Shown here: one piece after another, positions 1 through 64,000 of the stretch
How the letters are laid out: each line of letters opens with the position of its first letter
How positions within the stretch are numbered: the first letter of the stretch is position 1
Origin: Oceanococcus sp. HetDA_MAG_MS8
GTDB lineage: Bacteria; Pseudomonadota; Gammaproteobacteria; Nevskiales; Oceanococcaceae
DNA length: 64,000 nt
Assembly: GCA_019192445.1 (NCBI GenBank)
Contig: JAHCMK010000006.1
Location: 91,246-155,245 of the forward strand
Direction: 5' to 3'
The notes under the pieces: generated by a model
What the model saw: only the letters and a program-made list of their open reading frames with translations
What the model was told of the DNA's origin: nothing
Database searches by the model: none
Made by a program: the position numbers and the translations under genes

Positions 1-14
1 TAAGCTAGATCTTT

Positions 15-599
15 TCAGTGCGGGACGGGGACATCGTCGCCGTAGAACACGGCGCAATTACCATGCATCGCACGCGCATCAGCAAGCGCCCTGTCGGCAA
101 ACACCCACAACGAGCTGGCCATGTGGTTTTTGTCAGGTATAACAACCGCGCCACCGACAGAGACCGTGAGTGTGGCCTGAGAGTCGATGGGATGGGGTAG
201 TTGCAGCGCATGAATGTTTCGAATGATTTGCTCAGCCACGCCGCGCATGCCCTCTAACTTGGACTCGGCCAGCATGACCCCAATCTCTTGTTTGCGCATA
301 CGCCCCGCGAAGTCAGCCCGACGTCGGCACCAGCGAGACACCACCTGACCTGCCTCGCGTACGTCTGCGCACAGGACCTCCGTGTGCTGCTTGTCGAGAT
401 TGTCCCGGTCGACACCATCCAGAGCTAGGAGCAATGCGCCCAAAGGTTGTTTGGTCCGTGCGCACTTCTCCCATTGTTGTTCCACGCGCTCCATGAGCAG
501 CTCGCGCACAGCTAAGCCCGATTCAGCATCGAAGCCGGCCAATTCCGGCACGGGGTCAGCGGCGCGGCGTAGGCGATTCAGCTGATTGACGTTGTGCAT
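15..599 (-). CDS. GGDEF-domain protein with degenerate active site (probably non-catalytic)
   Basis: 194-aa ORF. GGDEF-fold landmarks are visible: LLLALDGVDRDNL, TVSVGGAVV and C-terminal ADRALADARAMHGNCAVFY (cf. AD.ALY.AK..GRN). The slot normally occupied by RxGGEEF reads RMRKQEI. No N-terminal sensor domain. Confidence 0.6.
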   Translation of the reverse strand: MHNVNQLNRLRRAADPVPELAGFDAESGLAVRELLMERVEQQWEKCARTKQPLGALLLALDGVDRDNLDKQHTEVLCADVREAGQVVSRWCRRRADFAGRMRKQEIGVMLAESKLEGMRGVAEQIIRNIHALQLPHPIDSQATLTVSVGGAVVIPDKNHMASSLWVFADRALADARAMHGNCAVFYGDDVPVPH

Positions 600-666
600 C
601 TGCGGTCTCCTCGCTAGCCAGGCCTTTAGCTAAGCAAACTGCAGATAAACGAAGTATCAAGCCGCG

Positions 667-1389
667 TTAATTGCCTCCTAATGCGCCCACCGATCGGCGC
701 GTGGCATGAGTGCCCTCAACCGTGGTGACGCCACAACTCGCTCCGCGATCTTGCTGCCAAGTTTGCAGCCATGTTTCGGCGTCTAACCCGCCCATACAGT
801 CGGCTTGCTGAGGGTCCTGGGCTAAAACCTCAAAGCGCTTTTTCCAGCCGCGCAAGCTATTCGGTGTTTTCTCATAAATGATGAGGGCGGCAACGCTAGG
901 CTCGGCGCTCCAATCCATAATGGCCATGTACGGTTTGTTCACGGCCACGGACCAGCCAAAGTTACTGCCTTGTTTGACATGGCCACGCACAACGTTCCCA
1001 TCAAAGTACCAAGCATCGGCATTGGGGTTTACGCGGTACATCATGCGCACCATGGGTTGTGAGGGACTACCCACCACCCGATGGTGATCGTCTTCATAAA
1101 GCACCCGCTCAGAGCTATCTTGCCCAACTACCAAGGTCCCCAATTTTGAGTCACCGACGCTGGGGTTGGGGTTATCGCCTTCAATACGCAGTCCCAAGTC
1201 TGGCCCTGGAGTACCTGGAGGCCGCAAAACCTCCGAGAAGCTGGGTGCGGGCAGATCTGACTCCACGGCGGGCTGAGCATCATCCGCCCAGGCGATTGGG
1301 TGGCAGAACATCGCTCCCAAAAGCCAGCACAAGCCCATAAGCCTCCAGTGCAAGGGCTTTATCACAGTGAGTCGCAAACCCATGTCCAT
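667..1389 (-). CDS. hypothetical secreted protein
   Basis: The ORF runs to 1422. An internal Met (MDMGLRLTVIKPLHWRLMGLCWLLGAMFCHPIAWA/DD) gives a plausible signal peptide. No recognisable family motif. Confidence 0.4.
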   Translation of the reverse strand: MDMGLRLTVIKPLHWRLMGLCWLLGAMFCHPIAWADDAQPAVESDLPAPSFSEVLRPPGTPGPDLGLRIEGDNPNPSVGDSKLGTLVVGQDSSERVLYEDDHHRVVGSPSQPMVRMMYRVNPNADAWYFDGNVVRGHVKQGSNFGWSVAVNKPYMAIMDWSAEPSVAALIIYEKTPNSLRGWKKRFEVLAQDPQQADCMGGLDAETWLQTWQQDRGASCGVTTVEGTHATRRSVGALGGN

Positions 1390-1696
1390 GCTGTGCCGTC
1401 TCCACTCAAGCCAGCCTGCCAAGCGAAGCCCTCAGATTTGTCGAGCTTTGCGCTTGACCCCGACATTACCCAGGAAGAGCACAGCTGGCAATGCACAGGG
1501 CAAGCCACGAAAGCACGCCCATGCGCCACAGCAACAAGCGAACTGCAGCTCCTGCGCTGACAATGATGACGACGCGAGTCACCATCGAGCCGCTAGCCCA
1601 ACTCAGGGGCAACCTGAAATGAAACAGATCAGCACAAATTAGTACACGGTAACTTGGTGGGCTAGGCCCCAGCCTGCAGAGCGATGATCTGCGAAC

Positions 1697-3223
1697 TCAG
1701 TAACGCCAAGCCACACCGATGGTCAGTTCGTACTGGCGCATGTTGAGGATGATGTCCTGATCATCGGCGTCTGTTCCGAAGGCTTCTGAGGTGTCCTGGC
1801 CAAGCAGGTCGGTGATGAGATCCAGGCCCAGTCCTTCTCCGGCCAAGCCCAAGACCCCCACGTCGGTGTTCGACAAGGGGTTTTTGCCGCGCACAGGGTT
1901 TTGCGGAGCGTACATGGCCGCCGCTTCAATGTAGAAGCCGGGGCGCCAGCGCCAGCTGATTCCAGCCGTGAAATGCTCTTCGATCACCCCTGGAGCCAGT
2001 ATGTTGAACAAGACCTCGCTGGAGGGGATGGGCTGGCTGTCAGCCACACTGTAGCCGGCACGCAGGCGGTGCGGTCCCCAGCGATATTGCACGCCTACTT
2101 TGTGCACTTCCATTTCTTGCCAGCCAAAACCAGGCCCAGTCGCTGCACCTAAGCAAGCCCCGCTGGGCTCTGTGGAGCCTAAGCCTGGCGCCACCGAAGC
2201 GAACAGCCGTGGGATGGCACATTCGTTGACAAAGCGGTTGGGGTCCAGCGGATTCCCCACGGAGCGAACCTGGTTGTAGTCCATATATTGGTAGTCGTAG
2301 ACCAGGTCCCAGTTTTCAAACAGGTGCAAGGCCACGCCTGCGTTCCAGGTTTCGGGAATATCAAAGTCGCCTTGCTCAGCAAACAAACCTGCGTAGTCGT
2401 CAAAGGCTTGCATCCAGACCCGTGACTGATAGGACGCCCCCAGGCTCACAGCCTTCCCGGCGCCGGTGAGAAAACCAATGCGGTAGCCCCCGCCATAACT
2501 CAGCTCATGACCGTTGTCGCTGACTTTATCCGGCTGATTAGAGAAGGCTGCAAACGCGCCCAAGCCCTGAGCGGCAAAACGGCTGAGAGCCAGCAAGGGT
2601 GCGACCCCGATAGAACTATGCTCACCAATGCGCATGGACATGGAGGGAGCGATGAACATAATGGCCAAGTCCACGCCAGACAAAGCACGCGAGTTTCCGC
2701 AGAAGCCCGCGTTGTCGGCTCCTTGCGGATCACCACCGCCAAAGGTACCGTCGCACTGCGCTTCAAAACCTGGCAGATTCTCGCCGAAAATAGCTGAACC
2801 TCCCGAGTACTCGGTATTCATTCCGCCTTTGCCGTAAGCGGAAATACCCCAGCTATAGCGCTCACCCCACAGACGGTTGTAGCTGAATGCGGGAATGGGA
2901 AACAGCTCGTTACCACTACGGATTTGTCCGGGGCTAATTTTGACAATGCCCGACTCTGCATTCTCGCCGCGCTCCGTGGCGCGGTGGTCGCGGATGGGTT
3001 GGAACAGGCTCAAGCCTGCTTCGGTACTGTTTCCGGCCCAGACCATGCCAGCCGGGTTAATACTGACGATGAGGGCATCCTCAACCAATGCCGTACCAGC
3101 ACCGCCGAGGGCCTTCTGGCTCAGACTGAAGCCATGGGGAAAGTAGCCATTGGTGGCCGTAACGGCCGTGCTCACCAGCCAGCCTAGAGCGGCCAAAGCT
3201 ATCCGTGCAGAAAAATGACTCAC
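1697..3223 (-). CDS. FadL/OmpP1/TodX-family outer-membrane hydrophobic-compound channel
   Basis: 508 aa. Signal peptide followed by TNGYFPHGFSLSQKALGGAGTA, the typical FadL N-terminus. Gly/aromatic-rich beta-strand pattern, with C-terminal TIGVAWRY ending in an aromatic residue. Confidence 0.8.
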   Translation of the reverse strand: MSHFSARIALAALGWLVSTAVTATNGYFPHGFSLSQKALGGAGTALVEDALIVSINPAGMVWAGNSTEAGLSLFQPIRDHRATERGENAESGIVKISPGQIRSGNELFPIPAFSYNRLWGERYSWGISAYGKGGMNTEYSGGSAIFGENLPGFEAQCDGTFGGGDPQGADNAGFCGNSRALSGVDLAIMFIAPSMSMRIGEHSSIGVAPLLALSRFAAQGLGAFAAFSNQPDKVSDNGHELSYGGGYRIGFLTGAGKAVSLGASYQSRVWMQAFDDYAGLFAEQGDFDIPETWNAGVALHLFENWDLVYDYQYMDYNQVRSVGNPLDPNRFVNECAIPRLFASVAPGLGSTEPSGACLGAATGPGFGWQEMEVHKVGVQYRWGPHRLRAGYSVADSQPIPSSEVLFNILAPGVIEEHFTAGISWRWRPGFYIEAAAMYAPQNPVRGKNPLSNTDVGVLGLAGEGLGLDLITDLLGQDTSEAFGTDADDQDIILNMRQYELTIGVAWRY

Positions 3224-3403
3224 CTGCGTCTCACCTGATCTCGTTGGGGGAGGGGCGCGTGTCCTGTGCGCCGTAGCAGCAAATGATCGGGCACAACATG
3301 GTCTTATGCAAGCACGTGACTTAAATTATGAGCTCCCTATAACCAAAAGCTATAACAGCGTGCTGCCGACGAATCGCTGCGAATAGCCCTAGTGCACACC
3401 GGC

Positions 3404-3787
3404 TCAGAGCTTGAGTAATTCCGGGACGCCCGCGTCCACTAGTACGTGCACTTCCGGGTGTCCCTGTTCTATGAGGGTCTGCGCCACCTTTTGAGCGCGG
3501 CCTCCGGAACGGCAAACCAACAACAAAGGCTTATCGGCCGGCACGCGCGAAGCAATGGTGGCCCATTCTCGGGGCGGCACCCAGGTGGCGTTGGGGAGAT
3601 GGCCCTCTTCCCACTCTTCCTGGGTGCGCACGTCCACGACTGTGAGGTCTGGCTGCTGCAGCAAAATCTGGGCGCTACGCAGCGACTCCAAATGTAAGCG
3701 AGCGTCCGCTGGCTGCGAGCAAGCAGCGAGCCAAGTCAGAGTCAGACACAGGCATAAGCCATGGCGAAACACGATGGACTTGATCAA
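3404..3787 (-). CDS. rhodanese-domain sulfurtransferase, lipoprotein
   Basis: 127 aa. Lipobox LTWLAAC. Rhodanese motifs VVDVRTQEEWEEGHLP and active-site loop CRSGGRA. Confidence 0.8.
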   Translation of the reverse strand: MIKSIVFRHGLCLCLTLTWLAACSQPADARLHLESLRSAQILLQQPDLTVVDVRTQEEWEEGHLPNATWVPPREWATIASRVPADKPLLLVCRSGGRAQKVAQTLIEQGHPEVHVLVDAGVPELLKL

Positions 3788-3850
3788 GTTATTCCTTTCC
3801 TTGTCTGTGGCGCCAGCGCCGACGGAGGTTTAACCTCAGGGCTGGCTTTT

Positions 3851-4501
3851 ATGAGCGAGTCCCACATGAGTTTACGCCTCGGCGACACCGCCCCAAACTT
3901 CCAAATCGAGACCACCACTGGCCCTATCGACTTCCACGAGTGGGCTGGCGACTCCTGGGTATTCTTTTTTAGCCACCCCGCCGACTTTACCCCGGTTTGC
4001 ACCACCGAGATGGGCCGCACCGCCCAGCTGGACGGCGAGTTCAATGCACGCAAGGTAAAGCCCTTAGGACTGTCCACCGACACGGTGGATGAGCACCTGC
4101 GCTGGATTGAAGACGTCAATGCCACCCAAAACACCACACTGCGCTTTCCCATTGTGGCGGACAAGAATAAGGCTATTGCCGCCATGTACGACATGATCCA
4201 CCCCGGTGAATCGGATACCGCCACAGTGCGTTCGGTCTTCATCATCGACCCGGCCAAGAAAATTCGCCTGACCATGACCTACCCCATGAGCGTAGGCCGT
4301 AACTTCAGCGAAATTCTGCGGGTGATCGACGCCCTGCAACTAGGTGATGCCCACAAGGTGGCCACGCCGGCCGACTGGTCCCCAGGGGCCAAGGTGATCA
4401 TTCCGCCGAGCATTGCCAACGAACAGGCCAAAGATCTGTTTCCGCAGGGATGGGATGAAATACGGCCCTACCTGCGGATGACGGAGGTACCCGACTCCTG
4501 A
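3851..4501 (+). CDS. 1-Cys peroxiredoxin (Prx6 subfamily)
   Basis: LGDTAPNFQIETTTGPIDFHEW...WVFFFSHPADFTPVCTTE is the Prx6-type peroxidatic Cys motif. The track ORF starts at 3761 but that overlaps the divergent rhodanese gene. ATG at 3851 or 3866 gives the expected size of about 211-216 aa. Confidence 0.85.
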   Translation: MSESHMSLRLGDTAPNFQIETTTGPIDFHEWAGDSWVFFFSHPADFTPVCTTEMGRTAQLDGEFNARKVKPLGLSTDTVDEHLRWIEDVNATQNTTLRFPIVADKNKAIAAMYDMIHPGESDTATVRSVFIIDPAKKIRLTMTYPMSVGRNFSEILRVIDALQLGDAHKVATPADWSPGAKVIIPPSIANEQAKDLFPQGWDEIRPYLRMTEVPDS

Positions 4502-4508
4502 CCGGATG

Positions 4509-4544
4509 GGCCGTCGGGTGCAGCTGCGGTTGTGCTCGACGGCC
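4509..4544. terminator. candidate bidirectional hairpin between convergent genes
   Basis: GGCCGTCG (4509-4516) pairs with CGACGGCC (4537-4544), followed by a T-rich run. It lies between the stops of the peroxiredoxin (+) and haem protein (-) genes. The loop is long (20 nt), so this is a weak call. Confidence 0.35.
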
Positions 4545-4550
4545 TGCTCT

Positions 4551-5147
4551 TTATTCGCCTTCGGCCCGCAAGCGCTTGAAGGCAAACGCGCCGCGCTGAT
4601 CGCCAACGGCGTAACCCGTAGCGAGGTCATGGGGATACTCTAGGGCCAAACGCTCCCGGGTCGCCGGCGCGATGTCGGCGCTGCCGCCATGACACGCCGT
4701 GCAATGCGGCGCCAGCGGAATCTCCTGCAGATAGCGCTGCATCACACCCGCAGGCTCCGTCGTGGTCGTCTGCAGACTCTGTGGCGGTAGCTTGGGATTC
4801 TCTGCACGCGCCTTCTGCCAGGCCAACAGCTGCTCCTGCTCCCAAGCATCCGGCGTTCCCAGCAAGGGGTTGCGCGGCTGCAAGCTCACCCTGCGCACCT
4901 GCCAGCCGCTCTCGCGTGACAACCGCGCCGCCACCGCCGGCGCCACATCCTTGCAGACACCCACAGCGGACTCCGGCCCACCGGCCTGCATAGCCGACAT
5001 CATGGCCGGCGCCAGTTCACCGCGCATTTTTTGCACCAGCATTGCAGGGTCATCTCCTGCAGCCTGAGCAGCCGTTGCAAGGAGTACAAGGCCAATAACC
5101 AGTAGGAATCCACTGCGGCGAATTAAGTTGCTGGCGATGTTGAGCAT
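4551..5147 (-). CDS. DUF3365 (Tll0287-like) periplasmic c-type haem protein
   Basis: Start taken at MLNIASNLIRRSGFLLVIGLVLLATAAQA (signal peptide); ATG confirmed at 5147-5145. Single CTACH haem-c motif near the C-terminus. Family-typical RVSLQPRNPLLGTPDAWE and YPHDLATGYAVGDQRGAFAFK. Confidence 0.65.
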   Translation of the reverse strand: MLNIASNLIRRSGFLLVIGLVLLATAAQAAGDDPAMLVQKMRGELAPAMMSAMQAGGPESAVGVCKDVAPAVAARLSRESGWQVRRVSLQPRNPLLGTPDAWEQEQLLAWQKARAENPKLPPQSLQTTTTEPAGVMQRYLQEIPLAPHCTACHGGSADIAPATRERLALEYPHDLATGYAVGDQRGAFAFKRLRAEGE

Positions 5148-5253
5148 GGTCGTTGTCACCTTCAGATGTTTCAAGGACCTCGGCGCGACTGTTCTCGATA
5201 GGTCTACTTCGCGGCCGCGACAACACGATGCGCGAAACCCGCACCCTGTACAC

Positions 5254-5283
5254 AACGATATAATACTATTAGTGAATATCGTT
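5254..5283. promoter_or_regulatory. perfect 8-bp inverted repeat overlapping a consensus -10 in the sqr / haem-protein divergent region
   Basis: AACGATAT (5254-5261), a 14-nt spacer, then ATATCGTT (5276-5283). TATAAT on the + strand at 5259-5264, about 115 nt upstream of the sqr ATG. Confidence 0.45.
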
Positions 5284-5380
5284 ATTCCACAAGACGCATA
5301 CCATAGCTGAAGTAGAGCGAGCAGCAAACCGCGCTCGCCCACACTGGACAAGATGACCCGCTGCGGTCAGGAGACACGAC

Positions 5381-6625
5381 ATGAAGACTTCCTCCCCGCG
5401 CGTTGTGGTGATCGGCGGCGGTTCCGGCGGGCTGACCACAGCCTCAATGCTGTTGCGCAAACGGCCCAACCTGAAGCTGACGATTGTGGAACCCAGCGAT
5501 TTTCACTACTACCAACCTGCCTGGACCCTGGTTGGCGGAGGCTGTTACGCGGCCGAAAATACTCGGCATCTCATGAGCCAGGTCATCCCCGACGGAGCCG
5601 AGTGGGTTCAGCAAAAAGCCATGGGCTTCGCACCGGAGCAGCAGCAGGTCGAATTGGATGACGGCCGGCGGCTCGACTACGACATCCTCATTGTGGCCAT
5701 GGGCATCCAGATCGATTGGGACAAAGTCGAGGGTTTGAACGAAACGCTAGGCCGCAACGGCGTCTGCAGCAACTATCGCTATGACATGGCCCCCTACACC
5801 TGGGAGTGCATTCAGAATCATCGGGATGGGCCGGCGCTGTTCACCCAACCGGTGATGCCAATCAAGTGCGCAGGTGCGCCGCAGAAAATCATGTACCTGG
5901 CCGCCGATGCCTGGAAGACGGCCGGCAAAACACCCCCGATCAGCTTCCACACGCCGGGCGGCGCCATGTTCGGGGTGCCGTTTTACGCCGAAGCGCTGGA
6001 TAAGGTGGTTGCCAGTTACAACATCGCACCGCGGTTTGGTGAAGAGCTGATCAGCGTTGATGGCGAACGCCGGGAGGCCCTGTTTCGGCAGGGCGGTGAT
6101 GCCCCGCACGACGTCCGTCGCAGCTTCGAGATGCTCCATGTTACCCCGCCGCAATCCGCCCCAGAAGTCATCAAGACAAGCCCATTGGCAGCCGAGTCGG
6201 GGTGGATGAGCGTGGATAAACACAGCCTGCAGCACACCCAATTTGCCAACATCTTCGGCCTGGGTGATTGCACCACCACACCCAACAGCAAGACGGCTGC
6301 GGCCGTGCGCAACCAAGCCCCAGTCGTGACGAGTAATGTTCTGAAGGTGTTGGCTGGATGCAACCCGGATGCTCACTACGACGGCTACGCCTCCTGTCCT
6401 CTCACCACCTCCCGCGGCAAGATCATCCTCGCGGAATTTGGTTACGACGGTGTGGTGATGCCCAGTTTTCCCTTGGATCCGCGCATCCCGCGCCGCTCCT
6501 ACTGGTGGCTCAAGGAATCCTTTCTGCCTCGGCTGTACTGGCATTTCATGCTTAAGGGTCGCCCCGGACCCGACTGGCATCACGCGCGAGCTTTCCCCGC
6601 CACGGTACCCGCCATCACTCCGTAG
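5381..6625 (+). CDS. sqr: sulfide:quinone oxidoreductase, type II (SQRDL-like)
   Basis: 414 aa. N-terminus RVVVIGGGSGGLTTASMLL...LTIVEPSDFHYYQPAWTLVGGG closely parallels the human SQRDL FAD-binding and signature segment. FAD/NAD-disulfide oxidoreductase fold. Confidence 0.8.
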   Translation: MKTSSPRVVVIGGGSGGLTTASMLLRKRPNLKLTIVEPSDFHYYQPAWTLVGGGCYAAENTRHLMSQVIPDGAEWVQQKAMGFAPEQQQVELDDGRRLDYDILIVAMGIQIDWDKVEGLNETLGRNGVCSNYRYDMAPYTWECIQNHRDGPALFTQPVMPIKCAGAPQKIMYLAADAWKTAGKTPPISFHTPGGAMFGVPFYAEALDKVVASYNIAPRFGEELISVDGERREALFRQGGDAPHDVRRSFEMLHVTPPQSAPEVIKTSPLAAESGWMSVDKHSLQHTQFANIFGLGDCTTTPNSKTAAAVRNQAPVVTSNVLKVLAGCNPDAHYDGYASCPLTTSRGKIILAEFGYDGVVMPSFPLDPRIPRRSYWWLKESFLPRLYWHFMLKGRPGPDWHHARAFPATVPAITP

Positions 6626-6730
6626 AGCCCGCTTGGTCAGCAGCCGCGAGCCCAGCCCCTACTGAAGCCTCCACGGCCCTGAAACTGACTAAGACTGACG
6701 CCGGGATGCATTTGCGGCGAACATAGGTGG

Positions 6731-7561
6731 ATGCGCGACTTACTCATGCGCCGCCGCTTGGCCCAATGGAGCCGAGGCGCACTCATCACACTCATCTGCA
6801 CGGTGCTCGCTGCACCCTTGGTGGCCATTGTGCTTGGGGCCCTGCACAGCCCCGGAGACGTTCCTGCGCCTGGCGATCTTTGGCCATGGCCGCCCAGCCT
6901 GGCTAGCCTACAAGCAGCCTTTAGCACCATCCCTTTAGCCAGCGGCCTATGGAACTCTTTTCTGATTAGTCTGGGCTTCGTGGTGGTTGCCGTTCCTCTC
7001 GCAGCAGCCTGTGGCTTTGCCTTGCGATTTTTCTCCCCAGCATGGCGTTGGAGCAGTTACGGCCTGCTGGTGCTGGCCGCTTCTGTACCGGATGCAACCA
7101 CGTGGCTGCCACGCTTTTTGGCTTATCAGTGGCTTGGTATAGCCGATAGCTGGTGGCCTCTGTGGATTCCGGCCATTGCCGGAGGCAGCCCTCTGCTGGT
7201 GCTGCTGTTTGCGGTGGCTTTCGCGCGCCTGCGCTTGTCACCCCTGCTCGCGGCTCGTTTGGAAGGCTTGCCTTGGTGGCGGATCTTTGTACTGCTGGCT
7301 TGGCCGCAGGTGCGCCCAGCCACCTGGGCAGCTGGAATATTGGCGGCGGCCATGTCTTGGGCCAACTTTGCCCATACCTTGCTCTACCTGCAATCCCAAG
7401 AGGAACAGACCGCGCCGACCCTCATACATAGCCTCAGCCTGCTTGGCGCCAGCTACTGGCCGGTGCTGATGGCCAGCGCCTTGCTAGTGGCGCTTCCGGT
7501 ACTTTTGCTCATCGCCGCACTACCGGTCATTCTTGATCACGCTTTGGAGGACCAACCATGA
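6731..7561 (+). CDS. ABC transporter permease (CUT1/UgpE-MalG-like)
   Basis: 276 aa, about 6 hydrophobic segments. EAA-type loop AARLEGLPWWRIFVLLAWPQVRP. The stop overlaps the start of the binding-protein gene (ATGA at 7558-7561). Confidence 0.6.
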   Translation: MRDLLMRRRLAQWSRGALITLICTVLAAPLVAIVLGALHSPGDVPAPGDLWPWPPSLASLQAAFSTIPLASGLWNSFLISLGFVVVAVPLAAACGFALRFFSPAWRWSSYGLLVLAASVPDATTWLPRFLAYQWLGIADSWWPLWIPAIAGGSPLLVLLFAVAFARLRLSPLLAARLEGLPWWRIFVLLAWPQVRPATWAAGILAAAMSWANFAHTLLYLQSQEEQTAPTLIHSLSLLGASYWPVLMASALLVALPVLLLIAALPVILDHALEDQP

Positions 7562-8886
7562 GGCGAACACACTTCAGCACACTGGTGGCATTTAGCCTCA
7601 TTGCTCTGGGCTCCTTGGTTGGCTGCGATCAATCCACCACTCCCGAGCGCCCCACCATCCGGCTTCAAGCGGTTGCCGACCCCGCCGAAGCCGAGGCCTA
7701 CCGGAAGATGCTCGATGCCTTCCAAGCCACCCGGCCCGATGTGGAGGTGGAATTTGTCCCGGTTGGCCGCCATCCTGAGCACGTGACGCGGGTGGTCACC
7801 GCCCACGCCGCGGGGAATGCGCCGGATGTGTTTTTGATTAATTTTCGGCGCTGGGGCCAGTTCCTCAGCCATGACTTGCTTGAACCTGTAGGCCCACTAC
7901 TGGGCGATCTCCCCAGCCATCAGCCAGACCAGTTCTATGCACCGCCATTGGAGGCATTTACACGCAATGGGGTGCTTCTGTGCATGCCGCAAAATGTCTC
8001 ATCGCTGGTGGTCTACTGGAACCGAGAGCAATTTGCCGCTGCAGGCGTAGCTCCACCCCAGCCAGATTGGACCTGGACCGATTTCCACGATGCCGCCAAG
8101 GCCCTCACCAGAGATCTCGATGGAGATGGAGCTATCGATGTGTACGGCCTGGACTTAGATCCCTCCATCGTCCGCCTCGCCCCCTTCATTTGGCAGGCTA
8201 AAGGACGCATTGTCGACAACACCGACAGCCCATCACGATTCATGTTGGCGGGTCGTGGTGGAGCGCTGGGACTCATGTTCTTGAAGCGCCTCAAAAATGA
8301 GGTCGGCGTGATGCCCAGCTTAAGGGAGCGGCGTGGCGAGGATCCGGAGTCGCGCTTCATGCGCGGCGGGGCAGCCATGATTTTGCAAAGCCGCGTGTTC
8401 ACCCCAAGACTGCGAGCCGCCCGCGGCCTGGACTGGGATATCGCCCCCATGCCCAGATACTTGGAGGCGGCCTCGGTACTCCACTCCGATGCCTATTGTC
8501 TGTCCCGGCAAAGTCAGCAACGGGACTTAGCCCGCGATCTCATTGCCTTTGCCACTGGCGAGCAGGGCCAGGCCATATTGGCACGCACCGGACGCATCGT
8601 TCCTGTGCGCAAAAGCGTCGCACAAAGCGTCGCCTTTTTAGATCCGCGACAGGCCCCGCAGTCAGCACAGGTTTTCTTGGACGCCATCCCTAGCTTGCGA
8701 CGCACACCCAACACCCCCACGTGGTACGAAATTGAGACGCGCATCAACCCCATCCTCGAAGAGTGGATGTTTGAGCCTGCCGGACGAATGGCGGGTGAGG
8801 CCAACTATGGCTTGGTCGATGGAGTGCGAGTGGCCGGGATGATTCAAGAAGCCGCCCAACATCTGTTGAGGGACACGCAACCGTGA
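7558..8886 (+). CDS. ABC transporter periplasmic solute-binding lipoprotein (family 1, sugar/glycerol-phosphate type)
   Basis: 442 aa. Lipobox LGSLVGC. Size and composition are typical of CUT1 binding proteins, and the gene is embedded in the ABC operon. Confidence 0.7.
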   Translation: MRRTHFSTLVAFSLIALGSLVGCDQSTTPERPTIRLQAVADPAEAEAYRKMLDAFQATRPDVEVEFVPVGRHPEHVTRVVTAHAAGNAPDVFLINFRRWGQFLSHDLLEPVGPLLGDLPSHQPDQFYAPPLEAFTRNGVLLCMPQNVSSLVVYWNREQFAAAGVAPPQPDWTWTDFHDAAKALTRDLDGDGAIDVYGLDLDPSIVRLAPFIWQAKGRIVDNTDSPSRFMLAGRGGALGLMFLKRLKNEVGVMPSLRERRGEDPESRFMRGGAAMILQSRVFTPRLRAARGLDWDIAPMPRYLEAASVLHSDAYCLSRQSQQRDLARDLIAFATGEQGQAILARTGRIVPVRKSVAQSVAFLDPRQAPQSAQVFLDAIPSLRRTPNTPTWYEIETRINPILEEWMFEPAGRMAGEANYGLVDGVRVAGMIQEAAQHLLRDTQP

Positions 8887-9962
8887 GTGACGGCCTACGC
8901 ATCTGTGATCTCAGCCTGCAGCTCGGTGATCAGTCCATTTTGCAGCCGCTCAACCTGGAGCTGCAGCGCGGGGCCTTCGGCGTGCTGATCGGCCCCTCGG
9001 GCAGCGGCAAATCGTCCTTGCTGCGTTGCATCGCTGGGCTGCAAAAGGGACATGGCGGCAGTATTTGGATTGACGACTCCGAGGTCAGTCAGCTCGATCC
9101 GGCCCAGCGCCAGCTCGCGATGGTGTTCCAGGATCATGCGCTATTCCCTCACCTGAGCGTGCTCGACAACCTGAGTTTCGGGTTGCGCGCTCGTGGCTGC
9201 GCTCGCACCGAGGCCATACGGCAGGCCCAGGCTGTTGCCGAGCGATTAGGCCTTTTGCACTGCCTGCAACGTCGGCCTAAGGGCTTATCCGGAGGCGAGC
9301 AACAACGCGTTGCCCTCGGCCGAGCGATGCTGCGCCAGGCCCGCTTGGTGCTCATGGACGAACCTCTATCCAGCTTGGACGCCCCCTTAAGAGCCCGGAT
9401 GCGACAGGAGATTGCCGAGCTGCACCGTGAGCAAGGATGGACCACCCTTTATGTCACGCATGACCAGGTCGAGGCCATGACCATGGCCGACCAGCTAGGC
9501 TTACTCGATCAAGGCCAGCTGCTGCAATGGGGGCCTCCACAAGAGCTTTATCACCGGCCCAGCTCTTTGGCAGCCGCTCGCTTTTTGGGCCAGCCCCCCA
9601 TGCAGCAGCTTCCGCTGCATTGGGAGAAAGAGCAGGCTTGGCTTGGGGATGCCCCCATTACTCCACCTGCGGCGATCCCGGCCGGATCCTTGGCCGCTGT
9701 GCGCCCAGAAGATGCCCGGGTAACACCTGCAGACCCGCCAGAGGCCGGCGGCGACTCCCACATGATTCGGGCCACGGCCATGTTGCTACGCCGTGATCAC
9801 CTGGGCGACCGCCAATGGCTGCAATTACAGCTTGCTGATCAGCAAATCACGGTCAGCGCCGCAGCGCACACCCAATTTTCTCCGCGGCAGCCCGTGCACT
9901 TGCACATTCCTCGCAGCAAGCTGTGCTGGTTCGATGCACACACCGGCCACACCCTGTGCTGA
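8883..9962 (+). CDS. ABC transporter ATP-binding protein (MalK/UgpC-like with C-terminal regulatory domain)
   Basis: Walker A GPSGSGKSS, Q-loop, signature LSGGEQQRVALGRA, Walker B LVLMDEPLS and H-loop YVTHD. An extra C-terminal domain of about 120 aa. Confidence 0.9.
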   Translation: MSDGLRICDLSLQLGDQSILQPLNLELQRGAFGVLIGPSGSGKSSLLRCIAGLQKGHGGSIWIDDSEVSQLDPAQRQLAMVFQDHALFPHLSVLDNLSFGLRARGCARTEAIRQAQAVAERLGLLHCLQRRPKGLSGGEQQRVALGRAMLRQARLVLMDEPLSSLDAPLRARMRQEIAELHREQGWTTLYVTHDQVEAMTMADQLGLLDQGQLLQWGPPQELYHRPSSLAAARFLGQPPMQQLPLHWEKEQAWLGDAPITPPAAIPAGSLAAVRPEDARVTPADPPEAGGDSHMIRATAMLLRRDHLGDRQWLQLQLADQQITVSAAAHTQFSPRQPVHLHIPRSKLCWFDAHTGHTLC

Positions 9963-10813
9963 GCCGCGGCCTCATACTGCTGGCGCTACCGGTGCTGCTG
10001 GGCACATTGCTACTCACCGGTTTGCCTTTGCTGGCCACCATCGGCCTGAGCCTGTTCAGGGTCGACGCTCTACAGCCCGCCCAGTACGTGGGTTTGGAGC
10101 ACTTTCGTGCGCTACTGCACGACCCTCTATTTCTCCAAGCACTGCGCAACTCGGCCCTACTACTCATGATGGCTCTGCCCTTACGCCTGGGGTTATCGCT
10201 GCTGCTCAGCCTATTACTCGCTGGCTCAAGCCGGCTCAGTCATATCGGTCTAGGTTTGAGCTTGGCGCCATTGGTGCTGCCGACCTTGGTCTGGTCTATC
10301 GCTTGGCTATGGTTGCTCAACCCCTATGCCGGCCCAGCCGCCAGCCTGCTAGAGGCCTTTCATCCGCAGGGAGCAGACTGGATACTCAGCCCCCATGGTG
10401 CACGCACGGCGATTGTGCTGGTGATCAGCCTCATCGTTGGTGAGATGGTATTGGTGCTGCGCGCCGTCCGTCGCATGATCCCCGCGCACTATTATCAAAC
10501 AGCAGCGGTTGAGGGCGCCTCGACCTGGTTTGCATTTCGTCACATCACCTGGCCGCAGTTGCGGCCGATCATCGCTTTACTCAGCCTTCGTGACCTCAGC
10601 CTGAGCCTGCAATGGACCCTCGTTCCTGCCTTGATTGTGACAAAAACCGGCCCCCTGCACGCCACCTTGTACTTGCCCTATTACGGCTACCAAAACGCCT
10701 TCGAATACCTGCGTTTCGGTTACGCGGCGGCCATCGCCTTACCTATGGTTCTTCTGGTTATTGCCGCGCTGGCACTCCAGGGCTGGTTGCTGTGGCGCTG
10801 GCGCCAACACTAG
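9923..10813 (+). CDS. ABC transporter permease (CUT1/UgpA-MalF-like)
   Basis: EAA loop YQTAAVEGASTWFAFRHITWPQLRP and 6 hydrophobic segments. The start is GTG at 9923 or, more likely, GTG at 9956, which overlaps the ATPase TGA at 9960-9962. Confidence 0.75.
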   Translation: MLVRCTHRPHPVLSRGLILLALPVLLGTLLLTGLPLLATIGLSLFRVDALQPAQYVGLEHFRALLHDPLFLQALRNSALLLMMALPLRLGLSLLLSLLLAGSSRLSHIGLGLSLAPLVLPTLVWSIAWLWLLNPYAGPAASLLEAFHPQGADWILSPHGARTAIVLVISLIVGEMVLVLRAVRRMIPAHYYQTAAVEGASTWFAFRHITWPQLRPIIALLSLRDLSLSLQWTLVPALIVTKTGPLHATLYLPYYGYQNAFEYLRFGYAAAIALPMVLLVIAALALQGWLLWRWRQH

Positions 10814-10872
10814 ACAAACATGCAACCATCCCTGTGCGCCCAACTTGCTGCGCTGACGGCATGCGAGAAGCC

Positions 10873-12621
10873 TTAAGACTTGCTCAGCTCCGGCGCACCC
10901 TCTGCTGCACAATGAGGCGCTAGGCTCTGTACTGCCGTATGCGTGGATAGGTGCACGCGTCCTGCCATTCTTTGACCCAATGGTGAGGGAGCAACTTGAT
11001 CCCAGACCGGGCCCTTGACCTCGGCGAAGTGCAGCTCAACGCCCCGCTCCGCCAGCGACTCCTCCCAGTGCAGAAGAGCCTCTTCGGCACTGGCGTCAAT
11101 GGCACTGACGGCACTCATGACCAGCAGCAAGGCACGCACCGGCGGCTCTTGGACCGCTCGCGCCTGCAAGGCCTGCTCAACAAAATCTTCGACCATGGCG
11201 ATGTTGGCGAAGTAGAGATTTTCATCCACGCGGGCGATGAGCAAGCCCGGCGTGCATTCCACCTGATGCCGGTTCACATTGCGAAAGTGCTCGGTGCCTG
11301 GCACCCGCCCCATGATCGCAATATGCGGCACGCTGGTTTTGCGCAGGTACAACGCGATGGCCAATAACACGCCCAGAACCAGGCCCGCATCAATTCCAAA
11401 GATCAGCACACCCAGCATCGTGACGACCAATGTCGCACCGTCACCCCGGTCGTAGGCAAACACCGCGCGGGCCGACTTCCAGTCCACCAGCTGGGCAACA
11501 GCCACCACGATAATGGCGGCCAGCACGGCCTTCGGAAGCGTTTCAAAGACCTGCGTGAAGAAAACGGCAACCATGGCGACCAAGGCCGAGGTGATCAATG
11601 CGGCCACCTGGGTCCGCGCGCCAGCCTCGAAATTCACCACCGAACGGGAAAAGCCGCCAGCGACGGGCATAGTACCGACGACCGCGGCGCCGATATTGGC
11701 CAGCCCCAGCGCGGTGAGCTCCTGGTCGGCATCGACCTTTTGCCGGCGACGATGCCCCAGTACGCGGGCTACAGCAATGCTTTCCACGTAGCCCACCAAG
11801 GCGATCAACGCCGCTGAGGGAGCGAGTTCAATCCAGCCCGAACTCCACAGTGCGGCCCAGTCGGGTAGCGGAATACCGCGACCGATCTCCCCGACGAGCT
11901 GCAGGCCTTGTCGCTGCTCCGGCGGCAGCAGGCCGACCAGCAGCAGGGCGCCGAGGACCACGCTCAGCGGCATTGCCTTGGAAGCCAATCCTGCTGGGCC
12001 GGCGGGCACACCCAAACGTACAAGCAGCATCTGTAGTGGACGCCGTGACAACAGCAGTATCACGATGCTGACAAGCGCGAGGCCAAGGGTCAGACCGTCG
12101 CTTCCAGGCCATTGCTGGCTGATCGCCACCAAGGTGTGACCGGCTTCCGCGCGGGGGATCGACAAGCCCAATAGCAGCGGCAACTGGCTGACGATGATCA
12201 ACAGAGCCGCCCCGCTGGTAAACCCGTACAGCACCGGATGGGAAACAAAGTGCACCAAAGACCCCAGGCGAAACAACCGCATCAGCAGCAGTACCGCACC
12301 CGCTTCTGCGGCCAGAATCATGGCGCCTACGCTCCATAGCGCACGGTCATCAGCGGCGAAGTCGGCGAGCGCATGCGCCACCATCAGAGCGGCAACCGCC
12401 ACCGGCCCCACCGCCAGGCTGCGGCTGCTTCCAAACACGGCGTAGATGACTGGCGGCACAATGCTGGCGACGAGCCCAGCCTGGGCAGGTAGTCCCGCCA
12501 GATGTGCATAGGCCATGGCCTGAGGCACCAGCAAGATGGCCGTGATGACGCCGGCAACCACATCATCGCGCCGAGACCCAGCATCGGCGGCTTTGAGTGA
12601 CTCCAGGAGCGGCAACGGCAT
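10873..12621 (-). CDS. SulP-family anion permease with C-terminal STAS domain
   Basis: 582 aa. N-terminal AGVITAILLVPQAMAYAHLAGLP is the SulP signature region. Many TM segments. A C-terminal soluble domain of about 130 aa (ARVDENLYFANI...) is typical of STAS. The start lies 3 nt after the stop of the upstream dioxygenase gene. Confidence 0.85.
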   Translation of the reverse strand: MPLPLLESLKAADAGSRRDDVVAGVITAILLVPQAMAYAHLAGLPAQAGLVASIVPPVIYAVFGSSRSLAVGPVAVAALMVAHALADFAADDRALWSVGAMILAAEAGAVLLLMRLFRLGSLVHFVSHPVLYGFTSGAALLIIVSQLPLLLGLSIPRAEAGHTLVAISQQWPGSDGLTLGLALVSIVILLLSRRPLQMLLVRLGVPAGPAGLASKAMPLSVVLGALLLVGLLPPEQRQGLQLVGEIGRGIPLPDWAALWSSGWIELAPSAALIALVGYVESIAVARVLGHRRRQKVDADQELTALGLANIGAAVVGTMPVAGGFSRSVVNFEAGARTQVAALITSALVAMVAVFFTQVFETLPKAVLAAIIVVAVAQLVDWKSARAVFAYDRGDGATLVVTMLGVLIFGIDAGLVLGVLLAIALYLRKTSVPHIAIMGRVPGTEHFRNVNRHQVECTPGLLIARVDENLYFANIAMVEDFVEQALQARAVQEPPVRALLLVMSAVSAIDASAEEALLHWEESLAERGVELHFAEVKGPVWDQVAPSPLGQRMAGRVHLSTHTAVQSLAPHCAAEGAPELSKS

Positions 12622-12624
12622 AAG

Positions 12625-13317
12625 TTAGTCCGCGTGACCGCAGGCTAAATTGGCAGGTATGGCCACATCCATGAGCTTGGGGTCGGGCAGGTTGAGGTTG
12701 TTCATGATCTCCACATATTCGGCTTCGGTTTTCCCAGCCAAACGCGGGTTGTGCTGCTTTTCCTCGCGAATGCTCGAAGACGTCCAACCCTTGTAGTCAT
12801 GGGCGGGTAGCACCAGAGTGTGGTCCGGCAGAGTGAAGAGCTTATTGACGATGGAGTCCCACGATTTGTGTGGATCGCCGCCCTGAAAGTCGGTCCGGCC
12901 CGAGCCCCGGATCAGCAGCACATCGCCAGTGAATACGGCCTCATTGTTACCCAGCACAAAGCTGAAAGACTCATCGGTATGCCCCGGCGTGTACAAGGCC
13001 TTGAGGCGGACGCCGTCAATATCGAGCACATCGCCTTCACGTACATGATCCGAGACACACTCGGCCTGGGTGAACTCTCCCATGAGGGTGATGCAACCGG
13101 TTGCACTGCGTAAGTCGCCCAAGGCTGTGACATGGTCGGCATGGGTGTGAGTATCGATGGCGCGGACCAATTTCAGATCCAACTCGTCGATGAGCTGCAA
13201 GTAGCTTTGTGCATGCTCTTTGACCGGATCAATGATCAACGCTTCTCGACCATAGCCGGAGGCCAAAAGATAAGTGTAGGTCGATGAGCTGCTGTCGAAG
13301 AGCTGGCGAAAAAGCAT
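12625..13317 (-). CDS. persulfide dioxygenase (ETHE1-like metallo-beta-lactamase fold)
   Basis: 230 aa, alignable by eye along its whole length with human ETHE1: LFRQLFD..S.TYTYLL, THTHADHVT, TPGHTDES, FTGD.LLIRG.GRTDFQ.G, PAHDY.G and NLNLP.P....A.PAN..CG. Confidence 0.9.
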   Translation of the reverse strand: MLFRQLFDSSSSTYTYLLASGYGREALIIDPVKEHAQSYLQLIDELDLKLVRAIDTHTHADHVTALGDLRSATGCITLMGEFTQAECVSDHVREGDVLDIDGVRLKALYTPGHTDESFSFVLGNNEAVFTGDVLLIRGSGRTDFQGGDPHKSWDSIVNKLFTLPDHTLVLPAHDYKGWTSSSIREEKQHNPRLAGKTEAEYVEIMNNLNLPDPKLMDVAIPANLACGHAD

Positions 13318-13329
13318 AATAACTTTCCT

Positions 13330-13357
13330 GCATATATATATAACCTAAATTATATGC
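13330..13357. promoter_or_regulatory. perfect 7-bp inverted repeat overlapping a consensus -10 just upstream of the persulfide dioxygenase gene
   Basis: GCATATA (13330-13336), a 14-nt spacer, then TATATGC (13351-13357). On the coding (-) strand, TATAAT sits at 13354-13349 and the RBS AGGAAAG 5 nt before the ATG at 13317. Confidence 0.45.
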
Positions 13358-13494
13358 CCTGCAGCGCAGTCTTCAAGTCAGCAGGGCCTGAACCAAACCC
13401 TTGGGCCTGACCGCACAAAGCCACAACTCGCTCAGGAGCGCACCCAAGCCTCCCGCCACTCACGGGAGATGGGATCAAAGCTGAGCTGACGCGG

Positions 13495-15534
13495 TTAAAG
13501 TGCGCCGAGAGCCTTCATGACGATGCCCGGCGTCAGGATTTGCGGCAAGACCTGAACTTGCCCCTGGCGGTCATACAGCAAGTAAAGCGGGACACCGTTG
13601 CGGTCGAAGGCGGCCAAACCAGCGGTAATGGCCGGGTCTTGACGGGTCCAGTCGGCCTTGAGTAACACAACGCCCTGCTCGGCAAAGGCGGCTTGGACGG
13701 CATCATCGGCCAAAGCCGTGCGCTCATTGACCAGGCAGGAAATGCACCAGTCCGCAGTAAAGTCCACAAAAATGGGCTGGCCCTGTTCCTGCAACTGCGC
13801 GACTCGCTCTGGCGACCAAGTCTGCCAGCTACCATCTAGTCGCTGTTCGGCAGGAGGCAAGGCCAAAGGCGCCGCCAGCAGCACTAGGGCCATCAACCAG
13901 CCACTGCGCCGTGCAGCCGCGGAGGATAGCCAAAACTCGCCGTTGATCATTCGACTTACCGCCGCCAAGACGGCCAAGCTCGTCAATGCCGCAAGCAACG
14001 CGACAATGCCCGCCTGTCCGGCAACCACCCAAAACAGCCACAAAGCCGTTGCAAATAATGGCAAGGCCAACACATGTTTGACCTTATCCATCCAAGGACC
14101 AGGCTTGGGCAAGCGGCGGGCTAAAACGGGCACGATGGCCAAGAGCAGGATAGGCGCCGCCAAGCCTAAGCCCAAGCTCGCGAAGATGGCCATAGCAACG
14201 ACGGCTGGTTGTGTAACGGCATAACCTAAGGCCGCGCCCATAAATGGGGCCGTACAGGGGCTGGCCACCACCACGGCCAGCACACCCGTAAAAAAGGCTT
14301 GGCGCGGGCCGTGGCCTTCGGTCAGGCTTTGGCCCAGGCCCATCCAACGACTCCCCAGTTGGGTCCATCCCAGCATCGCTAGCCCCAGGTAGCCCATCAG
14401 CACACCCAGGCCCGCGACCACCGCGGGATTTTGCAGCTGAAAGCCCCATCCCAGCGCTGCGCCACTGGCGCGCAGCGCTAGTAATAAACCGGCTAGCAAC
14501 AAGAAGCTCAGCAGCACACCCAGGGTGTAGATCAGCGCCTCACGCCGCTTCTGACTGAGATTCTCTCCACGCGCCAGGCCCATGGCTTTGAGCGCCAGTA
14601 CCGGAAATACGCAGGGCATGAGATTCAGCAGCACCCCGCCACCGAAAGCCAGCAGCAACGCCATGCCCACACCGAGACTCACCCCGGGAAGCTGCGCCGA
14701 GGAAGTGACCGGCGCCACCTCGCCCGGCACAAACTCCACCCAGCGGGCGCCGTTGCGCTCTAGCAGAAGCGCGCTCAAGCGAGTCGGTAGGACTGTGGAG
14801 GCCGGGTCCAATACTGGCCAGGTCAAACGCCAAGGGGCCTGCTGAGACCACCCTGGCCCGGCGGCGTGATTCAGCAGGTATTGCTGTGCCGGCAGTAGTT
14901 CTCCAGGTCGGGCCGACACCGACTGGGGCAGTTGCAAGCGCAGGCGCCCGTCAACAATTTGCATACGCCCCTGTTGCGCTATTTTTTCCTGCGGCAGCGC
15001 TTTTTGTGCCGCAGCAAAAACATCGGCATTCAGTTGGGGGCCTGGCGAACCAAGTCGGATGGCCTGCTCTAGCTCGGCCCAGCCAGGGATGCAGATGTCC
15101 TTACACACCAACCAATCCGCACGCGCTTCCAGCCTGAGCTCGGTGCCTGCTGGCGCCGTCGGCAAAGTGATGTCGTAGAGCAAAGTGTGGCTATGACCAT
15201 AGCCATAGGTCAGCAGCTCGCCCTCCGGCAGTGGTTCCGGCACCGGCCAGCGCGGACCAGCGACCTGCATCCCCTCAATGCCTGAAAACGCGACCTGGGT
15301 CGCGCGCCCCGCATCTCCAGGGTTTTGCCAATAGGTATGCCAGCCTTTATCGGGAGTGAGCCGAACGGCGACAGAGATCGTGCTACCTGGCTCCACCTGT
15401 TCAGCAGGCAGAAATAGCTCAGCGAGCACAGGCTCTGGCCCCTGACCAAACTGGGCCTGCGCAAGCGGCACTAGCAACAGCAAAGCCAGCGTGGCCAACA
15501 CGCGATAAAGCAGAGTGAGCATGCAGAATTTCAT
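13495..15534 (-). CDS. dsbD: DsbD-family thiol:disulfide interchange (reductant-transfer) membrane protein
   Basis: Three-part architecture. N-terminal periplasmic domain carries DWLVCKDICIP. The TM core carries the two conserved Cys motifs, MPCVFPVL and ASPCTAPF. The C-terminal thioredoxin domain carries FTADWCISCL. ATG at 15534 shares its A with the TGA of the upstream GT9 gene (TGATG). Confidence 0.8.
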   Translation of the reverse strand: MKFCMLTLLYRVLATLALLLLVPLAQAQFGQGPEPVLAELFLPAEQVEPGSTISVAVRLTPDKGWHTYWQNPGDAGRATQVAFSGIEGMQVAGPRWPVPEPLPEGELLTYGYGHSHTLLYDITLPTAPAGTELRLEARADWLVCKDICIPGWAELEQAIRLGSPGPQLNADVFAAAQKALPQEKIAQQGRMQIVDGRLRLQLPQSVSARPGELLPAQQYLLNHAAGPGWSQQAPWRLTWPVLDPASTVLPTRLSALLLERNGARWVEFVPGEVAPVTSSAQLPGVSLGVGMALLLAFGGGVLLNLMPCVFPVLALKAMGLARGENLSQKRREALIYTLGVLLSFLLLAGLLLALRASGAALGWGFQLQNPAVVAGLGVLMGYLGLAMLGWTQLGSRWMGLGQSLTEGHGPRQAFFTGVLAVVVASPCTAPFMGAALGYAVTQPAVVAMAIFASLGLGLAAPILLLAIVPVLARRLPKPGPWMDKVKHVLALPLFATALWLFWVVAGQAGIVALLAALTSLAVLAAVSRMINGEFWLSSAAARRSGWLMALVLLAAPLALPPAEQRLDGSWQTWSPERVAQLQEQGQPIFVDFTADWCISCLVNERTALADDAVQAAFAEQGVVLLKADWTRQDPAITAGLAAFDRNGVPLYLLYDRQGQVQVLPQILTPGIVMKALGAL

Positions 15535-16574
15535 CAATGTTGAAGAATGGCGTCGGCCGCCGCACAGACGACTTGAGGGTGGAGTAACTCCATCACACCG
15601 GGCTCTTCGATTTTGCTGCCCCAGCGAAGTTCCGTAGCCGCTTTGCTGCGGAATTGCTGTGCAGCCTGGGCAAAAGCATTAGCGCAGTGGTCACGCCAAT
15701 GGTAAGGGCCACTGCGGGCCGGATCCGTTGCCGCATACAGACCGAGCACAGGGATATCAGCCACCGTTCCCATATGAGCAGGTCCAGAATCCGGAGTAAT
15801 CAACAAACGTGCCTGGCGGAGCAGCGCTAGAAATTGCGGCAAGGTGTCCTGCCCCACCAAGTTAGTCACCCCTGCGTCCAACTCCGCAGCAATGGCCGCA
15901 GCCGTCCTACGCTCCAGCTCTGTAGGCCCTCCGCACAGCACAATATGCAGACCCCAGCGGCGCTGCAGATGCTGCGCTAAGGCGATGTAGCCAGCCACCG
16001 TCCAGTTTCGCAGGCGATGACTAGAGCAAGGGCTAATCACCGCAAAAGGCTGGGACGGTGCATGCTGCTGCGCCCACTGCTCGTCGGCAGCCTGACTCGG
16101 CAAGCTCCAGTCCCATACCGGCGCGGCGCCCAAACTGGTCGCGAACTGCATCAAGGTCTGCGCAACATGCCCGCGCGGATGCGCCGGAATCCGCCGGTTA
16201 ATAAACAAACTGTGGCCTTCCTTGGAGCGCATGGCGTCATAACCCAGGCGCACAGAGGCGCGCACCTTGCGGCTGAGCCAATTCGCGCGTAAAGACAGCT
16301 GCATCAACATCAGCACATCAAACTGCCGCCCACGGAGCGCCTCGCTGAGGGCTTGGCGCCCAGCCCGACCGGCCTTCTTATCGAACACGAGGAACTCCAC
16401 GCCCGGTAACAGGCGCAGCAATTTGTGTTCAAAGCGGCCGATGATCCAGGTGATATGGGCCTGTGGCCACTGCGCTTGCAGGCTTTTCACCACCGGGATG
16501 ATGTGGGTAGTATCTCCCAAGGCCGAGAGGCGGAGAATACAAATGGAGTTGGGAGCAGAGTTCAGAGCGGTCAT
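15534..16574 (-). CDS. glycosyltransferase family 9 (LPS heptosyltransferase-like)
   Basis: 346 aa. ICILRLSALGDTTHIIPVVKSL..HITWII is the GT9 N-terminal signature. PDSGPAHMGTVADIPVLGLY is the GT9 C-terminal motif. Confidence 0.75.
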   Translation of the reverse strand: MTALNSAPNSICILRLSALGDTTHIIPVVKSLQAQWPQAHITWIIGRFEHKLLRLLPGVEFLVFDKKAGRAGRQALSEALRGRQFDVLMLMQLSLRANWLSRKVRASVRLGYDAMRSKEGHSLFINRRIPAHPRGHVAQTLMQFATSLGAAPVWDWSLPSQAADEQWAQQHAPSQPFAVISPCSSHRLRNWTVAGYIALAQHLQRRWGLHIVLCGGPTELERRTAAAIAAELDAGVTNLVGQDTLPQFLALLRQARLLITPDSGPAHMGTVADIPVLGLYAATDPARSGPYHWRDHCANAFAQAAQQFRSKAATELRWGSKIEEPGVMELLHPQVVCAAADAILQH

Positions 16575-16704
16575 CGCTGAAGTATGACGGAACTGGGCGA
16601 GGCTCCATGCTCAGACTGCATGTTTATTCTATTTAGTTATAGAACCTGGAAAGACATAGACACAATCCATATAGTACAGCCTCGTTTCTATTTGGCATGC
16701 GCTT

Positions 16705-17430
16705 ATGTCCGCCTCCGCAGCCGCCGACACGACTTCCGGCGACGATACGCTGGTCAACAGTGCCGGCATCACTCCGAGCCAGCTCGCCGAGCTCAATGCG
16801 GAATTTGCGCCCTGCCACTTCGAAGAGCGGATTCGGAAGCTATACGACTACTTTGACGAATCTAGAACGCTGATCACCTCCAGCTTCGCGGCAACTTCGG
16901 CCTACTTTCTGCACATCATCCACCGCATTCGTCCCACCCAAAAGATCGCTTTTATTGATACCGGGTACCACTTCCAGCAAACCCTGGAGTACAAGGAGTA
17001 CCTGAGCCAGCTGTACGGATTAGAGGTGTTCGCACTGAAAGCCGAGGACTGGAAGCATCAGTTCACTCAGGACGACAAAACCTGGGAAAAGAACCCCGAC
17101 TTTTGCTGCAGCATCAACAAAGTCGAGCCTCTGGAAGCAGTCAAGCCCAACTACCATGTCTGGGTGTCCAGCCTGATGCGCTGGCAGACTGACCACCGGG
17201 CGGATATGGATATTTTTGAGATTCGTCGCGGAATCCTCAAATTCAATCCCATGATTGATGTCACTCGCGAGGAACGTGATGCTTACATTCGCGAGCATGA
17301 CCTTCCCTTTCACCCACTGGTGGAACAGGGCTATCAATCCATTGGCTGCACCCATTGCACGCTCAAAGGCGATGACCGTAGTGGACGCTGGGCCGGCAAA
17401 CCCAAAACCGAGTGCGGACTCCACCTTTAA
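16705..17430 (+). CDS. cysH: assimilatory adenylyl-sulfate (APS)/PAPS reductase, Fe-S cluster type
   Basis: 241 aa. PAPS_reduct fold (IAFIDTGYHF). C-terminal catalytic KTECGLH. It also carries the CC...CxxC cysteines (DFCCSINK, IGCTHCT) that mark the [4Fe-4S] APS-reductase subclass. Confidence 0.85.
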   Translation: MSASAAADTTSGDDTLVNSAGITPSQLAELNAEFAPCHFEERIRKLYDYFDESRTLITSSFAATSAYFLHIIHRIRPTQKIAFIDTGYHFQQTLEYKEYLSQLYGLEVFALKAEDWKHQFTQDDKTWEKNPDFCCSINKVEPLEAVKPNYHVWVSSLMRWQTDHRADMDIFEIRRGILKFNPMIDVTREERDAYIREHDLPFHPLVEQGYQSIGCTHCTLKGDDRSGRWAGKPKTECGLHL

Positions 17431-17617
17431 GTCACCAGGTCCGGACACCGCCCTCAGCAAAGCGGAGCTCGCAACCAACTCTCTTAGTCATGGTTTGAAG
17501 TCGGCATGGCCGTTGCTTGCCCTTAGCCAGCGCTGAGTCTTAGATCGTGGACACGCCCCTTGGCGACACACGCTGCTAGCGTAGAATCCGACTTATAGAC
17601 CGACTGCGGAGAAGACC

Positions 17618-18427
17618 ATGTCTGGACTGCTGCACCAGCCGCGTGCACTGATTGCGCTGATGAGCGTTATGGCGCTGGTGGTAGCCTGCTCCACCTCGCC
17701 CACGGGTCGGCGCACACTCAAACTGTTTCCGGACGAACAAATGTCGGAAATGGGCGCCGCGGCTTATAACGAAACCAAGCAGAGCAGCACCATCTCCACG
17801 GATCCGGTCGCCCGGCGCTATGTCGCTTGTGTCAGCTCGGCCTTAACCCAACTGGTCCCGGGCAGCTGGGAAGTCACCCTCTTCGACGATGACTCTGCCA
17901 ACGCCTTTGCTCTTCCCGGAGGCAAAATTGGCGTATTCACCGGCTTATTAGATGTGGCCACTAATGCGGACCAACTGGCCGCCGTCATCGGGCATGAGAT
18001 TGCCCACGTTCAAGCCGAACACGCGAACGAACGCGTGTCCACTGGCTATGTGGCCCAAGCAGGACTGCAGATTGCCGATGCGGTATCCGGTGCCTACGGA
18101 GTCGCCAACCAGCGGCAAATCATGAGCCTGCTCGGCCTGGGCGCGCAGGTTGGTGTGCTATTGCCCTTCTCACGCGCTCAGGAATCCGAAGCCGATGTCT
18201 TGGGCCAAGTGCTGATGGCCAAGGCTGGCTTCGATCCTCGCGAATCGGTCAGCTTGTGGCAAAACATGGCCCGCCAGGCCCAAGGCCAACCTCCAGAATT
18301 TTTATCCACGCATCCCTCTCACGGCACGCGCATCGAAGAGCTGCGGCGCCAATTCAAGCAAACCGTACCGATTTACGAACAAGCTCGACAAAGTGGCCAA
18401 AGGCCGAACTGCCGCGACCCGCGTTGA
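17618..18427 (+). CDS. M48-family zinc metalloprotease, lipoprotein
   Basis: 269 aa. Lipobox LVVAC. HEIAHV (HExxH) with a downstream SRAQESEAD glutamate region. Typical YcaL/LoiP-like size. Confidence 0.8.
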   Translation: MSGLLHQPRALIALMSVMALVVACSTSPTGRRTLKLFPDEQMSEMGAAAYNETKQSSTISTDPVARRYVACVSSALTQLVPGSWEVTLFDDDSANAFALPGGKIGVFTGLLDVATNADQLAAVIGHEIAHVQAEHANERVSTGYVAQAGLQIADAVSGAYGVANQRQIMSLLGLGAQVGVLLPFSRAQESEADVLGQVLMAKAGFDPRESVSLWQNMARQAQGQPPEFLSTHPSHGTRIEELRRQFKQTVPIYEQARQSGQRPNCRDPR

Positions 18428-18582
18428 GGTGCATTCTCTGCGACACTGAGGGGAACCGAAGGCGCTGAGCCATACCGCATCGGACCAATCAAGCTGGCCG
18501 CGAACCATGCAGGGGCCATGGATGAGGTCGCGGCTCGCGCAGGACACATTCATTTCCACCGGTCTGCCGGGGTTAGATACGC

Positions 18583-20406
18583 ATGCACCAAATTGCCGAC
18601 GTTGCCATCTACTTGGCAGCCGCACTGATCGCGGTTCCACTGTTTAGACGCGCTGGCTTCGGCGCGATATTGGGGTATTTGGCAGGCGGCGTTGTCATTG
18701 GCCCCCAAGTGCTCGGGCTCATTGGCGAGGTTGAAGCCGTGATGCAAATCGCGGAAATCGGCGTGGTCTTGCTGCTTTTCGTCATTGGCCTCGAGCTGAA
18801 GCCTATGCGCTTGTGGCGACTGCGCAATGCCATCTTTGGCGCTGGAAGCCTGCAACTATTGGCAGCGACTGCGCCGCTCGCGATTTTGGCTGGCAGCCTT
18901 GCCGGACTCAGCTGGCCCCACGCCGTGTTCCTAGGCTTCGCGCTAGGCCTGTCATCGACAGCCTTCGTCTTGCAAACCTTGGCCGAACAAGGCTCCCTCA
19001 ACACCGACTATGGCCGCTCAGCATTCGGCGTATTGTTGTTCCAGGATTTAGCGGTTATTCCTGGCTTAGCCGTGTTGCCAGCACTAAGTGAAGCAGCAAC
19101 CAACAGCGGTGACCCCGCCTGGATGGCCATTGGCAAGGGCCTTTTGGCCATTGTGGTTTTGGTTGTAGGCGGCAGCCTGCTGCTACGTCCCTTGTTCAAG
19201 ATGGTTGCGCGCTGGGGTAGCGATGAAACCTTCACCGTAGCCGCATTGCTGGTGGTGATTGGTAGCGCTCTAGCGATGCAGGCGGCTGAATTGTCGGCTG
19301 GCCTAGGCGCCTTTCTCGCCGGAGTGCTGTTGGCCGAATCCGAGTATCGACATGAGCTAGAGGCCAACATCAACCCGTTCAAGGGCTTGCTGCTCGGCCT
19401 ATTCTTCATCTCGGTGGGGATGTCAGCCGACCTGCAGCTACTCGCTGCCGAACCCCACATCATTATCGGCGGTGCGCTGCTACTCATCGTGATTAAAGCC
19501 GGCACGCTAGCGGGTATTGCTCGAGGCCTGCTGAAAATGCCCTGGCGAACAGCCTTGCCACTGGCACTCATCCTCGGCCAAGGCGGGGAATTTGCCTTCG
19601 TACTCTTCCATGCAGCAGAGGGGCTGCATGTGTTTCCTCACGCACTCACCGACCGCCTCATCGGCATCGTGATTGTGTCTATGCTGCTAACCCCTGGTTT
19701 GTTCATGCTCGCTAGCCGCATCGCCGAAGGCCGCGACGCGGATAGCAAACAGCCCTTTGACACCATCGACGACGAAAGCACGCCCGTGATCATCGCCGGC
19801 TTTGGCCGCATGGGCCAGATCGTGGCCCGCGTGCTGCACATGCGCGGCATTGCCTTTACCGCACTAGAGCGCGACGCCGAACACGTCGAGCTGGTTCGCC
19901 GCTTTGGCAACAAAGTCTATTTTGGCGAACCTGCCAGCCTGGAAACCTTGCGTGCGGCCGGCGCGCGCGACGCCAAGGTGCTGGTGCTGGCCTTAGACGA
20001 CTACAATGCCGCCACGCGCATCGTGGATCTGGCCAAACGTCATTTCCCACATCTAGTGCTGATGGCCCGTGCCCGCGACCGCCAACAGGCCATGCACCTC
20101 ATGGAGTTGGGTGTAGACGAAGTCATACGAGAAACGTGGCTATCCAGCCTGGAGCTCAGCGGCCATTTACTGCAACGGCTTGGTGACGACGAAGAGACCG
20201 CCCAGCAATCCATCGCCGTTTTCCGCGAGGCGGACGAGGGCCTGCTACGCAAACAACTCGAAAAACGCGAGGACACCGAGCACCTCATCGAAACCACACA
20301 TACCCTCCGCAAAGATCTACGCGCGCTGTTCGAATCGGGGCAGGCCTTGCGCACGCCCGCGCCTGCTGGGTCAGCTGACTCTTCAGGCCCGCAAGAAACC
20401 CGATAA
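18583..20406 (+). CDS. CPA2 monovalent cation:proton antiporter with TrkA-N (KTN) domain (KefB/KefC-like K+ efflux)
   Basis: 607 aa. N-terminal Na_H exchanger TM region of about 380 aa. It is followed by the Rossmann motif VIIAGFGRMGQIVARVL, then a C-terminal extension. Confidence 0.85.
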   Translation: MHQIADVAIYLAAALIAVPLFRRAGFGAILGYLAGGVVIGPQVLGLIGEVEAVMQIAEIGVVLLLFVIGLELKPMRLWRLRNAIFGAGSLQLLAATAPLAILAGSLAGLSWPHAVFLGFALGLSSTAFVLQTLAEQGSLNTDYGRSAFGVLLFQDLAVIPGLAVLPALSEAATNSGDPAWMAIGKGLLAIVVLVVGGSLLLRPLFKMVARWGSDETFTVAALLVVIGSALAMQAAELSAGLGAFLAGVLLAESEYRHELEANINPFKGLLLGLFFISVGMSADLQLLAAEPHIIIGGALLLIVIKAGTLAGIARGLLKMPWRTALPLALILGQGGEFAFVLFHAAEGLHVFPHALTDRLIGIVIVSMLLTPGLFMLASRIAEGRDADSKQPFDTIDDESTPVIIAGFGRMGQIVARVLHMRGIAFTALERDAEHVELVRRFGNKVYFGEPASLETLRAAGARDAKVLVLALDDYNAATRIVDLAKRHFPHLVLMARARDRQQAMHLMELGVDEVIRETWLSSLELSGHLLQRLGDDEETAQQSIAVFREADEGLLRKQLEKREDTEHLIETTHTLRKDLRALFESGQALRTPAPAGSADSSGPQETR

Positions 20407-20420
20407 GGACCGACTGGCGC

Positions 20421-20443
20421 GCAGCCCAGCTGCAAATTTTTTT
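20421..20443 (+). terminator. weak rho-independent terminator after the antiporter gene
   Basis: GCAGC-CCA-GCTGC hairpin (20421-20433), followed by AAATTTTTTT. The stem is only 5 bp. Confidence 0.35.
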
Positions 20444-20454
20444 CTTCCAAACCC

Positions 20455-20482
20455 TTGCACGATTCTGTACACCCGTTATACT
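20455..20482 (+). promoter_or_regulatory. sigma70-type promoter for the tRNA pair
   Basis: TTGCAC (20455-20460), a 16-nt spacer, then TATACT (20477-20482). A GC-rich discriminator (ACGGGGCTTCGCGC) follows, about 20 nt before the tRNA-Ala 5' end. Confidence 0.5.
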
Positions 20483-20501
20483 ACGGGGCTTCGCGCAAGT
20501 C

Positions 20502-20577
20502 GGGGCTATAGCTCAGCTGGGAGAGCGCCTGCATGGCATGCAGGAGGTCGGCGGTTCGATCCCGCCTAGCTCCACCA
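20502..20577 (+). tRNA. tRNA-Ala (anticodon GGC)
   Basis: 76 nt, GGGGCTATAGCTCAGCTGGGAGAGCGCCTGCATGGCATGCAGGAGGTCGGCGGTTCGATCCCGCCTAGCTCCACCA. Cloverleaf folds by eye. G3:U70 Ala identity pair is present, the anticodon loop is AT-GGC-AT, and CCA is encoded. Confidence 0.95.
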
Positions 20578-20596
20578 AGCGTGAAAACAGTTTTAG

Positions 20597-20672
20597 GTCC
20601 CCATCGTCTAGAGGCCTAGGACACCGCCCTTTCACGGCGGCAACCGGGGTTCGAATCCCCGTGGGGACGCCA
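20597..20672 (+). tRNA. tRNA-Glu (anticodon TTC)
   Basis: 76 nt, GTCCCCATCGTCTAGAGGCCTAGGACACCGCCCTTTCACGGCGGCAACCGGGGTTCGAATCCCCGTGGGGACGCCA. Near-identical in layout to E. coli tRNA-Glu. The anticodon loop is CT-TTC-AC and CCA is encoded. Confidence 0.95.
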
Positions 20673-20681
20673 TATAAAGAC

Positions 20682-20710
20682 AAACCCGCCTTGTGCGGGT
20701 TTTTCTTTAT
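20682..20710 (+). terminator. rho-independent terminator of the tRNA operon
   Basis: ACCCGC (20684-20689), loop CTTGT, GCGGGT (20695-20700), followed by TTTTTCTTTAT. Confidence 0.8.
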
Positions 20711-21753
20711 CTGCGAACCGTACCGACCAACGCAAAGCTCAGACGTTCGACCAGTTGGTGCGAAAACCGTACCGGACGCCATGCTTGCCCTTCGCCACGG
20801 TGAGGCTCAGACTCCCCAGCCCTCTGAGGGCTTCGGTACGTGAAAACCTTTCAGACGCGATATGTGCTCTGCTTATTCCAGAGTTTCCCTATTAACAAGG
20901 TTTTCAAGCCAGGCTAAGTATTTTTGCGCACTTTCTTCTTGGCCATTACGCCAAAGGCACGGGCGGAGTACCTTCTAATAAGTGGCCCAAATCGCTGTGG
21001 AACAGCAAGTATCCAGCACGGCTCAGCACGGGCAAAGCCCGAAAATTGATCCCCCACCCTTGAGAAGGGCATATATGGCCTGATAGAGAACACTCGCGCG
21101 GGGTGGAGCGCACATCAACTTCAGGAAGCTTAAAAAAACCGAAGATAATCGCATTGTCCCCCAATGTGAGGAGTGTCCACCAAGCCGCACGGGATTTCGT
21201 GACGTAGCACAACGCGTGTCTAGGTGGCCACAGCTCCCAGCCCAAAGGCATGCTGGCCAAGGCCTAGAGACTCATTATCGCAACCTCATATGCAATCCGA
21301 TATTGCGTCGCTGAGTTGCAGTTCGTCAGACGCTGGATCAGCACTTTAAAGGTGCTTCCTCACTGTCGAGTTCTTTGCCATCCCGCTTGCTTGAAGGTCT
21401 GGCTTAGCACACTATGCCTTTCACTTATAGCAAGTTGCCAAGGCCGAGGGGCTACTCAAATGAGCCCTTTAGGATTGTTTGCAGTCTTACGCGATGGTTC
21501 GATATGACACAGATGAGCGAGTGATCAAATGTCATAAGCGATGGCCAGCCAAAGCCTGCAAGGCATACTGCAGACGAATTCCTTACCGCGTCACTGCGGC
21601 GCAAAAGACGGCAGGATAGTTTAGGGCAGATAATCATTGCGTTCGCTGCAGCTGAACTCCGTGCATAGCAGATTGATGCAGCGCCACGTTGCTTTGAGTG
21701 CCTTAAGTCGGCAGAATTGCGGCAAACGCATGTACACATGACAGGAAGGACAC

Positions 21754-22785
21754 ATGCAACAGCTCTCCAAGTGGGCGCAGGTTTTTTTCGCCCTTGCGGT
21801 CCCAACCTTGGTTTGGGCTGAGACAACGGTGGGTGAAGTAGAGCGGCTTTCGGGCCGAGCGACTGTCGTCCGGCAGGCCAATACGGTAGATGCCATCACC
21901 GGATTGGCACTCTTTCAGGCTGACAAGCTTTCAACAGGCCCCGCGTCAACAATTTACGCCAGCTTGTTGGACGGCTCTAAGCTCGTACTAGGCGCAGACT
22001 CTGAATTAGTCCTTAGACAAGTCATCTACGATGCTGATCGCCCCCAAGATGGCCGTGTTTCCTTATTGCTACGACTCGGTGAGCTTGAGATGACTACCGG
22101 GGACGTTGCCGAATCGGGTGGACAAGTCATTCTTTCCACGCCCTTTGGAGATATTTACGCGAGCAATACCACCTTCCAAGTGTCTCTTAATGAGGGAAAC
22201 GGTGGCCCTGTGCTAACAGTATCGAATGGGGCAGGCCAGCTGGAGATTCGGCGGGATGGGGTGGTGACCACGATCCCAAGTAATTCAACGCTAAGAGTCA
22301 ATGATGGAGGACCAGTAAGGGTAGAGGCGGGTCCTGAGCCCAGAGATAACCTATTCTTTGATGCCGGCCCCGATACCTTAGATCGCATTGAGGCGGTGCC
22401 CACTCAGGCCCCAAGCCCTACAGACCCTCCCGGCCCCTCACTAACGCCCACACCCTCACCAACGGCATCGCCGTCACCGTCGGTTACGCCCACGCCTGCG
22501 CCAACTACATCACCGTCGCCTTCGCTCACGCCTACGCCTGCGCCAACGACATCACCGTCGCCTTCGCTCACGCCTACGCCTGCGCCAACGACGTCACCGT
22601 CGCCCTCACTCACCCCTACACCTGCACCAACGACATCACCGTCGCCTTCGCTCACGCCTACGCCTGCGCCAACGACATCACCGTCGCCATCGCTCACCCC
22701 TACACCTGCACCAACGACATCACCGTCGCCATCGCCATCGCCACCACCGCCGACAACAACCCCAACGCCACCAAGCCCGTTTTAA
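21754..22785 (+). CDS. secreted FecR-domain protein with C-terminal Pro/Thr/Ser tandem-repeat tail
   Basis: 343 aa. Signal peptide [24 protein letters not shown]. FecR-like segment [15 protein letters not shown]....[40 protein letters not shown]. About 7 copies of [14 protein letters not shown] follow, ending [14 protein letters not shown]. Confidence 0.75.
22438..22737 (+). repeat. about 7 tandem copies of a 42-bp (14-codon) in-frame repeat
   Basis: The unit ACGCCTACGCCTGCGCCAACGACATCACCGTCGCCTTCGCTC is repeated head-to-tail with only a few, mostly synonymous, differences. The first copy ([14 protein letters not shown]) and the last are more diverged. Confidence 0.9.
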
Positions 22786-22853
22786 AAGGGCATTAGGTCT
22801 AAAAAGTTTGTTGGTTTGAATAAATTTAAAAACACGCCCGGAGGTTTACGTCG

Positions 22854-24029
22854 GTGATGCAACACTCTCGTATCGTTCATCTAGCAGTGGCAGTGTGGTG
22901 CTGCACACCGCTTACAGCCTTCTCTGCCCCGCCCGTAGATTTGGATGTAGCGCTGTCTTCTGTAGCGGTGGTCAACGACAACTTCTACAGCCGCGACATC
23001 AACTCTCAGAACGTAACAGGCGCGATCGTAACTCCGACTATTCGCTTACTACGCGCTGGCGCTCAGTTCAATAACTCTCTCCTGCTCAGTGCCAGCGGGG
23101 GAGCTTTCAATAGCTCGAGTGAAGACAGCTTTTTAGATTACTTGGCAAGTGCCAATTCTTTGTGGAGAGGCGGCTACCAATCAGTCGAAGTCAATGCGGC
23201 ATATCAACGCGGTCACGACCCTTTTGGGGAGGTGCGCACAGAGGGAGATGATTCTGAGAACCGCCAGCTTGACCTTTGGACGGAGGCCAGGGGCCGGCTG
23301 AAATGGCGGCGAGACGGTCAAATCAGGGGAAGTGCATTTACTGAAGTCGATCTCAGTTTTTTTGAGAGAAACTACACCACAAACGAAGAGATAACGGCGT
23401 TTCTCAACCGCGAGGGTTACACCGCCGGAGCAATCATCGGTCTTAACTTAACGGCAAAAACAGGCGTCTTCACCAACCTGACCTATAGCGCTCTTGACTT
23501 CGAAAATGAAGTAGGTCAGTTTTTACGCTCGGGTGACACCACTGCCGGCCTACTCGGAGTTCGGTGGCAAGCGACCGCGCGGACTTCGGGAGATGTTCGC
23601 CTGGGGTATGCAGAACGTTCAGATGACTCTGGGTTTTCCCTAGAGGCGAGCTATTGGAGCGCAGAGATAACCATTCAACCCACGGCCACAGACTCGGTCC
23701 GTGTCGCTACGAATCGCACCTTCGATGCAAGCTACTTCTCTGGAACCGCATTTTTCGACTCCATGAACCATCAACTTTACTGGGAACGGAACTGGAACGA
23801 ACGCTTTGTAGTCACTTTAGGTGGAGAGTTCAGAGAGCGTGAATTTATCCGTAGCGGAACCAGTGATGGAGACGATTTACTCCTTGCACAGTTCCGTGCT
23901 GAGTACACGCTGGATCGCGGCTTTTCCGTTTTCGGTCGGGTGCGGTATGTGGAACGTGAAGCGACTGCAGACACCCGCGATTTCGACGCCAGTCTTGTAG
24001 AACTGGGTTTCGACGTGAGCCTTAATTAA
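22854..24029 (+). CDS. outer-membrane beta-barrel protein of the polysaccharide export module
   Basis: 391 aa. Signal peptide ...TPLTAFSA/PP. Repeated amphipathic beta-hairpin patterns (RFVVTLGGEFREREF, LLLAQFRAEYTLDRGFSVFGRVRYVERE, LVELGFDVSL). Located directly upstream of the OPX gene. Confidence 0.6.
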   Translation: MMQHSRIVHLAVAVWCCTPLTAFSAPPVDLDVALSSVAVVNDNFYSRDINSQNVTGAIVTPTIRLLRAGAQFNNSLLLSASGGAFNSSSEDSFLDYLASANSLWRGGYQSVEVNAAYQRGHDPFGEVRTEGDDSENRQLDLWTEARGRLKWRRDGQIRGSAFTEVDLSFFERNYTTNEEITAFLNREGYTAGAIIGLNLTAKTGVFTNLTYSALDFENEVGQFLRSGDTTAGLLGVRWQATARTSGDVRLGYAERSDDSGFSLEASYWSAEITIQPTATDSVRVATNRTFDASYFSGTAFFDSMNHQLYWERNWNERFVVTLGGEFREREFIRSGTSDGDDLLLAQFRAEYTLDRGFSVFGRVRYVEREATADTRDFDASLVELGFDVSLN

Positions 24030-24053
24030 ACTAACGCCGCCCAACACACAATA

Positions 24054-24635
24054 ATGCAACTCGAGCATCCTATTGCGAGAGCACTCATGGCTTTGGCTCT
24101 TATAGCTTTGAGTGCCTGCGCAGACACACCCACTTTGCCGCAAGACACCGTACTTCGGTTGGCCACGCCATTCAGTGCTACCAATTACCTCATATCACCC
24201 ACCGATACAGTACGAATTGACGTCTATCGGGAACCCGACCTCAGCGGCGAGTACTATGTAGACCCTTCGGGAACGATCAATTTTCCTCTGCTCGGGAGGG
24301 TTGGAGTTGCTGGCGAGACAGTCTCTGCGCTTGAAAATAAACTCAGGCTTTCATTGAGCCAAGGCTACCTTGTTGATCCCGATGTTCGGGCTTCAATAAG
24401 TAAGTTCAGGCCAATCTATATCACAGGGGCAGTAGCCAAACCTGGAGCCTACCCGTTCACACCAGGGATGACGGTCCAGCAGGCGATCGTACTCGCTGGC
24501 GGAGAAACTCGGTTTGCCGCCGACCGCTACTACCTCCAACGAAACAACGACTCCACGGACAAACAGCTCCGGATTAGTAATCGTAGCGTGCTATTCCCCG
24601 GGGACGTCATCATTATTGGCGAGCGTGTTTTTTGA
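24054..24635 (+). CDS. short outer-membrane polysaccharide export (OPX, Wza-like) lipoprotein
   Basis: 193 aa. Lipobox LIALSAC. Poly_export motif YLISPTDTVRIDVYREPDLSGEYYVDPSGTINFPLLGRVGVAGETVSALE. One SLBB-like segment (IYITGAVAKPGAYPF..GMTVQQAIVLAGG). It lacks the long C-terminal part of 379-aa Wza. Confidence 0.85.
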   Translation: MQLEHPIARALMALALIALSACADTPTLPQDTVLRLATPFSATNYLISPTDTVRIDVYREPDLSGEYYVDPSGTINFPLLGRVGVAGETVSALENKLRLSLSQGYLVDPDVRASISKFRPIYITGAVAKPGAYPFTPGMTVQQAIVLAGGETRFAADRYYLQRNNDSTDKQLRISNRSVLFPGDVIIIGERVF

Positions 24636-26842
24636 TTAACTCCGGACGACCTCCACGGCCAAGCGAAGATCTTGGAGGCTTCTCGGAAGACCTCCCAGGC
24701 ACCGTCAGCTTATCTGACCTACTGGCGATGGTGCGGAGGAACCTCGTTCTGTTAGCGGGACTTCCTCTTCTTGGTGCATTTGCACTGACCTATCATGCGA
24801 TCTCTCAACCAAAGCTTTATCAGGCCTCGGCCCTATTACAGCTTGACCCTCGTCCGGCGAAAGTACTCGCGCGTGATGATGAATTGTATGATCCAGGGTA
24901 TGAGTCTATTAGTTACTACGGAACGCAGCGCAGGATATTAGAAAGCCGTAAACTGGCATCGCAACTAGCAAAACGGCTTGATTTGGCTGAGCTAGAGGAA
25001 TTTGGTGGGCCAAAATTGCAAGAGCCTCCTAAGTGGTCAACATGGCTTAGCGCACTCCCAGGTCTCCCGGACCCGCCAGAGCCAGAGCCCGTTTCCGAGG
25101 ACAAGCGCTGGGAAAGAACGGTTGCCAGGGTGCAAAATGCAATCTCGGCGCGGCTTGCCCCAACGACCACCTTATTTGAAGTCAACTTTAGCTCCCGTAG
25201 CCCTGAGCTTGCCGCACAAGCTGCGAATGCCCTGTGCGACCTCTATGTAGAAGAGCTCCTACAGGCTCGACTGGATATTTATGCCAAAGCGAATAGCTGG
25301 CTGAACAGCAAGCTAAACACGGTTCAGGGCGACCTTAGTGAGGCAGAACAAGCCTTACAAAGTTTCCGAGATGCCCGCGACATCGTCAATGTCGGAGGTA
25401 ATCGTGGACTTATGGAAAGCGAAGTCACGGATGCTACCCGGCGACTTCGAGAGGCGGAACGAGAGCGTCAGAGACTTGAGAACCTTTACCGAGAGATTCA
25501 ACGGCTTACCCAAGAGGGTGCAGACTTAGGGGGGGCAGAACCTCTGCTTGCAGACCCTGCCTTGCGGCAAGCAGGTCGAGCGTACCTGACTGCACGCGCA
25601 CAACTCGATGAGCTTGAGTCCCGCTACGGCAAACGTCACCCACAATACCTTGCTGCTGAAACACGCTACGAGTCGCTTGAAACAACGTACAAAGAGCAGC
25701 TCGCCTCGAATGCCAGGGGCGTGCTCGCTGAGTTAGAGAGCGCCCGGAATACCGAAGCCCAGCTCCGACGTCAGAAGAGGGAGGTGGAGCAAAAGCTGCG
25801 CTCGCTCGACCGGTCGGAGTTTGAGCTCAATATGCTCGAACGAGAAGTTCGGAGCAACCGCCAGCTATACGATGCCTTCTTAACCCGTTTCCAGGAAACA
25901 GAGAGCAACTCCAGCTTTTCAGAAGCGAACGCACGAATCGCAGATCCTGCTGTACCACCGCGGGGGGCCTATGAGCCAAATGTACGCAAACAGGCCTTGA
26001 CGGGCTTTGCTATTGGAGCCGCGATCGCCCTCTTACTAACACTGTTCCGTGAGACGCTTCGCTTTAAGATTGAGTCACCAGATGAGCTTGAACAACTCTC
26101 GACAGCGCCACTATTGGGTGTGGTCCCGCACTCCAGGGCTCGCCATTTGGATAAACATCTCGTGCAGCATATGCATGATGATGCGCGCTCACCTTTTGCG
26201 GACGCGGTGCGAAGTTTAAAAACAGCCATACTGATGAATAGAGAGGCCGGCGATAAATGTCTTTGTCTCGCCATCACCTCCACAGAACCCGCCGAGGGCA
26301 AATCAACGATCACCACGGCAATGGGCTGTGTATTCGCTGCTAATGCACGCGTTCTCCTCATCGACACGGATCTTCGCAGGCCGAGGTTGGCACGAATTTT
26401 CGGAACTAGCAGTTCGAAAAATCCCGGACTTGCTGACATCCTTCAAGGAAAGTCCAGCTTCGAAAGCGCTGTTCAAACTGACGAGCTGAGCGGTCTCAGC
26501 TTCTTACCCGCTGGGCAGCCCCCCCCGAACCCCGCGCTTCTGCTTGAGTCGACCGCGTTCAAATCTTTAGTGCAATACGTGCGTGAGAGGTATGACTTCG
26601 TATTCTTTGACACTCCTCCAGTCTTGGCGACGAGCGACGCACTCCACCTTGCTGACAGCGTGGACGGATATGTAGTAGTCGCAAGAGCAGAACGCACACA
26701 TAGAAAAGCTTTCGCTGGAGCACTGAAGCGCTTAGATGGGTCAGCAGCTCTCGTACGAGGCACCATCTTGAACGATGCCTCGACCAAGAGAAGTGCTTAT
26801 GGCCAAGGCTACTACTACTATGGGTCAAGTTATAGATATTAA
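24632..26842 (+). CDS. polysaccharide co-polymerase fused to BY-tyrosine kinase (Wzc/GumC-like, PCP-2a)
   Basis: 736 aa. Wzz-type N-terminal TM, a long coiled-coil periplasmic region and a second TM. The kinase has Walker A TSTEPAEGKST, A' LLIDTDLRRP and B VFFDTPPV. C-terminal Tyr cluster YGQGYYYYGSSYRY. The start overlaps the OPX stop. Confidence 0.9.
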   Translation: MINSGRPPRPSEDLGGFSEDLPGTVSLSDLLAMVRRNLVLLAGLPLLGAFALTYHAISQPKLYQASALLQLDPRPAKVLARDDELYDPGYESISYYGTQRRILESRKLASQLAKRLDLAELEEFGGPKLQEPPKWSTWLSALPGLPDPPEPEPVSEDKRWERTVARVQNAISARLAPTTTLFEVNFSSRSPELAAQAANALCDLYVEELLQARLDIYAKANSWLNSKLNTVQGDLSEAEQALQSFRDARDIVNVGGNRGLMESEVTDATRRLREAERERQRLENLYREIQRLTQEGADLGGAEPLLADPALRQAGRAYLTARAQLDELESRYGKRHPQYLAAETRYESLETTYKEQLASNARGVLAELESARNTEAQLRRQKREVEQKLRSLDRSEFELNMLEREVRSNRQLYDAFLTRFQETESNSSFSEANARIADPAVPPRGAYEPNVRKQALTGFAIGAAIALLLTLFRETLRFKIESPDELEQLSTAPLLGVVPHSRARHLDKHLVQHMHDDARSPFADAVRSLKTAILMNREAGDKCLCLAITSTEPAEGKSTITTAMGCVFAANARVLLIDTDLRRPRLARIFGTSSSKNPGLADILQGKSSFESAVQTDELSGLSFLPAGQPPPNPALLLESTAFKSLVQYVRERYDFVFFDTPPVLATSDALHLADSVDGYVVVARAERTHRKAFAGALKRLDGSAALVRGTILNDASTKRSAYGQGYYYYGSSYRY

Positions 26843-26881
26843 GCTTGGTGCAACATTCGATGGTTTTCCGCCTCACTGAGC

Positions 26882-27460
26882 ATGCTCTTAAAAATTTATG
26901 CCCTCACTATGGTGGCCGCTGCATGCTTTTGGAGCTACAGCGAGATTTTGGAAGCGCAGGAGATGCTTGCCTGGCGCCAGCCGGCAACCGCTCCTCATCC
27001 CATGCAGCTCTCGCCGCTACTAGATGGGCGCCGAATGGCAAATGTAAGCAGGGAAGCGCTTTACACCAGACTTGATCTTGCGGTTCAGGCGCTGGAAGTC
27101 GCGCTGCAATCGGACCCACTGAATCCAGACCTGTGGAGTCTACTCTCGCAAGGATATTTTTACTCCGGCCTGCTTGATCAAGGCAGTATGGCCAGCGAGC
27201 GGGCACTGCAACTCGCTGCGGGCAATAGGATTATCGCCTTGGAACAAGGCGTAGTCGCAGCCGACTTCTTCACAACGGTGAACTCCAGCACTCGGCGGCT
27301 ATGGTCGCAGAATGTGAGCCGCTTGCAGGATGAAGTACCCAATCCATTCCTGCTGCGGCTGATTGGTACCAAAAGGCTAGGGAAGGCTTGTCAGCACTTT
27401 CCTCCGCACGCCAACTTTGCCAAGGCATGTGCAAGAGTACAACGAGAGCTTTCTAAATGA
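26882..27460 (+). CDS. hypothetical membrane-anchored helical protein
   Basis: 192 aa. One N-terminal hydrophobic segment (IYALTMVAAACFW), with the remainder helical/TPR-like (DPLNPDLWSLLSQGYFYSGLLDQ). The stop overlaps the start of the next gene (ATGA). Confidence 0.45.
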   Translation: MLLKIYALTMVAAACFWSYSEILEAQEMLAWRQPATAPHPMQLSPLLDGRRMANVSREALYTRLDLAVQALEVALQSDPLNPDLWSLLSQGYFYSGLLDQGSMASERALQLAAGNRIIALEQGVVAADFFTTVNSSTRRLWSQNVSRLQDEVPNPFLLRLIGTKRLGKACQHFPPHANFAKACARVQRELSK

Positions 27461-28917
27461 GTCGGCGTGTACAACACAGCTGGGCACTTGGAATGTTGGC
27501 ACTGATCATCCTGAGCCTGTCCCGAGGGGGAATGACAGACGCCTCGCAATGTGGCGCAATGATCTTATGCGCTCTTAGCCTCCTGATATGCCCGCGGCCA
27601 CAAAGGGGGTCAATCGACCCCTGGCTTACAATCGCCCACCTTTGCTGGGCCATATGGCTTGCTTGGCAGGTCACCACACTTGTCCCCCTTACAGACGCAT
27701 GGCTTCGCACACTGTCACCGTTCAGTTATCAAGCCTGGCTTGACCTCGGCACACGGGTTACATCGGATAATCCATGGAACAGCATCAGCGTGCGACCCAC
27801 TGAGAGCATGCGGTATTTGCTTTTGTCTGCCAGTTATTATTGCCTCTGGACATCATTCAACTGGCAGCTTAGACAAAGCCCGCAAGTTCTCAGGTGGACA
27901 CTGACGGCAATATCCGTCTTGGGTTTGTTTCATGCCGTCTACGGCACTTTGGCGCATAGCGGGGTGGTTAGCTGGAATTTATTAGAGCCAGCAGGCTACG
28001 TCCACAGCCATTCCGCCCACGGTACATTCGCGAACCGCAACCACTACGCTGCATTTCTAACTCTCTGTGCCTCAGCAACGATCGCAGCGATGCTGGGCAA
28101 CCGACGGCATGACCGCTCTAGCAGTCGGTCTCTAGTCCGCTCAGCCCTGGACTTTCTCAATCAACCCAGCTGGCTATTTCGAGTCGTGTTACTCACCATT
28201 GTCATTGGAATCGTCCTATCACGGTCCCGCATGGGGAATACGTCGTTCGCGATCGCAGCGGGCGTGTTCGGCCTCGCCTGGCTCTTACAAACCACGACCG
28301 TAAAAGAGTTTGTCCGCGTCGGCCTTATCTTCACCAGCATCATTGTCGTTGACATACTAATAATCAGTGACAAGTTCGGACTAGATGTTGTCGTACAGCG
28401 GCTGGAGTCCACGCAACTCGACTCCAGCAATCGTGCGCAAGTGCGAGAAGTCAATCGTGAACTCCTTGCCCGAGCTCCATGGACTGGCACCGGATTAGGC
28501 AGCTATTTTGTCCTCGAGCAAGCAGAACTCAAGCGCTTTGAAGACTGGTTATATATCTACGCTCATGACGACCACACCCAGCTCAGGCTTGAGGCCGGCT
28601 TGCCCGGATATGTGGTCTTAAATTTACTCGTCCTGTGCCATCTCGGCATGGCCGCACGCACATTACGCTCGCGAAGACGGGTCTACAGGGCATCGTCTGC
28701 GGCAACCTTCATGGTGGTCACTGCAGCAGCCATTCATTCCACTGTTGAGTTCAATGCATACATTCCCGCTTGGGCCGCACTGTTCGTTGTAATTCTTGCA
28801 TTGACAACTGCGCCCCCGTCACGGAGAAGATCAAGACGGCCAAATAAAACCATAGACTATAGTGAGGGGGTCCAGCGGCGCGTAATGCCTAAGCCGGCTT
28901 TTGGAACACCAGGATAA
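27457..28917 (+). CDS. Wzy_C (O-antigen ligase/polymerase) family membrane protein
   Basis: 486 aa, polytopic. Family landmarks LSRSRMGNTSFAIA, PWTGTGLGSY and YAHDDHTQLRLEAGLPG (cf. H.HN.YLQ...E.G). Confidence 0.8.
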   Translation: MSRRVQHSWALGMLALIILSLSRGGMTDASQCGAMILCALSLLICPRPQRGSIDPWLTIAHLCWAIWLAWQVTTLVPLTDAWLRTLSPFSYQAWLDLGTRVTSDNPWNSISVRPTESMRYLLLSASYYCLWTSFNWQLRQSPQVLRWTLTAISVLGLFHAVYGTLAHSGVVSWNLLEPAGYVHSHSAHGTFANRNHYAAFLTLCASATIAAMLGNRRHDRSSSRSLVRSALDFLNQPSWLFRVVLLTIVIGIVLSRSRMGNTSFAIAAGVFGLAWLLQTTTVKEFVRVGLIFTSIIVVDILIISDKFGLDVVVQRLESTQLDSSNRAQVREVNRELLARAPWTGTGLGSYFVLEQAELKRFEDWLYIYAHDDHTQLRLEAGLPGYVVLNLLVLCHLGMAARTLRSRRRVYRASSAATFMVVTAAAIHSTVEFNAYIPAWAALFVVILALTTAPPSRRRSRRPNKTIDYSEGVQRRVMPKPAFGTPG

Positions 28918-30358
28918 TGGTTCTCAAAAGAATCCTCATATCCAGCGCTATCGACCAATGTTCGATGTACCACAGGTCAAATTCAAGCCGCCGCTTCATC
29001 TGCTCTGAGCTCCGCACTGGCCCACGGTGACCATTGATTTGGGCGAGCCCGGTCATTCCCGGCAGCACGCGATGCCTGAGCCTGTAACTAGAATCCAAAT
29101 CTGCAGCGGCCTGGTTCATACTCGACTCATGTGGCCGGGGTCCAACGAGGCTCATTTCTCCTCGGATGACGTTCAGTAGCTGCGGTAGCTCATCGAGCGA
29201 CCAGCGACGAAGAAACTCCCCGACTCGCGTGAACCTCGGATCGTTTGGCCGAACCTGACGCATTCTCGTAGCCTCAGGAGCATACCTGAGGGTTCTGAAT
29301 TTAATGATGGAGAAGATTCGGCCATTAACTCCATGGCGATTCTGGCGGAAGAATATTGGCCCAGGACTATCCAAACGAACGGCGATAGCAATCATGATCA
29401 GAATAGGAGAAAGCGCGATGACTCCTAGTGCGGCGCAACACCGATCAAAAACAAGCTTGAATAATCCTCTCAGGCCACGTGCGGGCTGAGGACTCAAGCC
29501 AATAACAACTTGAGTCCCGACATGCTGAATGGCATCGGATAGCACCGTGTAACCGTCTAAGTTGGGAATAAAGCAAACATCGAATAATTCCAAGTGGCTA
29601 GAGTAAAAAAGGTGCTGGAGAACAGTATCTGTAGAAGGTGATTGGAGCACCCAAACTTCGTCGACAGCGTCTACGAAGTCTTTGTTGAGTTTGGAAACCG
29701 CCTGCTCTGCTGTGCCTGAGGACGACAGTCCCGCGACTCGCGAAGCAGGCCCGAAATACGCCACAAAAACGACTTCTTCACCCACGCGTTCGCTAACTTG
29801 AGCGATGACGCTGCGAGCATGGGTAGCTTCGCCTATAAGAGCTACTCGGCGTACTCCCACGCCTTGGCTCAGCAGCCATCTACGGCAGTAAACCAGCAGT
29901 CCCCTAAGGCCCAAAAATCCGAAACATGCACTCAAATACCAAGTGCCCATCCAAAGACGGGAAAATTGAGCAGAGACCTTGAACATCACGGTTAGCACTA
30001 GGGCTGCCGCGAACAGAAGCGACCATCCCACAAGTGCGGTCGTAACTATTCGGTAATCTTGAGCCAAGCCACCAACGTGATATCCACCAAAAACGAAAAT
30101 ACACAGCGGGCTCGCCAACCCCACTAGCGTAATCAGTACGCTGTATTGATCGCGCCCAAGGAGAGCGTGGTCGTGTACAAACTGACCGAGTAGCCAGCTG
30201 CCCGCATAGCCCGTGGCGACCACCATGAGTACGTCCAAAGCGGCTAGGCCAAACATCATCCCTACAATGAACTGTTCGTAACCACTGCGGCTGTTGCGCC
30301 GCCCAAGCGTTTGCGAGCTACGCCCAAAGTTCTCAATTGCCTCTTTGTGGCTAGTCAT
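28889..30358 (-). CDS. polyprenyl-phosphate hexose-1-phosphate transferase (WbaP/large PGT, bacterial sugar transferase)
   Basis: 489 aa. 4-5 N-terminal TM segments and a central domain. The C-terminal catalytic domain carries [49 protein letters not shown] and GMTGLAQ. Confidence 0.9.
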
Positions 30359-31049
30359 TGCTATGACCCATTGACACTAAGGACAAATAGCCGAGAAAGT
30401 TTGGCGTGTCATAAGGGACCTTTACCTGCGGATTTGATATCAGGGTTGACTCGTGCACAAGAGGGGCGAGTCCTATCGGCGATAGCGCTATTTGCGTAGT
30501 TGGCGACCTCACAACACCGAGATAGACCCGTCCAAGTGAGCGGCACTCGACAAGAACGCTTTAGCGACCGAAGACCCAAGACACTCACGGGAAGAATGAC
30601 GAAGAGACACGCATGTGATCCCTGTGCCTTGACTATGTCTATGCCTGCCTTAGTCACGAACGGAAACTTCTCCGCTGGCCTGGAAGTACCTAGACCAGAC
30701 CCAATGTTCGGATGGGGCACCATGGCCATCTCCGACACCCCTCTCCCACTAGTTCAAAACTTTCACTTAAGTCTAGCTCTTTTGACAATGCAAGGGTGCA
30801 TGCGCAATAGCGTGACCATCTTCCTGTGACTGGGCTATCCAGTGCTATGACAACAGTACTCGGGGGTTCGAGCACCTGCCTAACGTTTTTGACTTCAATG
30901 CTGAAGTGCATTTTTCCGGCGAGTACGCGAGCACTTTGCACTCAACACGCGGTGACAACCCACTCTGTTAAACAGCTTCCTCACCAGTGAGGATCAACGT
31001 AATCAACACCACGGCGAATATTGATGCTAAAGCGTCGCAGAATCAGCAA

Positions 31050-31763
31050 TCAACTCGGTGAGTGGCGAAGTACGAAGAATACCTGTGAGTTAAGCACGCC
31101 ATGAAACCATGGAAATGGTGAAAATTGAGTGTCGATCACCGAGAACCCGCTGGCTTCGAACTTTGGCCTTAAGCTCTTATGCGAAAACCCGATATGGCTC
31201 GGAATATAGCTACAGTTTGCAGGCCCTGGAAATCGCCCCACCGGCATATTGAGAGCGGACTTCAGTATATTCGGCCACGTCCCCCCGTGATGTGGTTTTC
31301 GGAGCATCTTTCGTATGCAGTTCTTCAGCAATCCACTCACGCCAGTTTCAATGGGTACCGAAATGATGAGGACACCCGTCGGCGATAACAAGGATTGTAG
31401 TTCTTCCAGTGACCGCAAAAGTATGCGCTCGGGCAAGTGCTCCAACACTTCTAAGCAGAAGATCAGGTCATACTTCGCCACGCCCAAGTTCGAGTATTGC
31501 CGCTCGGCGATGATCCTTCCGCCAGAGATCTCGTCGAGCGCATTTTGCCTGAGCTGTTCGTGCATGTGCCCCAATGGCTCATAAGCGGTGACTTGTGGGG
31601 CTTTGCTCAGTAAACGCTTAGCAAAATGTCCGTCACCAGCCCCGTAATCTAGCACCTCCAAACCCTTGTAGCGGGTTGCCAGTGCAAGAGCCGTCTCAAA
31701 TCGAGTGTTGTGAGCATGCCGCTTGACCCAAGAGCCGCTCTGCGTTGTTATCTTGCTGTACAT
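31050..31763 (-). CDS. class I SAM-dependent methyltransferase
   Basis: 237 aa. Motif I VLDYGAGDGHFAKRL, post-I AYEP and motif II/III DLIFCLEVLEHLPE. Confidence 0.75.
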   Translation of the reverse strand: MYSKITTQSGSWVKRHAHNTRFETALALATRYKGLEVLDYGAGDGHFAKRLLSKAPQVTAYEPLGHMHEQLRQNALDEISGGRIIAERQYSNLGVAKYDLIFCLEVLEHLPERILLRSLEELQSLLSPTGVLIISVPIETGVSGLLKNCIRKMLRKPHHGGTWPNILKSALNMPVGRFPGPANCSYIPSHIGFSHKSLRPKFEASGFSVIDTQFSPFPWFHGVLNSQVFFVLRHSPS

Positions 31764-32266
31764 CCTGGCACCAAAGGTTTGTTCGCTCGAGGTTCACACG
31801 TTCCGCGAAAACGAAGTTGCCGCCAGCACGGTCAAAGACATAGACACGTGACCACCCAAGATGTTGTCTGCATCATGGCGCCTCCTTCCCCAACATTGTC
31901 GCGGCTCAAGCGCAACTATAAGACAATCAGCAATTTAGAACGCCGCCATAATCTGCAGACGTGGTCTTGTTCCCGAAGGAGCCACCACAGATGTCATGGG
32001 ATTTTCATTCAACAGAGTGATCAGGAGTCTCAGCGTCTAGCATCGTTAAGGCTTAGACCAGCTCAGGTATGCCGGAAACCGTCAAAACAGTGAGCTCCTT
32101 CTACCGAGATTCTGGAGCATCGGTCGGCGCGTTCTACTAGTGGCGGAACCAGTTTGGGGGTCTACACGTCAACGCGGCCAAGCAGCCGCTTGCATTCCAG
32201 GCGATGAGTCTAGAGCTCAAGGTTTCGCCTTCCCCATTTCATGGGGCAGCGGCACTATGCATGCGT

Positions 32267-33109
32267 TTATCCGGCGAGCATCCATTCAAACTCGGTCCCC
32301 TTGAGGTAGCTAGCAACCTCGCCAAAATTCATGATCATTGACGACAGCGGAAAGGGATTGACTCTTCGCATGCGTAACTCATATCGCTCGGGCGAGATGC
32401 CCACATGCTCGCAGACCTTACGGTAAGCGCCTTCCACCCCTGGCTCTATGTCATTTTCAAAAACGAGCTGAAGCAATTGGCTTTGGGGGAGCGCCTCGAT
32501 CATATTTCGCTGAAATTCGAGGTACCACCGGAGTACAAAAAGAAGGTCTCCATTCCCAGGCCCACTGGGTGCCTCAATATCTACCTTGACACTGCGCGGC
32601 AGCTCCAGGGCACCGTCATGCGAAAGCTCTTTCCGACCTTGGTGATACACAAATAGACCAGAAACCAAGGCGCGCAGGGCATTTCGACGAGTAAGTAGGA
32701 TGTAGTGAGTGCAACCTAGTTTTTGCAAAAGCTGAACGTACTCTTGTGGCGTTTGAGGCACACAGCGAGAGCTGAAGTGCATGGCTTTTGTTTCAAACCC
32801 CATGACGCCGCTTGAGGCTGCGCAAACCGAACGCCGAATGACCTCTTCAACCCACGGCCGAGTTGGCTCAAAGCCAGGGCAATAGCTGCGAACTCCATCA
32901 AAGATCTCACCACTCCAGCGCACTTGTGAATGTTGCCGCAACACGTCGGCGAGAAGCGTACTTCCGCAGCGACCACTATGGAACATGGCCACCTGAGAAA
33001 TCTTCGGCGTCCCCCAGAGTCGTTGACGACAATTATTCGCGAACCGCAGGCGACGTAGATCGGCGCCCAGCCATGGCCCTATGTGTTTGGACATTCGGTG
33101 TAATGGCAC
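32267..33109 (-). CDS. sulfotransferase (NodH/Stf0-like)
   Basis: 280 aa. 5'-PSB-like loop FHSGRCGSTLLADVL and 3'-PB-like ILLTRRNALRALVS. Late FENDI segment as in NodH/Stf0-type enzymes. Confidence 0.65.
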   Translation of the reverse strand: MPLHRMSKHIGPWLGADLRRLRFANNCRQRLWGTPKISQVAMFHSGRCGSTLLADVLRQHSQVRWSGEIFDGVRSYCPGFEPTRPWVEEVIRRSVCAASSGVMGFETKAMHFSSRCVPQTPQEYVQLLQKLGCTHYILLTRRNALRALVSGLFVYHQGRKELSHDGALELPRSVKVDIEAPSGPGNGDLLFVLRWYLEFQRNMIEALPQSQLLQLVFENDIEPGVEGAYRKVCEHVGISPERYELRMRRVNPFPLSSMIMNFGEVASYLKGTEFEWMLAG

Positions 33110-33170
33110 TAGTGCGTCGATTCCAATCTGGATGTTTTCGGTGGAGAAGAGATTCTCGAAGCAGAATAAG

Positions 33171-34430
33171 TTAAGGCGTCTGCAGTGACTTCAGGCTCAT
33201 GAGAAAGTCGCCCAGAATCCTATCAATATTTAAGTTTTCCTCGGCGTACGCGCGCGCACGCGATCCAAGCCGTAACCGCAGGCTAGCCGAGGCGGCAAGG
33301 TCTTGGATGGCGCGCACCAAAGCTTGTTGATCTTCTGGGGGCACGCAAACGCCCCCACCAGACTTGGAGATAGTTTCCGCAAGGGCTGTGCCCGCTTCTG
33401 CAGTCACAATACTGGGTCTAGCCGCCGCAAAAATATTGGCCAGTTTGGATGGCATAACTAGATCTGCTGCGGCACGCTGCTGAAGAACAACATGTATGTC
33501 TGCAGCCGCTAGTATGGAAGGAAGCTGCTCTCTTGGCTGTAACGGGAAGAACTTAACATTGGTCACTCCGAGGTCACTGGCTTGCGCCTCGAGGCTTGCT
33601 CTCGCCGCGCCTTCACCAATCATCACGAAAGTAATGCGTGCATCGTTCTGTAGAGCCTGAGCAGCTTCTAGCAGCCCACCAAGGCCTTGCTTAAAACCCA
33701 TATTCCCCGCGTACAGCACAAGTACTTGATCTGAACGGACCCCTAACCTACTGCGCACCTTGGTGCCATCCTCTTGCGAAGAGATTTCTTGCAGGTCCGC
33801 CCAGTTGGGAACCAACAAACATTGTTGTTGGCTCACGCCCTTTGCGACGATCTTATTGAGCATGGCTGGACTCACTGTTGACACCAGTGCAGCCCTCTGA
33901 AGCAGCTTCTCCTCCAGGAAAAACAGCAGTCGCCGTAGACGCCTACCGCTAAGCATACCGAGTTGAAGAGCGGCATCAGCCTGCAAATCTTGGACATGAG
34001 CCACTCGTGGAACATTCCGTAGCGCGCAGTACAGCCACGGCCAAATCATTGCTTGCAGAGGCGGAACAACGACGACCATAGCGTCTGGCTTAGCTCGAAT
34101 AAACAGCCGCCGGAGCCAATACATTACGCCGCGCAAATTGAAGCTCGTTTCCAGGGCAATTCGGCCCTTTGCCCCAAGGTTATGCTCGCGAGGAATATAG
34201 TGCGGAATCCTTTCAACAGGAACACCGTCAACTGTCTCGCACAGGACTCTCCAGGGGGATACTCGCCCCTCATACGCCGGATCGAGGCGCCATGCCGGGT
34301 AATGGGGAAACCCACAAACAACGGTCACCTGCAACCCTCTTTGCACAAACCAACGGGCCATATCAGCGGTGAATTTCCCAATGCCGGTCGGCTCGGGGGC
34401 ATAGTTCAAGCTGAGGATTTCAATCCGCAT
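33171..34430 (-). CDS. GT4 glycosyltransferase (WcaI-like)
   Basis: Start taken at MRIEILSLNYAPEPTGIGKFTADMARWFVQRGLQVTVVCGFPHYPAW, the WcaI-type N-terminus. The C-terminal GT-B domain follows. The track ORF extends 22 codons further upstream. Confidence 0.8.
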   Translation of the reverse strand: MRIEILSLNYAPEPTGIGKFTADMARWFVQRGLQVTVVCGFPHYPAWRLDPAYEGRVSPWRVLCETVDGVPVERIPHYIPREHNLGAKGRIALETSFNLRGVMYWLRRLFIRAKPDAMVVVVPPLQAMIWPWLYCALRNVPRVAHVQDLQADAALQLGMLSGRRLRRLLFFLEEKLLQRAALVSTVSPAMLNKIVAKGVSQQQCLLVPNWADLQEISSQEDGTKVRSRLGVRSDQVLVLYAGNMGFKQGLGGLLEAAQALQNDARITFVMIGEGAARASLEAQASDLGVTNVKFFPLQPREQLPSILAAADIHVVLQQRAAADLVMPSKLANIFAAARPSIVTAEAGTALAETISKSGGGVCVPPEDQQALVRAIQDLAASASLRLRLGSRARAYAEENLNIDRILGDFLMSLKSLQTP

Positions 34431-34473
34431 TCGCCCCTCAGTTTTCTTTGGTCTTCCGTCACCCAGAGAGCTG

Positions 34474-35331
34474 TCAGACATAGCCCAAGTAGCCATCTAC
34501 GCCATTAGCTAACATCTGATATTTTTCAACCTGATCAAATGCGAGCCAGTTTCCAGTTTCCCGCATCCCAGGCGGCTGGAACACTAAGTGGCCAGGCTGG
34601 AAAAACCCAAAATGGGGTATGTTGAAGTAGTAGGCCAAATGCACGAAAAAACTATCCGGCCCGATATAAAGATCACCAGCAAGCAGTGCCTGCACGGCAT
34701 CGGCTAGCTTAGGCTTGGCTAGGTATGTGTCGACTCGCCCGGAGTACTGCAAATACTGACCACAAGGGTCGATAAGAGTTATTTTCCAGCACCGCTCTTT
34801 AGCGAGAAGCACGACGTTATCAATGACTTTGGAGGACAACCATCGTTCGCGATAACGTGCACAGGGGTTGATGACGACTCGACGCACCGAATGCTGCGGT
34901 AACCGCAATGAAGGCCACGGGCACTGAACGCCCAGCAAACTCTCCAGCAGTATGCGGCGGTCTTCGTACACACTTCTCCCTGTGGGTGTGTAACAACCTT
35001 GACGCCCAGGCCAGACCAAGAGCCGATTACGAATACCATCACGTTCAAACACAAGCATATCGCCAGGATTGGTTTGACGCCCCAATCGCCACCACGCCAA
35101 CCCTAAGTCCCTTACAGCCGCGAGCACCCCTCGCTCTTTAACGGTATTGAAAGCCGCCTTATCTGGAAGAATAGAGTGAATGGGCAATGGAAAACGCATC
35201 TGCTCAGAGACTTGCCGCGTCAGACCAGTTCCTATGATATTAAATTGAGCTCCCTGCTCACGCGCGCGCTCCAAGACTGACAATGTGATCAGTGCATCGC
35301 CAAAAGCCATGAGCGTAACGATGTGAATCAT
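34474..35331 (-). CDS. GT9-like glycosyltransferase (heptosyltransferase fold)
   Basis: 285 aa. MIHIVTLMAFGDALITLSVL (cf. GT9 ALGD) and C-terminal GPDSFFVHLAYYFNIPHFGFF (cf. DSGPMHLAAALG.P). Divergent, so the family call is tentative. Confidence 0.5.
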   Translation of the reverse strand: MIHIVTLMAFGDALITLSVLERAREQGAQFNIIGTGLTRQVSEQMRFPLPIHSILPDKAAFNTVKERGVLAAVRDLGLAWWRLGRQTNPGDMLVFERDGIRNRLLVWPGRQGCYTPTGRSVYEDRRILLESLLGVQCPWPSLRLPQHSVRRVVINPCARYRERWLSSKVIDNVVLLAKERCWKITLIDPCGQYLQYSGRVDTYLAKPKLADAVQALLAGDLYIGPDSFFVHLAYYFNIPHFGFFQPGHLVFQPPGMRETGNWLAFDQVEKYQMLANGVDGYLGYV

Positions 35332-36029
35332 ACTGATTCGCTAGCGTAGCGGCGGAATACGATAATTGTTTCAAAGCCATACAGCGACCAAATGAAGCTG
35401 TTGACACGCATAGCCCCCCCACAAAGTCTTCGCGGAAGTTGAATTACCCAGTGCGCCAGTCCCAGGCAAGCGTACACAGGATGCCTGTAGCGCAAATGAA
35501 CCGACTCTGGAGTCAAGTGCGCCTGTTCCAATTCCCGATAAACTTCGGCGGCGCTGATCACATGACGATGTGTAGGATCATCGTAGAAATTCAAAGTGCC
35601 CTCGGCTGATGGAAAATGCACGCTCGCCTTGGTCGGGAATGATGCGTAGATCACGCCGTTCGTCGACAGGCATTCAGAAACCACTCGGAGCACACCCAGC
35701 GGATCATCGACATGCTCCAAGACATGCTGGAGGATGATCAGATCGAAGGTCCTCCCATCTAGGCTCTGCTTGAGTGCACTTGCGTAACGATCTTTAGGCA
35801 AGATAATGACCTCAGCAGCCATCTCGATATCGTGCGCGTTGAGGTGGAAATACTCTACGTCGACTCCGGTGTAGTGCACATCCGGCCTGAGTGACTTGAC
35901 CCGCGTAGGTGAGTGATTCCCGCAACCAATATCAAGAACTGCTGCGCCCCGTGGTGCGTCGAACAGCCATCGACAATGCGCGGGCCGCAACGCACGCAGT
36001 AAAAAGCGTCGCAAAGATCGTTTAACCAT
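35328..36029 (-). CDS. class I SAM-dependent methyltransferase
   Basis: Motif I VLDIGCGNHSP and DLIILQHVLEHVDDP. Start set at MVKRSLRRF (36029) to avoid a 74-nt overlap with the upstream GT2. Confidence 0.75.
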   Translation of the reverse strand: MVKRSLRRFLLRALRPAHCRWLFDAPRGAAVLDIGCGNHSPTRVKSLRPDVHYTGVDVEYFHLNAHDIEMAAEVIILPKDRYASALKQSLDGRTFDLIILQHVLEHVDDPLGVLRVVSECLSTNGVIYASFPTKASVHFPSAEGTLNFYDDPTHRHVISAAEVYRELEQAHLTPESVHLRYRHPVYACLGLAHWVIQLPRRLCGGAMRVNSFIWSLYGFETIIVFRRYASESV

Positions 36030-37017
36030 GTGTTCGACTGTCCGGTTCAAAGGCGCCCGCAGTTCGAGCACGCACAGATCGAGCGAGATTGACATAGGCG
36101 ACGAAGGCCCGTCTTCCAGCCCACGAAACCAACCAGTTCAACACACTGCGCGGATGCCCTGGCCTTGCGCTCCAAGCATGTTTGAACCACCGCCGCGCGG
36201 CCTTAGCACTACCCTCTTTGCATAGCGTCTGGCCGAGTAAGTTCGCGTAGTGAGAATACGCCATGGCCGAGGGACGGATAACTTCCGAATGACGAACAAG
36301 AATTCTCTGCAAGCTCGCCGCGTAACCGGCCTCGTCCGCCAAAAGGCTGTCAGCACTTTTGTGGTAGCGGACGAGGCGGGCAGGCAACCAAAGAACCTGA
36401 CCCTTCTTCGCCAGCTTTATGATGAATTCCCAGTCTTCAAAACGACTTAAATCCTCAGAAAAGCCACCCACAGACATTGCTGTGTCTCGTCTGACCATCC
36501 AGCAAGACGCCCCCGGTACACGCCACGGAATCCACGGGCCTAAATCGATTGGCGTCATTTCACCATGAGCCCTTCCGTAAGAGCGTGACTCATCTTGAGG
36601 GCACTCGCAGCCGCAGGCGATGGCAACGGCCTCTGGCCGCAGCTCAAAAGCGTCGTAGGTAAGACTGAGACGTCCTGGCATCCACTCGTCATCGCTATCT
36701 AGAAAAACCAACACCTCTGAATTTGCCGCATGAATCCCCATGTTCCGCGCTTTTGCGGGCCCCTCTCGACATGTCGTTGACATATAGCGGATGCGAGCGT
36801 CTTTCACCCCACGCACCAGCTCGGATGTCTCATCCGTGGATTGGTCGTCGATGATGAGGACTTCGTCATCAACACTCAGCTGCGGCAATACACTCGCAAG
36901 CGCCCGACGCAAAGCACGTGCCCGATTGTAAGTTGGGATAATGACGCTCAATCGAGCCTGACCACTAGCGTCTTCCATCGGGATGTCTGGGCTACCTTTG
37001 CTGGCGATTCCGGCCAA
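36022..37017 (-). CDS. GT2 glycosyltransferase
   Basis: LSVIIPTYNRARALRRALASVLPQ, IIDDQSTDET and FLDSDDEW (DxD). Confidence 0.85.
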   Translation of the reverse strand: MAGIASKGSPDIPMEDASGQARLSVIIPTYNRARALRRALASVLPQLSVDDEVLIIDDQSTDETSELVRGVKDARIRYMSTTCREGPAKARNMGIHAANSEVLVFLDSDDEWMPGRLSLTYDAFELRPEAVAIACGCECPQDESRSYGRAHGEMTPIDLGPWIPWRVPGASCWMVRRDTAMSVGGFSEDLSRFEDWEFIIKLAKKGQVLWLPARLVRYHKSADSLLADEAGYAASLQRILVRHSEVIRPSAMAYSHYANLLGQTLCKEGSAKAARRWFKHAWSARPGHPRSVLNWLVSWAGRRAFVAYVNLARSVRARTAGAFEPDSRTHG

Positions 37018-37215
37018 GCCTGAAAATAAGATTCTCTAGCCGACGTTAGAAGTGTATGTCATGGGTCGGCGGTTATGGGATCGCAGCCTATCACCCGAGG
37101 TATTAGGCTCTAACTCGTGACCGCCAGCTCAGCACTGATCATTGCGCAAATGCAGCCATTACCATTGGCTACGGGTTAATGTCCACGGCATATCGACAAC
37201 AAAGCCTCATCATCA

Positions 37216-38142
37216 TTGAACCAGACTCACATGTTGACGACCGCAGTTTTCCACTCCAAAGCCCTCCGGGCTAGCGCTCGCTTGCTTCGCGATATTGCCA
37301 ATCCCGGCCGGCTCGTGGCACATCGACATCGGCGCAATCAACCAATTGTTCTGGCCTGCTACCACAAGTCGGGAACGGAGCTGTTAAGCAAAATTTTCGC
37401 TGCTGTATCTCGGCGTTTTGGTTGGCGGTTTCGTACGCTGCATGGCTACAAAACAGGCCTTGCTCCAGACGCGGAGGTCATGCTGTATGCCCACTCATTA
37501 ATTGCACTGGACCAAGTCACTGAACCTTATGTGGGCGTGCATCTCATTCGCGACCCCCGAGACATTATTGTTTCGGGCTACCTTTATCATCGGCAAACCC
37601 AAGAAGGATGGTGCACAAATGTTCCGCCATCTCCACCTTTTCCAGACGACATCGATTTTCCCTTAGTGCCCTACTCTCAGCGCCATCGCGATGAAGCGTG
37701 GAAGAAGTCATACCTTCGCACACTCGCCGGCCTTTCGTACCAGCAGACATTGTGTCAACTCAGCCGTGACGATGGCCTCATCTTTGAGATGGATCACTAT
37801 GCAAGGTGGACTATCGAAAGCATGAGAGACTGGAACTACACCAACGAAAAGGTGTTAGAGGTACGCTTTGAAGACTTGAGAGACAATTTCGATCAGGGCT
37901 TCAATAGGATTTTTTCTCATGCAGGACTGAGGGACGACGAACAAACGGTTGCGATGCGCATTGCTCGTAAACATGACCTTAATCGAAAGAGCACCCGTGA
38001 GCTGCGTCGCATGACACATGTGACTGGTAATGAGCCTCAGAAGTGGCGGCGGTATTTCACCCCCGAGTTGAAAACAGCCTTCCTGAGCCGATTTGGCGAC
38101 ATACTTATTGACCTTGGTTACGAAGAAGACAACAGGTGGTAA
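37216..38142 (+). CDS. sulfotransferase (cytosolic-type PF00685-like)
   Basis: 308 aa. 5'-PSB VLACYHKSGTELLSKIF (cf. PKSGTTW) and 3'-PB VHLIRDPRDIIVSGYLYH (cf. RDPRD..VS). Confidence 0.8.
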   Translation: MNQTHMLTTAVFHSKALRASARLLRDIANPGRLVAHRHRRNQPIVLACYHKSGTELLSKIFAAVSRRFGWRFRTLHGYKTGLAPDAEVMLYAHSLIALDQVTEPYVGVHLIRDPRDIIVSGYLYHRQTQEGWCTNVPPSPPFPDDIDFPLVPYSQRHRDEAWKKSYLRTLAGLSYQQTLCQLSRDDGLIFEMDHYARWTIESMRDWNYTNEKVLEVRFEDLRDNFDQGFNRIFSHAGLRDDEQTVAMRIARKHDLNRKSTRELRRMTHVTGNEPQKWRRYFTPELKTAFLSRFGDILIDLGYEEDNRW

Positions 38143-38161
38143 GCCGAGGACCATCCAACGC

Positions 38162-39058
38162 TCAGTTGTATCCGTATCTCCTAAGTAGCGGTCTGCAGGT
38201 TGTCGCCAGCACCTGATTGGGCAAAGACGGCGTTCGTTGCGGCCACGGATCACTCACCTTAATTTCCGTTGGCCCGGTCTTGAAGGCGTCTGGGTTGCCC
38301 ACTACTCCATGATAATTTTGGATATCCACAGTGCGGCTATCTTCTGCAAGAGGAGACGCATAACTGACACCCAGCCAGTCACATATACCTTCCAGACTAA
38401 CGCCCGGGTTGTGTAGAAAGTCCTCAAACCGCATGAGCCGATAATGTAGCGCGCTGTGACCCAGCACCCGCTCCGCCAACACATTCGAGATGGCCCACTC
38501 CAACGCAATGCCCATCCACCCGCGCTGTTTTAGCCACTGCTTGTCGCTACGCCATGACATAGCGACTCCTCTGACATCACGGACCAAATGTAAAACCCAC
38601 AGCTCGACATTTGGCAACATTGACAGCGCCGTACCATACGACGCCACTCTGGACGTCTCTACGATGATCTTGCCGCCAGTCTGCTCAGCAAGTCGGAGAT
38701 ACAGCTCGTCGAGTCGTCCGAGGTATTCATCGAAATCTGGCCTCGCGCGTGTGCGTCCGGAGTGGAACATCAACTCCGGACGTTGGGAGAATCGAAACTT
38801 CTGGCGCCACTCATGCATGGCCTCCGGCTTCCATCCATCAATCAAACAGCCATTGGGGTAAAAAACCCTCCCCCAGAACTCGCACTCCTGAAAACTATGT
38901 CGACACGCACAATGCCCACTTCGCAGGAAGTTCCTAGCCCAGGTGTCATGGAGCTCCCCAACGGGGAAAAAGTTCTTCATCTGACCTAGCACTCGGCCGA
39001 TCAGGGTTCCACCACTACGGCCGGCTCCAGCAAGGTATAGAACCCGAGCTTTTTCCAT
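38162..39058 (-). CDS. sulfotransferase (Sulfotransfer_3-like)
   Basis: 298 aa. 5'-PSB LYLAGAGRSGGTLIGRVL and 3'-PB LHLVRDVRGVAMSW. Confidence 0.7.
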   Translation of the reverse strand: MEKARVLYLAGAGRSGGTLIGRVLGQMKNFFPVGELHDTWARNFLRSGHCACRHSFQECEFWGRVFYPNGCLIDGWKPEAMHEWRQKFRFSQRPELMFHSGRTRARPDFDEYLGRLDELYLRLAEQTGGKIIVETSRVASYGTALSMLPNVELWVLHLVRDVRGVAMSWRSDKQWLKQRGWMGIALEWAISNVLAERVLGHSALHYRLMRFEDFLHNPGVSLEGICDWLGVSYASPLAEDSRTVDIQNYHGVVGNPDAFKTGPTEIKVSDPWPQRTPSLPNQVLATTCRPLLRRYGYN

Positions 39059-39060
39059 TG

Positions 39061-40350
39061 TTAACTCACTTCACTCCAAAGGCGCCCCTCTTCCGCAGAA
39101 CGCTGCAACACTAGCCTTATCGCCCCAAGTAGCGTCAGGCCAAACAATACACCTACGGTTCTACTGAACAAGCCTGAGTGCGCCCAAAACACGGACCAGT
39201 AGGCGACGTTGGCAGCTATCAAACCCATATAGAAAGTATCTGGTGCAGACATTTTTCGCCATGCAGAAATGACGATCAGATACATAAATGCCATTTGGAG
39301 GGCAAAACTGAAGCACATCACTAAACCACCGGCTTCTAAAAGCTCTAACAAGCGATGATGGGCTTGCCCTATGGTGTGGTATCCGTTGCCCAGTACAGGC
39401 CTTTCCCAAATATCCTCCCACGACTCGGCCTGACGAACTGCCCTTCGATAATCGGAAACTACAGATGAGGCTGCGCCGGAAAGACGGCTGTATGCAGACT
39501 GTGAATCTGGGGCGGGGCCTCCCCGAATGAGCACAGGAGCCAACGCTACGCAAGCGCTTACGAGGATTAGCTTATAGACATGGCTCCAGCGGAAATGACG
39601 GCTCCATAATGAGAAGCACACCACAAAAACTAGGCCGACCACTGGCGCCAAGAGGCTACTGCGCGACCCTGAAAGGTTTGCCGCTGAAAAATTCACGTAT
39701 AGGACCAACAGCCACACCAAGCTACCCATCCAGCTTCTACTTCGAATGAAGAGTACCGATGTTGCCGCCAAAGCCATTGACACATTGAAGCCCAAGCTAG
39801 TCGAGTGCAGTGCCATCCCGGCGAATCTACGGCCTTCATCTTTCGCGTAAGCATCCAGAAGATCTGGCCATAAACCGTTGGCATCCATTACTGCAACAAG
39901 AGCACTCAAGGTGCTTCCAAGGATCCAGGCCGTCACTAACTGCGGTACCACTCGCGGACCACTTGAATACCATTGCACGATCACGAGCGGCACCACGATG
40001 TGGATATAGCTGTACACAATGTACTGAGTGACGTTTTGGCGGTAAGTCGATGAGTTGAGCTCCAATTGCCACAATGCCGTGACCAAACCCAGTATGAGCG
40101 CGACTACCCAAGGCAACGGTAGCCACATCCGACTTGTACTCGCATCTTGCCCGAGAAATTTGACCGCAATCGCTAAACCGATACACAAGTCTGAAATACT
40201 CAGCGCCCCACTGACGCGTAATGACTCGCAAGGAGCGAAAAACACTCCCAGAAAGAGCAACCAAGTTGCTGCCGCGGAAAAGTCAACATACTGCTCCGCG
40301 GACAGTTGTTGCGTTATGCCGGAATAACTCGTGGAGCCTGGATTAACCAC
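39061..40350 (-). CDS. Wzy_C (O-antigen polymerase/ligase) family membrane protein, second copy
   Basis: 429 aa, about 10 TM segments. NLSGSRSSLLAPVV and a periplasmic loop ending ERPVLGNGYHTIGQAHHRLLELLEAGG. Confidence 0.7.
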   Translation of the reverse strand: MVNPGSTSYSGITQQLSAEQYVDFSAAATWLLFLGVFFAPCESLRVSGALSISDLCIGLAIAVKFLGQDASTSRMWLPLPWVVALILGLVTALWQLELNSSTYRQNVTQYIVYSYIHIVVPLVIVQWYSSGPRVVPQLVTAWILGSTLSALVAVMDANGLWPDLLDAYAKDEGRRFAGMALHSTSLGFNVSMALAATSVLFIRSRSWMGSLVWLLVLYVNFSAANLSGSRSSLLAPVVGLVFVVCFSLWSRHFRWSHVYKLILVSACVALAPVLIRGGPAPDSQSAYSRLSGAASSVVSDYRRAVRQAESWEDIWERPVLGNGYHTIGQAHHRLLELLEAGGLVMCFSFALQMAFMYLIVISAWRKMSAPDTFYMGLIAANVAYWSVFWAHSGLFSRTVGVLFGLTLLGAIRLVLQRSAEEGRLWSEVS

Positions 40351-41110
40351 GAGAAACTAGATGATGTGAACTCAGCTGACGCCACAAGCGCCCATGCTCA
40401 GGCAGGAAGACCCCATCGAATTGGAGCGTGGCCCCATCAGAGCGCCGCCGGTGCAGCGAAACAATATCGACTAAGCGGAAGCCCTTGGCAGCCATGAAAT
40501 CCATAGCCTGGTGCACAAGCGGGGCAGCATTGTTGTACGGCAGCAGGCCAACCTCCATGACAATACATTCCGCATGACTCAGGACATGCTCTGCCCCTGT
40601 CAAGATTTCAAGCTCGCTCCCTTGAGTGTCAAGTTTGAGCAAACATTTTCCAAGGGCAACGCTGCCAAGTTCCTTGTCAAGTGTGCTGGTGGTCATTAAC
40701 TGGCAGCGTCTCGAAAATGACGTCAGCTCCTCCTTGTATGACGACCCAGAGGCCATTTTATAGAAGGTCACTTCGCGGCCTTCCGTATCCGCTAACAAAT
40801 CGGAACGAAGCGTGAAGCGCTTCCCTCGAAGGTTCTCACGAATCAGCCCATGTTTATCTGCTTGAGGCTCAAATAGGAAGAGCTCTGCCTGAGGAAAGAT
40901 GCTTGACACTGACCGAGACCACTGCCCCTCAAACGCACCAACATCAACAATGGTGTCCGGAGCCAGGCCATGGCGAGCTAAGAGCTTCAGCCCATTACGC
41001 AAATCGGGGACGCCAGCGTGGAAGAAATCCACTTTTGCGGCTGCCCTACGCAGCCCTCGTGCCAGCAGTGAATTGATTCTCGAGGCCGACATCCCAATTC
41101 CCACCATCAA
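40343..41110 (-). CDS. FkbM-family methyltransferase
   Basis: 255 aa. IVDVGAFEGQWS motif I. LKLDTQGSELEIL, typical of the FkbM family. Confidence 0.75.
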   Translation of the reverse strand: MMVGIGMSASRINSLLARGLRRAAAKVDFFHAGVPDLRNGLKLLARHGLAPDTIVDVGAFEGQWSRSVSSIFPQAELFLFEPQADKHGLIRENLRGKRFTLRSDLLADTEGREVTFYKMASGSSYKEELTSFSRRCQLMTTSTLDKELGSVALGKCLLKLDTQGSELEILTGAEHVLSHAECIVMEVGLLPYNNAAPLVHQAMDFMAAKGFRLVDIVSLHRRRSDGATLQFDGVFLPEHGRLWRQLSSHHLVSRG

Positions 41111-42096
41111 ACCATCCCCTCCAAAGTCGTCAAGAACTCTCGAGCAACGGCGTGCTTACGATACTTCGCCACGCCGTCTAGCCCGGCAATGTTTGGACCT
41201 TGCTCGCCGTAGCGGTTACAAGCCGCCTCCAAAGCTTCAGCGAGTTGCCGGGAGTCATCTGCCGAGAAATGCAAGGCAGTGTCCCCACCGGCCTCCCGTA
41301 ACCCGCCTCTGCCACTGGTTACGACGTAGCATGCACAGGCCAAACCCTCAATAACCGTGATTCCGAAAGCCTCTTCGCCTCGAGAGGGTGCCACCAATGA
41401 CTTACTAGAGCGCAGTACTTGTGCTAAGGCGTCACCTGTCAACTCCCCTAGAAAGCTCAGATTCTCTGTCACCCCTAAGTCGCTATTTAGCTGCTGGAGT
41501 CTTTCGAGCTGAGGGCCATCACCAATAATCGCCACGCGAACATCCGGCCGGCTTTGCCGCCAGATTGCGACAGCCTTGAGCAGTATGTCGACGCCCTTGA
41601 AGGGAACTAGTCTGCCCAAGAAAACCGCATCATAAGAACGCGCTTCGACTTTTGGTGGATAGAAGATTTCATCATCGAAAGGATTTGGGAGCACTGTTGC
41701 GCCACTCGGTACCCGCTGCGCTACAAACTGGCTAGGTGCCGAATTTTCGACCAAGCTACACAGCCACCGTTTCGAGATAGAACGCACAGATTTGCGCTCC
41801 GCACCCATCACAGGATGATTGATCATGATTGGCTTTCCCATCAACAGAGGCAGCCAGAGAAACCGCCACGTGGTGCTGAATGACAAAACCACATCAGCCT
41901 CCCAGATCACTCGTACGAGCCTCGGAAGCGAGGGATTTCGCAGTACCTCTGGGCCATTTGGTTGTGGCCCAGGATATGGCGTGACAATGGTGACACCGTG
42001 TTTCTCGACCCGGAATTGGGTCGCCAACAAATTAACAACAGTCTCTACACCACCCAAATGTGGTGAGTACCAAGGTGTGTACATCACAATGTTCAT
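41107..42096 (-). CDS. GT4 glycosyltransferase
   Basis: Start set at MNIVMYTPWYSPHLGGVETV (42096). The longer track ORF would overlap the upstream GT2 by 94 nt. The C-terminus carries PSRGEEAFGITVIEGLACACYVVTS (E-x7-E). Confidence 0.85.
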   Translation of the reverse strand: MNIVMYTPWYSPHLGGVETVVNLLATQFRVEKHGVTIVTPYPGPQPNGPEVLRNPSLPRLVRVIWEADVVLSFSTTWRFLWLPLLMGKPIMINHPVMGAERKSVRSISKRWLCSLVENSAPSQFVAQRVPSGATVLPNPFDDEIFYPPKVEARSYDAVFLGRLVPFKGVDILLKAVAIWRQSRPDVRVAIIGDGPQLERLQQLNSDLGVTENLSFLGELTGDALAQVLRSSKSLVAPSRGEEAFGITVIEGLACACYVVTSGRGGLREAGGDTALHFSADDSRQLAEALEAACNRYGEQGPNIAGLDGVAKYRKHAVAREFLTTLEGMV

Positions 42097-42116
42097 TGAG
42101 CTCAACACTGAAGCGC

Positions 42117-43046
42117 TTACCAATGGATCATCGGGAGTCTTGAAGCGCGCCGGTTTAACAGCCCGCTCACGAAAGCTGAGCCCCCCAATGTCATCGCAAG
42201 TAACAACCATAGCTTTGGCAGCCGCGGGTTCCTTACAAGCGCCTGCCGCAGTCGATACCGAGCCGCAGAGGCATTCCCTGCAAAAAGATGCACCTTGGCT
42301 AAGTCAAACAAAATTGACGTGGCATAGTCCGGTCGACCCAAAAGTAAGCTTTTGTGCTTGTCGAGCAGGTACGAGGTCGACACCTCTTTCTCCGCCCAAT
42401 TGGTTGAGACACCATCATGACTCTCATGGGAGAAAGCCAGAACATCATCACAAAACCTTAATCGTCCAGCACTCAACAAACGCAGTACCAACTCGTAATC
42501 GCTACGAGTCCGGAGTTTTGTGTCAAAAGCACCGACCTCTGTCACCACGGAGCTACTGAGTAGCAAGCTTTGCAGATAAGCTGTCAGACCCTCAATCGTC
42601 CTCGGGGCTTCCACCCAAACGCCTTGCGAATCGCGCGGCCATCTGATGAGCTCGGCTCCAGCTTTGCCATAACGCAGCAAAGTGCTCACTACTCCGACTA
42701 GCTCAGGGTCTTCTTCTTGCTCGCGTATCACTCGCAGCTGGGTTTCAAGCTTGTGCGGTAGCCATTCGTCGTCGCTGTCTTGGAACGCTAGCCATCGACC
42801 GGTGGCCCTGGCAATACCGGCGTTACGAGCAGCAGCACACCCACTGTTTCTTTCCAATGCGATGTAGCGAACACGCGGATCAGCCCATCTTGCAACCACA
42901 CTGGCCGTACCGTCTGTGGAGCCATCGTCAACAATGATTAGCTCTATCGACGCGTGCGTTTGCTGCAAAACCGAATGTATAGCCCGGTCGATAGTATGAG
43001 CGCGGTTAAAGGTTGGCATTATCACGCTCACGAGCGGCGTAGTCAT
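42117..43046 (-). CDS. GT2 glycosyltransferase (array member 1)
   Basis: VSVIMPTFNRAHTIDRAIHSVLQQT, IVDDGSTDGT and FQDSDDEW. Start at MTTPLVSV gives an ATGA overlap with the upstream stop; + strand TCAT at 43043-43046 was checked. Confidence 0.85.
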   Translation of the reverse strand: MTTPLVSVIMPTFNRAHTIDRAIHSVLQQTHASIELIIVDDGSTDGTASVVARWADPRVRYIALERNSGCAAARNAGIARATGRWLAFQDSDDEWLPHKLETQLRVIREQEEDPELVGVVSTLLRYGKAGAELIRWPRDSQGVWVEAPRTIEGLTAYLQSLLLSSSVVTEVGAFDTKLRTRSDYELVLRLLSAGRLRFCDDVLAFSHESHDGVSTNWAEKEVSTSYLLDKHKSLLLGRPDYATSILFDLAKVHLFAGNASAARYRLRQALVRNPRLPKLWLLLAMTLGGSAFVSGLLNRRASRLPMIHW

Positions 43047-43993
43047 CGCGTATTCACCCGCTCTCTCCAACGCCGCAGAAACATCGTTGTTGACTTCGTG
43101 AAACTCTGTCCAATGTAACTGAGGAGCAGCGCAACCCAGGCTTTGATCTGAATTGGTCGCACCCTCAAAGATTTCTTGATCATGTCCCGCCCAGCTCCAG
43201 GACGGTCGTCGTACAAGCTCTCGGCGCGACCTATGACGTAGTAGTGCCTCGCCATCACATCCGGTCTACCTGTCCACATTGCCCCGTGCTTCACAAGAAT
43301 CAACCGCATATCGTCAGCCCGCGCCCGTTCCGCTTTCGTCAATCCTCCTCCGTCAACGCGATCTTGAATCCAGAGTGGCGCATTGACATGCACAAAGTCT
43401 GTGTGATTACGAATGCGCAGACTGAGCTCCCAGTCATCCCACGAATGAATACGCTCGTCAAAGCCACCGACCTCTCGAATTAACGCAGTTTCCACTAACC
43501 AGTTTGGCGTAGTGATGAGACTCCACTCAGGACCGCCATGGCCAATCCCACGGGTGTAATCCACCTGCTTTTCGTAAAAGGACCCACCAACATACACTGC
43601 GCCCTTTGCCGTCAGACGCACATAAGCTGCTAGGCACCACCGTGTGCCGGGGCTCTTTTCAAGTGCCTGCAGCTGACGCTGGATCTTTTCAGCCAGCCAA
43701 TAATCGTCATCGTCCTGGAAACAGAGATATTGTCCACTAGCAATCGCAATGCCTTTGTTTCGCGCTGCTGCAGCACCGTGATTCTGAGTGTTTCGCAGAA
43801 CGGTGAGGCGCGAGTCGTCGATCTTCCCCAGCACCTCCGGCGTCGCGTCGGTGGAGGCATCATCGATGACGATTAGCTCAATATCACGGTGTGTTTGGCC
43901 GAGCACACTCATAACAGACCGGCGCAGCAAATGCGCTCGATTATGAGTCGGGATAATGACTGTGACCTTTGCCTGCTCCGGAGGAGTCATCAT
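43043..43993 (-). CDS. GT2 glycosyltransferase (array member 2)
   Basis: VTVIIPTHNRAHLLRRSVMSVLGQT, VIDDASTDAT and FQDDDDYW. A close paralogue of member 3. Confidence 0.85.
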   Translation of the reverse strand: MMTPPEQAKVTVIIPTHNRAHLLRRSVMSVLGQTHRDIELIVIDDASTDATPEVLGKIDDSRLTVLRNTQNHGAAAARNKGIAIASGQYLCFQDDDDYWLAEKIQRQLQALEKSPGTRWCLAAYVRLTAKGAVYVGGSFYEKQVDYTRGIGHGGPEWSLITTPNWLVETALIREVGGFDERIHSWDDWELSLRIRNHTDFVHVNAPLWIQDRVDGGGLTKAERARADDMRLILVKHGAMWTGRPDVMARHYYVIGRAESLYDDRPGAGRDMIKKSLRVRPIQIKAWVALLLSYIGQSFTKSTTMFLRRWRERVNTR

Positions 43994-44958
43994 GAGCTGC
44001 GCACCGACGCAGGTCCTGATCGATGTTTGAGTTGGCGCAATTTTTTCATCCAGCGCCTATTCAGATCAGCGCCTACATAAGTGAGCGCTAGAGCAAGCCA
44101 GTAGCGCCAATACAGAGGACGTATGGAGAGTGCTTTGCGTAGCTCTTCTCGCCCCGCAGGCGGCGGCTCATGAACACTCAGAAATCGACCGATTAGGTAC
44201 CAGTGATGGCTCAACACCTCGGGACGATTCGCCCATATCTCTGCATGCTTACGCATGATTACGCGGATATCAAACGCCCGGGCGAGCTCCTGGCGCCGCA
44301 CTCCTCCACCAGCAACTAGATCCTGAACAAAGAGTGGCTCATCGACGAAGACAGGCGGCGCCAGTTGGCTGAGCCTCAAACCCAACTCCCAATCATCGAA
44401 TGAGCGGATGTGGGGATCAAAGCCACCAACAGAACTCAATGCCTCGCGGCGAACGACCCAGCCTGGGGTAGCAACCATGCTCCAGTCGTTGCGGCCATCC
44501 ACGTGACCACGGGAAACCCCCTCGGAATAGTCAATTTGAGCTCGATACTTAGGGCCTCCAACATAACGTGCGCCGCTTGGCGCCAACAGTAAAAACCCCG
44601 CTAAACACCATACGGCGTCAGGGCATGAGCGAAGCACCGCAACCTGACGTTCCAGCTTATGGCAAAACCAGAAGTCATCGTCGTCGTTGAAAGCGACGAA
44701 CTCCCCTCTCGCCTCGTCTATACCCGTATTCCTCGCGACCGCTGCGCTGCAGTTTTCCTCCCGCCGAATGACCTTCAAACGCGAATCAGAAAATTCCCTG
44801 AGTACCTGTTGAGTGTGGTCTGTAGAAGCATCATCGACGACGATCAGTTCTAAGTCAGTGAACGATTGCCCCAAGACACTCTGAACCGATCTACGCAAAA
44901 GCTCTGCGCGATTGCGCGTTGGTATGACTACGCTAACCACTGGCACTGACATGCTCAA
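43990..44958 (-). CDS. GT2 glycosyltransferase (array member 3)
   Basis: VSVVIPTRNRAELLRRSVQSVLGQS, VVDDASTDHT and FNDDDDFW. Confidence 0.85.
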   Translation of the reverse strand: MSMSVPVVSVVIPTRNRAELLRRSVQSVLGQSFTDLELIVVDDASTDHTQQVLREFSDSRLKVIRREENCSAAVARNTGIDEARGEFVAFNDDDDFWFCHKLERQVAVLRSCPDAVWCLAGFLLLAPSGARYVGGPKYRAQIDYSEGVSRGHVDGRNDWSMVATPGWVVRREALSSVGGFDPHIRSFDDWELGLRLSQLAPPVFVDEPLFVQDLVAGGGVRRQELARAFDIRVIMRKHAEIWANRPEVLSHHWYLIGRFLSVHEPPPAGREELRKALSIRPLYWRYWLALALTYVGADLNRRWMKKLRQLKHRSGPASVRSS

Positions 44959-45887
44959 TGAACCTCAAGAGTGGAAGATCTACCAATGGGCGGCTTCAAC
45001 ACCACACCATGTAGCCGGGCGCGTGAGCGGTGGAGAGCAGCCCATAGTAGAGACACGCGAGACCGCCATTGCTCTCCGCCACCACCCCTCAACTGAAGGG
45101 CTTGGTGAACTGCCTGTTTATACTGTCCTTGCAGGCCATAGAGACGCGCCAACTCTAACTCCCAGTACACGCGCCAACGAGGGTACTCGGTGAGCAATCG
45201 TATATGGGTCAGCAACACTCCCTGCAAACCTTCGACACGCTTATCTAACTCCGCAAATAAGCTATCGCTGCTGCCGTAACGCATTAGCACGATATCTCTA
45301 GTCACCCCCATCCTGTAGACGCTCTTTAGCCGGAAAAGCAGCTCCCAGTCCTCCAAGCATGGCAGAGATTCGTCGAACCCACCAAGGTTCTCCAGCACGT
45401 TCCGCCGAACTAGCCAACTCGGCGTCATTAGTCCCGCCCCGCGCACTACTGCATCGTGACGGATTTCGGTATAGCCCTGCGGCGCCGTCCACCTCTCAGT
45501 CACGACTCCACCATCGGACCACGTCACAATAGAGCCACCTACCCAGCTAAAGCCTCCCGCCTGCGCAACGAATAATTGTTTATCAAGCTTATCCAACACC
45601 CATTCGTCGTCGCTATCTTGAAAAGCTATCCACTCCCCTCGGGCTTGCTTTACGCCAAAGTTACGAGCTGCAGCGGCGCCTTGCGAAGACTCTAAGCGCA
45701 AGTAACGTACCCTCCGATCCCTGAGACTGCTAACCCACTCCTGTGTGGCATCTGTGGAGTGGTCGTCCACAATGATGAGTTCCCAATTGCGGTAGCACTG
45801 ACCGCAGACGCTAGCAACGGAACGAGGAAGAGTAGAAAGACGGTTTTTTGTTGGCAGGACGATACTGACGAGTGGCGGCGCAGTCAC
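44955..45887 (-). CDS. GT2 glycosyltransferase (array member 4)
   Basis: VSIVLPTKNRLSTLPRSVASVCGQ, IVDDHSTDAT and FQDSDDEW. Confidence 0.85.
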   Translation of the reverse strand: MTAPPLVSIVLPTKNRLSTLPRSVASVCGQCYRNWELIIVDDHSTDATQEWVSSLRDRRVRYLRLESSQGAAAARNFGVKQARGEWIAFQDSDDEWVLDKLDKQLFVAQAGGFSWVGGSIVTWSDGGVVTERWTAPQGYTEIRHDAVVRGAGLMTPSWLVRRNVLENLGGFDESLPCLEDWELLFRLKSVYRMGVTRDIVLMRYGSSDSLFAELDKRVEGLQGVLLTHIRLLTEYPRWRVYWELELARLYGLQGQYKQAVHQALQLRGGGGEQWRSRVSLLWAALHRSRARLHGVVLKPPIGRSSTLEVH

Positions 45888-46828
45888 TTAGCCCTGACTC
45901 CTAACCGGCGAAGTAAGGTCCTCATGCCAGGCACTAAAGTCGCTTTATCACGTATTGCCCAGAAGCTTGGTGGATAGATAAAGAGTGCCTGCCACAGGCG
46001 CCACCTGAGTTGCCATGTAGAGTGATTTGGATTGTACTCTTGCAGAAGAATTCGCCAGCCAGCCGCCGCTGCGCACCTCAATTGCCAGGGGCCTCTGCGA
46101 ACGACATTGGCCTCTTGCAGCATCCGTGTGTAGCTGGAATGGATTCGGCCGCTTTGATTATTTCGCTGATCTGGATGTTTTCTCCACCCAGACCACAGCC
46201 CAGGAATCTGCAATGCGGTTGTGTGTTCTAGCATCCGAAGCCACATATCAACGTCCGCCACGAAATAATCTGGTCTCCAACCACCTACCTGCCGTGCCAG
46301 CTCCAGCCGAAAGAAAGCACTGTTCTGCATGATGAAGGTGCGGCCGCACAGAAGACGCGCCAAACTGTATGACTCCCAAGCTGTGGGAGGATATCTGGAA
46401 CCGTCCTGACGAAGTGGGTAGCAGTTTGAATAAACAATTCCCACCTGAGGATTCATCAAGAGCGCCTGCACAGCTGCGCTCACAGCCCCGGGGAAATAAA
46501 CATCATCTGAGCTTTGAATCGCCGCAAACTCCCCCCTAGCTCGCCGCAAACCCTCGTTAACGGCCTCGGCCACTCCGGAGTCTGGTCGTGACCACCACCT
46601 CAGACGACTATCACGTTGCTGATACTCGCGGAGTACTTCAACGGTTCCGTCCGTTGAAGCTCCATCGATGACCAGCACCTCTAAACTACCGTAATCCTGT
46701 GAGGAGATCGACTCAAGTGTCGCAAGGATGTATTGAGCTTGGTTGAAGCTCGGCACGATGATACTGACTAGCGGCGTCACGAAGCCTTCCATCTGATGAT
46801 CGGGTCCAGCCGTTGCTACAACTGACAT
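45884..46828 (-). CDS. GT2 glycosyltransferase (array member 5, different subfamily)
   Basis: VSIIVPSFNQAQYILATLESISSQD, VIDGASTDGT and IQSSDDVY. Confidence 0.85.
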   Translation of the reverse strand: MSVVATAGPDHQMEGFVTPLVSIIVPSFNQAQYILATLESISSQDYGSLEVLVIDGASTDGTVEVLREYQQRDSRLRWWSRPDSGVAEAVNEGLRRARGEFAAIQSSDDVYFPGAVSAAVQALLMNPQVGIVYSNCYPLRQDGSRYPPTAWESYSLARLLCGRTFIMQNSAFFRLELARQVGGWRPDYFVADVDMWLRMLEHTTALQIPGLWSGWRKHPDQRNNQSGRIHSSYTRMLQEANVVRRGPWQLRCAAAAGWRILLQEYNPNHSTWQLRWRLWQALFIYPPSFWAIRDKATLVPGMRTLLRRLGVRAK

Positions 46829-47377
46829 CCCACAGTAGTCGAAACTACCACAGCATAAACGGAATGCATTACCGGTTTAAGGATTGACTTCGAGCTCCCT
46901 AAACCATTGCCCAGAGAAGCCGTCCACGCGTGGCCACCTGACACTGCAGTATTTCAAAGGATCAAGTGAACTACTGATCAGAGGCGAACCGATGCTGCAA
47001 GTTAAAGGCCAACTCACAAAACTCAGCTCCAGAGCCAACCGATCCCTCCGCAGCCTGCACCGGTTCAACCGTGATAAAGCCTCGGTCATCCCAATCATGA
47101 ACCGAGGAGCGCATCGTTGAGGAATTAGCAGCCGGTACCACAGCTTGTCCGATTCGAAGCGGCCGCACACCAGAAGAGCATTCAAAAACAACCTTGACGC
47201 ACGAATCGAGCGCCTAGCGGTCATCAACGATGATGAGCGCCTCATCTTAAGCCATTCTGTAGCTGAAAGCGCTCACTACGGATACACTCCTGACGTGGCA
47301 CTAGCAAGGTCTCGTCAAAGGACGTCTCCAGCGCTCCTCCACTTCTTCGTATTGAGGACACACCTCTAATCTCCATC

Positions 47378-48139
47378 ATGACATACAAAAAAGCGCTGGA
47401 ACGTATCAAGCGAGAAGGCCTTCTTGCCACTATGAGGTCTGTACCTCAATACTTGTATCGTAAATATCGAAGAAGGCAACACCGGAAAATGCTCGCGTTA
47501 CCGTCTTTAAGTGAGCGCTTTTCCGCAATCTATACCAACAACCTATGGGAGTCAGCGGAGTCCAAAAGCGGCCTGGGCAGTGAAATCACTTTCACACTGG
47601 CTCTTAGAAGCTGGCTCGTCGAAGCCATCCCGAAGCTCAGTATCAAAACAGTGGTCGATGCACCTTGCGGAGATTTTAACTGGATAAAGGAGCTACTGCC
47701 ACATACTAATGTTCATTATATCGGGCTGGATATTGTAGGGTCACTCATAGAAGAAAACAATAAGAACTTCGCCTCAGACCGAATACGTTTCGCCACGGCT
47801 GATATTTGTAGTGACACCATACCCCAATGCGATTTGCTGTTGATACGAGACTGCCTATTTCACCTGTCCATTGCCGACATAGACAAGGTTCTCAGGAACC
47901 TTGCCAATACAAACTACAAATACTTATTGACATCTACACATATCAACACCTCGGACTTCAGGAATAAGGATATTGTTTCGGGAGGGTTTCGCCGCATTGA
48001 CTTGTTCGCTCACCCTTTCAATTTCGACGAGAAACATGTGATTGAACGTGTCAATGACTCTCCTGAAGGGTTTGCCCATCCTCGACAGATGGTACTTTTT
48101 CGTAAATGCCATGTACCATCAGCCATTGCAATGACGTAG
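47378..48139 (+). CDS. class I SAM-dependent methyltransferase
   Basis: 253 aa. VVDAPCGDFNWIKELL, YIGLDIV and LLLIRDCLFHLS. Noticeably AT-richer than its neighbours. Confidence 0.7.
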   Translation: MTYKKALERIKREGLLATMRSVPQYLYRKYRRRQHRKMLALPSLSERFSAIYTNNLWESAESKSGLGSEITFTLALRSWLVEAIPKLSIKTVVDAPCGDFNWIKELLPHTNVHYIGLDIVGSLIEENNKNFASDRIRFATADICSDTIPQCDLLLIRDCLFHLSIADIDKVLRNLANTNYKYLLTSTHINTSDFRNKDIVSGGFRRIDLFAHPFNFDEKHVIERVNDSPEGFAHPRQMVLFRKCHVPSAIAMT

Positions 48140-48442
48140 CCTCGCAACATGTAGTTCGCAACTCATTTTCGAGGTGCCTTCCACCAGCTGCGACTAGCGT
48201 GAGTAGTCACGATTGCAATACCCTCTTTCTGAGGTTTTACCATCCCCCGTGAGGGCACAACGAACCACGAACACTACGCATAACGACAACCCGAACACCA
48301 CCGAAGTTTATGCCCTTTAGCATATGTAAAAAGGACGTATTGCCAGTTATACAGCCACAATCCAGCGTGTTCAGCTTAGCTACGCCAGGTTTTGGCGCCG
48401 GTTATTATGCCTGACGTTATACATCCTTGTGGGCGATAAACA

Positions 48443-49606
48443 ATGTGCAGTCCTACGCAGCGCTCCGGGGCGACGCCAAATGCGTCGAAAGCCAAAAAAC
48501 CCCTAAACTCGCAGTCCAACAGCAACCAAATATATACTTCCACACTGACATCGCTGAGAGGAATACTTGCTGTATGGGTCGTTGCGTTTCATTTTAGACA
48601 CGCCCTAGAAACACTTTTCCCAGCGCTTCAACACATTGCACCAATTACGGCAAAAGGGAACTTAGCCGTTCCAGCGTTCTTCATACTGAGCGGTTATATT
48701 TTAGGGGAGGCGCATGGAGGAGATTTCTCGCGCATATCGAAACAGGCGGTTACTAAGTTTTACCTTCTCAGGCTTGCGCGCATCTATCCAGTACATTTAA
48801 TCACAATGCTGCTATCTGGATCCATCGCATACACACTCTTGCATTTTGGATACCTGGAAAGCCTCTCTGCGTTTTCGGCAAAAGATGCCTTATATAATAT
48901 TCTGTTGATACATATGTGGCACCCCGTAGCTCAGTTGAGCTGGAACTATCCCTCTTGGTCAATAAGCTCAGAGTGGTTTGCCTACCTTCTCTTTCCGTTC
49001 TTTGCGATGATGACAGCACGCTTAGGGCATCAGGCAAGACCTGGATTCATTCTGCTTGCTTCCCTAGGTCTTGCTTTGGCTGGCAGCGAGTATTACACCC
49101 GTGGTCATCAGCAGCCGTTCTTTGGAATGGTGTGCATCATCCCTTATTTCCTCTCGGGCTTGCTCTTTCATCAGTTTCAGAGGTACCACGATCATCGCTC
49201 GATCAAGTTACCCCGCGCTCTCCTTCACTGCTGCACGGCAGCAGTGCTAGTGGCACCATTCTTTCTCGATGGCGATGCGGTTAGTATTGTGTTGCTATTC
49301 GTCCTCACTTTGATGATATTTTCCCTTGCCCTTTCAGGCACCGACAGTGCTAGAGGCTGGCAGCATCCATGGTTAGTATCTTTAGGAGCGCGCAGCTATT
49401 CACTTTATATGACCCATGCGCTGGTACAGATTGCCCTGTATCGAATTCTCCCAGCTGCAGAGTTCGCTGAGGGCGCCTTCTATGTTAGAGCGGGCATTTT
49501 CGGTATATACCTCACGCTAATCTGGCTTGCGTGTAGCTTTTGTTTCCGATACTGCGAACAGCCAAGTCGTACACGCCTGAAAAAACATATTCTGAATCGG
49601 CTTTAG
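48443..49606 (+). CDS. acyltransferase family 3 (O-acyl/acetyl transferase) membrane protein
   Basis: 387 aa, about 10 TM segments. N-terminal signature LTSLRGILAVWVVAFHF. Confidence 0.8.
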   Translation: MCSPTQRSGATPNASKAKKPLNSQSNSNQIYTSTLTSLRGILAVWVVAFHFRHALETLFPALQHIAPITAKGNLAVPAFFILSGYILGEAHGGDFSRISKQAVTKFYLLRLARIYPVHLITMLLSGSIAYTLLHFGYLESLSAFSAKDALYNILLIHMWHPVAQLSWNYPSWSISSEWFAYLLFPFFAMMTARLGHQARPGFILLASLGLALAGSEYYTRGHQQPFFGMVCIIPYFLSGLLFHQFQRYHDHRSIKLPRALLHCCTAAVLVAPFFLDGDAVSIVLLFVLTLMIFSLALSGTDSARGWQHPWLVSLGARSYSLYMTHALVQIALYRILPAAEFAEGAFYVRAGIFGIYLTLIWLACSFCFRYCEQPSRTRLKKHILNRL

Positions 49607-50256
49607 ATCGCATGAAGTTCACCACGATCGTCTACAACTAGAGCACGCCCAATCCGTGGGACTTGCCCGTACAACGGGTTTCACCAACCCTCACCCTGGT
49701 GAAGGGGCATGGAGTTTCATAGATCACCCGCGCAAAAACTTCGCATGCGTCAAGCGACGACGGGCATCACCATCGCGGAGCTTGCAGAGCTTCAGCTGGT
49801 AGGAATCGCTCACAGTCAAACTGTTCTGTCACACCAAAAAGCCCGACTCTGCGTTTAGCGCTCTGTCCTCTTGAGTAGTACAGCCTGCATTACTGTCAGC
49901 GAGCGCGATAAGAGCGCCGCAATCCTCTCACTCCACGTGATCTTATTGCCATTTACACTGCCCCGCCGGCAGCACCCCCTTGCCCCCTATTCTCGACGGG
50001 TCCCATCAGGGCAGCTGGAGGGAGACCACTATCAGCATTGGCTTTGATGTGACGACGCTAGCCTCGACAAAACCAGCGTATGACATCACCACCACAACCT
50101 GACCACTCCACAAAGTGGTTGCATACGCTTCGTGGCCTCTGTGGGAGTGACTGGGCTGTGCAAGCTACAACCACACTCAATTGTTCTGCAGTGCCAACTC
50201 ACAACAAAGGCGAATGTCGCTCACTTTGCGGCTACGCCTACCGGCTCGCGCTCCAT

Positions 50257-51405
50257 TTATTCCTTTCGCCTATCACTGTCGTCAGTCGCACGCTTTGAGA
50301 CAGACGTCGGAAACAACCTCTTTAGTCGCATGGCTGGACCTTCGATGAGCACGCCCGATAAATGAGCTGCGATCAGAATAAGGGCCAGCACAATCGCAAA
50401 GCTTGGCCATCCCTTTTGCTCACCAATGAGTTGATTTACACGTGGCTCAACAAATGTAAGAAATGGCATATGAAATAGGTAGATCGCATAGCTTAAGCTA
50501 CCAAGATACACGGGAACCTTTGACCGCAACCAGCCCAGCCACCACCTGGGTGGGCTAGTCACAATGAGTGCGATTAGACCCATGAATAACACAGCCGCCT
50601 GGGTCCATAGCAACGGCCTATGGAGAAGCTCTAAATCCGAAAGCCTTCCTGAATATCCAGCAATTAAATATGGAAGCAAGGAACCCAGGGCGGATAACAT
50701 AGAAATCCACCCGAGGCACGCTACCTTCATGAGGTTCCTTGTTGATCCAGTTGAACCGGCGGCGTAGTGAACAGCAACTGCCAACCCAACACCTAGTGCC
50801 AAACAGTCTATCTGACTCAGCAATAGCACTGGCGCCAACACCTGTGTCTTCAGATACAACCCGACGACTAGAAGACCGACCAAGGCCACTGATATACCGA
50901 TTAGGCCAAAGCGGGGGACAATCAGCAAGAGCAACAGCGGAAGGCATAGATAGAACTGCTCTTCAATTGCCAGAGTCCATATTGGCAGAAGGCCAGGAAG
51001 GAATTCGAGAAAGGAAAAGGGGTGATCCGACAGATTGAAATACAACGGTGTGAACTGAAGGTACACCATCGAAAGCTTCCATTCCGTGAAGCGAACTGTC
51101 GCGAAAAATTCATCACCATAACGAGACAAACTGTAGACGAGGTATACGACCAGCACAAAGTAGTATGCCGGCCAAACACGCAGAGCTCTTCTTATATAGA
51201 AGTTTCTCAGTGAAAATCTGCCGGCAACCAAGTCAATCAGGATAATACGCCCAATTAGATAGCCTGATAGCACAAAAAACATGGGCACCCAGCACCACGC
51301 CCAGAAGATATAGGTTGGATCCCAATGGTAGAAAACAACCATTAAAGCCCCAACACCACGGAGCCCGTCTAGCTCCGATATATTTTGAATTCTTTGCTGC
51401 GCCAT
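50257..51405 (-). CDS. acyltransferase family 3 membrane protein, second copy
   Basis: 382 aa, polytopic. ELDGLRGVGALMVVFYH signature. LGSLSYAIYLFHMP late motif. Confidence 0.8.
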   Translation of the reverse strand: MAQQRIQNISELDGLRGVGALMVVFYHWDPTYIFWAWCWVPMFFVLSGYLIGRIILIDLVAGRFSLRNFYIRRALRVWPAYYFVLVVYLVYSLSRYGDEFFATVRFTEWKLSMVYLQFTPLYFNLSDHPFSFLEFLPGLLPIWTLAIEEQFYLCLPLLLLLIVPRFGLIGISVALVGLLVVGLYLKTQVLAPVLLLSQIDCLALGVGLAVAVHYAAGSTGSTRNLMKVACLGWISMLSALGSLLPYLIAGYSGRLSDLELLHRPLLWTQAAVLFMGLIALIVTSPPRWWLGWLRSKVPVYLGSLSYAIYLFHMPFLTFVEPRVNQLIGEQKGWPSFAIVLALILIAAHLSGVLIEGPAMRLKRLFPTSVSKRATDDSDRRKE

Positions 51406-51586
51406 TGGTTTTACTTTATTGTGGGCAGCAAGTCGTTTTGGACCAGGTTGTGGTCTATCTCCGCAACCGATTTGGTGGTCAGCATTGCATACTGCCGCAC
51501 GCTCGAAGACGACAAGCTCAATACCTCGAATTGGTTTGTCTGACTCACCCTTGAACCTAGCCGACTGATGGCGCTGCTTTGAACAC

Positions 51587-53332
51587 TCATTGGCTGCGGG
51601 AAGCCTTGATGCGGCGCGCTGTTCTCAGAGCGCGCGCGAGTCTCCCATACCGCCACCCAATGTGCGATCGCTGAATCGCCAGGGTGTCATGGACATCCTC
51701 AATCAACTCGTAATCCAGGCTATCTAATAGTTCGTTACATAGATTCTTGTCAGCGTCTGCGAAATGCTTATGCTCGAACAGGACAACGGCCGGGCGAAAT
51801 TCCAACCCTTGAATATCTTTGAGTATTTCAAAGTCATGCCCCTCCGCATCAATATGCAATAAATCCAGGTTGTCTAAGTCATGTTTCTTACATAACTCTT
51901 TGAGGGTAATACACCTCACGCTCTCTTCCACAATGCGGTCGGCAATATCAGGGATGTACTCCCTATGCTTCATGAGATGCGCCAGGTCGAATGAGCCTAT
52001 CTGGTCATACCAGGGTGGCAGATACGGATCGGAGCTATGGCGCAAGTAGTAAAACGTGGCTTGCTTTTCAGTGCGCGTTACCGCGGCTCGCTCAAGCTCG
52101 AGTCGTTTGTTGTTCCCGTAGCGCTGCTGTAGGCGCTCAAAGACATATGGGACGGGCTCTACCAGAATGCCGGACCACTCCCGGTTCGAGACATAGCTCT
52201 GCAATGGGTCGTCACAAACAGCATCATTGGATCCAACCTGAAGGAACTTAATGTTACTGCGAGTGTACGCAAAGGCTTCGAGGACATGGCGAAAAGGGCT
52301 TCGCCTCGGAGGCGCGTTTCGCAGGGTCCAGTAAACGTCACGCAACCACGCACCTAACCAGTTCTCTGGTGTACTGGACCAACGCAGAAGGTGAGTTTTG
52401 ATGCGTCGCCTGATTGGTGGCCCCGCCATAAAACGCTGCCAACGCCACTCCACACCGGCCGGCACCATGCCAATAAGGCCGTTCCGTACGGTGCGGCCCA
52501 CGATCGGGCGCGTCTCCCACGGTGTCTGTGCGAGCACATCGAAAAATTCGCGCCGATAGGGATTACGACAGCGTTGATGCCAAGCCTTAAAAGGGCCGAT
52601 GAAGTGCACGATTCGTGGCGATTGACGCGCCTGATTTATGTGTTTCACCGCATAGGGCAACGCCGAGTATGGGGCCGTGAACAGAACTGTCATCGCATTC
52701 CACTTCGGCTCCAACTGCAGCCAGCGACCTCTAAAAACTGCATTCAGTGGATCTTGATCAGCCCAAGGCATGGGTGCACGCCGCTCCTTGATAAAGTCGA
52801 TAAGGGCGTCAACACAGCCATCTTTTCGCATACGCTCAAGGTCCATGAGCATAACGCCACTATTAAAATACGCCTCAGGTGTTGATACTCCGAGTTGTTT
52901 GACGCGGGAAAACTCAGAAGGCAGCAGAGGCTGACTTACGGCTGCGAGCAAGTGCTCGCCTAAGTCCACTTGCCACAAGGCAGCCAGGTCCCCCCTGACG
53001 AGGGTATCAGCATCAACGTACAGAATTCTGCGTTGATTCGTGAGCAGTGTTGGAAGCAGGACTCGGTACCATGCCGACAAACCGAACCGTTGAGTTCTCG
53101 GGAATATTGTGCACATCTCAGGGTGGACCCTTGCAGGGCACCATGAAGCGCCGTGGCCTTGAACCACCCGCTCCAATGTCGCTAAATCTTCAGGCTGGCT
53201 GGCGTCGTCATACAGAAAGTGAATGCTGACCTGATGAGTCTTATTGTGGCTGAGCAAAGAGCTAAGCATTACGCCACAATCGACGATCAACCGGCTGTCG
53301 GCTGAGCAAGCGATGTGCAAGTGTTCGGTCAT
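51587..53332 (-). CDS. bifunctional GT8 glycosyltransferase / FkbM-family methyltransferase fusion
   Basis: 581 aa. The N-terminal half is GT8 (HIACSADSRLIVDCGVMLSSLL, ILYVDADTLV DxD, YFNSGVMLMDL, IVHFIGPFKAWH). The C-terminal half is FkbM-like (FLQVGSNDAVCDDPL, VEPVPYVFERL, LLHIDAEGHDFEIL). Confidence 0.8.
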   Translation of the reverse strand: MTEHLHIACSADSRLIVDCGVMLSSLLSHNKTHQVSIHFLYDDASQPEDLATLERVVQGHGASWCPARVHPEMCTIFPRTQRFGLSAWYRVLLPTLLTNQRRILYVDADTLVRGDLAALWQVDLGEHLLAAVSQPLLPSEFSRVKQLGVSTPEAYFNSGVMLMDLERMRKDGCVDALIDFIKERRAPMPWADQDPLNAVFRGRWLQLEPKWNAMTVLFTAPYSALPYAVKHINQARQSPRIVHFIGPFKAWHQRCRNPYRREFFDVLAQTPWETRPIVGRTVRNGLIGMVPAGVEWRWQRFMAGPPIRRRIKTHLLRWSSTPENWLGAWLRDVYWTLRNAPPRRSPFRHVLEAFAYTRSNIKFLQVGSNDAVCDDPLQSYVSNREWSGILVEPVPYVFERLQQRYGNNKRLELERAAVTRTEKQATFYYLRHSSDPYLPPWYDQIGSFDLAHLMKHREYIPDIADRIVEESVRCITLKELCKKHDLDNLDLLHIDAEGHDFEILKDIQGLEFRPAVVLFEHKHFADADKNLCNELLDSLDYELIEDVHDTLAIQRSHIGWRYGRLARALRTARRIKASRSQ

Positions 53333-54315
53333 CCAGGCCCACCTTTGGGTTTACGCCACCACTTCAATGACGCTTTCAATTGTCGCAGGCGCCCCCACCA
53401 CAACTCTAGGAAATAGGCCCAAACAGCGGGTATCCTGTGTAATACCCAGTTGGGGAAGCTCTCTCCAATGACCGCACAATCAGGCCAGTCAGTCCGCCGG
53501 CGATAGCGAAAATATTCTTTCTTATATGGAACGCGGCACCGGTAATGCCAGGGTTTAAAAGGCCCGCTAAAATGTACGATCGCCGGTTGGGTCCGCGCCT
53601 CATAGATTTCAGAGGTAGAGTATGGCAAGTAGCGGCGTGGAAGTTGGAAGTAGGCGGTTTGGGCATTCCAGCGCGGCTCTAAGTCGACTCTACTGTCCGC
53701 ATAGACGATGTTCAGCGGATCCTGGTCAACCCAGGGAAAGCGCCCTCCTTCGCGCCGCACAAGTTCGAGTAACCGGCGTGCCCGGCCGGTTTCTCGCATG
53801 GCCTTCAAGTCCATCAGTAACACGCCGCTATTAAAGTAACGATCAGGCTCATTTAAGCCTAACCCATCGCGAATCCTAGGCACCATGTGCGAATACAAAG
53901 GATTTGTCACCGCAGCAAGGCAATGACCGTTGAGAGGACGTTCCCATAGGGACCAAAGGCTCTTCATCACCACGATATCTGAGTCTAGGTAAAGGACTCG
54001 CTCTAACGGCGCCAGTAAATCTGGTAGAAGAAGCCTGAAACTTGCACTCAGACCGTATCGCGGTGAGTCCTGTAGATGAGCGATCAAGTGATGCGGAACA
54101 GCCAACGGCCGCCACTCTCCCCCAGCCCGGGCCACAGAACTAGCGAGCCCTGCCATTACGGGTGCAGGCAACTGCTTGTCGTGCAAAAAGTGTATGACAA
54201 CACGGTTAGGGTCATGCTGGCTCATCAGAGAAACCAGCATGGTTGCGCAATCCGCCGCAAAGTCTGCATCAGCAGCACAAGCTACGTGCAGTTCATTGGG
54301 AATCGCGCCGCTCAT
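53329..54315 (-). CDS. GT8 glycosyltransferase
   Basis: 328 aa. LHVACAADADFAADCATMLVSLM, VLYLDSDIVV, YFNSGVLLMDL and IVHFSGPFKPWH. Confidence 0.85.
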   Translation of the reverse strand: MSGAIPNELHVACAADADFAADCATMLVSLMSQHDPNRVVIHFLHDKQLPAPVMAGLASSVARAGGEWRPLAVPHHLIAHLQDSPRYGLSASFRLLLPDLLAPLERVLYLDSDIVVMKSLWSLWERPLNGHCLAAVTNPLYSHMVPRIRDGLGLNEPDRYFNSGVLLMDLKAMRETGRARRLLELVRREGGRFPWVDQDPLNIVYADSRVDLEPRWNAQTAYFQLPRRYLPYSTSEIYEARTQPAIVHFSGPFKPWHYRCRVPYKKEYFRYRRRTDWPDCAVIGESFPNWVLHRIPAVWAYFLELWWGRLRQLKASLKWWRKPKGGPG

Positions 54316-55214
54316 CCACCCAGATCCAGTATTTTTTCAGGGAGTAGCCTGCGCAAGCGTGGCCGTAGTTGGTCTCGCCAGTACACTAGCTTGCGATGCA
54401 GGTAGGGGGGGTCTATCAGATCAAGTAACCCATGCTTTTTCTGCGTCGCGTACAGATGGTTAGAGTCAGAGCGACTCTTTGGCTCCTCAATGTTCAGAAA
54501 CGCACTCAAAAAGCCTTTCGACTCCCCTAGGTCTGAGGTGCAAACCACTATCCTCCTGGATTCAGGAATTGCTTCCAGGACTAGGTTCAGGTGTGCGGCC
54601 CAAAAACGTAGATATCCATCGAGTGGGAAAAGGCCACGATTCTCAAGTGGTTGTTCGTCACCGGCGCATGGGCGGCTGAAGCCGGAAAAATAATAGTGAT
54701 AAACCGACGCCCAGAGAGGCGCTTGCGACTGAATCCACTCACGGGCATTCAATTGGTCATCAAGCATCGACCCAAGCCACGCTCGTGGAGACCGGACCGT
54801 AATGATGAACTTGGCGTGAGGAAATAGACTCACCAGAGTGGGGGTAAACGCGGCCAATAAGTGGTTGGACTCGAGCTCCCAACTGTCCTGCTTATCTCGC
54901 CAGTAAAGCCAGCTCCGGTAATCCTGCTTCAACTCCGGAAACCTCCGGCTTTCTTGGATCGCTCTCAGTAGTGGCTTACTAGTTGGCTCGTGCTGAACCT
55001 TCAGGCATGACTCAAACATACCGGCCACTGAGTGCGTACCGGTTTTTGGGGCGCCAACACAATAAGCATGCACGCGACGCTTGCCTCGCTGACGCTCAGC
55101 CAAGAGAAGGCCAGCCCGGTCTAGGTAACGGTAGGGGTGGGCGCTGGTCACAATACCCAGCCCCTTCTTGCCATCCTCTTGTACACAGGGAACTGCCAGG
55201 AAGGAGGGAGACAT
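54312..55214 (-). CDS. probable sulfotransferase
   Basis: 5'-PSB-like YCVGAPKTGTHSVAGMF and 3'-PB-like FIITVRSPRAWLGSMLD. The ATG at 55214 overlaps the upstream GT8 by 67 nt. The alternative GTG at 55151 gives a GTGA stop/start overlap. Confidence 0.55.
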   Translation of the reverse strand: MSPSFLAVPCVQEDGKKGLGIVTSAHPYRYLDRAGLLLAERQRGKRRVHAYCVGAPKTGTHSVAGMFESCLKVQHEPTSKPLLRAIQESRRFPELKQDYRSWLYWRDKQDSWELESNHLLAAFTPTLVSLFPHAKFIITVRSPRAWLGSMLDDQLNAREWIQSQAPLWASVYHYYFSGFSRPCAGDEQPLENRGLFPLDGYLRFWAAHLNLVLEAIPESRRIVVCTSDLGESKGFLSAFLNIEEPKSRSDSNHLYATQKKHGLLDLIDPPYLHRKLVYWRDQLRPRLRRLLPEKILDLGG

Positions 55215-56086
55215 CGTACCGCTCTCACTAGGCCAGTATTACCAATCCAAGGGGTACGACACCAAGGGGTTGATGACCATGATTCTCTAAATTCTGAGGT
55301 GTAAGGGTGCTGACACATCACATGCCAGGGCTTGGCGTGACCCGGCCCCTCAAAATGAACGATGCCAGGAGCGTCAACAGCCTCCCGCAAAGCACTTTCT
55401 CCAAGAACCTCTCGCGCGCGCTGCGGCCAAAAGAAAAACGAATTCTGGCAATTCCAGCGCGGGTGCAAAGCCAACCTTCGGCCTCCAAGCACTTTGTTGA
55501 GAGCATCTTGATCCGGCCACGCGAGCTCGGCCGCCCTCGCACGACCAAATGCTGCTAAATCTGCGACGACACCATCGGCACGCATCAGCTCAAGATTGAG
55601 CAACAGGACACCGCTGTTAAAGTACCTTTGCCCAGGCATTAGGCCCAGCTTTACTGACCAAGATGCCATTGATTTAGGCAGAACATTATCAACTGCTGCG
55701 AGATAATAATCTTCCAGCGACATCTGCCACACCGGGGTAAGGTCCGAGGTAACGAGTGCATCACAGTCTAGGTAGAGCACCTTCTCGATGCCAGACAATA
55801 GTTCTGGGAGATATATTCGGTACCACATTAACGCAGGAATGAATCGTAAACGCGGCAGGCCTTTCAAGCGATCGGATGAAGCGACATAGGTATGCAGGCT
55901 ACCGCCGCTGAACTCAATCATTTCGGCCAGTCTAGAAACATCCTCTGGGCTAACGTCGGGGGTGTGTAAAAGGTGTACGCGCACTCTGTGAGATGGAGAG
56001 TTACTGAGAACAGAGTGAATCATCGCTGCGCAGGGAGGCAGGTAATTGGCGTCAGTAGCACATGCTAAATCCATGCAACCATCCAC
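55148..56086 (-). CDS. GT8 glycosyltransferase
   Basis: 312 aa. MDLACATDANYLPPCAAMIHSVL, VLYLDCDALV, YFNSGVLLLNL and IVHFEGPGHAKPWH. Confidence 0.85.
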   Translation of the reverse strand: MDGCMDLACATDANYLPPCAAMIHSVLSNSPSHRVRVHLLHTPDVSPEDVSRLAEMIEFSGGSLHTYVASSDRLKGLPRLRFIPALMWYRIYLPELLSGIEKVLYLDCDALVTSDLTPVWQMSLEDYYLAAVDNVLPKSMASWSVKLGLMPGQRYFNSGVLLLNLELMRADGVVADLAAFGRARAAELAWPDQDALNKVLGGRRLALHPRWNCQNSFFFWPQRAREVLGESALREAVDAPGIVHFEGPGHAKPWHVMCQHPYTSEFRESWSSTPWCRTPWIGNTGLVRAVRCLPPSWQFPVYKRMARRGWVL

Positions 56087-56284
56087 TTGTTTGGCATGAG
56101 CGCAACCACTTCATCCTGTAGTAGTCCTGCCAGACCAGAGCACCGCCTCGCTGCGCGGCACAAAAACCCAGTGAACACCAATGTATTTATTGTACGATCG
56201 TGTGATGTTCTAAATATGTGGCCATTGAATCTGAACAGCTCCCCCATATTGCGCCGAACGCCTTCTGCCTCACTGAGACTCGGG

Positions 56285-57109
56285 TTATGCAAAGGACTCA
56301 AGCAAGCGCTGGCGCCGCGCCTTAAGGCGACCCCATTTTTTCCATAAACGTTCAGATAATAGCTGCGACTGCACACCCCACGTATCAAGCCCCTCCTCAT
56401 TCAAGTCGTAGCCAGCAGACTGTAGCAGCAACATACATTGTTTGCGATCGGTGCTTGATAAATGGTGGTGCTCATAGATTACCAAGCGAGGCTTCAGGGT
56501 AGAAAAGTCGATTTGTTTTATGATCTCAAAGTCATAACCTTCGGTGTCAATGTGCAGCACATCAACAGTCTTAATGTCATGCTTCGAACATAGAGACTCA
56601 AAGGTCAAGCAGGGGACCTCACTACAGACAATTCGACTCTCAATGTCCGGTATGAATTTGGCATGCCGAAGTAAAATCTCTCGAGAAAACGACCCCAAGC
56701 CATCGTACCAAGAGGGCAGCTCTTCATCTGGGCTGGCCTGAGGTAGGTGGTAAAATGGCATAACGCCTTCTTCCTGAGAAATAGCGACGTTTTCTAGCGC
56801 GAGTCGCTCACAGGTGTTATACCTGTTAAATAATCGCTCAAAAACGTAAGGGACTGGCTCCACCATTACCCCGCTCCATGCTGATTTCTGAATAGCATCA
56901 TGGAGAGGGTCTTGCTGGAGGCCGTCGTTTGAACCAATTTGAATGAATGTTGCTTGCGGGTAGGCTCTTGCAAATGCGAGCATGAAATCAGGTCCCACCA
57001 GCCTGCGCAGCCTACGCCTCTGCCTCCATATGCGCCGTGCATGCTGGAGTATTCCTTCACCATTTGAAACTCTCGAGAAATACAACCAGAAGCGATGAAG
57101 AAAAGTCAT
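56285..57109 (-). CDS. FkbM-family methyltransferase (stand-alone paralogue of the 51587-53332 C-terminal domain)
   Basis: 274 aa. FIQIGSNDGLQQDPL, VEPVPYVFERL (identical to the fusion protein) and VLHIDTEGYDFEII. Confidence 0.8.
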   Translation of the reverse strand: MTFLHRFWLYFSRVSNGEGILQHARRIWRQRRRLRRLVGPDFMLAFARAYPQATFIQIGSNDGLQQDPLHDAIQKSAWSGVMVEPVPYVFERLFNRYNTCERLALENVAISQEEGVMPFYHLPQASPDEELPSWYDGLGSFSREILLRHAKFIPDIESRIVCSEVPCLTFESLCSKHDIKTVDVLHIDTEGYDFEIIKQIDFSTLKPRLVIYEHHHLSSTDRKQCMLLLQSAGYDLNEEGLDTWGVQSQLLSERLWKKWGRLKARRQRLLESFA

Positions 57110-57112
57110 TAC

Positions 57113-57979
57113 TTATCCCCGAAAGCCTAAAAGCTGACTCAGTTGCTGACGGAGTGGTCTTTTCTCACGAACTCTAAGGTTGTACTCGTGCCGGTGGTGA
57201 TAGCGGAAAATGTCAGGGTACTGAGATTTCAGCCCTTCGTATTCACGGCCGTCAAAGTACTCCACAAGGTATGAGCGCCGCTGCCTTACGGAGGTGTTTT
57301 CAAAGCTACAGTGCAGTAAGTCGCGATGAATCAACAGAGCATCCCCCCTCTGCATAGCAACCGGCTTACACTCAGCGACCTTGGGGTCAACTTCGTAAAA
57401 TTGATTGAGCTGATTATCAACTCGGGTTGTCCCGTTTGATTTGCGTACGATACCTGGACTTGAATATCCCGGCTGGTGGCTTCCGGGAACGACCGTGAGG
57501 CACCCATTCTGTGCATCCACGTCGTCTAAGGGCATCCATACTGTGAAAACCGGCACCCCCAGGAAAAAGTCACTATCCCTATGCCAGTAGGTAACGCCTC
57601 CCGTGCGCGCTGGTTTGTGATAAAGCTGGTCGTCTAGTAGCCGCACGTCAGGCCCGAGAACGGCCTTAGCTGTGGCAACGATTCGAGGGTCGTGAACGAC
57701 ATCTAGAAAGGCCCTGTGATATCGGAAGGCATGCTCAATATGCAATGACGCCTTGCCGTTCACGTCGGCCAGGTTACCGTCTTCCCAAGTCAAAATGTTC
57801 TTTATAACCGGATACTTCCTCGTGTCCGTCTGCCCCTTATGACGGATAGCCTCCTCACTCAAGGCCTCCCAGGCCTTTATAAGCAGTTCTACTCGTCGTT
57901 GATCAAGTACTCCCGGAACGACAAGGAAACCATTCTCAGAGAACTGCTCCACCCCTGGGAAGTTGCCGAATGTATTCAT
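57113..57979 (-). CDS. PhyH-family Fe(II)/2-oxoglutarate-dependent dioxygenase
   Basis: 288 aa. GFLVVPGVLD start. H-x-D facial triad in WHRDSDF. Distal His in LIHRDLLHCSFEN, then RRS (2OG-binding Arg). Confidence 0.75.
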   Translation of the reverse strand: MNTFGNFPGVEQFSENGFLVVPGVLDQRRVELLIKAWEALSEEAIRHKGQTDTRKYPVIKNILTWEDGNLADVNGKASLHIEHAFRYHRAFLDVVHDPRIVATAKAVLGPDVRLLDDQLYHKPARTGGVTYWHRDSDFFLGVPVFTVWMPLDDVDAQNGCLTVVPGSHQPGYSSPGIVRKSNGTTRVDNQLNQFYEVDPKVAECKPVAMQRGDALLIHRDLLHCSFENTSVRQRRSYLVEYFDGREYEGLKSQYPDIFRYHHRHEYNLRVREKRPLRQQLSQLLGFRG

Positions 57980-57982
57980 ATG

Positions 57983-58732
57983 TTAGTTCTCTGGCTTGAT
58001 CAACAATCGTCCACACTCGTCGATACGGTGCAGGTAGGAGCCGGGTTTCTCCTTGGTTAAGTATTCGTCTACTGCCAGCCGGACTCCGGGAAAGCAACCA
58101 TAATCATCCAACAACAGTACGCCTCCAGGACTTAAGCGAGGATACAAGTGAACCATTTCATGCCTCGTTGACTCGTACCAGTCAGTATCCAGTCGGCACA
58201 GTGCCAGTTGATTCGGGGCGTTCTGCGGTAGGGTCTCTTCCACCATACCTTGAACAAATCTCAACCTATCTTCTGGGTACCCCGTGCTTTTAAGGAGTTG
58301 GACAACCTCAGCGAACGGAAGATAATCGAATGCTCCACACTCCAAAGCAGCCTCGTAACCTTGTGCAGGCGATGGAGCCTGGCCAGTAAAGTCTTTCTCA
58401 CCTGGAGGCGGCATGTGGGTGAATGTGTCGCATAAGACCAGCTCTCGGTCGCGAACACCGAGACTAAGCAAAGTCTCTGCCACAACCAGCATGCTGCCCC
58501 CTCGCCACACTCCGCATTCTAGGATTGCGCCGGGGACATCTTTGGCCACCAAATAGCGAACCGAGTCAACGAGTGCAATGATGCGCTCATTGCTTGTCAG
58601 CGTGTAGGGGCGAACTCGACCGATCAACCGACGGGTAAATTCGTCACAGTCCGATGGAAGACGTTGCTTCCGAGGATAGGCTGAAATGTCATATCCCAGA
58701 CGGCGTATCCCCCTCTTGATTAACCCTCTCAT
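57983..58732 (-). CDS. TylF/MycF-family sugar O-methyltransferase
   Basis: 249 aa. ECGVWRGGS, CDTF, metal-binding RLDTDWYEST and LLLDDYG. Confidence 0.8.
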   Translation of the reverse strand: MRGLIKRGIRRLGYDISAYPRKQRLPSDCDEFTRRLIGRVRPYTLTSNERIIALVDSVRYLVAKDVPGAILECGVWRGGSMLVVAETLLSLGVRDRELVLCDTFTHMPPPGEKDFTGQAPSPAQGYEAALECGAFDYLPFAEVVQLLKSTGYPEDRLRFVQGMVEETLPQNAPNQLALCRLDTDWYESTRHEMVHLYPRLSPGGVLLLDDYGCFPGVRLAVDEYLTKEKPGSYLHRIDECGRLLIKPEN

Positions 58733-58815
58733 GCTAAGGCCCCAACCATTCGGTATGTGTGAGATCGACTCGGCTTCGCAGGCGAGTTGGCCAAATGACG
58801 CTTAAGACCCACCTC

Positions 58816-59571
58816 TCAAGCTTTAATGACCAAGCGAGCAGCATAATCGATACGGGTCAGGAGCACAGGTTCGGCATACTGAGAAAAGTACTCATCAACC
58901 GCTTGCTTGCTGCCATGCCAATGACCGTAGTCATCTAAAATCAATACTCCACCATGCGCCAGCCTCGGGTACAAACACAACAGCTCGTGCTTCGTAGATT
59001 CGTACCAGTCGGTGTCCAATCTGAGTAGGGCCAGCTGCTCCGGTGCCTGCGTAGGAAGGGTTTCTTCAACTGGCCCTCGAACGAAATGGATACGGCTTGC
59101 GGGGTAGCCGGTCTGCATGAGCAGGTCGCGAACATTGTTCTCGTTAAACCCAGACTCTTCGAAGAACTCCTTCCATGGCCTCTCACCCCTGCCAATAGAG
59201 TTTTTCCAACTGTCTAAAGCTGGCCGCTCATAGGGTGAAGTATCGTTATTTGAGGGCATCGTCATGCCCTCGAAGGTGTCGTATAGAAAGATGTCCTTAT
59301 TATCAACGCCCATCTCTTGTAGAGTCAGAATCATCGCAAGGATGGACCCTCCTCTCCACACCCCGCATTCCGCGAAGGCCCCGTCTAGGTCACGCTGAAC
59401 ACAGTAGCGCACCGCATCAAGTAGTGCAGCGATCCGCGGCAAGCTAGTCATCGTATATGGTCGTATCGCTGAAATGATGCGATGGTCTGTTTCGGTCAGA
59501 GATTGACGCAGACGTGCGTGCGGATGTTCTTGAGGACTGCGACCCAGTGCCCGTCGTAACCGCCGAATCAC
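58816..59571 (-). CDS. TylF/MycF-family sugar O-methyltransferase, tandem paralogue
   Basis: 251 aa. ECGVWRGGS, YDTFEGM, RLDTDWYEST and LILDDYG. Confidence 0.8.
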   Translation of the reverse strand: MIRRLRRALGRSPQEHPHARLRQSLTETDHRIISAIRPYTMTSLPRIAALLDAVRYCVQRDLDGAFAECGVWRGGSILAMILTLQEMGVDNKDIFLYDTFEGMTMPSNNDTSPYERPALDSWKNSIGRGERPWKEFFEESGFNENNVRDLLMQTGYPASRIHFVRGPVEETLPTQAPEQLALLRLDTDWYESTKHELLCLYPRLAHGGVLILDDYGHWHGSKQAVDEYFSQYAEPVLLTRIDYAARLVIKA

Positions 59572-60728
59572 GCAGCACCCTCAATACGGGCCAGGGTCTT
59601 GAGCCAAACCCGCATCATTTGAGCAGTTTCCCTAAGAAACTCCTGACCTCCCTGATCCCAAATGAAACCATGCATTCGTGATGCTTGAAGCTCCAGCTCA
59701 TCCGCCAACACGGCATAAGCTTCGGTGTAGGTACTGGCTTGAAGTTTTAAACCCTGAAGCCAAGGAAGCAGATCCTCCACAATCACTTTACCCGCAAGCT
59801 CGTGATACAAGTCCTGAAAAAGGTTATGCGGCGAGCGTCGATGCTCAGCAATAGGGGACCCAAAGCATATGGCATCTCCAAGATGCTTGACACACTTTTG
59901 TAGAAAATAACCGGACAGGATGTCGCCATATCGATCAATACGCATCCCCTGGATGGGGAAACCCATCCGCACATAGTAATAGGCCGGAATCGCATCTCTA
60001 ATCAATGCGGTGTTCTGGGTGTTAATGGGGCTCCATGTTGGAGTATCTAGCAAAACAGCAGTCGAGTTCGCCGAAATTACTCGCGGGCCCTGAACCAATC
60101 TCGTAGCGGCGTCAACGTCGGGATCATCGGTCCACAGTCCTGCATTAACGGCGACGCGTCTATCGGTTGAGCCTAAAGGCTCAAGCGTGGCCCGTTCTGA
60201 AGCGCCACGCGCTGCGTAAGGGAACCCGCGCGCATAAAAAGACGCACAGTTTTCTGCATGAAGGTTTTCACAGACGTTGTACCACGGCGCCTGAGATGCA
60301 AGCATAGCTGAGCCTGGCAGAGTCGTTGTCGCAGACCCCACGATGCCATGAGCATCTATGAAGGATTCCCCTTGCAGGCAATAGTTGTCATCATCGATGG
60401 ATATGAGCGCTCTTGCCCCATGCTCCCAAGCTCGTAGAAACCCAATATTGCGACGGTTATCAGAGTTCCAGGGGATAAAGTCGGCCGGCAAACCCAGTTT
60501 TTTTAAGTAGTCAGCCTGCTCATCCAGGCTCGGGCAGTCAATATGAAAACCCATTTGCTGCGCTTGGGCTGCGGCCGCATAGACTTCCTTGGGAGTTTTT
60601 TTGTCACAAATTATTCTTAACGTGACTTTGTCACACGCATCATACTTCTCAAAATTCTCCAGGTAGCCTAATAGCCACTCAGGAGAAAATATCGTCGTTA
60701 CAACGATGTCAAATTCTGTCGGCTTCAT
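59568..60728 (-). CDS. RGP/GT75-like protein (homologue of plant reversibly glycosylated polypeptide / UDP-L-arabinopyranose mutase)
   Basis: 386 aa. Collinear with plant RGP1 by eye (window motif vs RGP1 motif):
- DIVVTTI vs DIVIPTI
- RIICDKKTP vs LIIVQDGDP
- ISIDDDNYC vs FTIDDDCFV
- ARGFPYAAR vs VRGYPFSLR
- VNAGLWTDDPDVDAATRL vs VSHGLWLNIPDYDAPTQL
- RIDRYGDILSGYF..KCVKHLG vs IGRYDDMWAGWC.KVICDHLG. Confidence 0.65.
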   Translation of the reverse strand: MKPTEFDIVVTTIFSPEWLLGYLENFEKYDACDKVTLRIICDKKTPKEVYAAAAQAQQMGFHIDCPSLDEQADYLKKLGLPADFIPWNSDNRRNIGFLRAWEHGARALISIDDDNYCLQGESFIDAHGIVGSATTTLPGSAMLASQAPWYNVCENLHAENCASFYARGFPYAARGASERATLEPLGSTDRRVAVNAGLWTDDPDVDAATRLVQGPRVISANSTAVLLDTPTWSPINTQNTALIRDAIPAYYYVRMGFPIQGMRIDRYGDILSGYFLQKCVKHLGDAICFGSPIAEHRRSPHNLFQDLYHELAGKVIVEDLLPWLQGLKLQASTYTEAYAVLADELELQASRMHGFIWDQGGQEFLRETAQMMRVWLKTLARIEGAA

Positions 60729-62002
60729 ATCTCGGGTCGCTCTCCGCTATGGCTGGTCGACTGCGGCCACCAGATGGAAACATAAAGGCCGCTAAAATGA
60801 AGAAAAAGACGCAGCCAATCTGTTTGCCCATCTAAAACCTCATGTACTGCAGATCGGTTCCCCAGCAAAGCGGGATGCCCATAGTCCTCGCAAACAAGGA
60901 CACTGCCAGGACTCAGGTACTGTTGCGGTATAGCGCGCAACAGGTACTCGGTCGCACGAAAACTGTCACAATCAATAAATGCCATCGCCAACTTTTCAAT
61001 CGGCGCGCTGTCTAATGTCTGAGTAAAGTCACCTTGAATGAGGTGTACTTTCGGCATTTTCTCAAATTTCTTTTGAACCTGAGAAAAATCCACATGGTGC
61101 GTATTTCCCCAGAAGTAATCAACACCACGTTCTTGGGGAAAGCGATCAAAGGTATCGAACAGGAAGACGCGCTTATCAGACCCCAGCAACTCCAAAGTCC
61201 GCGCAATAAGCCAACCACTGTGACCCTGGTAAGAGCCGAACTCTGCGATGTCCCCAGGGATATTCCTCTCTACAACCAACTTGAGTAGTTGGTAGAGATC
61301 CAGAAAATCACGCAGGCCGCACTTCTGTTCAAACAGGCTCAATGACTCTGCATAAATCTCGTGTGGCGTCGGCTTATCCAATAACGCGGGCGAAACGAAA
61401 AAAGTTTCCCGGTATTCGTCATGCGCAGAGAAAAATGGCTGGGCAGCGTCCAAGCCGGCAACATACTCAAACGGAAGCTGAGAAAGAAATGGATGGCGCA
61501 TCACGGCCCGTGCCAACTGGGTTTGCCGCGATGCATCTTGAAACAAGCATAGGACAAGCCTGCACTTTTCCAAGTCATCATCCGTGTCCGTGGCAATGGC
61601 TGCAATATCAGTCTCGCGAACCCTAAGACCGTTTGCTCTCAGGCGAATCAAGACACCACGATGGAAACCATCCTTAGGCCCGCTACACAGCACCCAGGCA
61701 CCAGTATTAACTGCCTCTGGGGGAAGCCGTTGCAAAACCTGCTGCACCAGTGCAGTGGCTCCTTCTTCTTGTCCACGAGCGCCATGCCAGCGCACGCGCT
61801 GAGCAATCGACGAACGACCTAGATAGCCAGCAACGCGGCCACTAATTTTTCCAGAGCGCCAGCGCCATACCCAACGGCTCCACAACAGCGCTGCTGCCCT
61901 AAACACGAACGTTTTTCCCCAAGTTCCGCAGGCTCCGACCCGCCGCGTCCTCGTCTGGAAACAGACTTGAGTAATCGCCTGTGCGGACAATCTTGCCATC
62001 AT
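60725..62002 (-). CDS. methyltransferase (TylF/Methyltransf_24-like C-terminal domain) with an uncharacterised N-terminal region of about 190 aa
   Basis: The C-terminal half carries IAEFGSYQGHSGW, LFDTFDRFP, FIDCDSFRATEY and LVCEDYG. The ATG at 62002 overlaps the upstream ABC gene by 104 nt. The alternative GTG at 61906 overlaps the ABC stop codon by only 8 nt. The start is unresolved. Confidence 0.65.
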   Translation of the reverse strand: MMARLSAQAITQVCFQTRTRRVGACGTWGKTFVFRAAALLWSRWVWRWRSGKISGRVAGYLGRSSIAQRVRWHGARGQEEGATALVQQVLQRLPPEAVNTGAWVLCSGPKDGFHRGVLIRLRANGLRVRETDIAAIATDTDDDLEKCRLVLCLFQDASRQTQLARAVMRHPFLSQLPFEYVAGLDAAQPFFSAHDEYRETFFVSPALLDKPTPHEIYAESLSLFEQKCGLRDFLDLYQLLKLVVERNIPGDIAEFGSYQGHSGWLIARTLELLGSDKRVFLFDTFDRFPQERGVDYFWGNTHHVDFSQVQKKFEKMPKVHLIQGDFTQTLDSAPIEKLAMAFIDCDSFRATEYLLRAIPQQYLSPGSVLVCEDYGHPALLGNRSAVHEVLDGQTDWLRLFLHFSGLYVSIWWPQSTSHSGERPEI

Positions 62003-63707
62003 TAACGATGAAAATTTGATCGCAATCCATCACCGTCGCCATACGATGAGCGATGACAATGACCGTCTTGACGTGGGCCATTTCCATAATCGCTTGATGC
62101 ACCGCTCTTTCGGTGTCCTGATCTAGCGCGCTGGTTGCCTCATCCAGCACGAGCACGTCCGGGTCATGGTAGAGAGCACGGGCTATACCTAAACGCTGCC
62201 TCTGCCCCCCCGACAGGCGAACACCCCGCTCCCCCACAATAGTCGCATAACCATTCTCCATATGAGCACAAATGTGCTCGTGGATTTTTGCAGTTTTGGC
62301 GGCTCTATAGACCGCTTCAATGTTCACCTCCGACGGTGGTACGCCGAAAGCGATGTTAGCGATGACTGTGTCATCAAGCAGGTAAATATCTTGGGGAACG
62401 TAGCCCATATTCGCTTGCCAGGCGTGCCGGTTCTCTTCGGTTATCACCTGGTTATCGACGATCAGCCCCCCTTTCTGCGGTGTCAGTAACCCAAGGATGA
62501 CATCGACAAGCGTTGTCTTTCCCGCACCTGTCGGGCCAACAAAGGCGACAAAACTACGCTTTGCAATATCTACACTGACATCGCTTAGCGCCTTTTTCTC
62601 AGATCCGGGGTAGCTGTAACTCACATGGTCTAGACGCAGACCATGTTCCATGGGCATTCGAGGAGGGTTGGGAGCTCTCCCTCCCTCAGGCCATGTCTGC
62701 GTGAGCTCCAGCGAAATAGACTTCAGCACGGGCGCAGTGTATTTCAGCGTTGTCAAACCCCGATAGATCGACTGGAAAGCGGGCAACATACGGTAGCCGG
62801 CGAATGCAAACGCACTGGCCAATGGCAGGAGCGCAGACAAGTTACGGTCAGCAGCAACAAAGTAGAGCACAACACTTAATAGTGCGCCAAAAGCCAGGGT
62901 CTCAATAAAATAGCGCGGGATCATCCCCAGCAAATGATTCGAGATCACCGAGCGGGAAAACTCTAATGCATGAGGCTGAAATGCGTGCACGAATGCGTCC
63001 TCACGCCCTAGTACCTTGACTTCCTTCAGCCCTCCAAAAGCCTCGTTAACAGCCTTAAGCCGAGCCTTGTTGGCGTCCAGCCTGCGCTGACCCAGACGCT
63101 CCATCCGCCGGCGAAGAACAACATACATCCCACCATAAATGACTGCGAACACGGTGGCTACAAGCAAAACCGTTACCGGGGAAAGCCAACTCAAGAAAAG
63201 CAACATGAAGATGACCATCACGCCCGAGCACGACAACCCTAAAATGATGGCAATCACACCGTGCGTTACCTGTAAGGACTCATTGACAACTGTGGTTGCC
63301 AAATCCGCTGAGTTACTAGCGATGAAGTCAACATAGGGCCGGTGGATGTAATTATGCAGTAGCGTACCCGACAACCTTCTATGAAAGTCATAACAAAACT
63401 TCGTTATCCACCATTGACTCAACATAGCCAGGCTATTGGCCATGATCAGCATCACAAGGATCAGACCCCCAAAAATTAGAGTGAAAGTCTTATGCGAATC
63501 AATACCGGCCAGGTTTGCAAACGATGCAAGCCACCTATTCTCCCAAATCATTTCCGGGCGGGTCAGCATGGAGATGAAGGGAACCACTGAACCAATGCTC
63601 GCGACTTGCACAACGCCGAGTACAGCGGCAAACGGCAAGATCAAAGCAAACTGTTTACGCTCACTATGGGTAAGTAGCAAGCGCAAGTCGCGCACCATAG
63701 ACTTCAT
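61899..63707 (-). CDS. fused TMD-NBD ABC exporter (MsbA/PglK/NdvA-like half transporter)
   Basis: 602 aa. N-terminal 6-TM domain. Walker A GPTGAGKTT, signature LSGGQRQRLGIARAL, Walker B VLVLDEATSALD and H-loop IVIAHR. Confidence 0.9.
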   Translation of the reverse strand: MKSMVRDLRLLLTHSERKQFALILPFAAVLGVVQVASIGSVVPFISMLTRPEMIWENRWLASFANLAGIDSHKTFTLIFGGLILVMLIMANSLAMLSQWWITKFCYDFHRRLSGTLLHNYIHRPYVDFIASNSADLATTVVNESLQVTHGVIAIILGLSCSGVMVIFMLLFLSWLSPVTVLLVATVFAVIYGGMYVVLRRRMERLGQRRLDANKARLKAVNEAFGGLKEVKVLGREDAFVHAFQPHALEFSRSVISNHLLGMIPRYFIETLAFGALLSVVLYFVAADRNLSALLPLASAFAFAGYRMLPAFQSIYRGLTTLKYTAPVLKSISLELTQTWPEGGRAPNPPRMPMEHGLRLDHVSYSYPGSEKKALSDVSVDIAKRSFVAFVGPTGAGKTTLVDVILGLLTPQKGGLIVDNQVITEENRHAWQANMGYVPQDIYLLDDTVIANIAFGVPPSEVNIEAVYRAAKTAKIHEHICAHMENGYATIVGERGVRLSGGQRQRLGIARALYHDPDVLVLDEATSALDQDTERAVHQAIMEMAHVKTVIVIAHRMATVMDCDQIFIVNDGKIVRTGDYSSLFPDEDAAGRSLRNLGKNVRV

Positions 63708-63713
63708 GTCGTA

Positions 63714-64000
63714 TTACGCTTGAGGGCTCTTCTCAAGCACACCTCGAAAATACGCAACGGTATGCCGTAAACCCTGCTCTAGGGCGACATCGGGCATCCA
63801 ATGCAGATTATCTTTTGCGTAAGTGATATCCGGCTGCCGCTGCTTGGGATCATCTTGGGGAAGCGGCTCAAAGCTGAACCCTCCACTCATGCCGGTGAGC
63901 TGCTGCACCTTTTCCGCCAGCTCCAACATGGTGAATTCAGCCGGGTTGCCCAAGTTGACCGGCCCAGTGAGATCATCGGCGGACTCCATGAGCCGAATTA
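63714..64000 (-). CDS. UDP-glucuronate decarboxylase (UDP-xylose synthase), C-terminal part only; the gene continues beyond the window
   Basis: [20 protein letters not shown]...[18 protein letters not shown]...[12 protein letters not shown] is alignable by eye with the human UXS1 C-terminus ([17 protein letters not shown]...DDPQKRKPDI). The reading frame is open to position 64000. Confidence 0.8.

Follow-up and report, generated by a model that had tools for sequence, protein, structure and literature searches.

The open reading frame at positions 59568..60728 (minus strand, ATG start) encodes a protein of 386 amino acids that belongs to the GT75 (RGP) family by sequence and by fold. The protein is predicted to be a soluble NDP-sugar pyranose/furanose mutase that depends on a divalent metal and falls in the bacterial MtdL/Hyg20 branch of that family. 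On balance, we lean towards a Mn2+-dependent GDP-L-fucopyranose/furanose mutase that feeds a methylated, sulfated exopolysaccharide locus. If this is true, a marine gammaproteobacterium would make a sulfated exopolysaccharide with L-fucofuranose, probably O-methylated, among its building blocks. The gene lies in a stretch of 64,000 nucleotides, referred to here as the window, for which the original prediction had proposed a bacterial counterpart of the plant UDP-arabinopyranose mutases.

Family, fold and active site

The reading frame was found exactly where it had been predicted, on the minus strand; the plus-strand translation of 59568-60728 is stop-rich. The proposed PF03214 (RGP) search gave a match of 42.2 bits (E 7.9e-11) spanning residues 4-343 of the protein and positions 4-310 of the 342 in the profile. 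Because this score stands against a gathering score of 23.8 and covers most of the domain, family membership is well above chance. PF03214 is the sole Pfam family matched, and it is the precomputed annotation on 120 of 120 listed homologues; among NCBIfam models nothing matched this protein, nor the three TylF-type proteins encoded beside it. All six landmarks that had been aligned by eye with plant RGPs are present, namely DIVVTT (7-12), DDD (112-114), RGFPY (167-171), GLWTDDPDVDAATRL (197-211), RYGDILSG (266-273) and HLG (282-284). No transmembrane segment was detected, the maximum Kyte–Doolittle mean over 19 residues being 0.92.

The AF2 model of the protein (pLDDT 89.7, pTM 0.91) has a GT-A-like N-terminal Rossmann region, a GT75-specific core and a C-terminal helical region. 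In Foldseek comparisons it superposes on MtdL (7XPS) with TM 0.90/0.93 and an rmsd of 2.1 A, and on rice UAM2 (8CID), a GT75 protein reported to lack mutase activity, with TM 0.62/0.69 (E 2.5e-15); other GT-A folds reach a TMq of about 0.4 at most. The suggested structural comparison with rice UAM thus confirmed a shared fold, but placed MtdL far closer. An FAD-dependent mutase of the Glf/UGM type was also considered and was rejected: Pfam returned PF03214 alone, and the fold search returned GT75 and GT-A glycosyltransferases alone.

Sequence searches give the same ranking. MtdL is the top solved-structure match in a single-sequence phmmer search of the PDB (E 1.4e-84), with about 40% identity over 343 residues, and a profile of the clade matches it at E 3e-114 (385 bits, residues 7-374). 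The corresponding values for rice UAM2 are E 0.27 and, with the clade profile, 8e-6 (28 bits); identity to plant UAM is about 18%. The protein is therefore much nearer to MtdL than to the plant UDP-arabinopyranose mutases, and of the original claim of plant RGP homology the family, fold and motifs stand, while the nearest characterised relatives are MtdL and Hyg20 rather than plant UAM. Hyg20 was represented in our comparisons by the Streptomyces leeuwenhoekii protein P0275, whose cluster holds genes for an AMP-ligase, an ACP, a GT, an inositol dehydrogenase, an inositol-1-phosphate synthase, an MFS protein, the RGP and a kinase. This gene order agrees with that of the hygromycin A cluster, and we take P0275 to be a Hyg20 orthologue. 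MtdL and Hyg20 are bacterial GDP-L-galactose/GDP-L-fucose mutases whose structures were solved in 2023; they are the only two characterised bacterial GT75 members, and both serve antibiotic pathways (PMC9937993).

Structures or mutagenesis have defined the MtdL residues that bind Mn2+, diphosphate and ribose, as well as those for guanine or L-fucose (PMC9937993), and the active site of the present protein was mapped against them. The predicted Mn2+ ligands are D114 and H296, the nucleophilic arginine is R167 and the general base is D269. Equivalents of the MtdL residues for Mn2+ (D111, H287), diphosphate (Q229, R257, R289, H292) and the sugar pocket (D87, D109, R159, D195, D260) are all kept and are invariant in an alignment of 18 clade sequences; R167 is present in 125 of 125 aligned family members. 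Written as MtdL/window protein, the identical positions are T13/T11, I15/I13, D40/D42, S86/S89, D87/D90, R90/R93, D109-111/D112-114, N112/N115, R159/R167, D195/D204, Q229/Q238, R257/R266, D260/D269, H287/H296, R289/R298 and H292/H301. Only N42, replaced by K44, and S228, replaced by T237, differ, and at the former position most of the family (90 of 118 sequences) has lysine.

These residues bear directly on the choice of nucleotide. Four positions (MtdL 13, 42, 86 and 87) separate GDP-using MtdL from the UDP-using plant RGPs, which carry Pro, Asp, Asp and Ser (PMC9937993). The protein has T11, K44, S89 and D90, compared with T, N, S, D in MtdL and T, K, S, D in P0275; it thus carries the set of the Hyg20 orthologue and shares none of the four plant residues. 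Across the guanine-recognition set (T13, I15, D40, N42, S86) it is identical to MtdL except for K44, and the plant P, D and D are all absent. Further, changing D87 of MtdL to the plant serine abolishes activity (PMC9937993), and the equivalent of D90 is invariant across all related loci scored. These MtdL-like base contacts are compatible with GDP, a fit that does not in itself exclude UDP.

The operon and the proposed pathway

A contig identical to the window and extending 6 kb beyond its right edge supplied the complete sequences of three genes upstream. The gene at 63714..64000 (minus strand), which runs past the window, is the 3' part of a UDP-glucuronate decarboxylase (UXS) gene: the full protein of 316 amino acids matches at 100% in tblastn at 63717-63998 through its C-terminal 94 residues, and matches human UXS1 (4GLL) at E 1.3e-125, so that the UXS gene of the original prediction, in the same direction, is real. 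Upstream of it lie gmd (4907-6025 of that contig, about 64704-65822 in window numbering; TIGR01472, 563 bits against a cut-off of 415) and fcl (3955-4893, about 65836-66774), whose NF047922 match of 449 bits is its best by far but lies below the cut-off of 500.

The genes that follow are all on the minus strand. A fused TMD-NBD ABC exporter (61899..63707; PF00664 and PF00005) resembles PglK, MsbA and HepA and is a candidate flippase for a lipid-linked glycan; its top NCBIfam matches, PglK (308.6 bits) and MsbA (271 bits), are both under their cut-offs. Next is a TylF-type O-methyltransferase (60725..62002; PF05711, E 6.4e-15, residues 234-376) whose N-terminal extension matches nothing in Pfam; the public gene call begins at 61906 and gives 393 amino acids. 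Its stop overlaps the start of the GT75 gene by 4 nt (ATGA), and an orthologue at 40% identity or more occurs in 14 of 70 related loci. On the other side, the GT75 stop overlaps by 4 nt (GTGA) the GTG start of a second TylF-type O-methyltransferase (58816..59571; PF05711, E 1.1e-39), which is followed by a third (57983..58732; PF05711, E 3.3e-43). Further along are a PhyH-family Fe(II)/2-oxoglutarate dioxygenase (57113..57979; PF05721, E 9.1e-31), with only weak NCBIfam matches (the ectoine hydroxylase model scores 39.6 bits, its cut-off being 336.5), and an FkbM-family methyltransferase (56285..57109; PF05050, E 2.6e-19). A retaining GT8 glycosyltransferase (55148..56086; PF01501, E 2.5e-41), a sulfotransferase (54312..55214; PF17784, E 2.5e-11), a second GT8 enzyme (53329..54315; PF01501, E 2.3e-36) and a GT8-FkbM fusion (51587..53332; PF01501, E 1.3e-44, residues 6-253; PF05050, E 2.2e-16, residues 365-539) come next, and an O-acyltransferase of the Acyltransferase_3 family (50257..51405; PF01757, E 1.6e-27) ends the same-strand run.

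The whole is best read as a locus for an exopolysaccharide, rich in genes for methyltransferases, GT8 glycosyltransferases and sulfotransferases. A Wza/Wzc system is encoded at 24-27 kb of the window. Between 50 and 64 kb, promoter-like sites number 9 against 11.6 expected and do not exceed the shuffled controls, and terminator-like sites number 17 against 14.6 in such controls; because neither is in excess, these sites are uninformative about the limits of the operon.

Of the GDP-sugars, only GDP-L-fucose has a dedicated pathway encoded in the operon. Gmd and Fcl, encoded at its head, would yield GDP-beta-L-fucopyranose, which may be bound together with Mn2+, D114 and H296 being the metal ligands. 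By analogy with MtdL, D269 would deprotonate R167, and R167 would attack C1 with departure of GDP to give a covalent arginine–sugar adduct. The sugar ring could then open and reclose through O4, and renewed attack by GDP would release GDP-L-fucofuranose. One of the GT2 or GT8 glycosyltransferases of the locus would presumably consume this donor, and the transferred residue may be O-methylated by the TylF-type enzymes encoded on either side of the mutase gene and overlapping with it. The PglK-like exporter would then flip the glycan, and Wza/Wzc would export it. Such a glycan would be expected to contain xylose and sulfate too.

Relatives and competing substrates

An exhaustive search found 2105 clusters of homologues at 50% identity with E <= 1e-3, of which 222 have E <= 1e-30. 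Among species-representative genomes, polysaccharide loci holding homologues that bear this active-site signature occur in Gammaproteobacteria, Planctomycetota, Acidobacteriota, Verrucomicrobia and Actinomycetota, as well as in Cyanobacteria, Omnitrophota, Lentisphaerae and Chloroflexota. No signature that tracks the accompanying pathway was found in the loci examined; the pattern T-K-(S/T)-D-(T/S)-H is near-uniform and, because of this, cannot separate sub-clades.

Gene context is equally mixed. When 70 species-representative loci were searched by tblastn with the proteins of the operon, gmd-like genes were found in nine, fcl in four and UXS in five, and most related loci have no gmd or fcl within 10 kb of the GT75 gene. 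Genes for gmd, or for gmd and fcl, lie beside GT75 in the gammaproteobacterial loci L012 and L017, in L079, which is a forest-metagenome contig from the close clade, and in L018 of Verrucomicrobia; six loci of Acidobacteriota have a short gmd (about 335 bits, TIGR01472) with fcl absent within 10 kb. The operon of the window, L012 and L017 combine gmd/fcl with UXS; among the nine relatives mapped with Pfam annotation, some have just gmd-fcl, some have just UXS (with or without UGD) and some have neither. Within the close clade, UXS with or without UGD occurs in the absence of gmd/fcl in L005/L077, L009, L075, L011/L076 and L080, and linkage of UXS to GT75 is at least as frequent as that of gmd/fcl. 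In L075 and L077 an FkbM gene comes after GT75. Unbiased clustering placed GT8 genes in the neighbourhood of GT75 in at least 13 loci; such cluster counts are lower bounds, as the simple ORF caller lost GT75 to antisense ORFs in some GC-rich loci. Gene context therefore does not decide between GDP-fucose and a UDP-pentose; the relatives are split.

The UDP-pentose route is the one that the original prediction had in mind: UDP-xylose from UXS would be converted to UDP-L-Arap and then to UDP-L-Araf, as in plants. In a variant of this route, the mutase would act directly on UDP-xylopyranose or UDP-galactopyranose. We consider a UDP-pentose route unlikely. UXS does lie in the operon, and the relatives lend the idea some weight: L075, L076 and L077 open with UGD-UXS and have no gmd/fcl, the order in L080 is UXS-TylF-GT75, UXS is directly upstream of GT75 in L009 and L076, as is a GalE-family gene in L007, and in the congener L017 a GalE-family 4-epimerase (TIGR01179, 420 bits) follows UXS. 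However, of the proposed branch from UDP-GlcA through UDP-Xyl to UDP-Ara only UXS was found, with no UDP-xylose 4-epimerase, UGD or GalE-type gene in the window and the 6 kb beyond, and L079 and L018 carry gmd-fcl without UXS. The marginal similarity to plant UAM and the inactivity of MtdL D87S also speak against it. Further, these loci hold many glycosyltransferases, and UXS, UGD and GalE may merely supply Xyl, GlcA or Gal; the GT8 family includes xylosyltransferases. With an MtdL-like pocket at T11, K44, S89 and D90 and with gmd and fcl in the operon, a UDP-Arap mutase is a less likely assignment than it had first appeared.

A further form of this idea concerns the gammaproteobacterial clade to which this gene belongs, where GT75 would have been recruited to a UGD-UXS(-GalE) branch. 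With its MtdL-like pocket unchanged, it would contract the ring of a UDP-pentose, either UDP-L-arabinopyranose or even UDP-xylopyranose. This is rather improbable, but it retains some standing because UGD-UXS or GalE recurrently adjoins GT75 in relatives.

Also unlikely is a GT75 mutase for another L-galacto-like nucleotide sugar, such as GDP-L-galactose, GDP-D-arabinopyranose or another GDP-6-deoxyhexose. Both GDP-L-Fuc and GDP-L-Gal are substrates of MtdL and of Hyg20 in vitro (PMC9937993), S228 of MtdL is a threonine here, and the six loci of Acidobacteriota with gmd alone are compatible with a different GDP-6-deoxyhexose. Against this, neither a GDP-mannose 3,5-epimerase nor an alternative 4-reductase was found in the window or the contig that reaches beyond it, and the only dedicated GDP-sugar pathway of the operon leads to GDP-L-fucose.

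It is very improbable that the protein is no mutase but instead glycosylates itself (on Arg), acts as a primer-type glycosyltransferase or serves as a non-catalytic partner, as do the plant class-2 RGPs, since the catalytic residues, R167 foremost, are invariant or nearly so family-wide. Rice UAM2 is one GT75 protein reported to be without mutase activity. A conserved arginine is indeed autoglycosylated in GT75 members, and AtRGP5 is reported to lack mutase activity, but AtRGP5 has no equivalents of H287 and R257 (PMC9937993), whereas the window's protein keeps H296, R266 and all other catalytic residues.

Significance and comparison with known systems

A GDP-L-fucose mutase in this setting would not change any principle, as bacterial GT75 mutases are already known and their family, fold and mechanism have been described. 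In the open-access literature searched, neither the surface-glycan setting nor the family's breadth (more than 2000 clusters at 50% identity, spread over nine or more phylum-level groups) is described; we found nothing relevant there on bacterial surface-glycan loci with GT75 or PF03214, and no report of L-fucofuranose in bacterial surface polysaccharides. We know of no bacterial surface polysaccharide that contains this sugar, which to our knowledge has been described only in a small number of natural products, for example hygromycin A. With just two bacterial GT75 enzymes characterised, each from an antibiotic pathway, an entire class of environmental glycans that contain furanoses may have gone unrecognised. 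The GT75 relatives would offer catalysts for NDP-furanose synthesis and, should recruitment to a UDP-pentose prove true, bacteria would have a plant-type, flavin-independent pentofuranose route for surface glycans.

The closest known system is MtdL from the A201A pathway of Marinactinospora thermotolerans (PDB 7XPR/7XPS/7XPT/7XPU/7YUA; orthologue Ata16). The two proteins, of 376 and 386 amino acids, share the three-region fold, the residues that bind Mn2+, diphosphate, ribose and sugar, and the catalytic Arg/Asp pair. They differ at Asn42, which contacts O6 of guanine in MtdL and is Lys44 here, at S228 (T237) and at E341 of the tetramer interface, which is a serine here. The Kd of MtdL for GDP is about 0.2 uM. 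MtdL serves a nucleoside antibiotic of an actinomycete and its physiological substrate is GDP-L-galactose, whereas the present gene lies in a Wza/Wzc-type exopolysaccharide locus with only a GDP-L-fucose pathway nearby.

Hyg20, the GDP-L-fucopyranose mutase of hygromycin A synthesis in Streptomyces hygroscopicus, has GDP-L-fucose as its substrate (PMC9937993). The comparison was made with P0275 and not with the Hyg20 sequence itself: 14 of 15 functional positions are identical, including the lysine at the MtdL N42 position, and the sole mismatch is a serine in place of T237. The P0275 cluster holds an SDR gene of the Epimerase/GDP_Man_Dehyd type, and the predicted substrate is the same, GDP-L-fucose, but the cluster is one for a secondary metabolite rather than a surface polysaccharide.

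The plant UAM/RGP proteins (rice UAM1/3, AtRGP1-3) share PF03214, the general fold, the DxD and RG[FY]P motifs (the latter with the glycosylated Arg), the R..D and His residues for metal and diphosphate, and a metal-dependent, FAD-independent chemistry. In contrast, their base pocket (P, D, D) is UDP-specific, a serine replaces D87 of MtdL (D90 here), and their substrates, UDP-L-Arap as well as UDP-D-Galp, are D-galacto-like rather than L-galacto-like.

The original prediction had also held that known bacterial Araf routes use decaprenyl-phosphate intermediates or Glf-type flavoenzyme mutases and not GT75 proteins. For Gram-negative surface glycans the known furanose mutases, such as those of C. 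jejuni, are indeed FAD enzymes (PMC12369002), but MtdL and Hyg20 are precedents for GT75 mutases in bacteria (PMC9937993). The FAD mutases (Glf, and the CDP-fucopyranose mutase HS41.17 of C. jejuni HS:41) catalyse the same net conversion of an NDP-pyranose to an NDP-furanose and likewise supply furanosyl donors for Gram-negative surface polysaccharides (PMC12369002). They do so, however, with an unrelated fold and a reduced-flavin nucleophile, where the GT75 type would use an arginine nucleophile with Mn2+.

A GT75 protein of the MtdL/Hyg20 branch

The ORF at 59568-60728 on the minus strand encodes a protein of 386 aa from an ATG start; the plus-strand translation of this interval is full of stops. 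All the landmarks of reversibly glycosylated polypeptides (RGPs) named in the original prediction are found in it, namely DIVVTT (residues 7-12), DDD (112-114), RGFPY (167-171), GLWTDDPDVDAATRL (197-211), RYGDILSG (266-273) and HLG (282-284). The single Pfam match, PF03214 (reversibly glycosylated polypeptide), scores 42.2 bits (E 7.9e-11; gathering score 23.8) and aligns residues 4-343 with positions 4-310 of the 342 in the profile. No stretch of the protein is hydrophobic enough for a transmembrane segment, and the public record of an identical protein is annotated 'hypothetical protein' from Oceanococcus sp. HetDA_MAG_MS8, a member of a gammaproteobacterial genus. Its Pfam score, its fold and its catalytic motifs all place the protein in GT75, as originally proposed.

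The further assignment to the plant UDP-arabinopyranose mutase type did not survive a comparison of residues, and the nearest solved structure is MtdL of Marinactinospora thermotolerans rather than the plant enzyme. A single-sequence search matched MtdL at E 1.4e-84 (287 bits) and rice UAM2 (structure 8CID) at E 0.27, while a profile built from the query and 17 close homologues scored 385 bits (E 3e-114) and 28 bits, respectively. The AF2 model of the query (pLDDT 89.7, pTM 0.91) gave TM-scores of 0.90/0.93 with MtdL (rmsd 2.1 Å) and 0.62/0.69 with UAM2; ordinary GT-A glycosyltransferases reached a TMq of at most about 0.4.

The two characterised bacterial GT75 members, MtdL and Hyg20, are Mn2+-dependent and FAD-independent and interconvert the pyranose and furanose forms of GDP-L-galactose as well as of GDP-L-fucose (PMC9937993). 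When the MtdL residues established by crystal structures and mutagenesis were transferred to the query, the Mn2+ ligands D111 and H287 fell on D114 and H296, the diphosphate ligands Q229, R257, R289 and H292 on Q238, R266, R298 and H301, and the ribose contacts R90, D109 and D110 on R93, D112 and D113. The nucleophilic, autoglycosylated arginine R159 corresponds to R167, the proposed general base D260 to D269, the other essential acidic residues D87 and D195 to D90 and D204, and the guanine contacts T13, I15, D40 and S86 to T11, I13, D42 and S89. Two mapped positions differ, N42 (a guanine O6 contact), which is K44 in the query, and S228, which is T237. In the plant RGPs that use UDP, MtdL positions 13, 42, 86 and 87 are occupied by Pro, Asp, Asp and Ser; in MtdL, S86D abolishes GDP binding and D87S abolishes activity (PMC9937993). 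None of these four plant residues occurs in the query. By overall similarity and by every checkable ligand-binding residue, the query is of the bacterial MtdL/Hyg20 branch.

As to whether Lys44 fits GDP, the N42 position was tabulated in 118 relatives from a search with the MtdL sequence: it holds Lys in 90 and Arg in 19, and Asn is confined to MtdL, Ata16 and one further sequence. Lys also occurs in a GT75 protein of Streptomyces leeuwenhoekii (P0275), whose cluster runs ketosynthase, AMP-ligase, ACP, SDR, GT, inositol dehydrogenase, inositol-1-phosphate synthase, MFS, RGP, kinase, acyltransferase, NDP-sugar SDR and then more genes. As this order fits that of the hygromycin A cluster, P0275 is probably a Hyg20 orthologue, so that Lys at this position agrees with GDP-L-fucose as substrate. 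Of 15 functional positions compared, query and P0275 differ at one, Ser/Thr at 237. Across 125 diverse family representatives, the position of D90 is Ile or Val in 30 and that of H296 is Gln in 34; these sub-families may use another substrate or lack mutase activity.

The operon and its polysaccharide locus

The GT75 start codon and the stop codon of the TylF-type methyltransferase gene upstream overlap (ATGA), as do the GT75 stop codon and the GTG start codon of the TylF-type gene downstream (GTGA). On the identical public contig, which reaches 6 kb past the window, the genes on this strand form a run in the order fcl, gmd, uxs, ABC exporter (PglK/MsbA-like), TylF-type methyltransferase, GT75, two further TylF-type methyltransferases, PhyH dioxygenase, FkbM methyltransferase, GT8, sulfotransferase, GT8, GT8-FkbM fusion and acyltransferase. 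Since promoter-like and terminator-like matches were no more than at chance level, the operon is deduced from the shared strand, the overlaps and the shortness of the gaps. Two small genes that lack annotation come next upstream of fcl, followed by an RND efflux system transcribed divergently.

The same-strand interval 63714-64000 is the 3' end of a gene whose 316-aa product aligns with human UDP-glucuronate decarboxylase (UXS) at E 1.3e-125, in agreement with the original prediction, which had also pointed to the right of the window for companion genes. There the UXS gene is completed and the GDP-L-fucose synthesis genes gmd (563 bits; NCBIfam equivalog cut-off 415) and fcl (clear best match at 449 bits, slightly below the strict cut-off of 500) are found, but neither a UGD nor a GalE-type gene occurs in the window or the 6 kb beyond.

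The run makes up the distal part of a roughly 40-kb polysaccharide locus. The rest, in the window, comprises a beta-barrel porin, Wza, Wzc, a Wzy_C-domain protein, a Bac_transf initiating transferase, six GT2, two GT4 and more sulfotransferases and methyltransferases. At least four sulfotransferase-family genes (32267-33109, 37216-38142, 38162-39058 and 54312-55214; some Pfam scores weak) lie in the locus, and a SulP sulfate permease and a PAPS-reductase-domain gene (10873-12621, 16705-17430) lie 20-40 kb away in the same window, which together suggest that the exopolysaccharide of this marine gammaproteobacterium is sulfated.

Several other genes deserve mention. The TylF-type gene overlapping the GT75 start (60725-62002) has a TylF match limited to residues 234-376 and no Pfam match in its N-terminal ~200 residues; relatives repeatedly carry orthologues of 358-398 aa beside the GT75 gene or close to it. 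The PhyH-family Fe(II)/2-oxoglutarate dioxygenase (57113-57979), set between methyltransferase genes, has no orthologue in any of 70 related loci and might act on a sugar or an acyl substituent by hydroxylation or oxidation. A GT8 domain (residues 6-253) and an FkbM methyltransferase domain (365-539) are fused in a single 581-aa ORF at 51587-53332, suggesting glycosyl transfer coupled to O-methylation. Within the locus, the ORFs at 39061-40350 (429 aa) and 34474-35331 (285 aa) have no Pfam match at E 0.001 or better; for the former, a divergent membrane protein resembling Wzy or Wzx is conceivable.

Family distribution, gene context and substrate

The query had 1972 matches among 8000 word-sharing candidates scored, and an exhaustive search gave 2105, 876 and 222 clusters at 50% identity for E up to 1e-3, 1e-10 and 1e-30, respectively. 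A scan of species-representative genomes found 70 loci, which by record titles belong to Acidobacteriota (24), Planctomycetota (17), Gammaproteobacteria (16), Actinomycetota-labelled records (5), Verrucomicrobia, Cyanobacteria and Omnitrophota (2 each), and Lentisphaerae and Chloroflexota (1 each). Unbiased clustering of neighbouring ORFs always placed the gene within glycan loci, the commonest neighbours being GT2 (42 loci), GT2/GT7C type (22), ABC ATPase (19), asparagine synthase (17), acyltransferase_3 (16), GT8 (13) and several GT4. Members of the close clade repeatedly share a core of TylF-type methyltransferase, GT75, FkbM methyltransferase and GT8, accompanied by sulfotransferases and a Wzx or ABC exporter. 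While the operon is otherwise conserved, its export module seems to have been exchanged: a Wzx-type flippase (Polysacc_synt) is present in several relatives (L002:11967-13448, L003:13993-15489, L079:12964-14523), a fused TMD-NBD exporter of PglK/MsbA type in the window locus (61899-63707), L076 and L077, and Wzm/Wzt-type ABC-2 transporters in L075 and L004.

Gene context does not pick the substrate. Within 10 kb, gmd, fcl and UXS occur together in the window locus, L012 and L017; gmd and fcl without UXS in L079 and L018 (Verrucomicrobia); UXS, with or without UGD and with no gmd or fcl, in L005/L077, L009, L075, L011/L076 and L080; and a GalE-family gene in L007 (directly upstream of GT75) and L017 (after UXS). 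Most loci have none of these genes within 10 kb. Six Acidobacteriota loci (L039, L047, L053, L067, L070, L071) have a short Gmd-type dehydratase alone, at about 335 bits to TIGR01472 and below its cut-off; full gene maps of L039 and L070 hold no fcl within 10 kb and also show WecA-like, asparagine synthase, GT4 and Wzm/Wzt-like ABC-transporter genes. A different GDP-6-deoxyhexose could be the substrate in Acidobacteriota.

The UDP-pentose branch of the original prediction is a live rival, argued for best by the recurrence of UGD-UXS or GalE right next to the GT75 gene. In L009 and L076 the gene immediately upstream of GT75 is UXS, and the tightest linkage to that branch found here is in the orders UGD, UXS, GT75 of a Nevskiales locus (L009:7618-11119) and NusG-family gene (possibly an RfaH-type antiterminator), UGD, UXS, GT75 of a Spongiibacteraceae contig (L076:7012-11158). 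Regardless of the accompanying genes, the active-site signature is nearly uniform. Most simply, the glycan conserved in the close clade would contain both fucose- and xylose-derived residues, the supply genes being variably kept in the operon. GT8 includes xylosyltransferases, and xylosyl transfer by GT8 could explain the need for UDP-xylose.

Proposed mechanism and relation to known systems

We regard it as highly probable that the GT75 protein is an NDP-pyranose/furanose mutase and as probable that its nucleotide is GDP; towards the full statement, with GDP-L-fucose as substrate, we lean slightly. The steps up to release of GDP-L-fucofuranose are modelled on MtdL, and transfer, methylation and export are read from gene content only. 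GDP-L-fucopyranose from Gmd and Fcl would bind with Mn2+ held by D114 and H296 and its diphosphate held by Q238, R266, R298 and H301. R167, activated by D269, would attack C1 and displace GDP, giving an Arg-linked sugar; after ring opening with proton transfer to O5, O4, placed by D90 and D269, would close the furanose, and re-attack by GDP would free GDP-L-fucofuranose. A GT2 or GT8 of the locus may then transfer the furanose, and the translationally coupled TylF-type enzymes may O-methylate it; speculatively, the three free hydroxyls of a fucofuranoside are matched by the three TylF paralogues of the operon. The PglK-like ABC exporter would flip the lipid-linked unit, to be polymerised and exported through the Wzy_C, Wzc and Wza proteins.

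That environmental exopolysaccharides are predicted to contain fucofuranose, and that so large a family is uncharacterised, merits a targeted experiment. The statement that bacteria make furanoses without GT75 proteins is outdated given MtdL and Hyg20, which serve the antibiotics A201A and hygromycin A (PMC9937993), but true for the known surface-polysaccharide pathways, whose furanose mutases are flavoenzymes, as in C. jejuni HS:41 (PMC12369002). The literature searched describes neither GT75 in a surface-polysaccharide locus of a Gram-negative bacterium nor the wide spread of such loci across phyla. The enzyme itself would not surprise a glycobiologist.
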